A stretch of 63,440 bases of DNA, filler included. It is 10 parts of 10 records of this genome, joined end to end, with 100 filler letters (N's around TTAATTAATTAA, not from the genome) between each part and the next. Parts side by side here need not be neighbours in the genome. Positions count along the whole stretch, not along the records: positions 14,919 to 23,605 come from SRR31147125_259901; 9 more parts are not named here. One strand, 5' to 3'. The notes under the pieces are model-generated. The model ran no database searches. It was not told the origin of the DNA and worked only from the letters and a program-made list of their open reading frames with translations. This document shows, piece after piece, positions 1 to 63,440 of the stretch (positions are counted from its first letter, which is position 1; every line of letters starts with the position of its first letter). A program made the translations under genes and the position numbers.

Positions 1-382
1 GACCTGCAAGGTCGCCAACCAGATCATCGTTGCCCTGAACATCGAGGCGGTGGGCGAAGCTCTCCTCTTCGCCTCCAAGGCCGGCGCCGATCCGATGAAG
101 GTCCGGGAAGCGTTGATGGGCGGGTTCGCCTCATCGAAGATCCTCGAGATCCACGGCGAACGGATGATCAACAGGACCTTCGATCCCGGCTTCCGGATCG
201 AACTGCATCAAAAGGACCTCAACCTTGCCCTGTCGAGTGCCCGGGCGATGAAGATGAGCCTTCCGAACACGGCGACGGCGCAGGAGCTGTTCAACGCCTG
301 CGCGGCGCATGGCGGTTCGGGCTGGGATCATTCGGCCCTGGTCAAGGCACTCGAACTCATGGCCGGTCACGACGTGGCGTGA
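1..382 (+). CDS. glxR: 2-hydroxy-3-oxopropionate (tartronate semialdehyde) reductase, 5'-truncated
   Basis: Frame from base 2 reads TCKVANQIIVALNIEAVGEALLFASKAGADP..GGFASSKILEIHGERMINRTFDPGFRIELHQKDL, the C-terminal half of GlxR/GarR. It is followed by glycerate kinase. Confidence 0.92.
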   Translation, partial: TCKVANQIIVALNIEAVGEALLFASKAGADPMKVREALMGGFASSKILEIHGERMINRTFDPGFRIELHQKDLNLALSSARAMKMSLPNTATAQELFNACAAHGGSGWDHSALVKALELMAGHDVA

Positions 383-1644
383 TGGTCGATCCAAGGGCGC
401 TCTTGCGGCAGATGTTTGATGTGGCGGTGGCCTCGGCACAGCCGGCGCTGTGCGTGCCCCGGCATTTGCCCAAACAGCCGCCCAAGGGACGGTTCGTCGT
501 CATCGGTGCCGGAAAGGCGTCGGCGGCCATGGCGCGCGCCGTCGAGGATAACTGGGACGGGCCGCTCGAAGGTCTGGTGATCACCCGCTACGGCTACGAC
601 GTGCCCTGCGAGAAGATTGAGATCGTCGAAGCGGCGCATCCGGTGCCCGACGCGGCCGGCATGGCGGCGGCTGAGCGAATGCTCGACTACCTATCCGGTC
701 TCACCGGGGACGATTTCGTCCTCTGTCTGATCTCGGGCGGCGGTTCGGCGCTGATGCCACTGCCGCTCGCGGGGATCGGGCTCGACGACAAGAAGGCCGT
801 CAACACGGCCCTTCTCAAGTCCGGCGCGACGATTTCCGAGATGAACTGCGTCAGGCGTCATCTCTCGGCGATCAAGGGTGGCCGGCTCGCGGCCGCAGCC
901 TATCCGGCGAAAATGCTGACACTGATGATCTCCGACGTGCCGGGCGACAATCCGATGGACATCGCCTCGGGACCGACCGTCGGCGATCCAACGACATCGG
1001 CCGAGGCGCGCGAGATCGTCGACCGCTACGGCCTCGATCTTCCCGACGCGGTGATAGTGGCCCTCAACGGCACGGCAAGCGAAAGCGTCAAGCCCGGCGA
1101 CAAGCGTCTGGCCGATGCCGAGGCACGGATCATCGCCGCGCCGCAACTGGCGCTCGAAGCGGCGGCCGATGTCGCCCGCAAGGCAGGTATCACGCCTTAC
1201 ATTCTCGGCGACGCCATCGAAGGCGAAGCCAGCGATGTCGGTTCTGTCATGGCGGGTATCGCCAAACAGGTCGCACTGAGAAACCAGCCGTTCAACAAGC
1301 CCTGCGTGCTGCTCTCGGGCGGCGAAACCACGGTGACGATCAAGGGGACGGGCAGGGGCGGACGCAATGTCGAGTTCCTGCTCGCGGCCACCATTGCTCT
1401 TAATGGACTTGAGAACACCTATGCCATTGCCTGCGACACCGATGGAGTCGATGGCGCCGAGGAAGTGGCGGGGGCCGTTGCCACGCCCGATACGCTGGCA
1501 CGCGCGGCAAAGCGCGGACTGTCGGCCAAGGCCGAACTCGCCGACAACAACGCCCACGGCTTTTTTGAAGCCCTCGGCGACCAGGTGATCACCGGCCCGA
1601 CCCGTACAAACGTCAACGACTTCCGGGCCATATTTGTCGCCTGA
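379..1644 (+). CDS. ttuD: Glycerate 2-kinase / hydroxypyruvate reductase, MOFRL (TtuD/GckA) family
   Basis: Motifs GAGKASAAMA, EAAHPVPD, LISGGGSAL, GGETTV, GGRNVE, DTDGVDG and TGPTRTNVND. The start overlaps the glxR stop. Confidence 0.9.
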   Translation: MMVDPRALLRQMFDVAVASAQPALCVPRHLPKQPPKGRFVVIGAGKASAAMARAVEDNWDGPLEGLVITRYGYDVPCEKIEIVEAAHPVPDAAGMAAAERMLDYLSGLTGDDFVLCLISGGGSALMPLPLAGIGLDDKKAVNTALLKSGATISEMNCVRRHLSAIKGGRLAAAAYPAKMLTLMISDVPGDNPMDIASGPTVGDPTTSAEAREIVDRYGLDLPDAVIVALNGTASESVKPGDKRLADAEARIIAAPQLALEAAADVARKAGITPYILGDAIEGEASDVGSVMAGIAKQVALRNQPFNKPCVLLSGGETTVTIKGTGRGGRNVEFLLAATIALNGLENTYAIACDTDGVDGAEEVAGAVATPDTLARAAKRGLSAKAELADNNAHGFFEALGDQVITGPTRTNVNDFRAIFVA

Positions 1645-1789
1645 GCCCGCGGGCATCCGATCGATTACCTGTGTCTGCATATGGCGCGATGCCGCTATAC
1701 TCACAAGCGTTGATTCGTCTGGTTCTTCACCTCCATCCACAGTCTCAGAGCGATCCGCACTAGCAGGCCGGAGCCAGCACGATCCACCG

Positions 1790-1893
1790 GAGCATGTTCG
1801 GGAAAAGCGGATTCCACTTTTCCGGTTCGGACATGCAGCTGCTCAAGAACACAGGTCGTGCATTTTGACCCCATCAAAGCATGACGTGACCTA
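1790..1893. repeat. Rhizobiales-type intergenic palindromic element (RIME/CIR/Bru-RS-like)
   Basis: Two adjacent imperfect hairpins: GCATGTTCG-GGAAAAG..CTTTTCC-..CGGACATGC and AGGTC..TTTGA..TCAAA..GACCT, about 105 bp in total. Family assignment is from recalled similarity only. Confidence 0.55.
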
Positions 1894-1946
1894 AACCGGC
1901 GCCGGGCGCGTCGCACCAAGCCTTTGATGTCTTTGGAACTCGGTAA

Positions 1947-4900
1947 ATGCACAACACATTGCAGATCAGAACAAGTCGCCTCCAATCCCGCCGAGCGGAG
2001 CTCCTGTCCTGGAGCGAACGGGCGGTCGTGCCGATATCGAACTGGACGATCGACGGACGACCGATCGCCATCGGCGAGCCCTGGCCGGACGCAAGAGATG
2101 CTGTGCGCTTTGCCGCAAAGGCATCCGTGCCTGGGGATTGGCCGCTCGAAGAAACCCGCCTTCATCTCGACCTCGGCGGCGAAAGCCTGCTAACGCTGCG
2201 CTACCCGGCGGAGAACGGCGCGACGGAGAGCTTTGGGCTTGATCCGTTCCACCGTCGGTTTCCGTTGCTAGCACGCGAGGTCGAGATCGCCGCGGAAAGC
2301 GTGGCGCGATTTCCCTTTGGCGAACCCAATCCCGATCCACGGCTCACATTCGCGCGCCTCGTGCGACACGAGCCTGCGGTCGACAGTTTGGCACTCCTTC
2401 TTTTGCAGATCGGAGAGGCGGCGGACGCGCTCGACGGGCACGAGGTGGTGCCTCACCTGCTTGAGGCGGCCGAGAAAGCGCTGTCGCTGATCGACTGGCC
2501 GACCAGGACAGGTCCATATGTCGCCCGTCATGCCGACAAGGAAAACGAGCGTGCAATTTGGCATGTGCCGGCGGTCTCGGCGACGCCAGAGTCACTGAGC
2601 GCGGGCGAGCGTGCGTCTGTACAAAGCGCTTATGACGCTTTGATCGAATGCCTCCATGCGCTGCAGAAGCGGTTTCCGCAACAGGGCGAGATCGTGTTGA
2701 CCGGTCACGCGCATATCGATCTTGCCTGGCTCTGGCCCTATGACGAGACCCGCCGCAAAACCCGCCGCACCTTCAGCACCGCGCTGTCGCTGATGGCGCG
2801 TTCGGAGGATTTCCGCTTCAACCAGTCGACGGCGCATTATTACGCTCAGATCGAACAGGATGATCCCGAGCTCCTCGATCGCATCAAGGCCGCCGCCGCG
2901 GACGGCAAATGGGAGCCGATCGGCGGGCTGTGGATTGAACCCGACACAAACATGCCGACGGGCGAAAGCCTGGTGAGGCAGGTTCTTTACGGACAGCGCT
3001 TTTTCGAGAGGACCTTCGGTGCCCGTCACCGCGTCTGCTGGCTGCCGGATTGCTTCGGTTTTTCACCGGCATTGCCGCAGCTTTTAAAGCAGGGCGGTAT
3101 CGACAGCTTCTTTACCATCAAGGTCAACTGGAATGAGGTCAACACCTTCCCGCACGATCTGTTCTGGTGGGAAGGGCTCGATGGCAGCCGCGTTCTAGCA
3201 CACACTTTCGACAATCCGATGCAGGGCTATAACGGCTTCGTGCAGCCGGATTGTTTCGTGCCCACCTGGCGCAATTTCCGTCAGAAGACGGTTCACGACA
3301 CAACACTTCTCGCGGTCGGTTACGGCGATGGCGGCGGCGGGGCGACGCCCGAATTCGTCGAGCGCGAAGTGCAGCTCCGCTCTTTCCCGGCTATTCCACG
3401 CGCGCGTTGGGGCAAGGTCGCGGATTTCTTCGAGAACGCGCATCGCGCGGCCACGAACAAAACCTTGCCGGAATGGCACGGCGAGATCTATCTCGAACTG
3501 CATCGCGGAACCTTGACGACCCAGGGCCGCACCAAGCGCCTTCATCGGCAGGCGGAACGATCCCTGATCAGCGCCGAGGCGCTCGCCTCGCTCGCCCATA
3601 TGCTCGGCGGTGCAGCGCCGCAAAGCCTCGAACCGGTCTGGCGCACACTTTTGAAGAACCAGTTTCATGACATCCTGCCGGGATCGAGCATCCGCGAGGT
3701 TTATGTCGATGCCGAGCGTGAACTCGGCGAAGTCGTTGCGGTGGGAATGGCAGTGCAGAACGCAGCCATGACGGAGCTGGCGGAATTACTGCCGAAAGGC
3801 GACACCGAAGAGATGCTTCTTGTCGCCAATCCGACGCTCGATGCCCGGCCGCTCGATTTTGTGGGCGATGACGGCGGCCGGATTGCGGGTGCCATGCAGG
3901 TGCCGCCGCTGTCGATTGCGGTCGTCGCACCATCGGTGCTCGTACCCGAGGACGGTCTTTGCGGCGAGGGACAGGTGCTTGAAAACCGCTATCTCAAAGC
4001 GGTTATCGACGAGGATGGAAGTGTGGCCAGCCTCATCGACAAGCGGACCGGCCGCGAGGCGCTCGATGGCGCCGGCAACCAGCTCTGGGTCTATGTCGAC
4101 AAGCCGCGCGACTGGGATGCCTGGGACATCGATTTGGACTACGAAAGCGGTGGGGAGCGGCTTGCCGCCGCTTCCGTTGCAGCCGCTACAGGTGATGCGC
4201 ACGAAACGGGTATCGAGGTCCGGTACCGTTTCCGCAATTCCGAGATTGTCCAGCGTTACCTTCTCGCGGCCAATGCACGCCGCCTCGATATCCAGACCGA
4301 GATCGACTGGCATGACCGCAAGAGCCTTCTGCGGACGCTGACGCCCGTCAGGATTCGTGCGTCGCGGGCGAGCTTCGAATGCGCCCACGGCGTCATCGAC
4401 CGTCCGACCCATGCCAATACGTCGTGGGACGCGGCAATGTTCGAGGCGGCGGCGCACCGCTTCGTCGACCTGTCGGAGGCCGGTTTCGGTGTGGCGCTGA
4501 TCAACAACGGCAAATACGGGCACAATGTGCGCGGCAACATTCTCGGCATGAGCCTCGTGCGTGGGCCGATCTATCCCGATCCCCTCGCCGATGAAGGAAA
4601 GCACGCCTTCACATATTCACTGATGCCGCATGCCGGCGCCTGGTACGAGGGTGGCGTACGCCAACAGGCCGAGGCGCTGAACCAGCCGCTGCTGGTCCAT
4701 CGGGCGAGCGGACTTGCGTCGGGTACCGTGTCACCGCTCAGGCTCGAAGGACCCGATGTTGCGTTGTCCGCTCTAAAGCCGGCGGAAGATGGCGACGGCC
4801 TTATCCTGCGCGTTTACGAACCGGCAGGCGGGCGCGGCCCGCTGAATGTTGCTGCCGATGGCTGGTCGATCCTGCGCCATGCAACGCTGATGGAAGAGGA

Positions 4901-4964
4901 CGCGGTCGAGAATGCCGAGATCGGACCCCACGAGGTCGCGACCTTCAGGCTTCGTCACCTATAA
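1947..4964 (+). CDS. Alpha-mannosidase, glycoside hydrolase family 38
   Basis: GHAHIDLAWLW (Zn ligands), WLPDCFG (nucleophile Asp), GYGDGGGG, ELHRGTLT and NQFHDILPGSSI; 1005 aa. Confidence 0.95.
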   Translation: MHNTLQIRTSRLQSRRAELLSWSERAVVPISNWTIDGRPIAIGEPWPDARDAVRFAAKASVPGDWPLEETRLHLDLGGESLLTLRYPAENGATESFGLDPFHRRFPLLAREVEIAAESVARFPFGEPNPDPRLTFARLVRHEPAVDSLALLLLQIGEAADALDGHEVVPHLLEAAEKALSLIDWPTRTGPYVARHADKENERAIWHVPAVSATPESLSAGERASVQSAYDALIECLHALQKRFPQQGEIVLTGHAHIDLAWLWPYDETRRKTRRTFSTALSLMARSEDFRFNQSTAHYYAQIEQDDPELLDRIKAAAADGKWEPIGGLWIEPDTNMPTGESLVRQVLYGQRFFERTFGARHRVCWLPDCFGFSPALPQLLKQGGIDSFFTIKVNWNEVNTFPHDLFWWEGLDGSRVLAHTFDNPMQGYNGFVQPDCFVPTWRNFRQKTVHDTTLLAVGYGDGGGGATPEFVEREVQLRSFPAIPRARWGKVADFFENAHRAATNKTLPEWHGEIYLELHRGTLTTQGRTKRLHRQAERSLISAEALASLAHMLGGAAPQSLEPVWRTLLKNQFHDILPGSSIREVYVDAERELGEVVAVGMAVQNAAMTELAELLPKGDTEEMLLVANPTLDARPLDFVGDDGGRIAGAMQVPPLSIAVVAPSVLVPEDGLCGEGQVLENRYLKAVIDEDGSVASLIDKRTGREALDGAGNQLWVYVDKPRDWDAWDIDLDYESGGERLAAASVAAATGDAHETGIEVRYRFRNSEIVQRYLLAANARRLDIQTEIDWHDRKSLLRTLTPVRIRASRASFECAHGVIDRPTHANTSWDAAMFEAAAHRFVDLSEAGFGVALINNGKYGHNVRGNILGMSLVRGPIYPDPLADEGKHAFTYSLMPHAGAWYEGGVRQQAEALNQPLLVHRASGLASGTVSPLRLEGPDVALSALKPAEDGDGLILRVYEPAGGRGPLNVAADGWSILRHATLMEEDAVENAEIGPHEVATFRLRHL

Positions 4965-5009
4965 TAGGACGTGACGCCCCGCGAGAATGGAGGTCAAGAG
5001 CCGGACTGC

Positions 5010-5765
5010 TCACCCTCTGGGCAGGGACATATGGGAGGCCGAGGGAATGCCTTTTGCCTCGCGTTCGGCATCGCTATCGGCGATTTTCTTGTCGATGACC
5101 GAGCGGTCGATCATGCCGTCATAATTGTCACGGGTTGCCATGGTGTCGGCTACATACAGAAACCGCTCCTGCGCCACCGCGTAGAGGCGCCTCAGTTCTT
5201 CGAGCGGATCGGCATGATCGTCGGTGCGGATGTCGAGCCAGGAATAATCCTGATCGCGATAGATACGCAGCGCTGCCGACTGGCGGCCGCGTTTATCGCC
5301 ACCCGCATCCTCACCGGCCTGCATGGCAAGCAGGAAGCGTTCGGCGAAGGGTTTGTCTGCGGCGGCCTTGAAAGTTTCGAGCGTTTTGGCGATTATCTGC
5401 GGTCCGGCGAGCATGTTGCCGGCAACCGAGACATTGTCGTCGATCAGGTGTCCGGCCCAGTCGATGCATTTCTCCCCGGTGAAGGCGGCATTCCGTCCCC
5501 CGGCATCGATAAGATGCATCTGGCGCTGTTCGCGGCCGGCATCACGCCCTGTCACGATGTCGATGACGTCCTGCGGGCTCCTGTCCTGCTCCAATAGAGC
5601 GAGGCCGTCTGTTCCGTAAAGCGGACTGACGAAGGCCTGTGTGGCGACCGCCCCGACCTTGCCCTTGATATTGGGGACGAGCGCCCCGACGGCGAAAAAG
5701 CGGCTGGCAACGGCGATCCCCAGATAGCCGGTTGCGGGATCGCGGGCGACGATTGAATAAGTCAT
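5010..5765 (-). CDS. DUF1028 family Ntn-hydrolase-like protein
   Basis: MTYSIVARD N-terminus, GAVATQA, VAGNML, GGDKRGRQSAAL and DIRTDDHADP. Confidence 0.88.
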   Translation of the reverse strand: MTYSIVARDPATGYLGIAVASRFFAVGALVPNIKGKVGAVATQAFVSPLYGTDGLALLEQDRSPQDVIDIVTGRDAGREQRQMHLIDAGGRNAAFTGEKCIDWAGHLIDDNVSVAGNMLAGPQIIAKTLETFKAAADKPFAERFLLAMQAGEDAGGDKRGRQSAALRIYRDQDYSWLDIRTDDHADPLEELRRLYAVAQERFLYVADTMATRDNYDGMIDRSVIDKKIADSDAEREAKGIPSASHMSLPRG

Positions 5766-5767
5766 CT

Positions 5768-6266
5768 TTATCTTCCAACTGCGTAGGCCTGCATCAGGCG
5801 AGGGGTGGCGGCGGCGCGCAACAAGCCATCCGGCTCGCGGCGGGTCGCGGTCAGCCGGCCGATGGTCCAGGGCGGGACGACATTGAGCGCGTGACCGCGC
5901 GCCCTGAGATCCGCGAGCACGGATTCACCGAAGTTTTCCTCAAGCACGATCTCGCCGGGCTGGCGTCCGCGCGGATAAAACGACGCCGGCATGTGGCTGG
6001 AATGAAACAGCGGCAGATCGATTGCTTCCTGCAGGTTGAGGCCGTGATGGACGTGACGGAGAAAGAAGGCGAGCTGCCACTGGTCCTGCTGGTCGCCGCC
6101 TGGGGTGCCGAAGGCCATGGTCGGGCGGCCTTCGAACAGGGCCAGCGACGGGGTAAGGGTCGTGCGCGGACGCTTGCCCGGCGCCAGCGAAGACGGCAAT
6201 CCCTCTTCAAGCCAGAACATCTGTGCCCGGGAGTTGAGGCAGAAGCCGAGACCCGGAACGATGGGG
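5768..6266 (-). CDS. Gamma-glutamyltransferase family protein, C-terminal fragment (5'-truncated)
   Basis: PGKRPRTTLTP, FGTPGGDQQDQW and the AATPRLMQAYAVGR terminus typical of the GGT small subunit. Confidence 0.9.
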
Positions 6267-6366
6267 NNNNNNNNNNNNNNNNNNNNNNNNNNNNNNNNNN
6301 NNNNNNNNNNTTAATTAATTAANNNNNNNNNNNNNNNNNNNNNNNNNNNNNNNNNNNNNNNNNNNN
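6267..6366. other. Artificial contig spacer
   Basis: 44 N + TTAATTAATTAA (stops in all six frames) + 44 N. Confidence 0.99.
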
Positions 6367-6460
6367 TTTTGTCAATCCCCTTGATATCAGATGATTTACA
6401 GACACTGAGCCGGTATATTCCACAGCTAAATTTAATGACGTTTTAAATGCTTTGGAATTC

Positions 6461-9400
6461 ATGACACCAGCCAAACCCAACATACCCGAATCCTCCGTCG
6501 CCATCATCGGAATGGCCTGCGTTTTTCCCCAATCCAGAACCCTCAAGGAATACTGGCACATGCTCCTCAACGGCATTGATGCCATCGGCCCCATCCCCGA
6601 GGACACCCATTGGAAACTGGCAGACTATTTCAACCCGGATCCATCCTGCCCGGATCATACCTATTGCAGCCGGGGCGGGTTTCTCCCCGACATTGTTTTC
6701 GATCCCTTAAGTTACGGCATGCCGCCCAACAACCTCCAGGCCACGGATACTTCTCAGCTTTTGGGCCTGGAAGTGGCAAAACGGGCCTTGGAAGATGCTG
6801 GCTATGCCCCGGGACACCCGGTATTGGAAACCAGCAAGGTCAATGTCATTCTCGGGGTCACCGGCACCCAGGAACTGGTCATCCCCTTAGGCGCCCGGCT
6901 TGGGCATCCCTATTGGAAGCAGGCCCTGGAAGATGCTGGCCTGTCACCGGAGATACGTCAGGATGTCATGGACCGCATCCAGGCCTCCTATCCCCAATGG
7001 CAGGAAAACTCCTTTCCCGGTCTTCTGGGGAATGTGGTGGCCGGCAGGATCGCCAACCGGCTCAACCTGTCCGGGACCAATGCCGTATCAGATGCTGCCT
7101 GCGCAAGTTCTTTGTCCGCCGTTCATACGGCCATCATGGAGCTTCAGTCCGGGCGCTGCGATATGTCCATCACCGGTGGCGTGGATACCCTCAATGATAT
7201 CTTCATGCACATGTGTTTTTCAAAAACAGGGGTGCTTTCCCATACCAGCGATGCCAAGCCCTTTTCCAAGGATGCCGACGGCACTGTCTTGGGGGAAGGC
7301 ATCGGCATGCTGGTCCTCAAGCGCCTGGAAGATGCCCAAAGGGATCAGGACAGAATTTATGCCGTTATCAAAGGCATGGGCACGGCAAGCGATGGCCGGA
7401 CCTCTGCCGTGTACGCCCCTGAACCCGGGGGCCAGGTCAAGGCGCTCACCGACGCCTATGAACGGGCCGGAGTGGATCCCGGCACTGTGGGGCTCATTGA
7501 GGCCCACGGCACAGGAACCCGGGTCGGAGACAAGGTTGAGTTCACCGCGTTAAGACAATGTTTTGAGAATAGTTCTCCCTGCCAGTCCACTGCCATCGGG
7601 TCTGTAAAATCCATGATTGGGCACGCCAAGGCCGCAGCCGGAGTCGCAGGCTTGATAAAAAGCGCTCTGGCCCTTCACCACAAGGTTTTGCCCCCCACCC
7701 TCAAGGCTGGTAAACCAGACCCGGACCTGAACATTGAAACCTCTCCTTTTTACCTCAATGACCAGGCCAAGCCATGGACAGGCCACCGGGGACAGGCCAG
7801 ACGCTCCGGCGTTTCCGCCTTTGGATTCGGCGGGTCTAATTTCCATGCCGTATTGGAAGAGGTCACCCCGGAAAAATCCCATGTTTCCTGGGACGGATCT
7901 GTTCAGATCTTCGCCTTTTCAGGGCCGGACAGCCAAAGGGTAATCCAGGCGGTTGAAAATACAAAAAATAAAATCAGTGAATTTGACAGGGCTGCCAACC
8001 CGGCGGCCTATACCCAGGCCCTTGCCTGGCAGGCTGATCAGTCCAGAGCATCTTTTTCATCAGACCATGAAATCCGCCTGCTGGCCGTCTATTCCAGGGA
8101 AGATGAACTCCATACCCTGCTGGACAATGCCATCGCCGCACTTAAATCAGACACAGCCCCCAAGCCTCCGATTTTCATGGGTAAAGGGCCTGCATCCGGT
8201 AAACTGGGCTTTGTCTTCCCCGGACAGGGCAGTCAATACCCCGGCATGGCCCGGGAACTGATGGCCATGTTCCCCGAAGGGACCCAAGCCCTGGACCTGG
8301 CCTGTGACGCCTTTGCAAAGATCCGCCAGGCATCATCCAAAGAGCCGGAATCCCTCATCACTGCCATGTATCCCCTGCCCGCCTATACCGCAGATAAAAA
8401 AGAAACTGAAAGCCGCCTGCGCCAGACACAGATCGCCCAGCCTGCCATCGGTGCGGTTTCCATGGCCATGACCAATATTCTCAACCGTTTCGGCGTCGCC
8501 CCACAGGTCACCTGCGGCCACAGCTTTGGCGAATTGTCCGCTTTATATGCGGCCCATTGGATGGATGACAGCGATTTTCTCACCCTGTCTGCTGCACGGG
8601 GACATTATATGGCCCAGGCCGGAGAGCAAAGCGGGGATACCGGTTCAATGCTGGCGGTCCAGGCCTCGGTATCTGCCATCACCGCCCTGATTGAAGAAGA
8701 GGGGCTTGACCTGATCCTTGCAAATATCAACAGCCCGGCCCAAGGCGTTCTCTCCGGAAGCACCCCGGAAATCCACCGGGCCCGGGACTGCTGCAAGAAA
8801 AGAAAAATACGGGCTGTCAAGCTACCCGTGGCAGCTGCATTTCACAGCCGCCTTGTGGCTGACGCCGCTCACCCCTTCCAGGCGCTGGTGGCAGAAAAGA
8901 CCATCAAACCGTCTAAAATCGGCGTGCTTTCCAACACCACAGGGTCTGATTATCCCAAAACCCAAGCCGCTGTAAAAGCCCTGCTGGGAGACCAGCTGGT
9001 CCATCCGGTGAATTTCACGGACAATATCCAGGCCATGGCTGACAAAGGGGTCACCGCCTTTATTGAAGTGGGACCTAAAACCGTTTTATCCGGCCTGATC
9101 AGGGCAACGCTGAAAGAGACTGCCGCAAATCCGTCAATAACGGTTCAGGCCATGGATGACCCCGGCAGTAAACACTCGGGTATTTTTGCCCTGGCACAGG
9201 TGCTCAGCAGCATTGCCGCCGGCGGACACCAGGTTGATTTCAGCCCATGGGAAGACCCTGCAGTCAAACCCGTACTTCCCAAAATGGCTGTGATACTCAA
9301 CGGAGCCAATCTCAGACCGGCTCCGGAAACCAGGCCTGCCCTCAAACCACAGGAATCCAAAAATCAAGACGTCAAGACACAAGGATCAGATATGACACCC

Positions 9401-12400
9401 CATCCCGATCTCATGCGGTCGTCTATAAGTCAGACAGACCAGCGCCCCAAAGCACAACAGGTTTTGCCCCAGGCCCCGCCCTGTTCCCCCATGCAACAGC
9501 CCCCTATTCAAGGGGACACCGGCCTGATTCAACAGGGACTTGAGGCCATGCAGCAGCTCCAGGCCCAGACTGCCAGGGCCCATGAGAAATTTTTGGAAAC
9601 CCAGGCCCAGGCCAGTCAAACCCTTGCTCAGATCATGGCCCAAACCCGGGGAGAAGGGGGTGCAACCGTCACCCTTCCAGCCAGCCGGATCCATGCAGGG
9701 GGGCAGCCAAGCCATGAACTGCCGCGAACACCACACCAGCCCATGCCTGCCCCCATACCCTCCCCGGCCCCAAAGGCTGTACCCAAGGCCCAGCCGGCCC
9801 AGACAGCTGCACCTGCCGCTGCGCCTGCCGCTGCCTCACCCAGCCCTGCCGTTCCTGAAGCCGTGTCGGAAACACCGGCTGAGACAAGCACCGGACTACA
9901 CGCCGTCCTCTTTGAGATTGTCAGCCGCCTAACCGGCTTTCCCGAAGAAATGCTCGAACTTCAGATGGATATTGAATCGGATCTGGGCATTGACAGCATT
10001 AAAAAGGTAGAGATCATCTCGGAGCTTGAAAAGGCCCTGCCCCAGGGCACCGGACTGTCCAGTGATCATCTGACCTCCGTCAGAACCCTTGAAGATATCT
10101 GCACCGCCCTGGGCGAAGACGCCCCTGCCGGCCCATCCCAGGACGCTGGCCAGCCGGTATCAGTACCGGTGGACGATGCCGCCCCCCAGACCATGGCGGT
10201 GCTGATCAAGATCATCAGCGACCTCACCGGCTTTCCCGAAGAGATGCTTGAACCAGAGATGGATCTTGAGTCCGATCTGGGCATCGACTCCATCAAACGG
10301 GTGGAAATCCTGTCCCGGCTGGAGCAGGAACTGCCGGATATACAAAGCATATCCCCGGACGATATGGGGACGCTAAAACGACTTGGAGACATTGTCTCCT
10401 TTCTCACCCCAGCCCATGACCCGGCCGCAGACAGCGGACCGGATAAAAAAAACGCCATCTGAAGCCGGGGATGGACAATTAGTTCAAAAATCTTCTGCCG
10501 CAGCCGGTCCCCTGTTGCGGCAGGAGGTTGTCCTTAAACCCTATCCTGTCAATCAGATCCGGTTTTTCAACGGGGCCAGGATTGAGGTGGCTGCCGACCG
10601 CACCGTCTATCTTACCCAGGACACAGCCGGCCTTGCCCAGGCCCTTGCCTCACAGTTTGAAGCCCTGGGCATACGCACCGCGCGTATCACCATGGGCCAG
10701 GACAGTCTCCCGGACATGTCGGATGCCGCCGGTGTGGTTGTATTAGCGGATGCGGGTGACGCCGGAAATGATGATGCGGCCCAGGCATTTCTCTCCCAGG
10801 CCTTTGATCTGGCCAGGGGCGTTGGGACCTCCCTTATGACGGCCGCTGAAACCTGTGGGGCATTTTTCTCAACGGTGACCTTCTTTGGCGGCGCCTTTGG
10901 CTTTCAGGACCAGGATTCTGACATTTCCCCCATATATGGCGGTCTGGCCGGCCTGGCCAAAACCGCTGATATCGAATGGAAAAATGTGCTCTGCCATGCC
11001 CTGGACCTGGCAGCGGATCCAGACCAGTGCAAGGCCAAGGCCGAAGCCATCGTCGCCCTTATGATGACCCATGGTGCGGTGGAAATGGGCATTAAAGAAG
11101 ACCAATGTCTGATTCCCGAATTGCAGCAGCGACAAATTGATCCGGGAACGCCGGACATGGGCCCAAAGGATGTGGTGGTCATCACCGGTGGGGCCAAGGG
11201 CGTCACCTTTGAATCTGCCCTGGCCCTGGCCAAGACCTGCACCCCGAAAATTGCCCTGTGGGGACGATCCCCGGCCGGATATGAAGAACCCAAATGGCTT
11301 GAATCCCTCACCCAGGCCGGAGAAATCAAACAGGGAATCTTAAAAAATGAATTTTTGAATCAAAAACCCAAACCCGCCCAGGTCCAGGAACGATACCAGG
11401 CCATCATGTCCAACAGGGCCATCCGGAAAAACCTTGACCGCATCAGGGCCTTTTCGCCGGAGGTGACCTATGCCTCGGTGGACATCCGGGACAAGGCTGC
11501 TGTGTTGGCCGCCATGCAAGAGGTGACCGATCAGCTGGGACCGGTCACCGCCCTGATTCACGGGGCAGGCGTCCTGGAAGATAAACTGATTGTGGAAAAA
11601 CAGCCCGACCAATTCCAAAAGGTATTTCACACAAAAGTGGGCGGCCTTGCCAATCTCATGGCAGCGATTCCCCATGAGGACCTGCGCTTTCTGGTGCTTT
11701 TTTCCTCTGTGGCCGCGCGGTTTGGAAACCAGGGCCAATGTGACTATGCCATGGCCAATGAGGTGTTAAATAAAACAGCCCAGCACCTGTCCCGGACCCG
11801 GCCCAATTGCCGGTGCCTGTCCATCAACTGGGGCCCCTGGGACGGGGGCATGGTGGACGACAGTTTAAAAAAGCAATTTTTAAGACGGGGCATTGATCTG
11901 ATTCCCCAGGACCGTGGTGCCGAACAAATGGTCAAAGAAATGGCCTCCGGTACCCAGGTTGAAATTGTTATCGGCGCAGGGCTTAAGGCAGAGCCACCGG
12001 AAAAAGCCTTGGTCCTCACCAAAACCATGGAACGAGCCATGGGAGAAAAGGCCTGTCCGATCCTGGCCCATCACCGCATTGATCACCAGCCTGTTGTCCC
12101 CCTGGCCATGATGGCGGATCTCATGGCCCATTCAGCGGAAAAAAACAACCCGGGACTTATCTTTTCCGGCATGGACGACATGCGGCTGCTCAAGGGCATC
12201 CTTCCCGGAGACAGGGAAATGCCCATTGGGGTGGAACTGAGCCGGTGCCTGCCTGAAAAAGGGGTTTACACGGTGTCAGCCAGGCTCTCTTCCGGAAAAA
12301 CAAACAGCCCGCGTTTCCATGCCCAGGGCACCTTGCGCCTCAGGGACAGCCTTCCCAAACCGCCGGTATTGTCCAGGGCCGCGTTTATGGATCTCAAGCC

Positions 12401-14041
12401 TGGCAAGCTAAGCCCGGCCCAGGCATATGACAGCCGCATTTTATTCCATGGTCCGGCCCTTCGTTGTATTGAAGATATAAACGGGGTGTCCGTCAAGGGT
12501 ATCGATGTCATTGCCCGGTGCGGTCAGGGGCCGGACACCTGGTATGCCTCTGCCCATGCCAGACAATGGACCCTGGATCCTTTGATGCTGGATGCTGCAT
12601 TCCAGGCCGCAATTCTGTGGACCTATGAAACCCGGGGTGCCGTCTGCCTGCCCAACGCCTGGGAAAGCCTGCGTGTTTATTCCTCCTATGCGGACTATCT
12701 TGCCTCCGGAAAGGACCGGACGGTCCGCATCATGTTTACTGTCAACCATGACGGTCAGCATAAAATCCAGGGATACTTCACCTTCCTTGACAGCCAAGAC
12801 GTTGTCATTGCAAGCATCATGGGCTTTGAGGCCCTGACCGACACCAACCTTCTGGAAAAATTTAAAAGCCCCCCTATACAACCGGGATAGGATCCTGGCC
12901 TTTGCCCAGGGAAATCCTTCCGAAGCCTTTGGTCCGGAATATGAAGTTTTTGACCGGGAAAGACAAATCGCCAGATTGCCAAGGCCCCTTATTTTTTCAT
13001 GGATCGGGTCACCCGGGCCGACCACCCGCAATGGCAGATGCAGTCAGGCGGATGGATAGAAGCCGAGTATGAAATCCCGGCCCAGGCCTGGTATTTTAAA
13101 GCCAACCGGGCCCAGGCCATGCCCTTTTGCATTCTCCTTGAAATCGCCCTTCAACCCTGCGGCTGGCTGGCGGCTTATGCGGGTTCCGCCCTCCACAGCG
13201 AGGACCGTCTCCATTTCAGAAACCTCGGCGGCAAGGCCAGGTTAAGCCGTAACCCCATCCCCGGGTCCGGCACCCTCACGATCAGAAGTCGAATGACCGA
13301 GGTCTCAAAGGCCGGCGGTATGATTATCCAGGACTTTGATATGCAGGTTTTGAATAACGGAGAAACCATATACCAGGGCACCACCAACTTTGGATTTTTC
13401 ACTGAAGAGGCCCTGGCCAACCAGGTGGGAGTCAGAGCCCCAAAATTCTTCACAAAGCCTCCGGCTTCGGACCAGGGCGTGACCTTTGAGCGATCCGCCC
13501 CGATTACACCCGAGGATCCAAACCTTGATCCGGCCTCGGAATCCGGTATGCCCGCCACAGCCCTTAGGATGATCGATTCTATTGATTTCCTTGATTTTGA
13601 GGGGGGTGCTTTAACCAGGGACTGGTCTGCGGGACCAAAACGGTCAACCCCAAAGAGTGGTTTTTTGATGCCCATTTTTATCAGGATCCGGTCTGCCCCG
13701 GTTCCCTCGGCATTGAATCCTTTATCCAGCTGCTCAGGTATTTTATGGTTCAAAAGCATCAGATCAACGCAGACGCCTATGAAATCAGGATGGGGGAATC
13801 CCATGCCCATCAATGGATATACCGGGGCCAAATCATCCCCTCTAACAAAACCATTGAGGTCCAGGCCCATATCATTTCCTGCGTTCAAACCCATAAGACC
13901 TTTGCCATCTGTGCCTCAGGCGCCCTGGTGGTGGACGGCATATGCATCTATGAATTCCAGGATTTTTCCCTGGAGATGGTCCCTGCCGGCAATGCCCGTC
14001 AAATTGCCAAGACCCGGCAGACAGGCAAGGCAAATGAATAA
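6461..14041 (+). CDS. pfaA: Pfa-like iterative type I PKS / secondary lipid synthase KS-AT-ACP-ACP-KR-DH(PKS)-DH'(FabA)-DH(FabA), split by four apparent homopolymer frameshifts
   Basis: KS: DAACASS, EAHGTGT, IGHAKAAAG. AT: GHSFGE, AAFHS. Two ACPs: DLGIDSIK. KR: ITGGAKGVT, YAMANE. PKS-DH: HRIDHQPVVP, LDAAFQ. FabA-type: WYFKANR..MPFCILLEIALQPCG and (alternative frame) EWFFDAHFYQDPVCPGSLGIE. Frame breaks at A8 10445-10452, C6 ~12869-12874, C4 ~12985 and ~13600-13610. Confidence 0.85.
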
Positions 14042-14046
14042 TTAGC

Positions 14047-14818
14047 ATGGGAATAAAAATGCCGGAACCCAAGAAAAGCGAAAAACACAAGGCCAGGGGG
14101 CAGCGGTCCGGGCGAAAATTTCCAATGCCTGGTGCCGGCCAATTGTTCTCCGCTCTGACCGCTGGTGGCTGCAATGCCATTATTATAATCAGTGTGGAAA
14201 TTTCCTTTGCCGCCATGATTTTTTCAGGGCCCATCAGCAGTTTTATATCCAGGGGGACCGGCATCCTGCTTCTGGGGACCTTTCTAATCGGACTGATTAC
14301 CGCATTGAAAAGTTCCCATCCCAACGCTATCGGCCTGGTACAGGATGCTCCCGTGGCCATTCTGGCAGCCCCCCTTGCCGGAATCGCCGCGACCATGGGG
14401 CTGGATCAGCCTATGGGAGACGCTGTTTTTACCCTGGTATTTGCCATGGCAGTCTCCTCCTTGGCGGTGGGAGGACTCATGCTGCTCATGGCAAAATTCA
14501 AGCTGGGAAACCTGGTCCGATTCATTCCCTATCCGGTCATCGCAGGATTTTTAGCCGGTATCGGCTGGCTGCTCATCAAGGGCGGTATTGAAGTCATGGC
14601 ACAGGCGCCTGCCGACCTAAGTGTTTTAAGTGCCCTGTTCACCCAGGCCACACTCATAAAATGGCTCCCCGGTCTGGGCTTTGCACTGCTCCTGTTTTGG
14701 ATGCTCAGGAAATGGTCCCATTTTCTTATTCTACCGGGCATGGTCCTTTCCTGCATCTTATTATTTTTTATCGGCCTTAAGTTTGCCGGGACATCCTTTG
14801 CCAGGGCCGAATCCCTGG
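14047..14818 (+). CDS. SulP/SLC26 family anion transporter, 3'-truncated
   Basis: ISFAAMIFSG, LVQDAP and LVRFIPYPVIAGFLAGIG, with multiple hydrophobic helices. Confidence 0.85.
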
Positions 14819-14918
14819 NNNNNNNNNNNNNNNNNNNNNNNNNNNNNNNNNNNNNNNNNNNNTTAATTAATTAANNNNNNNNNNNNNNNNNNNNNNNNNN
14901 NNNNNNNNNNNNNNNNNN
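14819..14918. other. Artificial contig spacer
   Basis: Same 100-nt N/TTAATTAATTAA linker. Confidence 0.99.
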
Positions 14919-14956
14919 CCCCCTCCTGACTCCTGCCGGACTCCTTTGTGGAATAG

Positions 14957-17900
14957 GTTGGCAACTTGCAACTCTTTGGAACTCAAAGTCGTATAACAAC
15001 ACGCACGGGAGATCTCAAGATCATTGTTCCAAGCGAGGGCGACCTCTTCCTTAGGGGGGTTCAGGCGTTGCACTGTCCACAGGATCCAGTCCCCAAACAG
15101 CCGTCCATCTCGCGGGGGACGCACTTCTGATTGGTGATTTTCTCACGATCACGCAATCAGACTCTACAACACGACTAGACAGTGAAGAAGCTGGTACGTT
15201 TCGGTCCCGGACCGGGAGCATCGTTGCTGAACCTGTCCTTGCTTGCAGTGAGTCTACTCCGTGCACCCCAAGACATCCGCTTCGTTGCAGGGGTACCCTC
15301 CAAACGTCGGAGTGCATCAGAAACCCCTTTCAGCATCGCCATGCGCCTTCAGGGCGGAGACGGGACCACGTCCGACGTAGTCCAAATGGATTCATCGACG
15401 ATCACCTTCGGCGTGCCCGTTACAGCAGGAGGCGGGTTCTTCCGATTCGCGAATGGACTTCTTAATATCACAGGCACCCTGATCGCAAAGACGTTCACAC
15501 CCACATCCCTCAAGGCCACTGAGCTCAATATTGGAGATCTTACGGTCAAAGACAAGACTGTATCCTCCGCCAAGCCCTTCCTTGACCTGTCTGTGGATGA
15601 TGGGAACAAAATTGTCTTCCGTGTGGCGGGCCGGGATACATGGGTCATGGATACCTCGGCAAAGACAACTACCTTTGGCGATGTTCAGTTCTCCCAGGGG
15701 CATATCGTGGTCCACACCCTTGCCTCCTCCGCAGGATCGCGTCTAGTAATGGAAGACGACCGTACCCTGCTCACAGCCGAGACGAAAGTCCTTCTGGAGG
15801 GTACCGACGTTGTTCTCCATGCCCCTGGACGTGTTCGACTTGCAGCATCGGAGGGTGTCCGTATTCAGGCAGGCGATCAGCAAACACACGTGTCAGTGGA
15901 CATGGATGGAGTCTCCCTGGCCGGAACTGTTCAAATCGACGAATCCGTGCAAAGCCGCCAGGGGTATACTACCCTTACCGCGGGAACGGGAGACTTGCTC
16001 TTCAACACACCCCACGGCGTGCTACACGTCAATGCAAGCACGTTGCGTCGAACGTCGAACGACATGTGGTTCAGGGCCGATCAAGACATTGTTCTGCGTG
16101 CAGCCGCAGGTTCCATTCGCCTTCACAAAGCTCGAGATATTCAAATGACCGCTGACACCTTGGAACGTGCGTCTGTGGCTGGTAGTGGACAAACAGGCGG
16201 GAAGACAACCTTCACCGGACAAGAAAGCAACACTGTGGGTGGCGATACCATCCTCCAGGCTGGTTCTGCCACCGAACCCTCTTCCATCCGAGGCGGGAAC
16301 CTGGTGCTGCGATCTGGCGCGGGAGGCACGGGTAGTGGTGCTGTGGGCGGCGATATTCTTGTTGTTGGACAGCCTGCCATTACTCTAAGCGATGTGGCCC
16401 TCATTGACAACACTCAGCTTCTTATCCACGGTGGAAAGAAGGTGGATCTTCGGGGTGCCACCACCATCCTGACGGGAAGCGGGAGTGTGGATGAACTCGA
16501 TATCTCAGGGGGTCTTGTCGTTCGCACCGGTGGTATGGAGGTGTCGGGAGGGTTACAGGCCGACTCGGGAGTCTTTGGTTCGGGGCCCACGACTGTAGAG
16601 GGCGACCTGTCCTTTGAAAGCGGAGCGAGTGTGACAGGGGACCTTCAGGCATCGTCTTCGGTTAGGGTCACAGATGAAGTGAGGACACCGGATGTGCAGG
16701 TCACGTCGGGGGGTGTGGACACGGCAAGCCATGTAGACGTCTCCTCTGGTGGTGTTGAGGTGGCCCACGGCGATGTAACTGTTCACGGAGATGCCTACCT
16801 ACCTCTCCTGATTGACACGCACGGCCCTACCTTCCAAAAACTCTCCATCGTGGATGGGGGCCTCGATGTCGAGGGAGGTGTTCTTGTACACACAGACGGT
16901 GCCAATACCCTAAAGGGTCCCGTCGTTGTGGAGAGTGGTTCGCTTCGTACTACCGGTGGTCTTACCGTACTAGACGGGGGAATGCGCGCGGACAGTCTGG
17001 TTGTCGGACAAGGGGACCTCAGCGTGCCATCCCTCAGTGTCCAAAACACGGGAATGACCGCGAAATCCATGGAGGCTGACACTGCGACCATCACGGGCAA
17101 TGTCCGAGTAGCCGGACCGCTCTCGATTCCCGATACACCCCTGGCGGCTCACTTGGTAGTGGAGCATGGCCTCTCTGTCGGGAGTCAAGGAACCGAAATA
17201 ACAGGCGGCCTTACGGTTCACACCGACGGAGTTGTGGTTGCTGAGGGAGGCATGCGCGTTCGTCAAGACGGTCTCTCTGTTTCTGATGGTGGTATGAACG
17301 TGGCGGGTGGTCTGTCGGTGTCGGGCGGGTCCTTGAACGTGGAAACGGCAACTGTGAACCAAGGGGCAAGCGTGCAAAGTGATGGTGGCCAAGTTATCCT
17401 GGGAGGCGCTGTCGTTCATGGAAATGTGGATATTTCGGGCGGTTTGACCCCAGAAGACATTGTGCGAGGGCGCGCAGTAGTGGGTGAAGTGCACATTGCG
17501 GAGGGTCCTGTTTCCGTATCTCCGGACGGCGTTAAGGTGACGGGTGGTGTTGCCGTCCATGAGGGTGGTATGGTTGTCCATGAGGGTGGTATGCACGTCG
17601 TGGCGGGTGTGGTTGAGGTGCTCACCGGCGAAGGAGTGGACATGAAGGGAGATCTTACTGTTGACGGAGTTTCGATCACGGACGACGGTCTTACGACTCA
17701 AACCGGAATCACCGTGGAACAAGACGGGGTTGCCGTTCACAAGGGCCAACTTGACGTTCTTATGGGCGGTCTTTCTGTGCACGGGGACCTGCTTGTGCGA
17801 AATCCGGGAGACATTACGTTTATCGACGTGGCAGGATCTCCCGACATCATCGATCCCACGACCATGCCGCTCCATGTACGGGGAGGAGCTTCCGTGGCAG

Positions 17901-20900
17901 ATGGTTTGGAGGTACGGGGCGGGGTGAGTGCGTATGAAGGCGGAATCACCGCGATGGATGGTCTACGTGTGCTCGAAGGAGGGATGTTCGTTGAAGAAGA
18001 CGGAGTCGAGATAACGGGTGGACTCACTGTGCACGACGGTCTCCTGAACATTGCTAGCGGTGGTCTCGTTGCACCCTCTGGCTCAGTTATTATTACGGAC
18101 GGTGGACTTGTGATCGAGTCGGGCCACATGCGTGTGGAGGGGGATCTGACCGTGAGTGGCGGGGTTGTTACCCTTCCCGCATCGGTGGCACAGCCACCCT
18201 TCCAGTCCCTAGACATCCAAACAGGAGGTCTTCTTGTTACGGGTGGTATCACGGTGCACGACGGCGGTCTCTCTGTGGAGAAGGGTAGAATTGTCCTGGA
18301 AAGGGACGGCCTTCGCATCGCATCCGACGGTGCCGCAGTTTATGGTGGTCTAACCATTCACGAACCAGGTCTCACGGTGGAATCGTTCCCCATGGCTGTG
18401 TCAGGCGGTGTAACTGTGGCAGAAGGAGCGGTCCAAGTTGCTGGGGACACTCTTGTGCGGGGCGATATAACCCTACGCGGCGGCGAAGTGTCGGGACTCG
18501 ATCTGGGCTCCACCTTTGGTATTGTAGCTACAACGGGCGTCTCTGTGCTGGACGGTGGTGTGGAGGTGACAGGCGGCATCACAGCATACGAAGGTGGTTT
18601 GGTGATTTCGGGTGGTACCTACGTTAAGAAGGACGGTGTGGAGGTCTTGTTGGGGGGGCTTACCGTCAACGGCAATATGGGCTTGTCCGTTGAGAATACC
18701 CTGACTGTGATGGAGGGCGGACTTCACACGAGCCAGGGTATGATTATCGGGGCCGGTGGACTCGATGTACAGAGTGGCGGTGCCCGGGTGCTCGACGGAG
18801 GAATGGCCGTGACCGGAGGGATAACTGTTGTGGGTGGACTCGACTTGCCCGATCGGCCCGTTCTGTTGCGAGTTGAACCTCTTACAGCCCCCACTACCAT
18901 CGTGGTAACGGGCTTTGGTATCGAGGTGACAGGCAGTGTCGACTTGTACGAGGGAGACTTGTCTGTGCAAGAGGGAGACCTTATCATTCATCACGGGCTT
19001 CTCTCAACAGCGAATGAGGGTGTGAGTGTTGAAGGCGGTATCACGGTACACGACGGTGGCGTGCATGTGGAAGAGGGTGGCTTGAGGGTCCTCTCGGGAG
19101 GGCTTCAAGTTCAAGAGGGAGCGTTGGAAGTGCTGTCCGACGAAGGTACCACAGTTCACGGGGATATAGAGGTCCACGGCAATCTTTTCGTGGAGCAAGA
19201 CGGCCCCAGTGACAACGGGTTACGGGTCCTGGGCGGTGCCGAGGTCACGGGCGGGATTACTGTGTTCACGGGTGGTCTTACATCTCAAATGGGCGAGACG
19301 ACTGTGTACGGCGGAATGCAGGTTCACCGCGACGGAATGGAAATCACAGGAGGACTTACTATTCACGACGGTGGGCTGTTCCTTCCCGACGATGACCTGA
19401 CGCTTGAGTCGGGTGACCTTACCGTGGTCAGTGGCGGATTGACTATCTCGCAAGGACAACTGAGTATCCCCAGTGGTGGTCTCCTTGTTGAAGATGGAAT
19501 TGAGCTCACATCGGGCGACCTTACCGTTGTTGACGCCCAATTCTTCATGGTTACGGGCCACATGATAGTGGGCGACCGCTTTTCCGTGGTGGAAGGAGGT
19601 ATTGAAGTGACGGGTGGTGTCTCGGCCTTCGAGGGTGGTGTTCACGTATCGGATGATGTACGTGTATTGGATGGTGGAGCGTCCATTCTGGAAGACGGAG
19701 CCGAGGTGAGAGGGGGCGTGTCGGTGCACCAAGGCGGCCTTCAAATCTTCGATGACGGACTTGTTGTCAGCCATGGAGGTCTTGTGTCCGCAGATACGGA
19801 CCACGGTATCACAATCCACGGTGGTGGACTCGACATCCAGGGTGGAATGGAGGTGGAGACTTTGACTGTAGAGGGGGGACTAGAAACCACAGGCGCCGTG
19901 CGACTTGCGGCTACATCAGGAGTTTCCGTCTCAGGCGGGATCTCTGTTGTGGGAGGTCTGACCGTGTGGGACGGTGGCTTGGAAGTCTTTGAAGGTGACA
20001 TGCTTCTGACGGGACCGGCACAGTTACGCGGAGGAGCTACCATCGATCAGGGTCTGGATGTGGATGAGCTTCGGGTGAACGGGAAGACAGTAATCGATGG
20101 TGATCTGGCTGTCGGGAACGGGGGAATGGAAGTCACGGGAGACCAGCCCCTCCATGTGGGCGCACTTGAAGTCGTCGATGGGTCCTCGTCGCTCGTTCAC
20201 GGAGGTGTTCGTGTTGGCTCGGATGGCAGTGTTATGGGAGGTTTGACTGTCCAAGGCTCTGTTGAAGCTCGTGCGGGTATGGTTGTCCAAGGAGCGGGCC
20301 AGTTCGCTGAGGGTCTCGCTATGGATTCAACACTCCGTGTCCAAGAGGGTGGGCTGGCAGTGACGGGTGGATTGACCGTACACGGCTTCCTGTCGATGCC
20401 GGGCGATATCGACGAGGAGGCTCTCAAGGATGTGAGCTACGGTCTTCTGGTCCTGGAAGGAGGTCTTGAAGTAACGGGCGGAATCACAGCCTATGAGGGT
20501 GGGGTCGTTGTTGCACAGGATGGTGTTCGCGTGGAGAAAGAGGGTGTGGACGTCCGTTCCGGAGGAATCCGCGTTCGTGACGATGCTCTGACTGTGGAAC
20601 ACGAGGGCATTACAGTTGAAGATGGGGATGTCACTCTTTCCTCTCTGCTCAACGCCGAAAATGGGATGCGTGTTGAGGGTGGTGGTCCTCTCGCTGTTTC
20701 GTCCGGTGCAGCAGAAGTCAGTGGCGAACGCATCCAGGCACGGGACGGCATGGATGTACTGGGATCCGGAGGACTGCATGTTGACACAGGAGGGATGGAG
20801 ATTCTTCACCAGGGTGCGGTAACGATCAACGAGGGAGCAATGGTGGGCGATGGCCTGCGCGTGTTGTCTGGTGATCTTGTCGTGGCCTCGGGAGAGGTGC

Positions 20901-23605
20901 GAGTGGAGCAAGGCGGGCTTGACGTATCAGGACAAGTGCTTGTGACGGGCCAGGAGGCAGAACTCCTCGGTGGAGCCGTTGTGGCAGATTCTGTAGCCGT
21001 AGACGGCGTGCGCGCCGACTCTTTGCGTGTCAGTGATGGAATTTTGGCCGTTCAGGGTGGTGATGTTCAAGGAGTATCCAGTGATCTTCGTGTCCTGGCA
21101 CCAGGCTCTCTGGAGGCGGACGACGCGACATTTGATCAAGGGGTCACGGTAACCTCAAGTGCTCACCTTATCGTAAGTGGGGGTCTCGAGGTTACGAACG
21201 GTGGAGTTGAGGTGACCGGACCCTTGGTTGCTGAAGACGGAGTCACCATCCATGGCACAGCAGGTTTGCAGGTCGAGGCAGGTGCAACCTTCCTTGGGTC
21301 TCTTTCTGTGGATCGGCTCGGTGTTCCCGATACGGAGGCCACCGTACAGGGGTCTGCTCGAATCACCGAGGTCGGATCTTTGGATGTGACAGAGGATCTG
21401 GCCGTTTCGGGGGCCTTGACCGTTTCAAGCTCTCAAGGGCTGAGTGTCTCGGGTAGTGGGCTGGACGTTGCATCAGGAGGTGCACTGGTAGAAGATGGAC
21501 TTGGTGTGACGGGTGGCATTACGGTCCAGGGCGGCCTAACTGGCCCTGGCCTTGTTGCTGATTCGTTGATTGTTCGCGATGGCCTGACCGTCCTTTTGGG
21601 AGGAGTAGAAGTGCTTGACGGAAGCGTCGTCATCCAAGGCGGTCTCACGGTGTTGGAGGGTGATGTGGCTGTGGATCGTTTTTGGATCCAGACACCCGGT
21701 CCGCTCACAGTGGACGAAGGCGGTCTGTTTGTAGCCTCTGGGGGCATTGAAGTGACTGGAGGCCTTACGCTGCACGGTCCCATGGAGGTGATGGAGGGTG
21801 GACTCGCAATTCAGTCAGGCGGTGCAAAAGTGATGGAGGATGGTGTTCGTGTCCAAGGAGGATTGGATGTCGGTGCTGGCGGTTCGTTGACACTCCTCGA
21901 TTCGAACCTGGAAGTGGGTGGGGATGTGTACGTGTCCAGCCAGTTGGAGGTTTGGAGTCCTGCGTCCCAGGTTGAGGGATCGGTGTCTATCTCCGGGGGA
22001 CTAACTGTTCTGGGAGGCGATATCGACTCTCCGAATTGTTGTACGTTCACAACTGTGGGGATCCTGGTGACCGGAGGCCTCTCTGTGACGGATGAGGGGA
22101 TTGCCTTACCGGTGGTCTGAGTGTTCTGGAAGGTGGAATCCACATTGTGGAAGGAGGCCTGGAGACTCTGGAAGGGCTTGCCTCGTTTGTGGATGGTCTG
22201 GAAGTGTCGGGCGGTATCATCGCTGACTCTGTGGAAATCCTTGGCTCGGATTCGACCGTTGTGCTTGAAGACGGACTCACTCTCTCCCAATCAACACTGA
22301 CGGTACCTGGTGGCATAATGCTGGACGACGTGGACGGTGTGAATGCCCTGCAGGGTGTCGACGTTCACGGAGCGAGTTCCGTGCAAGACGGAGGGGTGGC
22401 GATCCGCGATTCGCTGACCATTCATTCGGATGGACTTGACACAATGACCCTGAGTATTCAAAGTGGCGGCCTTGTCGTAGACCACGGCGGAGGGGTTGTG
22501 TTGGGTGGAATGGAGGTCAAGGGTGAGACATCATTCACGGGCGGATTGGTGGAGGTAGATGGTGGATTGGTGGTGGAAAGCTACGGTCTTGCTGTGTTGG
22601 ACGGGGATCTTACTGTGTCGGGTGGACTTGGTGTCCTCATGGAGGGACTTCACATTTTGGACGATGGGTGGACAGTGATGGGTGGACTCACCGTTTGGGA
22701 GGGTCCCGTGGTCCTCGAGGAGGATATGGACGTGGTCAGTGGTGGACTGAGTGTTACAGGAGGGATGATCCTTCACGACGGAGGTTTGACCGTATCCACA
22801 GGAGGTGTTGTCCTTCACGGTGACGTCGGACTGGACGTCGGACTGGACGTGGAGGGTGGGATCACAGTTCTGCATGTCGGTGTTTCGGTAGAGGAAGGTC
22901 CCGTGGAAGTCACGGGCGGTGTTGTTGTTCACACGGAAGGTGTTAGCATCCTTGCGGACGGCGTGCAAGTGACGGGAGGTATTACGGTGCATACGGACGG
23001 TGTAGATGTCCTGGATTCCGTGTCCGTGGGCGATGGTCTAGAGGTCCTCGGTGCACAGGTATCCGTCCATGAAGATGTATCCGTACACAGTACGGAGGGT
23101 GTTGGAGTGACTGGCGTTCTTTCTGTGGGCACAGGCCTACGTGTGGAGGAGGGTGGCGTGGAGATGACAGGTTCCCTGAGTGTGGATTCAGGCTTGATCA
23201 CCGCCACTCATCTGTCGCTGGATGTCGGTATTGGTGTATCAGGCGGGGTGACAGTCTATACGGACGGACTGGATGTGGATACCCTGCACGTTGAGGAGGG
23301 AATCCGCGTTTTGTCGGATGGACTTTCTGTAACAGGTGGTCTAACAATTCATTCCGGAGGACTTGATGTTTACACGGACGAGACGGTTCATGTGGCGAGT
23401 GACCTTCCGCTGGGATCCCTGCCCCTCACCGCGGGTGCGATTCAGGCATCCGGTTTGGACACAGGAACCAATTCCATTTATGTGGGCGGGATTGTGAGTA
23501 CGGGTGATATTGATGGGACAGCAGCCTCCCTGCAACTTGGCACAGGTTCTCTGCTGGCCGGTGGTGGAATTCATGCCACAACCGGATCTTTGACCACAGG
23601 TACAA
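14957..23605 (+). CDS. Giant eukaryotic Gly/Val-rich beta-repeat (fibre/spike-like) protein, >2800 aa, partial at both ends
   Basis: An exon starts after TAG at 14956 (VGNLQLFGTQSRITTRTGDLKII...). A 55-nt intron at 15194-15248 (GTACGT..GCTGAAC..TGCAG) joins EEA to VSLLRAPQDIRF in the frame of the 2312-aa ORF. Single-base shifts occur at ~15054-15059 and ~22104; the second restores LTGGLSVLEGGIHIVEGG into the 504-aa ORF. There are hundreds of GG[LIMV]xVxx 6-7-residue repeats. Confidence 0.75.
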
Positions 23606-23705
23606 NNNNNNNNNNNNNNNNNNNNNNNNNNNNNNNNNNNNNNNNNNNNTTAATTAATTAANNNNNNNNNNNNNNNNNNNNNNNNNNNNNNNNNNNNNNN
23701 NNNNN
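23606..23705. other. Artificial contig spacer
   Basis: Same linker. Confidence 0.99.
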
Positions 23706-25045
23706 CCCCCTCTAAGTCCTTTTCAAATCATGCCGGTATTTATATTCATATCCCATTTTGCATCAGAAAATGTCCATATTGCGATTTCTATTCAATCACC
23801 GACATTTCATTGACAAAGGATTTTGTAGCCGCCCTTCTCCAAGAGTTGAAGTTGAGGGCCGATAATGATTTGAAGGTTGATACCATCTATTTGGGGGGGA
23901 ACCCCTTCTATTTTACTTCCTGAATATATTGAATCCGTTTTGGTTGCCGTCAAGCATCATTTCAATTTGCTGGATAATGCGCAGGTGACCATGGAGATCA
24001 ATCCCGGCACACTCTCCAACGGTAAGAAAGATAGTCATGAGGGTAAAGATATCAGGGATAGTAAAAATAAACAAAGTGATAAAAAATACTTTCAGGAAAC
24101 TCAAAAAAGACTTATCGATATTATGAAAACGGGAGTGAATCGGCTCAGCATCGGTGTTCAATCCTTTCGAAATGAGAAGCTTGCTTTCTTGAATCGGATT
24201 CACTCCGCTGAAGATGCCGTTGAGACCATCCAACAGGCAAGACAGGCCGGATTTCATCAAATCGGTATCGACTTGATGTATGGGGTGCCCGGCGACTCAT
24301 TCGCATCATGGCAAAGCGAACTGGATACGGCGCTTCAACTCAATTTGGAACATCTCTCCTGTTACATGCTTACCTATGAGCCGGGTACGCCGTTGTTTGA
24401 CGCCTTTCAAAAATGCGAAGTGTTGCCCGTGGAAGATGAAGAGGTGGTTGATTTGTTTCGTTTGACGTCAAGTCATTTGGAGGAAAACGGCTTTTGTCAT
24501 TACGAGATTTCAAATTTTGCCCGTCGGATTTCCAGCCGGGGCGGACGATGCAACGACTCGGGTCTCGATAAAGATCTTCAAGATCTTTCCTATGAATCGC
24601 TCCACAATCGGAAGTATTGGAACATGACCTCATACCTGGGATTTGGGCCATCTGCCCATTCTTATGACGGCCGGCGCCGTTTCCGGAATGTTTCAGATGT
24701 GAAACGCTATATTGAGCGACTTGAAAAGGGGGGCTTGCTACCGATGCAGATACCCGGGAATCCCTCACTATGGAACAAAAAATGATAGAGATGGTGATGC
24801 TGGGATTGAGAACTAAGACTGGAATAAATGTCAATCAATTTGAGCAAATATCGGGAATGGCGTTTGGGGAGATGTTTGCCGATGTTATCAACCGTCTCTC
24901 TTCTCTGTCCTGGGGCGGATATGGAAAAAAGGATAAAACACCGGAAGGGAAAGAATTGCAAAATGGAGAAACATACTTTGCTCTCTCTCGTGATGGCTGG
25001 TGTTTTCTGGATACGGTGACATCCTGGTTTGTGGACAAACTTTAG
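23706..25045 (+). CDS. hemW: Radical SAM heme chaperone HemW (HemN-like), 5'-truncated, two frameshifts
   Basis: IYIHIPFCIRKCPYCDF (CxxxCxxC with HxPFC), GGTPS, EINPG, NRLSIGVQSF, HYEISNFA, HNRKYW, YLGFGPSAHS and MLGLR. Shifts at G-run ~23893-23899 and ~24727-24760. Confidence 0.88.
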
Positions 25046-25222
25046 CCCCGGATGTCACCGCATTCAAAATTCAAATCCGTTGCACCTTAATGAGTCGCTC
25101 TTCAGTCATAAGTTCTCAGATCCAACACGACATATCTTGCTTGATGGATATGAGTCTTTCTCCATGTCGTATGAAAAATGAGAACGTATGACTCTCAAGA
25201 TGGGGTTGCTATTGCTGACTGA

Positions 25223-26476
25223 TTAGGTGTGGTCGGTTTTCGGCGTTTCTACCGGATGCCGAGTGGCAGCACCTTCAGCTGCTTTTGGACATTTTCCGGG
25301 GGTCTCTTTTTTACACGGTTTCTTGCAGTGCTTTTGCTTATCGCACGGTTTCTTGGGATGTCCCGCAGCGTTGCAATGTCCTTTCACTCTTCCGGGACAT
25401 TGGTTTGTCAAAGCCGGGCATTTTGAGGCTTTTTTGACTCCGGCCATGGCTTCAACAGCCTTTGCCGGACAGGTTTCAACCGCTGCCAGAATATCGAGCG
25501 TCTTTTGCTCCGGCAGCCAATTGACTTTTCCGGTTCCCACATCGTAGATGGCACCCACGACTTTGACAGCCCCTTTTTTCACCAGATCCCTTGTTGCAGG
25601 GCTTTCCATGAACAGCTCTTGAATACCGGTCCAGACGTTCTCTTCAATGGCTGCCGGAATGACGGCCTCGCCCTTAAGTTCGGGATGGGCTATCATGGCC
25701 CTTTTGACGGCCGGAGCAATATTGGCGACAAGCGCAGGAATGTTTCTCTCCAACGGATGACCATGACCTTGAATAGCCTTGGTCACTGCAGTGACAGCAC
25801 CGCACTGGGTATGCCCCAATACCACCAGTACCGGTGTGTTGACATGGGCAAGGCCGTATTCGATGGAGCCTCTTTCATCCACGTCACAGACGTTTCCGGC
25901 AACTCGAATCACGAAGATGTCCATGATTCCGGCATCAAAAATGGCTTCCACCGGTACCCTTGAATCCGAACAGGTGATGACCGTGGCATAGGCATGATCG
26001 CCTTGATCCTCGATGGCGGCAAGTTTGAGTCTTGCAGCATCCAGATGGGGGTGTTCGGATTTGCCATTGACAAATCGCTCATTTCCCTGTTTCAGCATGT
26101 CGATGGCCACATTCGGAGAGGGTTTGTTGGCAAACGGATTTTTTTCATCCGCCGGTTCTTTGGTGGTGTGGTCAATTTTAACGGGTTTTTCCGGAGTCTG
26201 TGCCAACATGGCCTGTTTTGAATCTTTTTTTGTTGAGACGTTCTCAGGCTCAACAGCTTTTTTGTGGGCCATGGGGTCTTCAGCAGGCAGGCTTTCATTT
26301 TCAGCGGCCGTAACTTCTTTTCCGTTATGGGAATCCGCTTCCGGCGTTGCCGTCTCGGCATGATGTTGTTCTGCTTCTCCCGCCGGGTGATGTGTTCCTC
26401 CATTGTTAAAGACGATGGTTACAGCGACCATCAAGACAAGATAAGCGACGAGAATAATTTTACTCTTTGAATTCAT
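25223..26476 (-). CDS. Beta-class carbonic anhydrase with N-terminal signal/anchor and Cys/Lys-rich C-terminal tail
   Basis: LKQGNERF, TCSDSRV, IRVAGN and LGHTQCGAV (Zn ligands Cys/His/Cys). Hydrophobic N-terminus KIILVAYLVLMVAVTIVF. Confidence 0.9.
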   Translation of the reverse strand: MNSKSKIILVAYLVLMVAVTIVFNNGGTHHPAGEAEQHHAETATPEADSHNGKEVTAAENESLPAEDPMAHKKAVEPENVSTKKDSKQAMLAQTPEKPVKIDHTTKEPADEKNPFANKPSPNVAIDMLKQGNERFVNGKSEHPHLDAARLKLAAIEDQGDHAYATVITCSDSRVPVEAIFDAGIMDIFVIRVAGNVCDVDERGSIEYGLAHVNTPVLVVLGHTQCGAVTAVTKAIQGHGHPLERNIPALVANIAPAVKRAMIAHPELKGEAVIPAAIEENVWTGIQELFMESPATRDLVKKGAVKVVGAIYDVGTGKVNWLPEQKTLDILAAVETCPAKAVEAMAGVKKASKCPALTNQCPGRVKGHCNAAGHPKKPCDKQKHCKKPCKKETPGKCPKAAEGAATRHPVETPKTDHT

Positions 26477-26543
26477 CCTTTACTCCTTACTTGGGTTGGT
26501 GGACATAAAACTTATAACACGTTTCGGTTGCTACGACTTCTAA

Positions 26544-28461
26544 TTATACCTTCTTCCTGAGCTGTCTGGTATCTCCAATACGAATGGTGAAATTGATGGA
26601 ATCGAAATACTCGATCAAGGGGATGACATACTTTCTTGAAATTCCGGTCATATCCTTGAACTGCGGGGTGGTGATTTCACCTTCTTTAGTTAGAAATGCC
26701 GACAGTTGATTCTGTAAGTCGTCAATGGCGGTTGTATCGAAATAGAGATCATCTTTGGTTTTGATGATCCGCTTTTCATCGATGAGCATCTGAAGGACGT
26801 CCCGTGCCGTGTTTTGGTCGACATCCAAGTCATTGCAGATGGTCCTGAAAAATGGAGGCGTCAGCCCCTTTTTTTGATAGATGGCGGCAATGTTGCTTTT
26901 CACCTCTTGAAGGTCAACTTGAAGTGCTACTTTATGGGTTGCCAGACGAATGGAATTTCCTTCCTGGACAATGGCCCCATCTTTGACAAGCTTGGTAATG
27001 ACTATGGAAAAGAGTTTTGAGTCCTTTGCCTGAAATCCCCTGAATTTCGAATTGAGCTCTTCCTTGGAAATCCCTTCTTTAAGTGGGTTTTCCTGATGAT
27101 AGGCGGTAAGGATGGATAGGATATCCCGGGTCAGGGCATCGAAAATGTCGCCATGGATAAACGTTCGTTTCTCTTTATCCGTTTGAATGAGGTTTCGAGA
27201 CGCCAACATTTTTTGGAGGATTGCCGTCAGTTTTTTATCGGCCATGGGGACCATGAGCCGAAGTTCTGAAAATGAGAGACCGATGTGGCTGCATTGTTTA
27301 ATAAAAAACGCAATGCTTTGCTCCGGATCTTTTTCAAGAAGCAAGGTCAGGCCCTGGATGATTTCCTGGTTGAATAATTTATGCTTTCGTGGAAACGGAT
27401 TGAGAATATGCCCCCCCGATGGTTCTGACCGGCGAGTAGCTTCGGATGACGAAGTTGTCTCCGTTCATGGCGCAGATCGGCGCTTCGAGTCGAATCTGGA
27501 CAGGGGCGGAATCTCCAGGAGTCAGCTCTTCCCGGTCCAGAAGCACTAAGGTTCCCATGATTTCACTGGTCCCGGCATGAAATCTCACTTTGGTACGGGG
27601 CTTTACCGGTTTGGTGTTGCTGGATAGAAAGTGGAGATGCGCGTCCACCATATATGAGGGAATCAACGTCGCCGGTGTGGAGAGGGTATCTCCCCGGTTG
27701 ACCGACTCTTTATCCAGTCCTTGAAAATTGATGGCTGTACGGGTACCGGCAGATGCGGTTTCCACACTTTGGCCGTGAACCTGAATTCCCCTCACTTTAG
27801 AGGTCACTTTTGAGGGGAAAACCATGATCTCTTCACCCACTTTAATGGTTCCCGACGCCAATGTCCCCGTAATAACGGTACCAAAACCTTTCATGGAAAA
27901 GACGCGATCCACCGGTAGGCGAAAGATGGGGGAGAAGGGTCTTTCAGGAATGGAGGTACATATTTTTTCCAATGTGGCTTTGAACGCGTCAAGACCGGTC
28001 ATCTTTGTGGATGAGATCGGGATAATCGGGGCCTCTTCCAGAAACGTGCCTTGGGTAAACTCTCGAATATCCTCAATGGCAAGTTCCATCAGCTCGTCGT
28101 CCACCAGATCGGTCTTTGTCAGGGCGATGAAGCCGTGACGAATCCCCATGAGGGTACATATTTCCATATGCTCCCGAGTCTGGGGCATCACCCCTTCGTC
28201 TGCAGCAATCACCATGGTAACCAGATCGATGCCGCTGGCGCCGGCCACCATATTTTTCACAAACTTTTCATGGCCCGGCACATCCACAATACCGATCACA
28301 TTGCCGTCGGAGAGGACAATGGAAGCAAATCCAAGTTCAATGGTGATACCCCGTTGTTTTTCCTCTTTGAGTCGATCCGTTTCAATACCGGTGAGCGCTC
28401 GAATCAGACTGGTTTTTCCATGATCTATGTGGCCTGCCGTTCCTAATATGATCTGTTTCAA
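26544..28461 (-). CDS. selB: Selenocysteine-specific elongation factor SelB (one frameshift at the run at 27411-27417)
   Basis: [48 protein letters not shown], and the C-terminal winged helix [21 protein letters not shown]. Confidence 0.95.
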
Positions 28462-28513
28462 TGATTAACCGTCTCCTTATAATCGTTTGGCGTTCGGGAA
28501 AAAATTTGACATT

Positions 28514-28690
28514 CTATTTTGACTTGCCGCGCTGCCTCATCATTTGCATCAGGTACGCTGCCGCCACAAGTCCGGCTCCCATGGCCACGCCATGAAATAT
28601 GGACCAATCCGGCCGAAAGATTCTTGTTAGCAATATGCCGAAAACCATGCCCAAAATGGCCCTCACAACGAATATATAGAAACCGGTCAT
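28514..28690 (-). CDS. Small 58-aa two-TM membrane protein upstream of selB (missed by the ORF track)
   Basis: Hand translation: MTGFYIFVVRAILGMVFGILLTRIFRPDWSIFHGVAMGAGLVAAAYLMQMMRQRGKSK*. AAGGA lies upstream, and it has two hydrophobic segments and a basic C-tail. Confidence 0.7.
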   Translation of the reverse strand: MTGFYIFVVRAILGMVFGILLTRIFRPDWSIFHGVAMGAGLVAAAYLMQMMRQRGKSK

Positions 28691-28995
28691 AATTACGATT
28701 ATCCTTATGATATTGAGAGTAATAAAAAGTAAGGGGTATTCAAATGGAAAAAAATAATAAACAAACTTGGTAGTGGGGTCAATATGAATTTCTTTTCAAA
28801 GGAAGACTTGGTTGCAAAGATGTGAAACGCGTACCGACGGATTTTTTGTATGACAACCTCACGGTCATTGAATTGCATGTTTCCATGCATTGTTGTGAAA
28901 AATGGCCTTGCCACGGCCGATATTGTCAATCAGGTTGTCAATTTGGGGGGATTCACACGCTATTTAAACTATTTTTTTTGATGTTTAAAAAACAG

Positions 28996-29024
28996 TTGCA
29001 TTGATTTTGGAAAGTTGCTATAAC
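28996..29024 (+). promoter_or_regulatory. Sigma70 promoter with extended -10 for the tRNA gene
   Basis: TTGCAT-17 nt-TATAAC with TGn before the -10 box, 18 nt upstream of the tRNA. Confidence 0.75.
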
Positions 29025-29041
29025 ACCCGAGTTCTTTTTGC

Positions 29042-29064
29042 GGTGGGTGTAGCTCAGTTGGTAG
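29042..29064 (+). tRNA. tRNA 5' fragment, probably tRNA-His (G-1), truncated by contig end
   Basis: GGTGGGTGTAGCTCAGTTGGTAG is an acceptor stem 5' strand plus D-arm. The GGTGG start resembles bacterial tRNA-His, but the anticodon is not present. Confidence 0.65.
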
Positions 29065-29164
29065 NNNNNNNNNNNNNNNNNNNNNNNNNNNNNNNNNNNN
29101 NNNNNNNNTTAATTAATTAANNNNNNNNNNNNNNNNNNNNNNNNNNNNNNNNNNNNNNNNNNNN
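29065..29164. other. Artificial contig spacer
   Basis: Same linker. Confidence 0.99.
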
Positions 29165-29197
29165 GGTGTAATCCTTGGTCCCAACTCGTGTCGCCCA

Positions 29198-29235
29198 TGC
29201 GTCCACGCACACGCACGCACACGCACGCGCACGCA
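29198..29235. repeat. Degenerate (GCAC/AC)n microsatellite, probably intronic
   Basis: cacgcacacgcacgcacacgcacgcgcacgca downstream of a probable GT donor on the minus strand. Confidence 0.6.
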
Positions 29236-29244
29236 TTGGTGTAC

Positions 29245-32200
29245 CTACACACCTTTGGAGCAATCATCCCCCTCGTAGCCGTAATCACACACACATTGTC
29301 CGTCTTTGCATGTTCCATGTTTCGAGCACTCGTTGGGACACAAAACATGCGAACAATCCTCCCCAGCGAAGCCCTGGGCACAGAAACAACGCTTGCTCAC
29401 ACAGACACCATTTCCGGAACAGTTGTTCTTGCAACCGACGTCGAGCGGATGCTGGCAAGCATCCCCAAACCACCCCGTATCGCAGGCACAATATCCCGCA
29501 GAACAGACTCCATGCTCCCCACAGTTGTTGGGACACTGCTCCGGGTGCCCCACAGAGCAGTCAGGTCCCACAAATCCTGCATCGCACACGCAAACACCAT
29601 CAACACATCGTCCACGGTGTGAACAGTTGTGAGGACACTCCCGTTCACACTCCAGGATAATGTACGGGATAGAACAGTCCTCGCCCTCAAAGCCCACGTC
29701 ACAGGAACAGTATCCGTTGATGCACTCCCCATGGGACGAACAGTCTCGTACACACGGATGAGTGGAAAAGGGTAACTGCATAACATCCAGAGAACAATTC
29801 AGACCCACGTAGCCTCGATCACAAGCACAGTGGCCTTGGAGACAGGGACCGTGTTCCAAACAACCATCTGGACATTTCAAAGATGCTTCAGAAACCGTCT
29901 GCGTCATATTGGTGTTCTGCCAGAAGGTGCCGACCACATCGCACACATCCGGAAGCTGTGTCCCGTTGCACCAGTGGGTTCCGTTGTGACCCTCTGTACG
30001 ATTGCATACGTTGGGAAGGATGGCGGTATCATTGGCCACAAGGGTATGGTTCGGGTGCAGCACGGAAGGGGCCATCGAAGGGACCACCGAAGGAACTGTT
30101 GGCACGCGGGAGGAAGGGGGAGACGGATTCGAGGAGGGAACAGGAGAAGGAGGAGACAGCGAGGGAGTTGGACTCGGTCGCTCAAAGTAGCGTGAACAGT
30201 CGGTACCTAGCCATCCCGGCCGACAACTGCACACTCCCTCAATGCATTCCCCGTGGTGAGAGCAGTTGTTCGGACACGACAGTGGCGACGACGGCCGTTG
30301 AGGTGTTGTTGTTGGCTCGCCGCCCGCTGTTGGAACGGAACGAACATCAACCAAGTTGTAGCCGAGTACTTTGTGTGCCTTTCCTTCTTCGAAAGCTCGT
30401 AGTGTCCTCCTGTAAATTCCGCGTGCTGTCAGGAACCGTACGACTGTTGTCTCGTAGCCGTAATACTCCACATTGCCTGGGTAGATGGAAAGGATTTGAA
30501 TTAATCCGGCGAGATGCCGAGGATTCCCGCGCAGATGATTGAAGGCATCCCCACCACCCAGGGCCAGGACTGCTTGAAGGGCTTCCTCTTCCGTGTGTTC
30601 CGAGAGGGCCACACCCATGGGGACATCAAATACCATCTCAAAGGCAACAAGTTCCGCGTCATTGGGCTCCGGACACTCGGGTGTATGGGTCTCCAAGGGT
30701 AGACTCTCCACAGACCGTTGACAGGCCACGCCCGTATATCCTTCGTGGCACTCGCACACGCCCAAGGTACATGTGCCGTGGCCACTACAGTCCAGAGGAC
30801 AGCGAAGCGTGGAACAGTCGCCCCCGGTGTACTCGGGAGTGCAGAGACACGTTCCATCCGTCAGACATGTTCCATGTCCTGAACAGTCACCGGGACAGCT
30901 GTTCTGTCCCGTGAATGTCTCGTGTGCGGCCATGTGGATATCAACAACGGGGTACTCGAGCACCTTTGTCAGGTGTCCTTGATGGAAGGCCGTTTGAAGC
31001 TGGCTGTACACGAAGGGTTCACTCCGGAATACAACAACTGCTGTCTCCTTGGGTCCTGGAAGGATGTCTTCGAGTTGAAGATGCTTGCCGGTACCCGCGA
31101 ATTTGTGCACCGCATGCTGAAGTTTCAGTGCGGTATGGGATGAAAAGGGTTGATGAGGTGGAACACGAAGAAGAATCGCAAAGAGGACCGTGTCAACAGG
31201 TGGCTCAACCCCGTATACCACACCTCCCTCAACTCGATCCGCACAATCCGGACCGTAGTAGGCCGCTTCGCAGGAACAGGCACCACTGATACATGTGCCG
31301 TGACCCGAACAACCGTTGGGGCACTCTGCCTCGGAGCAATCCTCCCCAGACCACCCAGAGGCACATGCGCAAACGCCTGACCCGGTGCAGTTGCCATGTC
31401 CTGAACAGTCGTTCTTACACACAGTACGAGAACAATCGCCACCCTTGAAGCCAGGATCGCACGCACAACCTTCCGGCACACAGTGTCCGTGTCCAGAGCA
31501 CATATTGGGGCATTGACAGAAGTCGCCCGTGAAGTCCTTGAAGCAGTGACAGCGCTGGAAGAGGCAGAATCCGTTTCCACTACAATTGCGGGCACAGGTG
31601 ATCTGGCCACAATCATCTCCCAGGTAGCCGTCCTTGCACTGGCACACACCCTCCACACAGGCACCGTGACCAGTGCATCGATTGGGACATATCTTCACAC
31701 TGCAATCAGGTCCTTCCCAATCGGGTTTGCACAAACAGTGATCCACTTCACAGACTCCATGGCCCGAACAGGCATTGGGACAGCCCGATACATCACAGCG
31801 AGCACCCTCCCAGCCCTCGAAGCACATGCATGTGCCGTCACGACAAACACCGTGATCGCATCCACCCACACACAGGGCACGGGAACAGTCGTCTCCACCC
31901 CAAGCCGAGTCACAATAGCAGCGCCCGAAATGACAGCTTCCATGTCCGGAGCAGTCCTTGGGGCAAGAGGCGGTTTGACTGCAATCGTTCCCCGTGTAGC
32001 CAGTGTAGCACAGACACGTGCCGTTTTCACATCTTCCGTTGCCGGAGCAGCCATTGGGACAGTAGAACTCAGAGATCTCCATGGAACAGTCCAGACCGCC
32101 ATACCCCTTGAAACAATAGCAAACTCCATTCTCACACGTTCCCTGACTGCTGCATCCGTTGGGACAGTATGCCACGGTCGCACAATCGTCACCGCTATAT

Positions 32201-33154
32201 AACGATGAACATTCGCACATTCCCGTCACATCATTGCATGTTCCGTGTCCCGAGCAATGATTGGGACAGCGTGGATGGGAGCAGTTCTCTCCCGTCCATC
32301 CCACTCCACACAGGCACACTCCCTCGGCCACACACTCGCCGTGTCCGGTGCAATTTCCTGGACAATGGAGACGGCAGTTGTGGGCACAGGAGGCCCCAAC
32401 GTATCCCTCGTCACACAGGCATGTGAAGTTGCCCTTGGCTCCTTCCAGGCATCTTCCGTGTCCTGAGCACCCTTGAGGACAGAGTTGCACCTCGCACGCC
32501 TTTCCTCCATATCCGACGTCACAGAAACATTGACTTTCCACGCATTTTCCGTGTTCGTTGCAGTTATTGGGACAGCCCATCTCGATTGAGCAGTCCTCTC
32601 CTGCAAACCCAGCAAGGCATTGGCACACACCCGCTTCACATCTTCCGTGAGAACCTGCACTCAAACGATGAGTTGCTTTTTCCTCGTTCCTACACCCCTC
32701 GAATAAGACGTACTGCAGCCATTAGGACACATATCCTGATGACTCGTGCGTTGGTCACACGTCAAGCCGGCAAACCCTGGGTCGCAGTAGCAGTCTCCTT
32801 CAATGCATTGACCATGTCCTGAGCAGTCATTTGGGCATGTCTGTACCACAGAAGAAAGGGGAAGGGGTTAGACGGACCGAACGCGGGTAAGGAAGGGAGG
32901 ATGGAGGTTCCCCTCGTTTTGACACGTTCCCCACTCAACACAGAACCCTCCCCCCACACATCCCACACACAAGGGAACAGAAGAAGTGGATGTAAACATA
33001 AAACCATACGAGAAGGACTCCAAACGAGTGGGGGTGGAGGGGGAAGACGTACCGAATGAGAACTCAACACTTGCGTTGCACGGGTTGCTTCTGCTACCAG
33101 GGGTATTATCGTGACAAGCACGACAAACACAACCGCCACCACGACACGTGTCAT
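29245..33154 (-). CDS. Secreted tenascin-type EGF-repeat protein (about 25 repeats), eukaryotic, probably continuing past contig end
   Basis: Exon 1, 33154-33053, encodes signal peptide [23 protein letters not shown]. Introns at 33052-32841 (GTACGT..TCTAAC..TACAG) and 32713-32655 (GTACGT..TGCAG) splice in frame to CPNDCSGHG and CPNGCSSHG. Repeats follow CPxxCSxHGxCxxGxCxCxxGxxGxDC. Likely donor GTGTGT at 29252. Confidence 0.88.
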
Positions 33155-33789
33155 TGTGTTGGCGGGTTCACCCACCCACCGCTCGGCGATGAGGGGGAGG
33201 AATGAAGAAGGGTTTGTTGAGGGGCGGTCCAATGGAAATGTGGGGTGTGTTTTTTATGGATTAGGATGAGGATGGGGAGGAGGACCGGTGTGGAACGGAT
33301 GACACCACAAGTACACCAAGTATATAAGCGTGTGTATGGGGGTGTGTAGGTGGTCAGGTGTGATCTATGGATTTCAACTATGGTTGGATCATGGAATCGA
33401 TTCCTGATGGAGTTGAGTTTCTATTGTGTTTCCATTGGGCAGAAGAGGATGTGGGGTGAGAGGTTCGTTGCACCACGTCAGAGACCGTCAGCTCCCCCTC
33501 TTTAAAAGTCTCCCCTTTCCCTCATTCCCATTCCTTTGGGTTCCTCTTCTTTCTTCTGGGCCCGTGTTCCGTGTCGTACGTGCGTGAGAAAACTCTACAC
33601 AAGGAGAACAGGTACTGATATATCTGTGAAATGTGTGAAAATGTGGGAGATTCTCCACGTGGCCTCTCTCCCATAACAAAAAGAAATAAGTCCGACCGAG
33701 CAACTACCTATCCATCTCATACGTTTCCTGCGTGCAGAACAGTCGCTCTTCCCCCTCTCCCCACCACCCCTGTGTGTCTGCGTCACTGA

Positions 33790-34263
<474 letters not shown>

Positions 34264-34265
34264 GG

Positions 34266-34365
34266 NNNNNNNNNNNNNNNNNNNNNNNNNNNNNNNNNNN
34301 NNNNNNNNNTTAATTAATTAANNNNNNNNNNNNNNNNNNNNNNNNNNNNNNNNNNNNNNNNNNNN
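34266..34365. other. Artificial contig spacer
   Basis: Same linker. Confidence 0.99.
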
Positions 34366-34521
34366 AAAGGCTGCTTAATGGCGAAGGTATTGATTAATAC
34401 GTTTTTAATATATTTTCGAGTAACATTGCAAAAAAGTCAAATGAGTTCTCACATCTTATGATTTTTATGAAACATAAAAGGTCTACAATGAGAACTCAAT
34501 CATGTGGCGTTTAAAAATACC

Positions 34522-35382
34522 CTATGCGAAATAAATCCCTTCAATGAGCCCAATACAGCCCTCATGTAAATTCCGCGTCATGGTCTGCCCGAAAAGAGAA
34601 CCATTGTTGCCAAAGACAATATGGGGCCCTAAAGGTCTTGGAGGGGCATCCGCCGCCTTCTCGGTGGCTGATTTCACCTTTTCCCACCACAGCTTTGCCT
34701 GATCTGTCCGCTCTTCCATGAACTGAAGGGTAAATCCGGCTTTCAAAATAAACGCCTCCATTTCCTGTTGTGGCAGAAGAAAAGAGATTTCCGGTCTGTC
34801 TGCCCAGGGAACAGGCAGGTGAAGATCCGCGTTGGTGCCCCGGACGATTTCATGGAGCACCATGAGGCCGCCCGGTTTTAAAATTCGTTTGAACTCTGCA
34901 AAGGCTGCGGGTTTATCGCGGATGTTCATCAGGGTATGCTGACACCAAACCACATCAAAGGTTTCATTGGGCAGGCCGATCTCCAAGATACTTTCACAGA
35001 TAAAGGTGGGGAGTGCCGCTTCACCCGCCTTCCGGTCGGCGGTTGCCGTGCATCGGGAGAGCTCTTTTGCCACATCGACAAAAGAGGGCACCAGATCCAC
35101 TCCGGTTACCGTACAGTGAAAATTTTGTGCCAGCAAGCGGCTGGAGCCTCCGATGCCGCATCCGGCATCCATAAGCATCATTCCCTTGGAAAGGCCTGCC
35201 CGCCGGGCCAGATCCAACGTGGCCAGATGTCCGCCGGTGTGGAGTTGATCAATTACGGAAAGGTCTTTGAGTTGAAGATCGGCGATATCTTTTCCCGCCC
35301 GGCCAAGGGCATCAAAGATTTTTTTTCCAAGATCGTCGGACCCGTAGTGTGCTGTGATATCTTTGTCTGTCTGCTGCGCCAT
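34522..35382 (-). CDS. Class I SAM-dependent methyltransferase
   Basis: DQLHTGG, MDAGCGIGG (motif I), GVDL, FDVVW and RILKPGG. Confidence 0.85.
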   Translation of the reverse strand: MAQQTDKDITAHYGSDDLGKKIFDALGRAGKDIADLQLKDLSVIDQLHTGGHLATLDLARRAGLSKGMMLMDAGCGIGGSSRLLAQNFHCTVTGVDLVPSFVDVAKELSRCTATADRKAGEAALPTFICESILEIGLPNETFDVVWCQHTLMNIRDKPAAFAEFKRILKPGGLMVLHEIVRGTNADLHLPVPWADRPEISFLLPQQEMEAFILKAGFTLQFMEERTDQAKLWWEKVKSATEKAADAPPRPLGPHIVFGNNGSLFGQTMTRNLHEGCIGLIEGIYFA

Positions 35383-35422
35383 TTAAAACTCCTCTATTGT
35401 CCTGATTTCGGTATCGGCAAAC

Positions 35423-35447
35423 GGGGACGGATTTAAAATCCATCCCC
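35423..35447. repeat. REP-like palindrome / possible terminator hairpin
   Basis: GGGGACGGATTTAAAATCCATCCCC, an imperfect inverted repeat between two co-directional genes. Confidence 0.55.
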
Positions 35448-35484
35448 AAAGCCCCCATATACAACACGCGCGGCATGTTTGCAA

Positions 35485-36120
35485 TTATTCGTAAAGGACT
35501 GCCAGAATGGTGGCTTTCCCCTGTTTGGCCATGATCTGGTGAGGCGTTGTAGAGAGATAATACACGCTGTCTCCGGGATTCAATTCAAACATCTCTTCCC
35601 CGATCTGCAGCTGTACGCTCCCTTCCAGAACAAAGATGAACTCCTCACCGTTGTGTACGGAAACCTCTTTGGCCGGATTTTCCTCCAGCTGAACAATGAG
35701 TGCTTCCATGTGACGCCCCTGTACTTCCGGAGCCAAGCTCATGTATGCGTAGAGATTGGTTTCCCCTTTGGGGGAGGTGGAGCGGGAAACGCGCTTGCGC
35801 TCTTCTTTACGGGTGATGGAGTAAAGCTTGTCCCCCACACCGGAGACCAGTCGTCCCAACGCACTGTCCAACGCCCTGGAGAGTTTCATAACAGTGCCGA
35901 GCTGGGGTTTGACAATGCCTTTTTCAATGTTTTCCAACCGCTCTTTATCAAATCCGGTCAGGTTGGCAAGATCCTCGATGGAGATGCCTTTTTGTTCCCT
36001 CAGTGTTTTGATGCGTGTCCCCACCTCATCGATATCACCTGCTTTTCCGTTGTCAATATCGCCGGTGAGATCTTCAAAGTAATCCACATTGATATGGGGT
36101 ATTGTTTCCTTTTTCTGCAT
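35485..36120 (-). CDS. XRE-family HTH transcriptional regulator with C-terminal cupin
   Basis: IKTLREQKGISIEDLANLTG..LENIEKG..P HTH; HNGEEFIFVLEG..LNPGDSVYY..PH cupin. Confidence 0.9.
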   Translation of the reverse strand: MQKKETIPHINVDYFEDLTGDIDNGKAGDIDEVGTRIKTLREQKGISIEDLANLTGFDKERLENIEKGIVKPQLGTVMKLSRALDSALGRLVSGVGDKLYSITRKEERKRVSRSTSPKGETNLYAYMSLAPEVQGRHMEALIVQLEENPAKEVSVHNGEEFIFVLEGSVQLQIGEEMFELNPGDSVYYLSTTPHQIMAKQGKATILAVLYE

Positions 36121-36129
36121 AGTATCTCC

Positions 36130-37782
36130 TTATTTTTGGAGTTCTTCGGTTGCCTGATCCCTTAATTTATATTTTTGAATTTTCCCGCTTGCCGTGGTGG
36201 GATACTCATCCACAAAAAAAACATATCGAGGAATTTTATGATAGGAGATCCGATCTTTGCAAAAGGCAAGAACCTCTTCCTGGGTGCAGGTTTCACCGGG
36301 CTTGATCTGGATAAATGCGGCCACCTCTTCTCCATATTTTGCATCGGGAACGCCGACGACCTGAATGTCTTTGACTTTAGAAAATGAGTAGAGAAACTCC
36401 TCAATTTCCCTTGGGTAGATGTTTTCCCCTCCCCGGATAATCATATCTTTGATGCGGCCGGTGATTTTGCAGTATCCGTTTTCGTCCATCTCCGCAAGAT
36501 CGCCTGTATGGAGCCAGCCATCCTTGTCAACGGCCTGCTTTGTGGCCTCTTCCATCTTATAATATCCCTTCATAACATGGTAACCCCTGGTACAGAGCTC
36601 ACCCTGTTCATTCGGGGGCATCTCATTGCCGGTAAGCGGATCGACGATTTTGACTTCAACATTGGGAAGTGCCCGACCGACGGTGGAGGTCTTAAGCTCC
36701 AAGGAGTCCTTATCCCGGGTCTGGGTGATACCGGGAGAGGCTTCGGTCTGACCATAGACAATGGTCATCTCATCGGCTCCCATATCCTTGATCACCCGCT
36801 TCATCACTTCGATGGGACAAGTGGAACCGGCCATGACACCGGTACGGAGGCTGGAGGTATCATACGATTTTTTATCCATCTCCTCAAATTCCGCAATGAA
36901 CATGGTAGGAACGCCTAAGAGTGCATTGCATTGACTGGCTTCTACGGTCTTGAGAACCTCCATCGGGTTGAACGCCACCACAGGGGCCATGGTACTACCT
37001 GAAACCACGCAGCACAAAGTACCGATGACGCATCCGAAACAGTGGAAAAACGGTACCGGAATACACATGGCATCATCGGGGGTCAACTTCATACACTCAG
37101 CCATACTCATGGCATTGCCGATAAGATTGGTGTGGGACAGCATCACTCCCTTGGGGAACCCCGTGGTACCCGAGGTGTACTGCATATTGATGACATCATC
37201 GGGATCCAGCGACTCCAGACGCTCTTTCAGATCGGCATCACTGACAGACTTTCCCATCTCGAAAATATCATCGATGGTATACATCCCGGGCTGTTTTTCC
37301 TTGCCTAAGCAAATGATATTTTTGAGGAACGGCAGCTTGGGATTGTCAAGTTTTCCCGGTTCACTCTCTTTTAAGGTGGGGCACACCTTATTGATGACCT
37401 TGAGGTACTCATCCGCTTCCCTGACCCCTCCGATAAGAATCAAGGTGGTGGTGTCGGACTGCTCCAGAAGATACTCCAACTCAGCACTACGATAACTTGT
37501 GTTTACCGTCACCATCACCCCGCCCATCCGCGCACTGCCGTATTGAATCAAAACCCACTCGGGAACATTATTGGCCCAGACGGCAATTTTTTCTCCCCGT
37601 TGGATTCCAAGGGCCATCAGTCCCTTGGCCACTTCATCGCAGCGCTCTCTGAATTCTTTAAAACTGTACTTGATCCCCAGTGAATGGTATTCCAACGCAC
37701 TGTTATCGCCCAAATTCTCTGCCAGCATATCGACAATGTTGCCAATGGTCGTGTTTCCGATTTGTATGTCAGGTTTTTGCAT
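36130..37782 (-). CDS. AMP-binding acyl-CoA synthetase
   Basis: YTSGTTGFPKG, PFFHCFG, YGQTE, LHTGD, GRIKDMIIRGGEN and TASGKIQK. Confidence 0.92.
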   Translation of the reverse strand: MQKPDIQIGNTTIGNIVDMLAENLGDNSALEYHSLGIKYSFKEFRERCDEVAKGLMALGIQRGEKIAVWANNVPEWVLIQYGSARMGGVMVTVNTSYRSAELEYLLEQSDTTTLILIGGVREADEYLKVINKVCPTLKESEPGKLDNPKLPFLKNIICLGKEKQPGMYTIDDIFEMGKSVSDADLKERLESLDPDDVINMQYTSGTTGFPKGVMLSHTNLIGNAMSMAECMKLTPDDAMCIPVPFFHCFGCVIGTLCCVVSGSTMAPVVAFNPMEVLKTVEASQCNALLGVPTMFIAEFEEMDKKSYDTSSLRTGVMAGSTCPIEVMKRVIKDMGADEMTIVYGQTEASPGITQTRDKDSLELKTSTVGRALPNVEVKIVDPLTGNEMPPNEQGELCTRGYHVMKGYYKMEEATKQAVDKDGWLHTGDLAEMDENGYCKITGRIKDMIIRGGENIYPREIEEFLYSFSKVKDIQVVGVPDAKYGEEVAAFIQIKPGETCTQEEVLAFCKDRISYHKIPRYVFFVDEYPTTASGKIQKYKLRDQATEELQK

Positions 37783-37953
37783 GTAATGAAAATCCCCTTC
37801 AAATTAATGTTAGCGCTTTACCCCTCAGCTTCTGCGGGGCTCAATGGGTTGATGAGATCCCGCATCAGTACCTAATCGCTTACTTTTTGTCGAAAAAAGA
37901 AAAGATGGAAAGGAATCTCTCTTTTCTTAGAGCCTCAATTTATAAACCGGCTT

Positions 37954-39102
37954 TTAACATCCAATATATCGAGAAATGACAATCCGCTGCACTTCAGAAG
38001 TCCCTTCACCAATATCCAGCAGTTTCTGGTCTCTATAGAAGCGCTCAACCTTGTAGTCCTTCATCAATCCATACCCGCCATGGATCTGTACCGCATGGTT
38101 GGCCACCCGGCCCATCAGTTCGGAGCAATAGAGTTTCGCCATGGCCGCTTCCTTTTCAAAAGCCCGTTGATTATCCCGCAGCCAGCAGGCTTTGTACATG
38201 AGATTTCTTGCACACTCAATTTCCATGGCACTGTCTGCCAGTTTAAATGCGACGGCCTGAAATTTGGAAATGGGCTGCCCGAACTGTTCTCGTTCCTTTG
38301 CATATTTCAGGGCAAGATCATAGGCGCCCTGAGCACCGCCAAGTCCCATGGCGCCGATGGAGAGACGCCCCCCATCTAAGGTTTTCAGCATTTGATGAAA
38401 TCCATCCCCCTGTTTTCCCAGGATGTTTTCCTTAGGCACACGGACATTGTCAAAGTAGAGTTCCGCGGTGTTGGAGGAACGCCACATCATCTTTTTATGC
38501 ATGGGAACGGCCTTAAACCCCGGCGTCCCTTTTTCGACAATAAAACAGGTGTATTCCGGTTTGCCGTTGTCCCGGGTGCCGGTGATCGCCTGAACGGTCA
38601 CCCCAAGGGTCATATCGCAGGCGGCGTTGGTGATAAATATTTTGGAGCCGTTGATGACCCACTCATCTCCCTCAAGCACTGCGGTTGTCTTGCTGCCCCC
38701 GGCATCGGATCCGGCAGTGGGCTCTGTCAGCCCAAATCCCCAGAGCGCTTCACCGGCACAGAGTTTTGGAAGATATTTTTGTTTTTGTTCTTCGGATCCG
38801 AAATAATAAAGAGGGCCGATACCGAGGGAGTTTCCTGCGGCAACGGTGGCTGCCTGGGAGCCGTCGATTCGCGCAATCTCTTCCACTGCGATGATATAGG
38901 AAATGTAATCCATGGCTTGCCCGTCATACTTCTCAGATACAAACATTCCAAAAAGGCCGATATCTCCCATCTTTCGAGTGAGTTCCGATGAAAATTCCTC
39001 ATTTTCGTCAAGCTCGCCGGCAATAGGGGCAATCTCTTTCTGGGCAAATCTTCTTACCTCTTTGCGAATCATTTCCTGCTCTTTAGTAAGGTCAAAATTC
39101 AC
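37954..39102 (-). CDS. Acyl-CoA dehydrogenase (short/branched-chain type)
   Basis: GLTEPTAGSD, INGSKIFITN, REQFGQPI, QIHGGYG and IGEGTSEVQR. GTG start with AGGAGG RBS. Confidence 0.93.
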   Translation of the reverse strand: MNFDLTKEQEMIRKEVRRFAQKEIAPIAGELDENEEFSSELTRKMGDIGLFGMFVSEKYDGQAMDYISYIIAVEEIARIDGSQAATVAAGNSLGIGPLYYFGSEEQKQKYLPKLCAGEALWGFGLTEPTAGSDAGGSKTTAVLEGDEWVINGSKIFITNAACDMTLGVTVQAITGTRDNGKPEYTCFIVEKGTPGFKAVPMHKKMMWRSSNTAELYFDNVRVPKENILGKQGDGFHQMLKTLDGGRLSIGAMGLGGAQGAYDLALKYAKEREQFGQPISKFQAVAFKLADSAMEIECARNLMYKACWLRDNQRAFEKEAAMAKLYCSELMGRVANHAVQIHGGYGLMKDYKVERFYRDQKLLDIGEGTSEVQRIVISRYIGC

Positions 39103-39243
39103 TCTGTATCCTCCTTAAGCATTTGGATTAATTATAAAGAATACCATCTCAACACATCGGTAATCACGCAATTTGCAACAAACTATAACATGAGGCGCAC
39201 ACATGCTTTGCTAACTCTTTTTCTATTGGAAAGTCAGCGTTTA

Positions 39244-39316
39244 TTGATTTACCACCAACACTCTCCCAACTCCCTCTCCATGGAGAGAGATGGTGCGTTT
39301 AGCTGTGGTAAATCAA
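39244..39316. repeat. Nested inverted-repeat element upstream of the acyl-CoA dehydrogenase
   Basis: Perfect 12-bp arms TTGATTTACCAC (39244-39255) and GTGGTAAATCAA (39305-39316) enclose palindrome CTCTCCATGGAGAG (39274-39287). Confidence 0.7.
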
Positions 39317-39638
39317 AAGCTGCTAAACCCTTTAGACAAAACAGCGATGAAACTTATGTAAATTTATGATTTCAATAACTTTAAAATGCCGGTAGAGAGT
39401 AAAAGCCTGTTAAAAAATCATTTGGCTTTAAGTTCACAACTGAGATGCAAGTAATTTAAGAAAAGTGGATGAGATAGCAAATATTTACCAGCAGCAATAC
39501 TTTTTCAGAGAAATGACCATTTGTCAAGAACTTTAACGGTAAGTTTTGGCATCTTTCATGTAGAGCGTTCAGCCCACAATATCCATTATAAAAGCGGTTA
39601 GTTCGCCATTTTTATATGAAAAACCTCACGCGCATTGG

Positions 39639-39738
39639 NNNNNNNNNNNNNNNNNNNNNNNNNNNNNNNNNNNNNNNNNNNNTTAATTAATTAANNNNNN
39701 NNNNNNNNNNNNNNNNNNNNNNNNNNNNNNNNNNNNNN
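39639..39738. other. Artificial contig spacer
   Basis: Same linker. Confidence 0.99.
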
Positions 39739-39759
39739 GTGTGTGTGTGTGTGTGTGTG
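39739..39759. repeat. (GT)n microsatellite at contig edge
   Basis: gtgtgtgtgtgtgtgtgtgtg. Confidence 0.9.
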
Positions 39760-39803
39760 AGGACAGAGGGTCCATTGGTAGTTGACAGGCCATACCGTTA
39801 TCC

Positions 39804-40560
39804 TCATACCCAGATGGAGTTGGAGTCGCTCCGAGAATTCAACAAGCTGCTTTGAATCAGCAATAGCGCACTTTGTACCACAAGATACACATGCACCTGT
39901 TCAAAATGACCTTTTGATGCCTCAACCTTGCCCTCCAGGACAAGGATCAATCCCATCCCGTGCAACGAATCGAGGAGGAAAGGATAATTCCCTGAATGGA
40001 TGGCCCGATATTGAGATGAGAGATATGGGAATGGGGGATTCCACGAACCCGTCCAACGAAACATCTGCGCGGCAAGACGAAAGTGATTTCGTGCTTGACG
40101 CAATTGTCCAACACTTCGCTCTACAATCGCCAACGCGTTGAGACACCTTTTTTTCCATCCGGGTTGGCAACATCTCCTTGTCTTCTTTGCACGCACGCAC
40201 CTGGCCTCGCCCGCGAGATCTCGGTATGCCAAAGCCACATGGGATCCCTTGATTAGCATGACCCGTGCTTGGTCAAACTTCCCAAGATGTCGCAAAGAAA
40301 GTCCCATGTGGCGGTAAACGAGTTCCATAACGGGATGGCTCTACAAGACGAAATGGGCGCGCGGCGATCGTGGAAACCCACATCTCATCCCTCATACCCG
40401 CTTAACTGGGTCCGCTAGCATTTCGTTCAGCAATTGTCGCAATTGTCGCATTCGTCGCTCACCCACTTCCGGGTCGAAGCGGTTTAACATATCAGCATGT
40501 GTCCTCATGCAGATCATTCTCGCACGAATCGCAAAATCGCGGACGCACTGATACAACAGA
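39804..40560 (-). CDS. TPR-like helical repeat coding exons of a eukaryotic gene (boundaries uncertain)
   Basis: VYRHMGLSLRHLGKFDQARVML, CLNALAIVERSVGQLRQARNHF and SLHGMGLILVLEGKVEASKGHFEQ fit TPR spacing; they are interrupted by short GT..AG introns. Confidence 0.5.
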
Positions 40561-43500
40561 TCGATTGCATGAGAGTTGATGCCGTAACATGACTAGCCAG
40601 CCATGCACCGGCACATACCTCAAGTCCCTGTTGATAAAAGCGTTCACCTTCCTCTAACTGTTCCAAATGATAGGAACACTCACCCAAAACCGCAAAGAGC
40701 GTTGCCCTGTGTGATCGGCCGTCTTGTCACAATACGTTTCGTCACCAATTGCGCACCGCAAGTCATCGGAAAATGCTTCTGGATGTGCTTCAAGGTGTTT
40801 AAGTCCCTCACGAGCAAGATGATTTGAATCTTTGAAAAGACCTGTGGGATGTGGTGTCTTAGGCCAGCGAAACAAGGAGATCCTACATGCCTTTCCCGTG
40901 AATAGACAGCATATTCGATACTTCCACAATAGTCTTGGCAAGAGAGCGTACACACGTGCCCCGCCGGAAATGGGACATGGCGAGTAACTACCTTGCTTTA
41001 GCGGGGGAGGCCAGGCCATACAACAAACAAGCAAACAGACGCACCACGGTATAGAGACTCGATGACTCGCCAAGACGGTGGAACGCAACACCGACAAGAT
41101 TGTGAAGTTTGCTGAGGAGAGAAATGTGGTGAGTGAGGCGTCAGAGGGAAAAGAACACGCGCACGCACCGACGTTCCTCCTCATTCAAGGTTTCTTCGAG
41201 CAGAAGTTGCACAGCGGACGAATCGAAGGCGTACCTGTACGCAGCACCAGGATCAAACGCACAAAAAAAAGGTGGCGTAGGAATCATCACGTCACACACC
41301 ACACTCCTTCACGTCCGTGAAACGTATGGAACGTGAACATCAGTCCCACGTCCAAGAGGTACTTGAAACCAGATTGGAAGGTGTGTATTTCACTCAGGCG
41401 AACACTAGATACTCGGTCCATAACCTTTCCGACCCTGATTGTGCACGTCAGGAAAACGGACCAAGCAGCAAACTACATACCAACTCTTCTTCTTCATATT
41501 GTCGCCACATAGGATTTCACCTTGTCCTCCATGTTCTTCCGCGTCAAGGCTTGCCTTGACGGTCTGGAGAACAGCTATGGGGGCAGATCGTCCAGCAACA
41601 GCAGCAATGCGAAGAATACGCAGGGCCTGAAAGAGAAGGCAGCGGGTCAAACAGAGCCGGGACGAGATACTGCCAAACCTCGGGTGATCTTCCAGTTTCT
41701 CAAGGAGCTTACATAGAAAGAACCTGGAACCCCTCTATAACGAAACATGGCAACAACAAAGATCAAAACAGAATCCTACCCGCCACAGAGGCGCTTATGC
41801 GTCGCGGATGTATTGGAACCACTGTACGAGCCCAACGCCTTGCGTTCATATCTATCCACCACGTGTAAGCGAGGGATTGAAATGATGTTTCCGACCGGAC
41901 GTACTTGATGTAGAGTTCACAGTATCGGCATGTGGAGTCCCAGTGCGACTCGCGCCTGTCATCATGCAACTCTTTGTACAAATTCGGTTCGTTATCATCC
42001 CCAATGAGTCGTTGACTCTCGTCATTAGTTGAGTCTCCACGTTCGGGTGAAGCCTCTTTCTGTACTTGTGCCACTTGGGCATGAAGACGCTCCAAGAGTT
42101 TTTTCGAGTTCGAAACACCGGAAACGAAGCACATCATTCCAGCCGCTCGTTTGCTTGGATCAAGAGCGGGAATGCAAATACGGTAGCGACCCGCAGAGAG
42201 TTCTTGCAGCTTAGTTCTGTGCATTTCACAAGGACAGCTCAGGGAACGACACGTCTCTGGGACACAGCGTACCCAAGAATCGACACAGGAGGACCCACGT
42301 GTGGAGCAACACGGATAGGACAATCTGATGAGGAAACGAATGACCCCAGCCCTTCAACACCAACACCCTTCAACACGCCACCATAACACATCGTACCGGC
42401 ATTGTCCCCGTAATCCAGAACGAGAAGACCCGAAAACACATTGGGACCACGGAATGCCTCTTCTAAGATCATCTTGGATTGATCGTCCGCGAGTCTGTAG
42501 TTCTTCACAAAGATCGCGAGGGGGCGGATGCCAAGGTTTACGTATCTTATGCAAAACACCATAGAGTCAGTGTGTGCGAGAGATGGAGGGTTGATGGATC
42601 CATACGCATGTTCTCCCGAGGAAGAACACTTCTCAACACATTTCGTGGAAGGGTAGTGTGTATAGGCCGCCAATATGCTGCGGAGTACAGCCACACCCTC
42701 TGGAATGGGATTTCCATCGACTGAAACAAAGAAAAAGAGACCCGACTCAGCCCAACGTTCATCCTCACGCACGAGCTCACCTAGCTCGGGACCCATTCGT
42801 GTTAAACGACTCATAAATCGATTGATCACCGTCATTGCACGTGTAGTGCTCTGGTGTCGGGGTCGCGTTGGGAAGCCAAACACACGCCCTGTGAACAAAA
42901 TGTTCCGAATAAGGGTTTGTACGCGCGGTGTCAAGTCCTGTGGGATGTTGGTAAGGGAGCGGGTGTGTACTCCACACACCTTATACTGCCGGTGTTGGCG
43001 AAAGAAGCGCTCCACCTTGAGAGCAACATATCTAGGAGGGTAGGACACGCATCAACAAATCAGAAGAAGGACAGACAGCAAAGCGGACGTACCGACATCC
43101 CATACGCCACGTGCGCTGGCCCCTAAAGCAGATCCACAGAATGGTACGCAAGAGAAACATGATTTCCGTATCCTCTCTCTGCGAGGCGGGAACGGTTTCA
43201 AGCAACTCGTTCATGTCAATGTAGATCACCTTGGACATGGTGCGTTCCCGCAAACGGCGACGCCATTCTGGGTGCGTCGCATCCGTGTCAGGGGTATGGG
43301 ATCGATTGATTGTCCACAAACCAAGGAGAACACCCGTTGTGTCCACAGAACCGTCTGTCGTTACTTCCAGCACGCTCGAGGAGGGTAGACGGTGAATCAA
43401 ATGCTGTACAATCCAATACAAGTCAGGAAGAGGAAGCGCACTCGGATTCGTACGTACCTCGAACAGGCATGTCTCCACGCGGCGGCCCTTTTCGTCTGTG

Positions 43501-43950
43501 AGCATACACCAGAGTCTGGCAGAAGAATTGAACATCAATCTTGTACGTACAAACAAGGAACAAGAATACGTACGCGTAGTCCCGATTGTGATTCCCTGGA
43601 ACTCCATGCATCATCGCTCTCCTGGTCCACCCCTCACTCATTCAGCCCCATCCTATCACACAGGTGTTCCATACTTGTAACTGTCCTCAGCCAAATCGTG
43701 ATCCTTGTAGAAATCCGCCGCGAAATTGGCCATATGTCCAAGTCGCTGAGGACTGGCAGGGAAGAGTCAGGGATACAATCTAGGCATGCATAACCCTATG
43801 CACGTTCGAAGGGTGCGTTCCAGGTGGTAACGGTACACTTCATCGGCGCGATGGCCCAGCTCGATGCTGAAAAAGGCCGCCTGTAGAATCGCATTCAGTT
43901 TGTAGCTCTTGGCTTGACGGCCTTGATGCGAGTAGAATGAATTGGGAAAG
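40560..43950 (-). CDS. Intron-rich eukaryotic coding region of unknown function
   Basis: Protein-like minus-strand segments (e.g. YVALKVERFFRQHRQYK/DLTPRVQTLIRNILF) are separated by short introns, such as 42979-42938 (42 nt, GTGTGT..CACAG). No family recognised. Confidence 0.4.
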
Positions 43951-45737
43951 CGGACACGGAAGAGATCTCGTACGCACGAAGCAGCATATACCCGATGACA
44001 AATACAGGGATAAACGGAAGATACATCACCAGTTGTCCCTCTGTGGTGTCCCCCTCGTCGAAAATCTGCAGGCCAAGTCCTGCAATGAATGCATATCTAG
44101 TGGCGCATGAGGACCTTGTTTTCGTAATGCAAAATAAGTTACGTACAGAATGACAGAGAAGAGGCCACCGCGCTGCAAGGGTTCGGTTCAGGATTACCCG
44201 TCAGAACCCATTACACGTACAAGCATGTTCACAGGATGGATGAAGTAGGGTTGAATGAGATGAATCAGGACAAGGAGGAGGAGAGATGCACTAATGTATC
44301 TGTGATGATGAAATCGTAAGATCGTGAGGGTGTGCCGAGAGGTCGTACATAATGCCCATGACAATAGGGTGACTAGGGAGGATAAATATCTGGGTGTGCC
44401 TTGTCAAGAAGTCTCCCGGCTGATGGTGAGGACAATTCAATTGGGATACGGTGCAAATGATCAACAACGTCTTCAAAGTCAGAGAGAGAACATCAAAGCG
44501 TGTGTGTTCCCTAACAACAAGGGTACCCATGAGGATGGTACGCGGATTCGTATCAAATAGAGAAATCCAAACCGGCGAAGAATGTCATGAGACTTGGGAT
44601 CCGCAGGAAACTTGTTGAGCGTGAGAATGAAACTCAGGGGCGCGAATACAAGAAGAGCGAGTCCCGAGGTAATCATCATAATCCAATGATAAGGACCCCT
44701 ATAGGCTCGGCGAGGGCCCTCGTGTGAATTCATGACTCCAAGGACTGCACGGGAGGAAAACGAACCAACACTCGCCAATCATATCAGTACTTTTCACACA
44801 GTAGAAGGTAGAGATGAGAATCCGCATAAAGGGAATATATCCGGCCGATGCCACGAATGAGATGGTGGTAACAAATGTACGGCTAAGCCACAGAGGTGCC
44901 CGTGGATAGCCAATGTAGAAGAAACTGAACGCGCCCTCTCGTTGTTGGTTTGGTTGACGGGTTTGACCACACAGCCACCCCCCGCACCGGCATGTGAGGG
45001 CCACGGGAATCAGAGACACGAGAATAAACGCGAAAACAGCCCAAAACAAAGTCTGATCCACAGCCACAGGGGGGTCGGATGTGAAGCTAAGCTGTTGGGA
45101 GACGACACCCCTGTTAGCAGTGTCCTACACACATTGCACGACGTACTTGGGAGTAGATAAATGGTGCCGTAGCTGTTGTACTCATCTCCGCAAGGTCCCG
45201 TGTGGCGAACCTTACCAGCTCTGCATGACGTCATCCGTCAAGGATAGCAACGTTCATGTGCACCAAAGGTGAAAGGATACGAAGAAACTCAATAACAACA
45301 AGGAGAAGCGGAAGGAGGGTTGTTCGTAGGAAACCACGGGGCGGGGGTACCTCCACCATGGTGAGAAGAAGTCCCAGATACGTACGACGCCATCTCCAGC
45401 GTGAAGAAAAGAGCTGCGCTCGAATCGCAGGGTTGATGTTCTGAGGTAAGGCGCACGTTTTGTCTAATAGTGGCGTTGGTTCCCAGAAGTGAGCCGGCCA
45501 CGAACGTCCCACACCTGTACACGCTGTTCTTGCAACCTTCTTCACTCGAGAAGGATGTGAGGCGACTATCTCCAGACTCGTGAGTTGAGTGGCTTCGTCT
45601 CCCTCAAACGACACCAGGGGAGAGGTTGAAGCGATCCGTGCCGGCGTTGACAAGGGGAAGCGACCTAGGGGGGGCGGTGGGCTTCCTTGTCCCTTCTCCC
45701 CTTCTTCGCACAACTCGTCCTCCCTTCCTTGTGCCAT
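43950..45737 (-). CDS. Multi-pass membrane protein N-terminal region, TmcB/TmcC-like (eukaryotic, spliced)
   Basis: Removing introns 45280-45221 and 45146-45092 (GTACGT..GCTAAC..AACAG) gives LLLVVIEFLQLVRFA..IYSQLSFTSDPP..LFWAVFAFILV. Later segments read GYIPFMRILISTFYC, HWIMMITSGLALLVFAPLSFIL..DPKS and FDVLSLTLKTLLII. The family resemblance is recalled, not searched. Confidence 0.5.
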
Positions 45738-45875
45738 TTCAAAGAGAAAGAAAATGGACGAAAACGTATTGGGGATTGAGAAGGGGATGGAAGGGATGAG
45801 ACCCGTTGGGATCGGGATCAAGCGGTCACCCCGAAAAGGAACCGCCTAAAATTAGATGAGTATCCACATGCTGTG

Positions 45876-45905
45876 TCACGGTATTTCACGGTATTTCACG
45901 GTATT
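45876..45905. repeat. 10-bp tandem repeat x3 (TCACGGTATT) in divergent intergenic region
   Basis: tcacggtatt tcacggtatt tcacggtatt, read directly. Confidence 0.85.
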
Positions 45906-45926
45906 ATCCCCCCTTCTTCATGCCTC

Positions 45927-46039
45927 ATGCAGGGACGTGGTGAGGGGAAGAGGGGAGGGAGGCCTCGAAGGCCCATGAACATCGACCAGCTGTTGCCCAT
46001 TGTTGACCTCCCGGTTCGCGAGGCAGCGGCACATCTCGG
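45927..46039 (+). CDS. Probable RWP-RK transcription factor, N-terminal fragment
   Basis: MQGRGEGKRGGRPRRPMNIDQLLPIVDLPVREAAAHLG matches the start of the RWP-RK domain (..L..YF.LP..EAA..LG); truncated before the RWP motif. Confidence 0.55.
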
Positions 46040-46139
46040 NNNNNNNNNNNNNNNNNNNNNNNNNNNNNNNNNNNNNNNNNNNNTTAATTAATTAANNNNN
46101 NNNNNNNNNNNNNNNNNNNNNNNNNNNNNNNNNNNNNNN
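46040..46139. other. Artificial contig spacer
   Basis: Same linker. Confidence 0.99.
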
Positions 46140-46401
46140 CGGACCCACCATCGCCACCCTGGCCATCCTGGCTTTCCGGGCCCAGTGGGACAACCTCCTC
46201 TGGCCCCTGCTGGTGGTGCAGTCGGAAAAGATGAAGACCATTCCCCTCTATATCGTCAAGTTTACCGCGGAGAAACACAGTGACGAGGGAGCCATGATGG
46301 CCGTGGCCCTGCTGGCCAGTATCCCCATGTTCATCTTGTTCTTCACCCTTTCCGAATACTTCGTGGGCGGTTCGGCCGTCTACTCCTCAAGGAAGGGCTG
46401 A
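46140..46401 (+). CDS. Carbohydrate ABC transporter permease (MalG type), C-terminal fragment
   Basis: PTIATLAILAFRAQWDNLLWPLLV..MKTIP..MMAVALLASIPMFILFF..SSRKG. Confidence 0.85.
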
Positions 46402-46967
46402 TGCTCTATATCTTTGATATGGGAGGCGTGGTCCTCAAGGGCGTTTTCGAGCTGAAGGATATTCTGGAAGCCGAAGGGGTCGATCTGGACCTGTTCTCCC
46501 TCTACCGGGACGATCTGATGGACCGTTATTCCGCCGGGAAACTGACGGAAGAGGTGTACTGGGAAGGGTTCAACAAACTCTACGGTACGGAGATCCGGGC
46601 CCCCCAATGGGGCCGTTTCTTCAATCCCGAGATGGACCCGGAGATGGTGGCTTTTATCGAAGAGCTGAAGCGGAACAACCGGGTGGTCTGCGGTTCCAAT
46701 ACCATCGATCCCCACTGGAAGTGGAGCATGAACCGGGGAGACTACGACTGTTTTCACAAGGTTTATGCTTCCCACCTGATGGGGGTGGCGAAACCGGACA
46801 CCCGTTTCTGGGAGATGATCCTTGAAAGCGAGCAGTCGAAACCGGAAGAGACCGTATTCATCGACGACTTTCCGGACAATGTGGAGGCTGCCGCTTCCAT
46901 GGGTATCCGGGCCGTTCTCTACCGGGACCTCAGTTCTCTCCGGGAGGAGCTGGCTCTTCCCGTCTGA
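46401..46967 (+). CDS. HAD family phosphatase (YihX-like)
   Basis: FDMGGV motif I, SNT, KPD and FIDD..NVEAA. The start overlaps the upstream stop. Confidence 0.88.
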   Translation: MLYIFDMGGVVLKGVFELKDILEAEGVDLDLFSLYRDDLMDRYSAGKLTEEVYWEGFNKLYGTEIRAPQWGRFFNPEMDPEMVAFIEELKRNNRVVCGSNTIDPHWKWSMNRGDYDCFHKVYASHLMGVAKPDTRFWEMILESEQSKPEETVFIDDFPDNVEAAASMGIRAVLYRDLSSLREELALPV

Positions 46968-47738
46968 GTCCGTTCAGATAGCGGCTGGGAGACACACCGA
47001 TGTACTTCCGGAAGATGCCGCTGAAGTAGCTCATGTCCCGGAAACCCGTTTTCCGGGCGATTTCATTGATACGCAGGCCCTGGTCCTTCATAAGTTCCAG
47101 GGCCTTTTTCAGTCTCTGGAACCGCAGGTACTCCAGGAAGGAATAGCTGGTCTTGGTCCGGAACAGCCGGGAGAGGTAGCTCTCGGTGATGCCGATATGC
47201 TCCGCCGCGTCCCGGAGGGAGATGTCTTCGCTGTAGCGGGCTTTGATATACTCGATGGCGCTGTCCACGTAGAAGTCCTGTTTGTCCCCTGACGGAGGGC
47301 TGACATACTCCCGGAAGGGAGAGGCGGGGAGGGTGTTGCCTCGTTCCGGATGCTCCGCTGCTCCGCCTTCCGGTTCAGCAGATCCCGGCTGATCCGTTCC
47401 AGGGCGGCGTAGAACTCCTCGTCGTCCACGGGTTTGACGATATAGTCCTTCACTCCCAGGCGGATGGCCTGCCGGGCGTAGGTAAAATCACTGTGACCCG
47501 TCAGGATCAGGGCGGCGGGGGGACGGACCTTCTCCAGCATTTCGATGCCGTCCTGTCCGGGCATCCGGATGTCGGTCACCACGATATCGGGCCGGAGGGA
47601 GCGGATCAGCTCTTCCCCTTTCAGGCCGTTGTCCGCCGAGCCTATCACCTCGCAGGAGAACCGCTCCCAGGGGGTGGTCAGGACAATCTCGTTCCGCACC
47701 AGCTCCTCATCTTCCACCACCAGAACTTTCAGTTTCAT
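46930..47738 (-). CDS. Response regulator, receiver + AraC HTH (YesN-like), one frameshift ~47340-47400
   Basis: VVEDE, TDIRMPGQDG, YIVKP; AraC domain YLSRLF..GFRDMSYFSGIFRKYIGVSPSRY. Confidence 0.88.
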
Positions 47739-49456
47739 TGAATACTCCTCTCAGGATCTCCGCAGGACGCCCCCAGGCGGATGGTTACGGCAGTAGACTC
47801 TTCCTCCGGGGAGAAGGCCAGTCCCGCTTCGTCCCCGTAGTAGAGCTTCAGCCGCCGGTGTACATTCCTCAGCCCCACGCCTTTCCGGCCTTCCAGGGCC
47901 TGCTCCCAGAGCTCTTCCGTCAGTCCGCCGCCGTTGTCCCGGACTGTCAGCCGGGGGGATCCGCTTCGCCGGTGATGAGGATCCGCCGGTCTCCGGTCAG
48001 CTTCTCCAGGCCGTGGATGACCGAGTTTTCCACCACCGGCTGAACAATCAGCCGGGGAATCTCCCGGCCCAGGAGGCCCGGATCGATCCGGATCTCCCAG
48101 TTGAAGTTTGCCCCGTAGCGTATTTTCTGTATCTGAAGGTAGCCTTCCACCAGTTTCAGGCTCTGTTCCACCGTGGTGAACTCCGCTTCCGAATCGATGG
48201 AGTCCCGCAGAAGTTTACCCAGCTGGGTCACGATGGTCGTGATGTCCTCCACCCCGTGGAGCTTGGAAAGGGCCTTCACGGTGTTCAGGGTGTTGTAGAG
48301 AAAGTGGGGGTTGATCTGTGACTGGAGGGCCTGGCGTTCGGCGGTCCGCAGGGCCTTTTCCCGTTCCACCCGGGCTTCCAGAAGAGTCCGGATACGGGAG
48401 GCCATGCTGTTGAATCCGTGAAAGAGGATCTCGAACTCGTCCTCCTGGAAATCCTTCACCCGCACGGTCAGGTCGCCCTTTTCCATCTTTTTCATGGCAT
48501 CCACAAGGACCGTGACCGGGTGGGTGATCGCCCGGGCCAGGCCGAAGGCCATCAGGGAGGAGACGATCAGGCCCATCACGGAGATCATCAGGATCATCCG
48601 GGAGAGGGCCGCCAGGTTGGTGGTGACCGTACCCAGACGGAGCGTCCCCGCCAGGGTCAGTTCCTCGGGATAGAGGGAGGCGTAGGCCACCAGGGTTTCC
48701 CCGGAGGTGAGAACCCCCGACTCGCCCCGGGGGATCTGCCACCCCAGGCCGGAAAAGTTCCCGTACTCCCCCTCCCGGAAGAGGCTGACGAATTTGTAGT
48801 TGATATTGTCCAGAAGGTAGATATCCGTAAAAAAACCCGCATTGATGTTCTCCAGGGTTTTTCCCAGGAACTCTGTATTCAGGTCCGTGATGATGAATCC
48901 CTTGCGGCCTTCGGGAGATTCCAGCATCCGGAAGAGGGAGAGGGCGACCCGGTCGCCCTTGGGACTGGCGAAGCTGTCCACCATGGGGAAGGTCTCCCGG
49001 TTCCGTTTCAGTTTCACATAGGTTCCCAGGGAGTGCTCCGAGGAGTTGGGGTTGTATCTGTCCGGAATCATATGGGTGGAGTAAATCCGGTCTCCTCTCT
49101 CCGACCAGATGGATCGAGGCGTCTTCGATGCTGCCCCACAGTTCTCTGTACAAGGTCTGATAGAGCAGGGACAGCTCCTCTTTGGCCGGCTTCTCCGGAG
49201 CGAACAGGGCGCGGGTCACTTCATCCCTCCGGGACAGCCGGAGGGCCGCCTCCCGGTACTCCGTAACGGTCGTATTCATCCGGGCCACCAGGAGTTCCAT
49301 CCGGCCGGCGGACTGGTCGCTGTAGGTGTCTTCGATCAGACGGGAGGAGAAAAGGACGGTAAAAACGCCGAGAAGGATCACCTGGATCAGGCCTGTCAGA
49401 AGGAGGGACAGAAAAATACGGGTGAGGAAACGGCGGGGGGGCAGGCTGTTGAACAT
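47735..49456 (-). CDS. Sensor histidine kinase, YesM/LytS type, two frameshifts (~49100, ~47955)
   Basis: N-terminal TM, HAMP, LQSQINPHFLYNTL, QPVVENSVIHG, and in the shifted frame VRDNGGG and GVGLRNVHRRLKL. The stop overlaps the regulator ATG (ATGA). Confidence 0.87.
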
Positions 49457-49633
49457 CCCGTCAATTCTATCGGATCCGGCGGATTTCAGGCAAGGGCCCG
49501 GATGAGCTTCCGGGGATGTTTCAGGGCCGGATTTTCAGGGAGGGCGGTCTGATTTAAAATCATATACAGATGTAATTTATTTGAAATGTGACCCCCCGGG
49601 GGATTAATCTTGAAATATGAGGAGAAGAAGGCC

Positions 49634-51881
49634 ATGAAAAAGAAAAGCATCAGTGTCAGGATGAAATCCCTGATTCTGAATCTGATTGTTCCGGTCGTCC
49701 TGTTTCTGGTTATCAGTTTTCTGATCTTTCTGGTTCAGTACAGGATCTCCTATCAGGAACGGAAGAACGAGCTGGAATTAACGGCGGATCAGATCCGCGA
49801 TACCCTGACCATCCCGGTGGTGCAGAATTTTCAGATACTGGACTGCGTCCGTAAACTGCCGGATGTGCATGAGCTGCTGGAAGAGATGCCCGACTCCCTT
49901 GACTGGGAGGATTTCAGAAGGGTTGAATCCTATGGTCATGTCCAGAATGCCCTCGGACGGTTCATCGAGGGCCGGCCGGTGACTCTTCTCTATATCGGAT
50001 CGGAAAAAAGCCGGGGAATGGTGGCGGAGCGGGAGCTGAAACTGCCGGACACCTATGATGCCCGGAAGCGGCCCTGGTACACGTCGACCCTGGGATCCTG
50101 GAGTGAATGGAGCCGCACGGAGGGCGGGACGGCCCGTACGGCTCTCGATGCGGTGGACCGGAGAAACAGCTTCAATATTTCCGATCCCTATCCGACGGCC
50201 GAAGAGGGGGTGAACCGTCTGTCCATGACCATCTCCCATGTCATAACCGATCCCCTCAGCGGAGAGGTCGCCGGTGTGGCTTCCCTGGATTACGATATCA
50301 GGGAGATCATTGACATTCTGGTGCTCCTGTCGGAGGAGAGGGATCTGAACATGACCCTCTATTCCTCCCGGACGGGGCTGATCCTCTGGGGGAAGAATGT
50401 GGGGATCATGGATGCGGAAAATCCTGTCTATCTGGAAGATCTGGGGAAGACATTCGGATACGGGCGGGAGGATCTGGGCCGGCTCCTGACATCGGTCAGG
50501 GAGGAGGAGGACTTCTACTTTGAAGGGACTATGGCGGGCGGCGGTGTCGGGATGATCCACACGGTCCTGATCGGAGGTACCCCCTGGGGGCTTATGGTCA
50601 CCCAGCCCAGAGGCCGGGTGCAGAGGGATGTGGTCTCCGCGATCCTGCCGCCTCTGCTGATCGTGGGGAGCCTGTTCATCCTCTTCCTGCTGGGGGATTC
50701 CTCCTGGTGGCCGGCGTCATCATCCGGCCCCTGAAGAGGACGGCCCTCACCCTGGAGGATATGGCGTCCGGGGAGGGCGATCTGACCAGCCGGATGCCCG
50801 TCCGTTCGGGGGATGAAATAGGTCAGCTGGCGGAGAGCTTCAATCTCTTTGCGGAAAAACTCCGGGGGCTGATTGCGGGCATAAAGACGGCGGTGGGTTC
50901 ACTGGAGGAGATCAAGGACTCCATGGTGTCTTCCACCGAGGAGACCACCGCTTCGGTGGAGGAGATTACCGCCAATATCGATTCCATGGGGAGTCAGATG
51001 ACCGTTCTGGATGAGAACCTGGCAACCAATGCCACGTCCATCGAACAGATCACCTCCAATATCGGGCAGTTCGATCTGCAGATCACCAACCAGGCCTCCA
51101 TGGTGGAGGAATCGACGGCGGCGATCACCCAGATGATCGCTTCCCTGGCGAACGTCTCCCAGGTGACGGTTTCCAAGAAGAACACCACGAAAAACTGGGA
51201 GCCGTGGCGGAGATGGGCAAGCAGCAGCTGGAAGAGACAACCCAGGCCTTCCGCAGCGTGGTGGACAACATGACCCGTATCCGGGAGATGGCCGATGCGA
51301 TCAACAAGATTGCCGCCCAGACCAACCTGCTCTCCATGAATGCCGCCATCGAGGCGGCCCATGCGGGGGATACGGGCCGGGGATTTGCCGTGGTGGCCGA
51401 GGAGATCCGGAAACTGGCGGACTCGGCGGGACACTCTTCCAAGAGCATCACCGATCTGATAAAGCAGATCTCCGACGGCATGGCCGAAACAGAGGGGAAG
51501 GTCCAGAATACCAGCGTGGCCTTTGATCAGATCAACAATGAAATCCACAGCACCATCAACGCCTTTGCGGAGATAGAAAACTCCGTGGCCGAGCTGAATA
51601 TGGGCGGCCAGCAGATCCTGGAATCCTCGGAGCAGATCAACAACGTGACCATCAGCATCCGGGACGGCTCCACCGAGATCAAGGGAGGTGTTCAGTCCAT
51701 GCTGAAGGCCTCGGACGAGGTGAAGAACATCTCGCGACGTGTAAACGAAGGGTCTGCGGAGGTCAAATCCGGGGTGGATGAAATACTCCGGTCCATGCAG
51801 CTGATCATGGAGCTGGGAAGCAGCCTGGACACCATCGTGAGCGAGCTGAGGGATAAATTCGACCGGTTCCGGACCGAGTAA
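49634..51881 (+). CDS. Methyl-accepting chemotaxis protein (Cache-HAMP-MA), two frameshifts (~50692, ~51195)
   Basis: YDARKRPWY Cache motif, [19 protein letters not shown] and [50 protein letters not shown] is a spirochaete-type MCP pattern. Confidence 0.9.
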
Positions 51882-52008
51882 TCAGACCCTGTTCCCGCGG
51901 CAGAAGGCCACGAATTCCTCAACAAAGGACGCCGGGGAGCGGTCGGTATAGACAAACCGGAGCTCCCGGAGGGCGGGCCCCCGGGAAAAGGGGACCTCCT
52001 TCAGGGTT

Positions 52009-52108
52009 NNNNNNNNNNNNNNNNNNNNNNNNNNNNNNNNNNNNNNNNNNNNTTAATTAATTAANNNNNNNNNNNNNNNNNNNNNNNNNNNNNNNNNNNN
52101 NNNNNNNN
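52009..52108. other. Artificial contig spacer
   Basis: Same linker. Confidence 0.99.
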
Positions 52109-52990
52109 CAGCATGCTCACCTCCCGGCACCCGACGCTGATGCGGTCCTTGAGGCCGGCCCGGTCGATATTTTTGCGGGCAGCCTCCACCGCCACCTCAT
52201 CACCGTCGTAACCGACCAGCGGCGGCCACTCTTTCTCCTGAGCTGCGTCTTCTCTTTCGATGGCTTCATCCACCAGCGCATCCCAGATGTCCGCACGATG
52301 CCCGTTCCACCCGAGCATCCCGTAGTAGGACCGGCCAAGTCCGGGGGCCGAATCCCCCACCATCAGCGCCGCCTCGATCAGCAGCGTCCCGGAGCCGCAC
52401 ATCGGGTCCAGCAGGACCGATTCCCCGTCCCAGCCGCTCATCCTGACAATTGCCGCAGCCAGACTTTCCTTCAGCGGGGCGGGGCCGGACGCCAGCCGGT
52501 AACCGCGCCGGTGCAGCGGAACCCCAGACAGGTCGAGGCCGACCAGAACACTGGTGCCGCCGATGTGTACGTAGACCTGCACATCCGGATTCGAGGTCCG
52601 CACGGATGGCCGCAGCCCGGTGGCCTCTCTGAACTGATCGACAATACCGTCCTTTACCCGCAGCGCACCGAACATGCTGTTGGTTATCGGGCCGTCACCC
52701 GACAGGACGCAGTCGACGGCAAAACTCGCGTCCACCGAAAGATGGTCACCCCAGTCTATTCCCATTGCCCCGCCATAGAGGTCATCACCATCATCGATAT
52801 CGAAGGTATCGAGGACCGCAACAATCCGGGAGGAGAACCTCGACCAGAGGCACGCCCGATAGCCCTGCTCAAGCGTGCCGGTCCAGTCAATTGATCCGCG
52901 ACGCTGGTCGGTGATTTCCCCACCCCACTCCTCGATTTCGGAAACGACCAGCGGTTCCAGGCCGGCTGCACACGTGTTGATATAGCGCAT
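52109..52990 (-). CDS. rlmL: 23S rRNA G2445 methyltransferase RlmL (THUMP + MTase; probably RlmKL), 3'-truncated
   Basis: YRACLWSR, GALRVKDGIVDQFR, LHRRGYR, APLKESLAAA and DPMCGSGTLLIEAA. Confidence 0.9.
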
Positions 52991-53081
52991 AAGCTCCAGT
53001 TTCAGTTTCGGTTAGCATTTACCACGTTATTCCACCCTCCCCTCACGCCCCGCAACGAACCGGTTCGCCACGACAAAAACC

Positions 53082-53109
53082 TTGACCTCTCTCGCAATAA
53101 GGCTAGAAT
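53082..53109 (+). promoter_or_regulatory. Sigma70-like promoter for pal
   Basis: TTGACC-16 nt-TAGAAT about 105 nt upstream of the ATG. Confidence 0.55.
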
Positions 53110-53214
53110 AGATGCAACGGGCAAAGTACCGAGATCCGGCACTTTCACTCGCCTTATAGCAGATTACCGACCCAAAATCCACTCACCCACAGACATCGGA
53201 GCAAGAGGAAAAAG

Positions 53215-53832
53215 ATGAAAAAGGTCGTCACCAGGCTTCTTCTGATCGTAGCTATCACCACAGCCGTTGCCGTTTTTACCGGAGGCTGTACCAAGAAACC
53301 GGTTATCCCTCCCGAAGCGGACAATAAAGCCGGCAGCACAACGTCGAGCAGCCAGTCCCAGAACGCGGGCGGCGGCGGTTACTCGGAGAACAGTCTCGCA
53401 ATCGAGGGCACGCTGGACGACAGCGCCGCTTCCGAGGGGACAGCAGGTGCTGTTGCAATGGATCAACAGAGCGACGAATACAAGCAGATGCACGGCCGCT
53501 CGTCGAGTGGTCTGGCACCGGTCTACTTCGATTTCGACCAGGCTATCATCAAACCCGACATGGTCGACCGTATGCTCCAGAATGCGGAATACCTGAAGCA
53601 GGTTTACAACACAGTGATCATCGAGGGTAACTGCGATGACCGCGGCACCAAGGAGTACAACCTCGCACTCGGTGAAAAGCGGGCGATCAACGTCAGGGAA
53701 TACCTGATTGATCTCGGTGTGGAACCAACCCGCATCAGAACCGTCAGCTACGGTGAGGAACGACCGCTCTTCTTCGAGCAGACCGATTTCGCGTGGGGCC
53801 AGAATCGCCGGGCTGATTTCGTTATCGAATAG
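53215..53832 (+). CDS. pal: Peptidoglycan-associated lipoprotein Pal (OmpA C-domain)
   Basis: Lipobox FTGGC; VYFDFD, IEGNCDDRGTKEYNLALGEKRA, VSYGEERP and NRRADF. Confidence 0.92.
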   Translation: MKKVVTRLLLIVAITTAVAVFTGGCTKKPVIPPEADNKAGSTTSSSQSQNAGGGGYSENSLAIEGTLDDSAASEGTAGAVAMDQQSDEYKQMHGRSSSGLAPVYFDFDQAIIKPDMVDRMLQNAEYLKQVYNTVIIEGNCDDRGTKEYNLALGEKRAINVREYLIDLGVEPTRIRTVSYGEERPLFFEQTDFAWGQNRRADFVIE

Positions 53833-53847
53833 GCGCCGATCATCGTG

Positions 53848-53886
53848 TATCCGGAATGACGGGGAGGCCTCCCGTCATTCCGGATA
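53848..53886. terminator. Strong hairpin between convergent pal and cmk (bidirectional terminator / REP-like)
   Basis: 16-bp perfect stem TATCCGGAATGACGGG / CCCGTCATTCCGGATA. Confidence 0.75.
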
Positions 53887-53901
53887 ACGTTCACATCCTG
53901 T

Positions 53902-54592
53902 TCACCAATCAGTTGTTTTCACAACTGTTTCCAGAATTTCCCGCAGGACCTGTTCCACATTCATATCGGTGGTATCTATCAGGACCGCATCGTCGGCCTT
54001 TCTGAGCGGTGCGATGGCCCGCTCGCGATCCTGCCGATCGCGTGCGATCGTCATTTCAAGCAGTTTTTCTTCATCGACCGCCTCACCTCGCTCACGCAGC
54101 TGACCGGCCCGCCTGGCCACTCGTGCGGCCGGGGTAGCATCGAGAAAGAACTTGCAGTCCGCTTCGGGAAACACAACGGTTCCTGTATCCCTTCCCTCGG
54201 CGACGATAGATGCATGCTCCCCGCCCTGCGCTGCAATGCAGTCAGTTTTTTCTGACCGGGACCAGTTTCGACACCAAGGATGCCAGCATCGACATCTCTG
54301 GGCTCCTGATCAATGCACTGATATCTTCACCGTTGAGCACAACGCCGACATCACCGTTTTGCCGGTCCGCAGGTTTGAGCTTCAGGGAAATGGTGTCCAG
54401 TGCCGCTTCAACCTCATCCGGGTTATCGAGATCCGTCCCCTCTGTGCGCAGAAACCAGGCGACCGCCCGATACATTGCTCCGGTATCCAGGTAGGTGAAA
54501 CCCAGCCGTGCAGCGACCCCCCTGCTGATCGTCGATTTGCCCACACCTGCCGGGCCATCGATCGTGATAACCCGCGTCAGCGCCTCACCCAT
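53902..54592 (-). CDS. cmk: Cytidylate kinase, one frameshift at run 54246-54251
   Basis: [22 protein letters not shown], (shifted) [14 protein letters not shown] and [13 protein letters not shown]. Confidence 0.93.
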
Positions 54593-55697
54593 AGCCGCAT
54601 TCCCGAATGGCCACGCCGAGTGCAGCGAGAAACCTGTCGTTCTCTTCGGCGGTGCCGATAGTAATCCTGATGAAGGTTTCGAACCCATAGGCCTTCATCG
54701 ACCTGACGATCACCCCCTGCCGCAGCATCGCCTCGTAGAGAGTGGTTGCGTCACCCTTCACGTCAATCAGGAAGAAGTTGGTGTGCGACGGGTAAGCCGT
54801 GCACCCGAGACGTTCGACTCCCTCTCTCAGGTATTCCTTGCCCGAGGCGGTGAGACGCAGTGTCTTCCGGTAGAACTCATCGTCGGCGATTGCCGCCCGC
54901 GCGCCCTCCTGGGCAACGAGGTTGACATTGAAGGGCTGGCGGACCTTGTGCAGGCAGGTGGCGATCTGCTCGCTCATCAGACCGAAACCGACGCGCAGCC
55001 CGGCCAGACCAAATGCCTTGGAAAATGTCCTCAGCAAGACCACACCGCAACGGCCCTCTCCATCGTCGGTCAAGGGGATGGTATCATACGATTCGCCTTC
55101 AGCGACAAAGTCGATGTACGCCTCGTCCAGAACCACGATGACGTGCTCCGGCAAGCCTGAAAGGAACGACTCAAGACGATCCCGCTCGAGAAACGTCCCG
55201 GTCGGATTATTGGGGTTGTCGAGAAAAATCAACCGGGTCCGCTCTGTAACCAGATCCGTTATCGCATCGAGATCATGATACATATCGCGAAGCTCGACCA
55301 CGTGGTTGATGCCGCCGCGCACCTGTACGAATTTCTGATACATCAGAAAGGAAGGGTGGCTGGTAATCACCTCGTCGCCTTCCTCAACAAACGCTTTTAC
55401 CAGGAACTCGATAACCTCGTTCGAGCCATTTCCGAGCACAATTCGGTCCGAAGCAACCCCGATATGCTCACTCAACGTCCGGTTTAGATAATAACAGGAG
55501 CCGTCGGGATAGCGGTGCAGGTTTTCGAGCGCGTCTCGCATTGCCTCCACGGCAACCGGAGACGGCCCGAAGGGGTTCTCGTTCGATGCGAGTTTAATCG
55601 AACCGGTAATATTGTACTCCCGTTCAAGCTCTTCGATCGGCTTGCCCGGCGGGTACGGAGTAATATCAGAGATGTGTTGCGGTACTTTCAGTTTCAC
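54585..55697 (-). CDS. hisC: Histidinol-phosphate aminotransferase
   Basis: [31 protein letters not shown] and [15 protein letters not shown]. Confidence 0.93.
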
Positions 55698-55708
55698 GGT
55701 ACGCCTCC

Positions 55709-57187
55709 TCAGTCAACCGGCATCGACGCCTGTAACGGTGGCATGCGACGCTCCAGGTGTACTCCCTTTTCAAGGTTGTACCCGCACCGGATCAGCGCGC
55801 CCTCGTGGAAGTGAGGCGCCTGCAACTGGATGCCGATTGGCAGCCCGCTCTCGCTGAAGCCGCCGGGAACCGATATTCCAGGCAACCCAGCCAGGTTCGT
55901 CGACAGCGTGAAGATATCGGAGAGATACATCGCGAGCGGATCATCGACGTTCTCCCCCTTTTTCCACGCCGGTGTCGGGGTTACCGGTGAGACAACCAGG
56001 TCACAGCTCTCCCAGGCTTTCCTGAAATCGTTGAGAATCAGGGTTCTGACCTGGGAAGCCTTTTTGTAATACGCATCGTAGTAGCCGGAGGAGAGCGCAT
56101 AGGTGCCGATCAAAATTCTCCGTTTCACCTCTGCCCCGAACCCCTGAGAGCGGGTATCCCGGTACATGTCGATCAGGTCCTCCGCCGCCTTTTCACGGAA
56201 CCCGTAGGCAACCCCGTCATAGCGGGCAAGATTCGAACTCGCTTCAGCCGGTGCAATCAGGTAGTAGGCCGCCACGCAATACTCGATATGGGGAATCGAC
56301 ACGTCCACCACCCGCGCCCCGGCGTTTCGCAAAACCTCCACCCCGTTCATGACGGTGGCGCGAACTTCCGGGTCGAGGCCTTCACCAAAATACTCCCGGG
56401 GTACCCCGACCGTAACGCCATCAAGCCCCTCGGTTAGGTATGAGCCGTAGTCGTCGACCGGTCGATCGACAGAGGTTGAATCACGCCTGTCGTAGCCGCA
56501 GATTGTCTGCATCATCGCAGCGGAATCAGCCACATCCCTGGTCAGCGGTCCGATCTGGTCGAGCGACGATGCAAAGGCGACCAGACCGTAGCGGGACACA
56601 CGGCCGTAAGTAGGCTTCAAGCCAACAATACCGCACAGTGAGGCCGGCTGCCTGATCGACCCGCCGGTATCCGAACCAAGTGATCCCAGTACCTGACCGG
56701 CCGCCACCGAAGCTGCCGCCCCGCCCGATGATCCGCCGGCTACACAGCCCGTATTCCACGGGTTGGCGGGAACATTGAACGCACACGACTCGGAGGTAGA
56801 CCCCATCGCAAACTCATCCATCGCCACCTTACCGACAATGACAGCTCCCTGATCAGCCAGCTTATCAACCACCGTAGCATTATAAGGCGGTACGAAGTTT
56901 TCGAGTATCTTCGAGCCGCAGGTGGTCGTCAATCCCCTGGTACACAACAGATCTTTCAATGACAGCGGGACCCCTAGCAGTGAACCGCCCTCCCCCTGCT
57001 CTCTCAGCTGATCGGCCCTACCCGCGTCCTCAAATGCCTGATCCGGCTGCAGTGAGATAAAGGCCTGTATGTCCGCCTCCGTTGACTCGATGCGCTCGAG
57101 ACAACTGCGAGTCAACTCCACGGACGACAGTTTTTTATCAGCCATCATCTTGACAGCTTCGGTAATGGTCAACTCATACGGCTCCAT
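55709..57187 (-). CDS. gatA: Asp/Glu-tRNA amidotransferase subunit A
   Basis: DEFAMGS, GGSSGG, GSDTGGSIRQPA, EASSNLARYDG and EVKRRILIGTYALSSGYYDAYY. Confidence 0.96.
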   Translation of the reverse strand: MEPYELTITEAVKMMADKKLSSVELTRSCLERIESTEADIQAFISLQPDQAFEDAGRADQLREQGEGGSLLGVPLSLKDLLCTRGLTTTCGSKILENFVPPYNATVVDKLADQGAVIVGKVAMDEFAMGSTSESCAFNVPANPWNTGCVAGGSSGGAAASVAAGQVLGSLGSDTGGSIRQPASLCGIVGLKPTYGRVSRYGLVAFASSLDQIGPLTRDVADSAAMMQTICGYDRRDSTSVDRPVDDYGSYLTEGLDGVTVGVPREYFGEGLDPEVRATVMNGVEVLRNAGARVVDVSIPHIEYCVAAYYLIAPAEASSNLARYDGVAYGFREKAAEDLIDMYRDTRSQGFGAEVKRRILIGTYALSSGYYDAYYKKASQVRTLILNDFRKAWESCDLVVSPVTPTPAWKKGENVDDPLAMYLSDIFTLSTNLAGLPGISVPGGFSESGLPIGIQLQAPHFHEGALIRCGYNLEKGVHLERRMPPLQASMPVD

Positions 57188-57301
57188 AATATCCTCAAAA
57201 TGTACGGACCTTCCAGGTCCGTTCGATAAAAAATTACATCACTCCAGGGAACCTTGAATAATTCGGATATTGGTTCAAAATCAAGGCGCGTGTGGGAATT
57301 T

Positions 57302-57401
57302 NNNNNNNNNNNNNNNNNNNNNNNNNNNNNNNNNNNNNNNNNNNNTTAATTAATTAANNNNNNNNNNNNNNNNNNNNNNNNNNNNNNNNNNNNNNNNNNN
57401 N
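57302..57401. other. Artificial contig spacer
   Basis: Same linker. Confidence 0.99.
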
Positions 57402-57540
57402 AGTTGTGATGCGTCAGCAATCATGGAGGTTCATTTGAATGCCGGCTTAAACAGGGCCGATTTCAAACCTGTCGCCGTTTAACCACGGTTTTCGATATTC
57501 GTTATGTGTGACAACGCATGGGTGTCTATTGAAAAGCCAT

Positions 57541-58572
57541 TTAAATCTGCGTTCGCTCAAGCCAGCTTTTGGGAAAGAAACCGTGAATATCTTGCCCCAT
57601 TCCTTTTTCTCTGGCCAGCTTCAGTGCCAACTCCCCTAAAGCCAAATCATGAAGTCCCATGCCAAAGGGGCTGAATATACTTGTTTTGCCAGGAACTTTA
57701 GGAGGTTGTGAGCCGTCCAACAAGTCAGCCAACGTGCAGCGAATGAAATCCCGTCTGCCGGTCTGTTGCTCGGCAAGATGCAACGATGTGTTGGCTTTGA
57801 GGACATGATCCGGATCATCCACAATGTTATCTGCACTGAGCATCACCTCGGCAGAGAGATCCCGCAAAGAGATATGGAGAATGACGGCATCGGGGCCGCA
57901 GCTGCTGATGTCGTCGAGATAGGGAACGGCGGATGTGGTACAAAATACGGTAATGTCACCGGCAGCCAAGGTATCGGCATAGGTGTCGGCATACTCGATT
58001 TTCAGGTTCGGATTCCGTTTAAGGCATCTGTCGGCATACTGTATGGCACGATCTCGGTCAAGGTCGAAAAGCACCAGAGTCTCGATTTCGGTCTGACGGA
58101 CCTGGAGGAACTTCAGCACCTCGTAATTAATGGGGCCGCACCCGATGAGCCCCACGGTTTTAGCGGGGATGTCGGCCCTTAGAATATCTCCTGCAAGGGC
58201 GGCGGATGCGGCTGTACGACGGGCGCTGATGATGGAGCTTTCCATGATCGCTTTGGGACGACCGTTCTGCATGCTGTTGAGAATCAAAATAGCGGATGCC
58301 CGCTCCATACCGAGATCAAGGTTTTCAGGAAATGAAGCGATCCACTTGATGCCTGCGGTGTTGAACTCTTTGCCGAGATATGAGGGTAGAGCAATGATAC
58401 GATCCTTCTCTTTTCCGGGAAAGCGGACAAAGCTGGAGTGGGGAAGCGCGGCATCTCCGCCTTTGTGAACGAGGGAAGCCGCTGCAACGGCATCCAATAT
58501 TTCCTGCTCTTTGCCCTCAAACAAGGTGAGGATTTCATCTCCGGTCAGCAGTAAAATCGGCTCTTCGGTCAT
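57541..58572 (-). CDS. sbnB: 2,3-diaminopropionate biosynthesis protein SbnB (ornithine cyclodeaminase family)
   Basis: PHSSFVRFP..DRIIALPSYLG..AGIKWIASFPEN..ERASAILILNS, ISARRTAASA, LHISLRD and FSPFGMG. ATG at 58572 with AAGGA RBS. Confidence 0.92.
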   Translation of the reverse strand: MTEEPILLLTGDEILTLFEGKEQEILDAVAAASLVHKGGDAALPHSSFVRFPGKEKDRIIALPSYLGKEFNTAGIKWIASFPENLDLGMERASAILILNSMQNGRPKAIMESSIISARRTAASAALAGDILRADIPAKTVGLIGCGPINYEVLKFLQVRQTEIETLVLFDLDRDRAIQYADRCLKRNPNLKIEYADTYADTLAAGDITVFCTTSAVPYLDDISSCGPDAVILHISLRDLSAEVMLSADNIVDDPDHVLKANTSLHLAEQQTGRRDFIRCTLADLLDGSQPPKVPGKTSIFSPFGMGLHDLALGELALKLAREKGMGQDIHGFFPKSWLERTQI

Positions 58573-58582
58573 TTTCAATTCC

Positions 58583-60229
58583 TTATAAAGTTTTTTTAAA
58601 AAGTGATGGTGATGATCGATACATTTGTTTGATATCTTTGGTGAATCGCTTCAGGATCTCCGTGCGTTTGAGTTTGTGACTGGCAGAGAGAAGCCCCGAT
58701 TGGAACGTCCACGGTTCTGTCAGCAAGGTGCAGTCTGAGATCGCCACGTTGCCATCCGTCACATCTGATATCAATGCGGTTATGCGTTTGAGAACGGCTT
58801 GTTTAATCGTGAGATCCGTAAGTGCTGCAGCAGGGGAAGCACCTAAGACATGCGTTCGAAAATGGTCAAACACTTTGTCGTTCAGGACAATCAGAGCTGT
58901 GAGATACGGGCGGTTTTTTCCGATCACCATGGCATTATCAAACATCGCATCCTCAAGTAGAGCGGCTTCCAGATCAATGGGAGCGACGCTGTTTCCATCG
59001 GGCAGGGTAATGAGATCATTCAATCTACCCTGGATGAAAATACGTCCTTTCTCATCAATGGAGGCACTATCTCCGGTTTGGAGCCATCCCTTGCCCAACG
59101 TTTTTGCTGTGGCGGTGTCGTTGTTCCAATACCCCATCATGATGCTGGGGCTTTTGACGAGCAACACGCCATTTTCAACTCTCACTTCCGTACCGGGCAA
59201 GGGTTTTCCTACCGATGACGGGACATTGTCTTCAATGCGGTTGACACTGATCACCGGGCCTGCTTCGGCTTGTCCATAACTATTGAGTAGAGGAACGCCC
59301 AACTCTACAAATGTTCTGAGGATTTTGGGTGCCAACTTGCCTCCGGCAAAAAAAGCGTATCGTAACCGCTCTCCCAAAATGTGTTTACAATCAGAGTGGT
59401 ACGGTTTATCTCCTTGCCTTAAAAGTGAATAGAGATATTGATACAGTCGGGTTGCCGATACAATCAAGGTGGGATTGAGCATTGCCAAATCTTCGAGCGA
59501 CGTTGGAAATGCCGTTTCAATGCCCCCCATGGTGAATATTGCCGCACTGCCGGTAAAGGGAATTGCCAAATCGTCGCTCTTGATCGTGATGGTGGCAAGA
59601 AGTGCTTCAAAATTGGACAATATTTGCCTGTGGCTCAACATGACCCCTTTGGGTTTGCCTGATGTGCCTGACGTGTAGTGAATCGTAGCAAGATCATCCG
59701 GATTTACCGCGACAGGGTGTGGGCGGGGATTTTCCCGGTTGTAAAGCCAATGGGTGATCTCATCAAGACGAACGATACGCAGTTTTTCCAAACCAACAGC
59801 CGTTGTATGGGACAATTCAGATGCAATGTCTTGTAGTATATTTTGTTGAATATCTCCTTCTATCAATAAAAATTTGGCATCAACGTCTTTTAAAATGGAG
59901 CTGATGTTTTCCGGTGTGTCTTGAGCAAAAACCGGAACGGACACGAGTCCCAGTGAAAATGCTGAAAGTTCAAAAAGAGTGCGTTCGTAACTAGACGACA
60001 TCATCATGACAACTCGATCTCCTTTGTTTAGAGATTCACGTTGCAATGCACTCTGCCATAGGGCTAGCTCTTTTTCTGTTTGGCCCCAAGTCCTTTTGAC
60101 CCATTTGTTCGCTCTTTTGTCGAAGAAACGAAAGGCGGCTTTTTCCGGAGACAACTTGACGCGGTGCTGAAAAAGTCCAAACAGTGTCCCGGCTTCTTGG
60201 GACGAAATGACATGAGAATGTGTCTGCAT
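58583..60229 (-). CDS. Long-chain acyl-CoA synthetase-like adenylation enzyme with degenerate motifs
   Basis: YTSGTSGKPKGVMLSH P-loop, SVGKPLPG, IMMGYW, WLQTGD and the C-terminal HKLKR. Overall FadD15-like but shortened. Confidence 0.8.
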   Translation of the reverse strand: MQTHSHVISSQEAGTLFGLFQHRVKLSPEKAAFRFFDKRANKWVKRTWGQTEKELALWQSALQRESLNKGDRVVMMMSSSYERTLFELSAFSLGLVSVPVFAQDTPENISSILKDVDAKFLLIEGDIQQNILQDIASELSHTTAVGLEKLRIVRLDEITHWLYNRENPRPHPVAVNPDDLATIHYTSGTSGKPKGVMLSHRQILSNFEALLATITIKSDDLAIPFTGSAAIFTMGGIETAFPTSLEDLAMLNPTLIVSATRLYQYLYSLLRQGDKPYHSDCKHILGERLRYAFFAGGKLAPKILRTFVELGVPLLNSYGQAEAGPVISVNRIEDNVPSSVGKPLPGTEVRVENGVLLVKSPSIMMGYWNNDTATAKTLGKGWLQTGDSASIDEKGRIFIQGRLNDLITLPDGNSVAPIDLEAALLEDAMFDNAMVIGKNRPYLTALIVLNDKVFDHFRTHVLGASPAAALTDLTIKQAVLKRITALISDVTDGNVAISDCTLLTEPWTFQSGLLSASHKLKRTEILKRFTKDIKQMYRSSPSLFKKTL

Positions 60230-60239
60230 TGGATAGACC

Positions 60240-61217
60240 TCACATTACTTCCCAGAGATGGGAAAGATCTCCAAAATAATCACGAACCCAGCCATCGGAA
60301 AAAATTGTGTCTAAATATCGGCTTCCACCGTCCGGGATAATGGCGGCAACCACGGAACCTTCCGGTATTTCATCCCGCATCTTTTCAATGGCTGAAATAA
60401 CGCCTCCGGATGATCCCCCCACCAGAATCGCTTCCGTGTGGAGCATCCTTCGGCATCCAACAACGCAATCCTCATCCGTGATGTGGACAATCTCGTCCTG
60501 GAGATCAGGTTGAAGCAGTTCGGGTTTGCGAGCTGCGCCATGGCCCGGGATACGGCGTTTTGCAGGTGGGTCGTCAAAAATGGCACTTCCTTTTGCGTCT
60601 ACGGCAATCACTTTTGTTTGATCCATTCCGAAAAATCGAAGGTACTCCCGGCAGCCGCGCAAGGTGCCGCATGTGCTGACTGAAACAAAGAGGTAGTCCA
60701 GGTTTCGATTGAGAGCATGGACGATCTCATGCATGGTTTGATGATGGGCTCCCGGATTGTATGGATTGGCATACTGGTTGGTCCAATAGGAATTGGGGAT
60801 GTTTTTCATAAGATCTTTGACCCGATTGACCCTGGCATGGAGATACTCTCCGGTTTCGGGATCCGGTTTTTCGATCATGTCGATCCGGGCACCGAACACC
60901 TTTAACATGTTCAGATTTTGGGTGGTGGTTTTGGGATCGACCACACAGATGAATTTCAGCCCGATAAAATGACACACCTGCGCCATACCGATGCCGAGAT
61001 TACCGGAGCTGGACTCGATGATGGTGGTATTTGTATTGATCTCGCCTTTTTCAAGTCCTCTTTTTATGATATTCACAGAAGTTCTGTCTTTTATGGATCC
61101 ACCCGGATTGAACATCTCCAGCTTGGCCCAGACATTGAAATGGGCATCTTTAAACAGTCGTTCCAGTTGTACGAGAGGAGTGTTGCCGATTGTGCTCAGG
61201 ATTCCGTCACTGCTCAT
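60240..61217 (-). CDS. sbnA: 2,3-diaminopropionate biosynthesis protein SbnA (PLP, cysteine synthase family); in frame with the upstream PKS as sequenced
   Basis: IGNTPLV, KLEMFNPGGSIKDR (PLP Lys), ESSSGNLG, FICVVDPK, YWTNQYANP, VSTCGT, AVDAKGSAIF and RRIPGHGA. 325 aa from the Met at 61217. Confidence 0.9.
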   Translation of the reverse strand: MSSDGILSTIGNTPLVQLERLFKDAHFNVWAKLEMFNPGGSIKDRTSVNIIKRGLEKGEINTNTTIIESSSGNLGIGMAQVCHFIGLKFICVVDPKTTTQNLNMLKVFGARIDMIEKPDPETGEYLHARVNRVKDLMKNIPNSYWTNQYANPYNPGAHHQTMHEIVHALNRNLDYLFVSVSTCGTLRGCREYLRFFGMDQTKVIAVDAKGSAIFDDPPAKRRIPGHGAARKPELLQPDLQDEIVHITDEDCVVGCRRMLHTEAILVGGSSGGVISAIEKMRDEIPEGSVVAAIIPDGGSRYLDTIFSDGWVRDYFGDLSHLWEVM

Positions 61218-63440
61218 TTTTTTCAATAGCTCCAAATGTCGTTTCATCAGTTGTTGCATGGTGGCAATTTGTCGTGTCATAACCTTCTCCAATTCATTTC
61301 CAGTCAGTGCGGTATTGTTCCATGCTGGATTGTTACGAGATTGAAATTGATCATGTACGGTTTCGGGATTGTCCTTCACGTCTTCCCGAGTGCTCATCTC
61401 ATTTGTATCAATTGACCGATTGTTTTGTACGGTAGACGTTGTCGCCGAAAGGGTCGAAATGGGGGAGTCGGATGCGTCATCATTTCTTAAATGCTTATTT
61501 GACGATATCCCATGATTATTGGAAATATGATCGGTGGAGCGGTCTATCCAGTGACGTTCCCTTTGAAACGGGTAATTGGGTAGAGCTGTTTTCCGGTGTT
61601 CGAAAGGCGCCTCGAAATCGTCCCAATTCACATCAATTCCAGCCACATAGAGCTTTGCCAATGCCTGAAGTATGTGGCGGGTATCTGGAATTTTAGGTGA
61701 GAGTGACGCCATTCTGAGCATAGTTGTTTTGGTGTCTGGATCGTTGTCCGGATCAAACCCATCGGGAAGGGTGAGATCGAGATCCACAATGTTGGGGGCC
61801 GGACCTATTTCAAGCAATGTATCGTAATTGCGCCGAATGTGGATCATGCTTTTGACGAATTGGACGGGTTGTCGCATGTGGCGTAACCAATATTCCGCAA
61901 CGGCCACATCATCGCCTGCCTCCGTTCCGGTGATGTTGGAGATCACCGGCACCAACGGCGCTTTAAAAACCACTTTTTCTACAGTCGTCCGGAATTCCTC
62001 CAGGATTGCCTCGGTGAGGGGAGAGTGAAATGCCGTAGAGATGTTCACCTGGATTGTTCTGATACGCTGCTCTTCCAGTGATGCCACCACACGATCCACC
62101 CCTTCTGAAACCCCGGAGATGAGAACGATTTCAGGACCGTTGATCGCAGCAACGGAAACCTGATTCCGATGGGAGACCACCGCCGTTTCCACGATTTCCA
62201 ACGGGGCGAAGACGCTCACCATTTTTCCTTGATCCGGCAGAGCATGCATGAGCCGGGCGCGCTCAACAATCAGTCGAAGGCCGTCCTCGGGGCTGAAAAC
62301 CCCTGCTGCACAGGCTGCACCGTACTCCCCGAGACTGTGCCCCATTACCGCATCTGGAAATATCCCCCAGGATTTCCACAGTTCGGTCAATGCAAACTCC
62401 AGGATGAACATGGCCGGCTGAGTATAGAGCGTGGTATCGAGATCTGATGTGCCGATGTTCGGTTTCAGCAACATTTTGGTAAACGGATTCGATGGCGCCG
62501 CTTTGCCGTCTTTGTCCGTGTTCAAGTCATTTTTACCTACAGTCCCAAGCTCATTATCATTTTCTTTCTTGGGGGGAAACATGACCGTTTTTAGGGATTT
62601 GGGAATATGTCTGTTTAAACCCGACTCATCCAGAAAGTCGAAACAGTGATCCATGGCCTGTCGGAATACGGGCTGCGTATTGTAGAGCTCCAGTCCCATG
62701 TCCGGATATTGGGCACCCTGACCGGTGAAAAGAAAGACAATTTGGGGACGACGTGAGGGGCGGTCTTTCCCTTTATGTCTGAAAAGGGTCGGCCATGGCC
62801 CTGACTCTTCTTGAATTTCCTTTTTCCATCCATTTTCTTCATCGTTTAGATTTCCTTTTTCGCCGATGACTTTCAGGGTGCTCTCTAAAATTGAGAGTGC
62901 ATGGTCATTGGATTCAGCGATGAGGGCCAGTCGATGATTCATGTGGGTACGGCCAACGGCTGCTGTGTGGCAGATATCTTTTAAACCTGCTGCAGTGGGC
63001 GTGGGCTCTTTCAAAAGATCCCTGTACCGGTGGACCAGTGCTGTCAGCGCTTCCCGGCTCCGGGCCGATATCGACAGCATGTGATACGGGCGAATGGGAA
63101 CAAAGGGGGCTTGGTCGGATGTATTTATTTGTTCCATTTGAGCGGATATTGCATTTTTTGAGTGCTCTTTTGAATGGTCACGGCTTTGGGAAAGTTATCC
63201 GGTGGTTCGGAAACAATCACATGGGCATTGGTGCCTCCGAAGGAGAATCCGCTGATGCCTGCAGAGCGAATCCGTTCTCCCTTGTTCCAGGGCAGGTTTT
63301 GGTCTGCCACTTTGATTGGGAGGGAGTTCCAGTTAATTTTGGGGTTGGGTGTATTGAAATGAAGCTGGCCTGGTATGGTTTCATTCTCAAGGCTCATCAC
63401 CACTTTAAAAAGGCTTGCCATTCCGGCAGCCGCCTCCAGA
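61218..63440 (-). CDS. Type I PKS KS(C-terminal part)-AT-linker, 5'-truncated, frameshift at run 63154-63159
   Basis: LEAAAGMASLFK, AGISGFSFGGTNAHVIV (KS); LFTGQGAQY, YTQPA, GHSLGEY, AINGP, TAFHS, EIGP and LPNYPFQRERHW (AT and post-AT). No ACP motif before SbnA. Confidence 0.88.

Follow-up and report, generated by a model that had tools for sequence, protein, structure and literature searches.

The contig at 14919–23605 of the window probably carries part of a nuclear gene that encodes a secreted beta-helical fibre of three identical chains, which would be a new variant of a design known from the stalks of MYRF and endosialidase, from TLP-12 fibrils and from the fibres of polinton-like viruses (PLVs). 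The window is the whole stretch of 63,440 nucleotides that was analysed; it consists of 10 contigs joined via N44-TTAATTAATTAA-N44 spacers, and the gene under study takes up the entire contig (8687 bp). Most likely, the contig represents an internal fragment of a gene from a unicellular eukaryote with at least two spliceosomal-type introns. Since both gene ends are missing on the contig, we infer the trimer and its chaperone domain from the relatives of the encoded protein.

Reading frame and introns

In the deposited sequence, the + strand carries an open frame of 2313 codons at 15179–22117 and a second open frame of 503 codons at 22096–23604, which lies in a different frame. Stop codons across the contig amount to 110, 73 and 30 in the + frames and to 51, 55 and 124 in the reverse frames. 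For comparison, contigs from the public run X1 were aligned to the contig 14919–23605, and the X1 assembly showed only 3 base differences along its length. The X1 contigs carry an extra G behind 15053, where the G-run at 15054–15059 is one G short in the deposited sequence (depth 12), and another extra G behind 22102, in the gap at 22102–22103 (depth 25). One X1 contig (depth 12) lacks the 55 nt at 15194–15248 on the + strand, with the joint placed at 15192>15248 and a GT..AG intron (GTACGT ... TTGCAG) obtained when the cut is moved by +1; the kind of run is only guessed ('DNA?'), and if X1 is DNA, the intron-less form is present as DNA and is hence no proof of splicing.

When the three changes supported by X1 were applied by script, a sequence of 8596 nt with 2865 codons and 0 stops was obtained, corresponding to a frame at 14957–23605 that is open at both ends. 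Omission of any single change resulted in 84 (intron left in), 122 or 26 stops, and the odds of 2865 open codons arising by chance from the three changes together are negligible. Both frame breaks result from gaps of one base in the deposited assembly, which present the 2865-codon gene as two ORFs, and this should serve as a practical warning to users of the contig. A preliminary description, made from the sequence alone, had proposed a giant gene starting at 14957, open at both contig ends, with an intron at 15194–15248 and two single-base shifts, and all of these features were reproduced by the X1 contigs.

The first coding exon on the contig (14957–15193, + strand) is preceded by the putative 3' end of an upstream intron at 14919–14956, which is pyrimidine-rich and has its AG at 14955–14956. 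The loose end of an X1 contig begins exactly at this AG: 155 other letters precede 14955, after which the sequences match. A reading of 30 of these upstream letters was in-frame with the exon at 14957 and free of stops, so that X1 joins an upstream exon, located outside the contig and towards the 5' end of the gene, to 14957. At the other end, X1 record 8 extends 208 nt past 23605.

The repeat region and its relatives

Downstream of the 55-nt intron, the + strand encodes ~410 irregular, strand-rich residues (15249–16489), which are poorer in Gly (9–14% per 200-residue window). They are followed by a repeat array of ~2,300 residues (16490–23394), consisting of 6–7-residue Gly-Gly-h-x-h-x(x) strand-turn units and interrupted by Pro-containing breaks every 150–350 residues. 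In the last 70 residues (23395–23605), the periodicity is gone and the frame stays open to the contig end. The protein of 2865 codons is composed of 18.7% G, 14.5% V, 10.6% L and 13.1% D+E, contains three Cys, and has a net charge of approximately -262 and a pI of 4.2. The repeat period is ~6.7 residues, and the autocorrelation of Gly has maxima at lags 6, 7, 13, 20, 26/27, 33 and 40. A script located the strand-turn motif (Gly, then two hydrophobics one apart) in 196 places, mainly spaced by 7 (n=62) or 6 (n=41) residues, compared to 8 cases with a spacing of 12. The h-x-h strand repeats that characterize triangular-prism fibre and stalk proteins capped by an intramolecular chaperone (ICA) domain are thus present in the protein. 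At the DNA level, TRF revealed no long tandem arrays (5 trivial rows), and dispersed copies of the repeat are only 60–87% alike, which marks it as an old, diverged repeat, in agreement with the preliminary description.

An exhaustive HMMER search of 1.84 billion proteins retrieved 98 relatives at E<=1e-3, including 34 at E<=1e-10 and 3 at E<=1e-30. In control searches of one and the same set, neither the reversed query nor any of three shuffled ones gave a match (0, compared to 112 for the real query), and the similarity of the repeat region to the relatives is significant and direction-specific. The identity to the best relatives is only ~32% and restricted to the repeats; none of the matches has its best stretch beginning before query residue 587, and no relative of the first ~410 residues was found in the searches. 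A C-terminal Peptidase_S74 domain (PF13884), the self-cleaving ICA domain known from phage tail spikes, is present in 58 of the 98 relatives (18 of 28 and 40 of 70) and was not detected in the other 40, many of which are fragments. EGF-type domains occur in 32 of the 98 (18 of 28 and 14 of 70). Of 30 clusters that were looked up, 4 had named sources, and these were exclusively Picozoa single-cell genomes.

In the HMMER search, P0003 was matched at E 1.2e-52 (32% identity). With tblastn, the repeats matched locus L001 over 886 residues (9e-66, 32% identity). The protein of this locus, P0119, is encoded by a complete gene (1376 residues) and shows the order hydrophobic N-terminus, Cys-rich EGF region, ~800 residues of repeats, ICA domain and tail. 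It matches PHROGs of phage tail fibres, two of them (phrog_8215 and phrog_18186) via ~460–520 residues that include its repeats. Together with the Peptidase_S74 domain of the relatives, these matches bear out the phage-fibre-like character attributed to the gene in the preliminary description. At another locus, L002, the neighbours of the relative encode V-ATPase subunit d, HECT, Der1, EF-hand, Apg6/Beclin, a GlcNAc transferase and APC8. The gene had also been described as eukaryotic and intron-containing, in accordance with the X1 join across GT-AG, with this housekeeping neighbourhood and with the Picozoa as the only named relatives.

On the contig itself, no ICA domain, EGF domain or signal peptide was detected, and P0001 had no significant match in Pfam, PHROGs, NCBIfam or the PDB sequences. 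Peptidase_S74 was detected neither in P0001 nor in the second ORF, and no credible S-D-x-R-L-K-type motif was seen elsewhere in the window. The frame remains open where the contig stops, 70 residues past the repeats, and the position expected for Peptidase_S74 lies beyond this end. The only Pfam family touching the N-terminal region was Sarcoglycan_1 (PF04790; residues 119–236, E 0.0036), whose score of 17.1 bits lies below the gathering cut-off of 32.5 and does not support membership; as a sequence match it is a lead only. The extracellular tower of beta-, gamma- and delta-sarcoglycan is described as three homologous chains that form an intertwined triple-stranded beta-helix like that of phage tail fibres (PMC13478489). 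Bactofilin (PF04519) gave no Pfam match at E<=1. The sole hint of bactofilin was an Atlas feature lead (0.84–0.85) for the N-terminal part.

Fold and cellular origin

To model the fold, residues 1225–1544 (18854–19813) were submitted to AF2 as one chain. The preliminary description had named the lack of an ordered beta-solenoid in predictions as grounds for refuting it; the monomer was predicted, with fair confidence, as a three-sided solenoid (pLDDT 75.8, pTM 0.74) with strands every 6–7 residues, which does not refute it. This topology differs from that of an intertwined trimer. The closest folds were those of Vag8 (7akv_G, Z 22.4, rmsd 2.9 A over 282 residues), pertactin (2iou_H, Z 21.8), EtpA (8vba_A, Z 21.7) and phage tailspike bodies, all of which are single-chain beta-helices. 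It is therefore conceivable, albeit unlikely, that each chain of the same gene and family forms a three-sided beta-solenoid on its own, with ~20 residues per coil, like the passengers of autotransporters and TpsA proteins or the bodies of tailspikes. In that case, the chains would be monomeric or joined near the C-terminus only, giving a rod of ~55–70 nm rather than 150–200 nm. A weak Fil_haemagg match in five relatives (P0008, P0026 and P0030 of the 28; P0081 and P0084 of the 70) points in the same direction. However, a prediction run on one chain cannot produce an intertwined trimer, and the model is thus biased toward the single-chain answer. A Foldseek search of the PDB gave nothing at E<=0.001, and the Gly autocorrelation lacks an extra peak at one coil, falling smoothly from 0.28 at lag 7 to 0.22 at lag 13, 0.17 at lag 20 and 0.15 at lag 26. 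Searches of P0001 and the second ORF against Pfam and NCBIfam revealed no Fil_haemagg, pertactin-type, TPS or beta-barrel match, so that membership among the single-chain adhesins (autotransporter passengers, TpsA/FHA) was rejected; the likeness of the predicted model to these proteins is a resemblance.

The relatives argue for three chains instead. Their repeats lead directly into the ICA domain, their profile matches the MYRF stalk-plus-ICA structure 7dc3 at 6.4e-12, and their last repeat unit aligns with the 7dc3 stalk segment directly before the cleavage site. This stalk is described as a triangular prism to which three chains contribute hexapeptide repeats, their core residues lying one apart (PMC8326128), and the h-x-h pattern is common to it and to the repeats of our protein.

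The gene encodes at least 2865 residues, with ~410 of irregular beta structure followed by ~2,300 in 6–7-residue Gly-Gly-h-x-h units. Judging from its relatives, the protein would enter the secretory pathway and end in a Peptidase_S74 ICA domain beyond the contig end. This domain would trimerise and allow the three chains to fold, C-terminal end first, into a beta-helical shaft with three sides, before releasing itself by cleavage at a Ser-Lys dyad. A stiff and very acidic fibre, outside the cell or on its surface, would be the result; with fully intertwined chains, its length would be ~150–200 nm.

A fibre gene could also belong to a eukaryotic virus or an integrated element, such as a PLV, virophage or giant virus, rather than to a cell. 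The PLVs of many protists are reported to encode modular, S74-capped fibres of up to 3.9 thousand residues (PMC12220804), and at least 422 relatives of the A3 profile with an S74 domain occur in IMG/VR. In contrast, the protein itself found no match in IMG/VR, none was found in 50,697 phage records, and tblastn of the repeats at E<=1e-5 matched 3 of the 80 metagenome loci but none of the 80 kept viral loci. Spliceosomal-type introns, at least two of them, interrupt the gene, and the relative on L002 has cellular housekeeping genes as neighbours; the 14 L002 ORFs of at least 219 residues that were scanned include no capsid, packaging ATPase or integrase. A viral origin is accordingly considered very unlikely. 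It is still less plausible that the contig is a decaying pseudogene or a contaminant bacterial adhesin with real frame breaks and a coincidental intron: the deposited frame is broken twice, bacterial-type genes (e.g., His_kinase+HAMP) are found on other contigs in the window and the fold model resembles bacterial adhesins, but the independent X1 assembly of public reads has an intact frame at both breaks and the exact removal of the GT..AG intron, 2865 open codons from three changes are not expected by chance, and the closest relatives are eukaryotic.

Significance and comparison with known systems

Three-chain beta-helical shafts folded by self-cleaving C-terminal chaperones have long been regarded as belonging to phages, MYRF being the odd exception in animals. 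Together with its 98 relatives, the contig points to a second repeat type, unrelated in sequence to TLP-12 and probably of the same design, in other unicellular eukaryotes. The contig gene is a spliced nuclear gene and the relative on L002 adjoins housekeeping genes; with cellular genes of this kind, both a role of the fibres on protist surfaces and the rate at which phage fibre modules have been taken over become testable. Possibly, these proteins even constitute a distinct class of cellular surface fibres, derived from phage tail fibres, in marine picoeukaryotes (Picozoa and other compact-genome forms), with an extremely acidic triple beta-helix of ~200 nm, although we put this forward as a tentative idea. 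Such fibres would carry a charge of about -260 per chain, close to -800 per trimer, and be almost free of Cys and sequons while being folded by a chaperone that removes itself. They may act as cell-coat hairs, adhesive or prey-capture filaments or cation-binding scaffolds, and could account for one of the unassigned protein fibrils observed in natural waters.

The preliminary description had recognised no characterised family. This holds for the repeat itself, but not for the kind of protein, which is already known. The fibres of PLVs are likewise large and modular, are encoded in protist genomes and have the chaperone cap seen in the relatives; as described, they carry laminin-G, collagen or adenovirus-fibre modules and sit in viral elements (PMC12220804), whereas the contig gene has introns. 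The stalks of MYRF (7dc3) and of phage endosialidase endoNF (3GW6) have hexapeptide-type strands in a three-chain prism directly before the self-cleaving Ser-Lys chaperone, as proposed for the contig protein. These stalks, however, comprise only a few layers (4–6 strands per side in MYRF), compared to ~350 units in the contig protein, and MYRF is a cytoplasm-facing membrane transcription factor rather than a fibre.

The TLP-12 fibril was solved from pond water in a 2025 preprint and traced to giant candidate proteins of alveolates that carry an ICA domain at the C-terminus, e.g., Amoebophrya A0A8J1ZHD7 with 19,853 residues (bioRxiv 10.1101/2025.09.30.679562). The design proposed for the contig protein resembles this giant eukaryotic fibril, a beta-helix of three chains in which each side of the triangle takes up ~6 residues. 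Its unit G-S-x-x-S-x7 is a strict dodecapeptide with two heavily O-glycosylated Ser per repeat, whereas the contig protein has mixed 6/7 units and acidic residues. A TLP-12-type repeat (Gly1, Ser2, Ser5) was rejected for the contig protein, as the Gly autocorrelation showed no lag-12 peak above 0.08 and the translations no conserved Ser positions; no sequence match between the two was seen.

The P0119-type relatives, uncharacterised picoeukaryote proteins which also include P0003 and P0102 and combine EGF domains, GGLTV-type repeats and a C-terminal S74 domain, have the Gly-Gly-h-x-V-T unit in common with the contig protein. As in the contig gene, they reach giant size (up to 2,701–2,917 residues), occur in a eukaryotic nuclear setting and have introns. 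The fragment differs from them in having no EGF or ICA domain, with its ends missing, and in its unrelated N-terminal region of 410 residues. Furthermore, the contig protein is far more acidic (net charge -262, pI 4.2) than ten of the relatives (-113 to +47), and its outward positions are occupied by Glu, Asp and His, where the relatives have Thr, Ser and Asn.

Gene structure and surrounding contigs

The contig at 14919-23605 (8687 bp) is entirely occupied by part of a giant repeat-protein gene, so the preliminary description's remark that the frame is open at both contig ends applies to this contig. As deposited, its + strand carries one open frame at 15179-22117 (2313 codons) and a second, in another frame, at 22096-23604 (503 codons); the remaining frames are stop-rich. 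The contig was compared with contigs of two public sequencing runs from one sample and one study, X1 and X2, in which 0.90 and 0.27 of the sampled words were found, respectively. Apart from two inserted G and one skip of 55 nt, X1 differed from the window contig by three single bases only. The first extra G lies behind 15053 and turns the G-run at 15054-15059 into seven G (depth 12), and the second lies behind 22102 (depth 25). The skipped 55 nt, 15194-15248, have GT..AG ends (depth 12, one contig). Ahead of place 14955 one X1 contig carries 155 other letters, after which it equals the window; the switch comes immediately behind a pyrimidine-rich stretch with AG at its end. The 30 printed letters of these 155 are in frame with the exon and stop-free. 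Applying the three X1 changes by script gave 8596 nt and 2865 codons with 0 stops, and omitting any one of them gave 84, 122 or 26 stops. The start at 14957, the intron at 15194-15248 and the two single-base shifts, which the preliminary description had proposed from the DNA, were all matched by independent X1 contigs.

The intron and both indel places were covered by X1 and had no X2 cover. In its two leftmost bins X1 has depths of 9.81 and 1.36, as expected from one spliced contig at depth 12, and X1 is therefore cDNA-like at the intron and exon places; neither run is listed as RNA, and the kind of X1 was guessed as 'DNA?', which is the main caveat on the word 'spliced'. The extra G in X1 accounts for the frame break at the G-run, and the idea of a second, tiny intron there was rejected on this ground. 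Another X1 joint, 19618>22969, omits 3350 nt with GT..AA ends (side 23, depth 43.8) and was rejected as an intron; it was read as a repeat-driven or paralogue contig. Together with the loose X1 ends found at 19581 and 22991, it hints at more genes of the repeat-protein kind in the source.

The 63,440 bases of the window comprise ten contigs of ~5-8.7 kb each, joined by spacers (44 N + TTAATTAATTAA + 44 N) at 6267-6366, 14819-14918, 23606-23705, 29065-29164, 34266-34365, 39639-39738, 46040-46139, 52009-52108 and 57302-57401. GC ranges from 0.44 to 0.63 among the contigs, and eukaryote-like and bacteria-like genes occur together across them, so the window may represent a mixed bin or a contaminated single-cell assembly. 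A PUFA/polyketide-synthase-like set at 6452-14045 consists of KS-AT-ACP (6452-10462, +), KR-DH (10383-12890, +) and FabA-like (12999-14045, +) ORFs. The first two overlap in different frames, which may reflect a further one-base assembly gap, comparable to the two in the contig at 14919-23605. An ORF for a bacterial-type sensor kinase (His_kinase, PF06580, and HAMP) lies at 47947-49071 (-) on a separate contig. The 1139-residue ORF at 29245-32664 (-) consists almost completely of EGF repeats of the teneurin type (EGF_TEN 2.2e-150; EGF_Teneurin in 23 stretches), the type that is also N-terminal in relatives of the repeat protein, and could encode another secreted protein from the same organism.

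The repeat protein and its relatives

The protein is composed of 18.7% Gly, 14.5% Val, 10.6% Leu and 13.1% Asp+Glu, with less than 4% Lys+Arg, giving a net charge of ~-262 and a pI of 4.2; it has 3 Cys and 2 N-glycosylation sequons. Gly autocorrelation decays smoothly with maxima at lags 6, 7, 13, 20, 26/27, 33 and 40. A script motif (Gly, then two hydrophobic residues one apart) located 196 strand-turn units, most commonly spaced by 7 (62) or 6 (41) residues. The ~410 residues after the intron are irregular and Gly-poorer, and the regular array, interrupted by a Pro-containing break every 150-350 residues, extends from ~16490 to 23394. The period is absent from the last 70 residues. No real tandem arrays were found at the DNA level in contig 14919-23605 and dispersed copies of the repeat are 60-87% alike, which marks it, as in the preliminary description, as an old protein repeat rather than a satellite.

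Pfam gave no match above cut-off for the protein, the closest being Sarcoglycan_1 (17.1 bits against a cut-off of 32.5). Beta, gamma and delta sarcoglycans are described as forming an intertwined triple-stranded beta-helix (PMC13478489), and this sub-threshold match is therefore a lead. PDB sequences gave nothing significant (best E 1.4), PHROGs and NCBIfam gave no match to the protein itself, and Atlas searches yielded weak leads only. In a word-indexed search, residues 1-700 had no matches, and the last 308 residues retrieved P0062 alone (1.3e-9); an extended 3' end was sought there and not found. When residues 1-1200 were searched exhaustively with HMMER, 98 of 1.84 billion representatives were hit at E<=1e-3; 34 of these reached E<=1e-10 and 3 reached E<=1e-30. 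The best stretch of every hit begins at query residue 587 or later, indicating that the repeats alone have relatives. The N-terminal part found no metagenome loci, and phmmer with the N-terminal 430 residues found nothing significant among 126 other proteins (the HMMER hits and their cluster mates). The similarity goes beyond composition or period: reversed and three shuffled queries gave 0 hits on the same set, against 112 for the real query.

A C-terminal Peptidase_S74 domain, the intramolecular chaperone (ICA) of endosialidase, was present in 58 of the 98 relatives (18/28 and 40/70), and teneurin-type EGF domains near the N-terminus in 32 (18/28 and 14/70); many relatives without these domains are fragmentary. 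Names telling the organism were available for 4 of 30 clusters, all Picozoa single-cell genomes (EukProt), the others being metagenome proteins or 'hypothetical protein'. In the Picozoa-type proteins P0007, P0008, P0070 and P0094, Gly/Val blocks alternate with ~150-residue modules in which an F-x-W-R-K-C stretch is conserved and several Cys occur. EGF and S74 domains were seen in none of these four, which represent a different architecture on the same repeat. Three weak hits (E 2.5e-5 to 1e-4) are unlike the rest: P0078 and P0088 carry a DUF4097 toastrack and LptD_N with a 'beta helical trimerization domain', and DUF6519 and S74, respectively, and P0080, a short protein without Pfam match, combines a hydrophobic leader with simple T-S-G-N/L-T repeats. 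The repeat type grades into beta-helical proteins of other domain contexts.

With a profile of ten relatives (A3), at least 458 loci were located in JGI metagenomes and a minimum of 422 in IMG/VR, of which 80 each were kept. By tblastn, the repeats matched only three of the kept loci, all from metagenomes: L001 (9e-66), L002 (3e-19) and L003 (4e-12). L001 contains a complete gene for a 1376-residue relative, P0119, which begins with a hydrophobic leader and a Cys-rich EGF region, continues with ~800 residues of GGLTV-type repeats and, after an S-S-D-K-R-L-K site, closes with the ICA domain followed by a short tail. Another Peptidase_S74 gene (4360-5994, -) adjoins it tail to tail, so the family is found in local clusters. 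The relative on L002 is surrounded by genes for V-ATPase subunit d, HECT, Der1, an EF-hand protein, Apg6/Beclin, a GlcNAc transferase and APC8, and no viral hallmark genes were found at this locus. The neighbourhood is compact, eukaryotic and nuclear.

A candidate trimeric fibre and its alternatives

The most likely product is an ICA-templated, self-cleaved three-chain beta-helix, encoded by a gene both ends of which lie outside the contig. The A3 profile matched 7dc3, the stalk-plus-ICA structure of MYRF, at 6.4e-12, as well as the phage tail-fibre tips 6f45 and 8jov, and the last repeat unit of the relatives aligns with the 7dc3 stalk segment immediately ahead of the cleavage site. The MYRF stalk is described as a triangular prism built from hexapeptide repeats whose core residues are one apart, each sheet having strands from three subunits, and its cleavage as the work of a Ser-Lys dyad after ICA trimerisation (PMC8326128). 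The h-x-h pattern is common to this stalk and the units studied here. P0119 matched phage tail PHROGs, two of them via ~460-520 residues that include its repeats. TLP-12 is reported as a solved fibril in which three chains form a beta-helix, six residues making up each side of the triangle, and it was assigned to giant alveolate proteins whose C-terminal end is an ICA domain (CryoSeek; bioRxiv 10.1101/2025.09.30.679562). Taken together, the profile match, the MYRF stalk, the PHROG matches and TLP-12 suggest that the gene follows the same design. A putative C-terminal ICA domain, past the contig end, would trimerise, the ICA trimer would template a long three-chain beta-helix, and the ICA domain would then cleave itself off. 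At one layer per unit (0.48 nm), or at the 14 nm per 216 residues given for TLP-12 (bioRxiv 10.1101/2025.09.30.679562), the 2,300-2,865 residues seen would make a fibre of ~150-200 nm.

Alternatively, each chain could form a solenoid by itself, giving a rod of ~55-70 nm, which we regard as doubtful. Structure prediction, suggested in the preliminary description as a check, did return an ordered beta-solenoid: AlphaFold2 modelled residues 1225-1544 as one chain (pLDDT 75.8, pTM 0.74) in which a three-residue strand recurs every 6-7 residues, from a small alignment (A2) of internal repeats and two relatives. The first 560 residues, run as one chain without alignment, reached a pLDDT of 38.5, too low for use. 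With VIA-align, the best matches of the repeat model were Vag8 (Z 22.4, rmsd 2.9 A, 282 residues), pertactin, EtpA and phage tailspike bodies, all of them single-chain beta-helices; Foldseek gave no PDB match at E<=0.001. The one-chain model and these matches would also fit a single-chain solenoid, but a one-chain prediction is unable to form an intertwined trimer, and it was therefore weighted below the ICA link. A trimer run with three copies of residues 1225-1544, in which the alignment was unused and the chain fold uncertain, scored 0.00 against a mark of 0.32 and speaks neither for nor against a trimer.

A viral fibre gene, for example of a polinton-like virus, was also considered, since fibres of such viruses with terminal S74 are reported from protist genomes (PMC12220804). 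Against it stand the introns, the cellular genes around a relative and the absence of viral matches to the repeat: IMG/VR gave nothing with the protein as query, phage records gave nothing, and tblastn of the repeats gave 0 matches in the 80 kept viral loci. A pseudogene or a bacterial adhesin is unlikely, as X1 has an intact, spliced form.

No description of a family combining EGF domains, this repeat and ICA was found in the literature searched; the candidate proteins in Fig. S5 of the TLP-12 preprint could bear on this. Judged by title, most of the Peptidase_S74 papers listed concern phages, and the literature on 'chaperone of endosialidase' with EGF includes membrane-bound transcription factors among the matches listed. 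The kind of machine proposed for the trimeric fibre is already known from MYRF, endosialidase, TLP-12 and viral fibres. What is new is the repeat type, together with the extreme acidity and the orphan N-terminal region.
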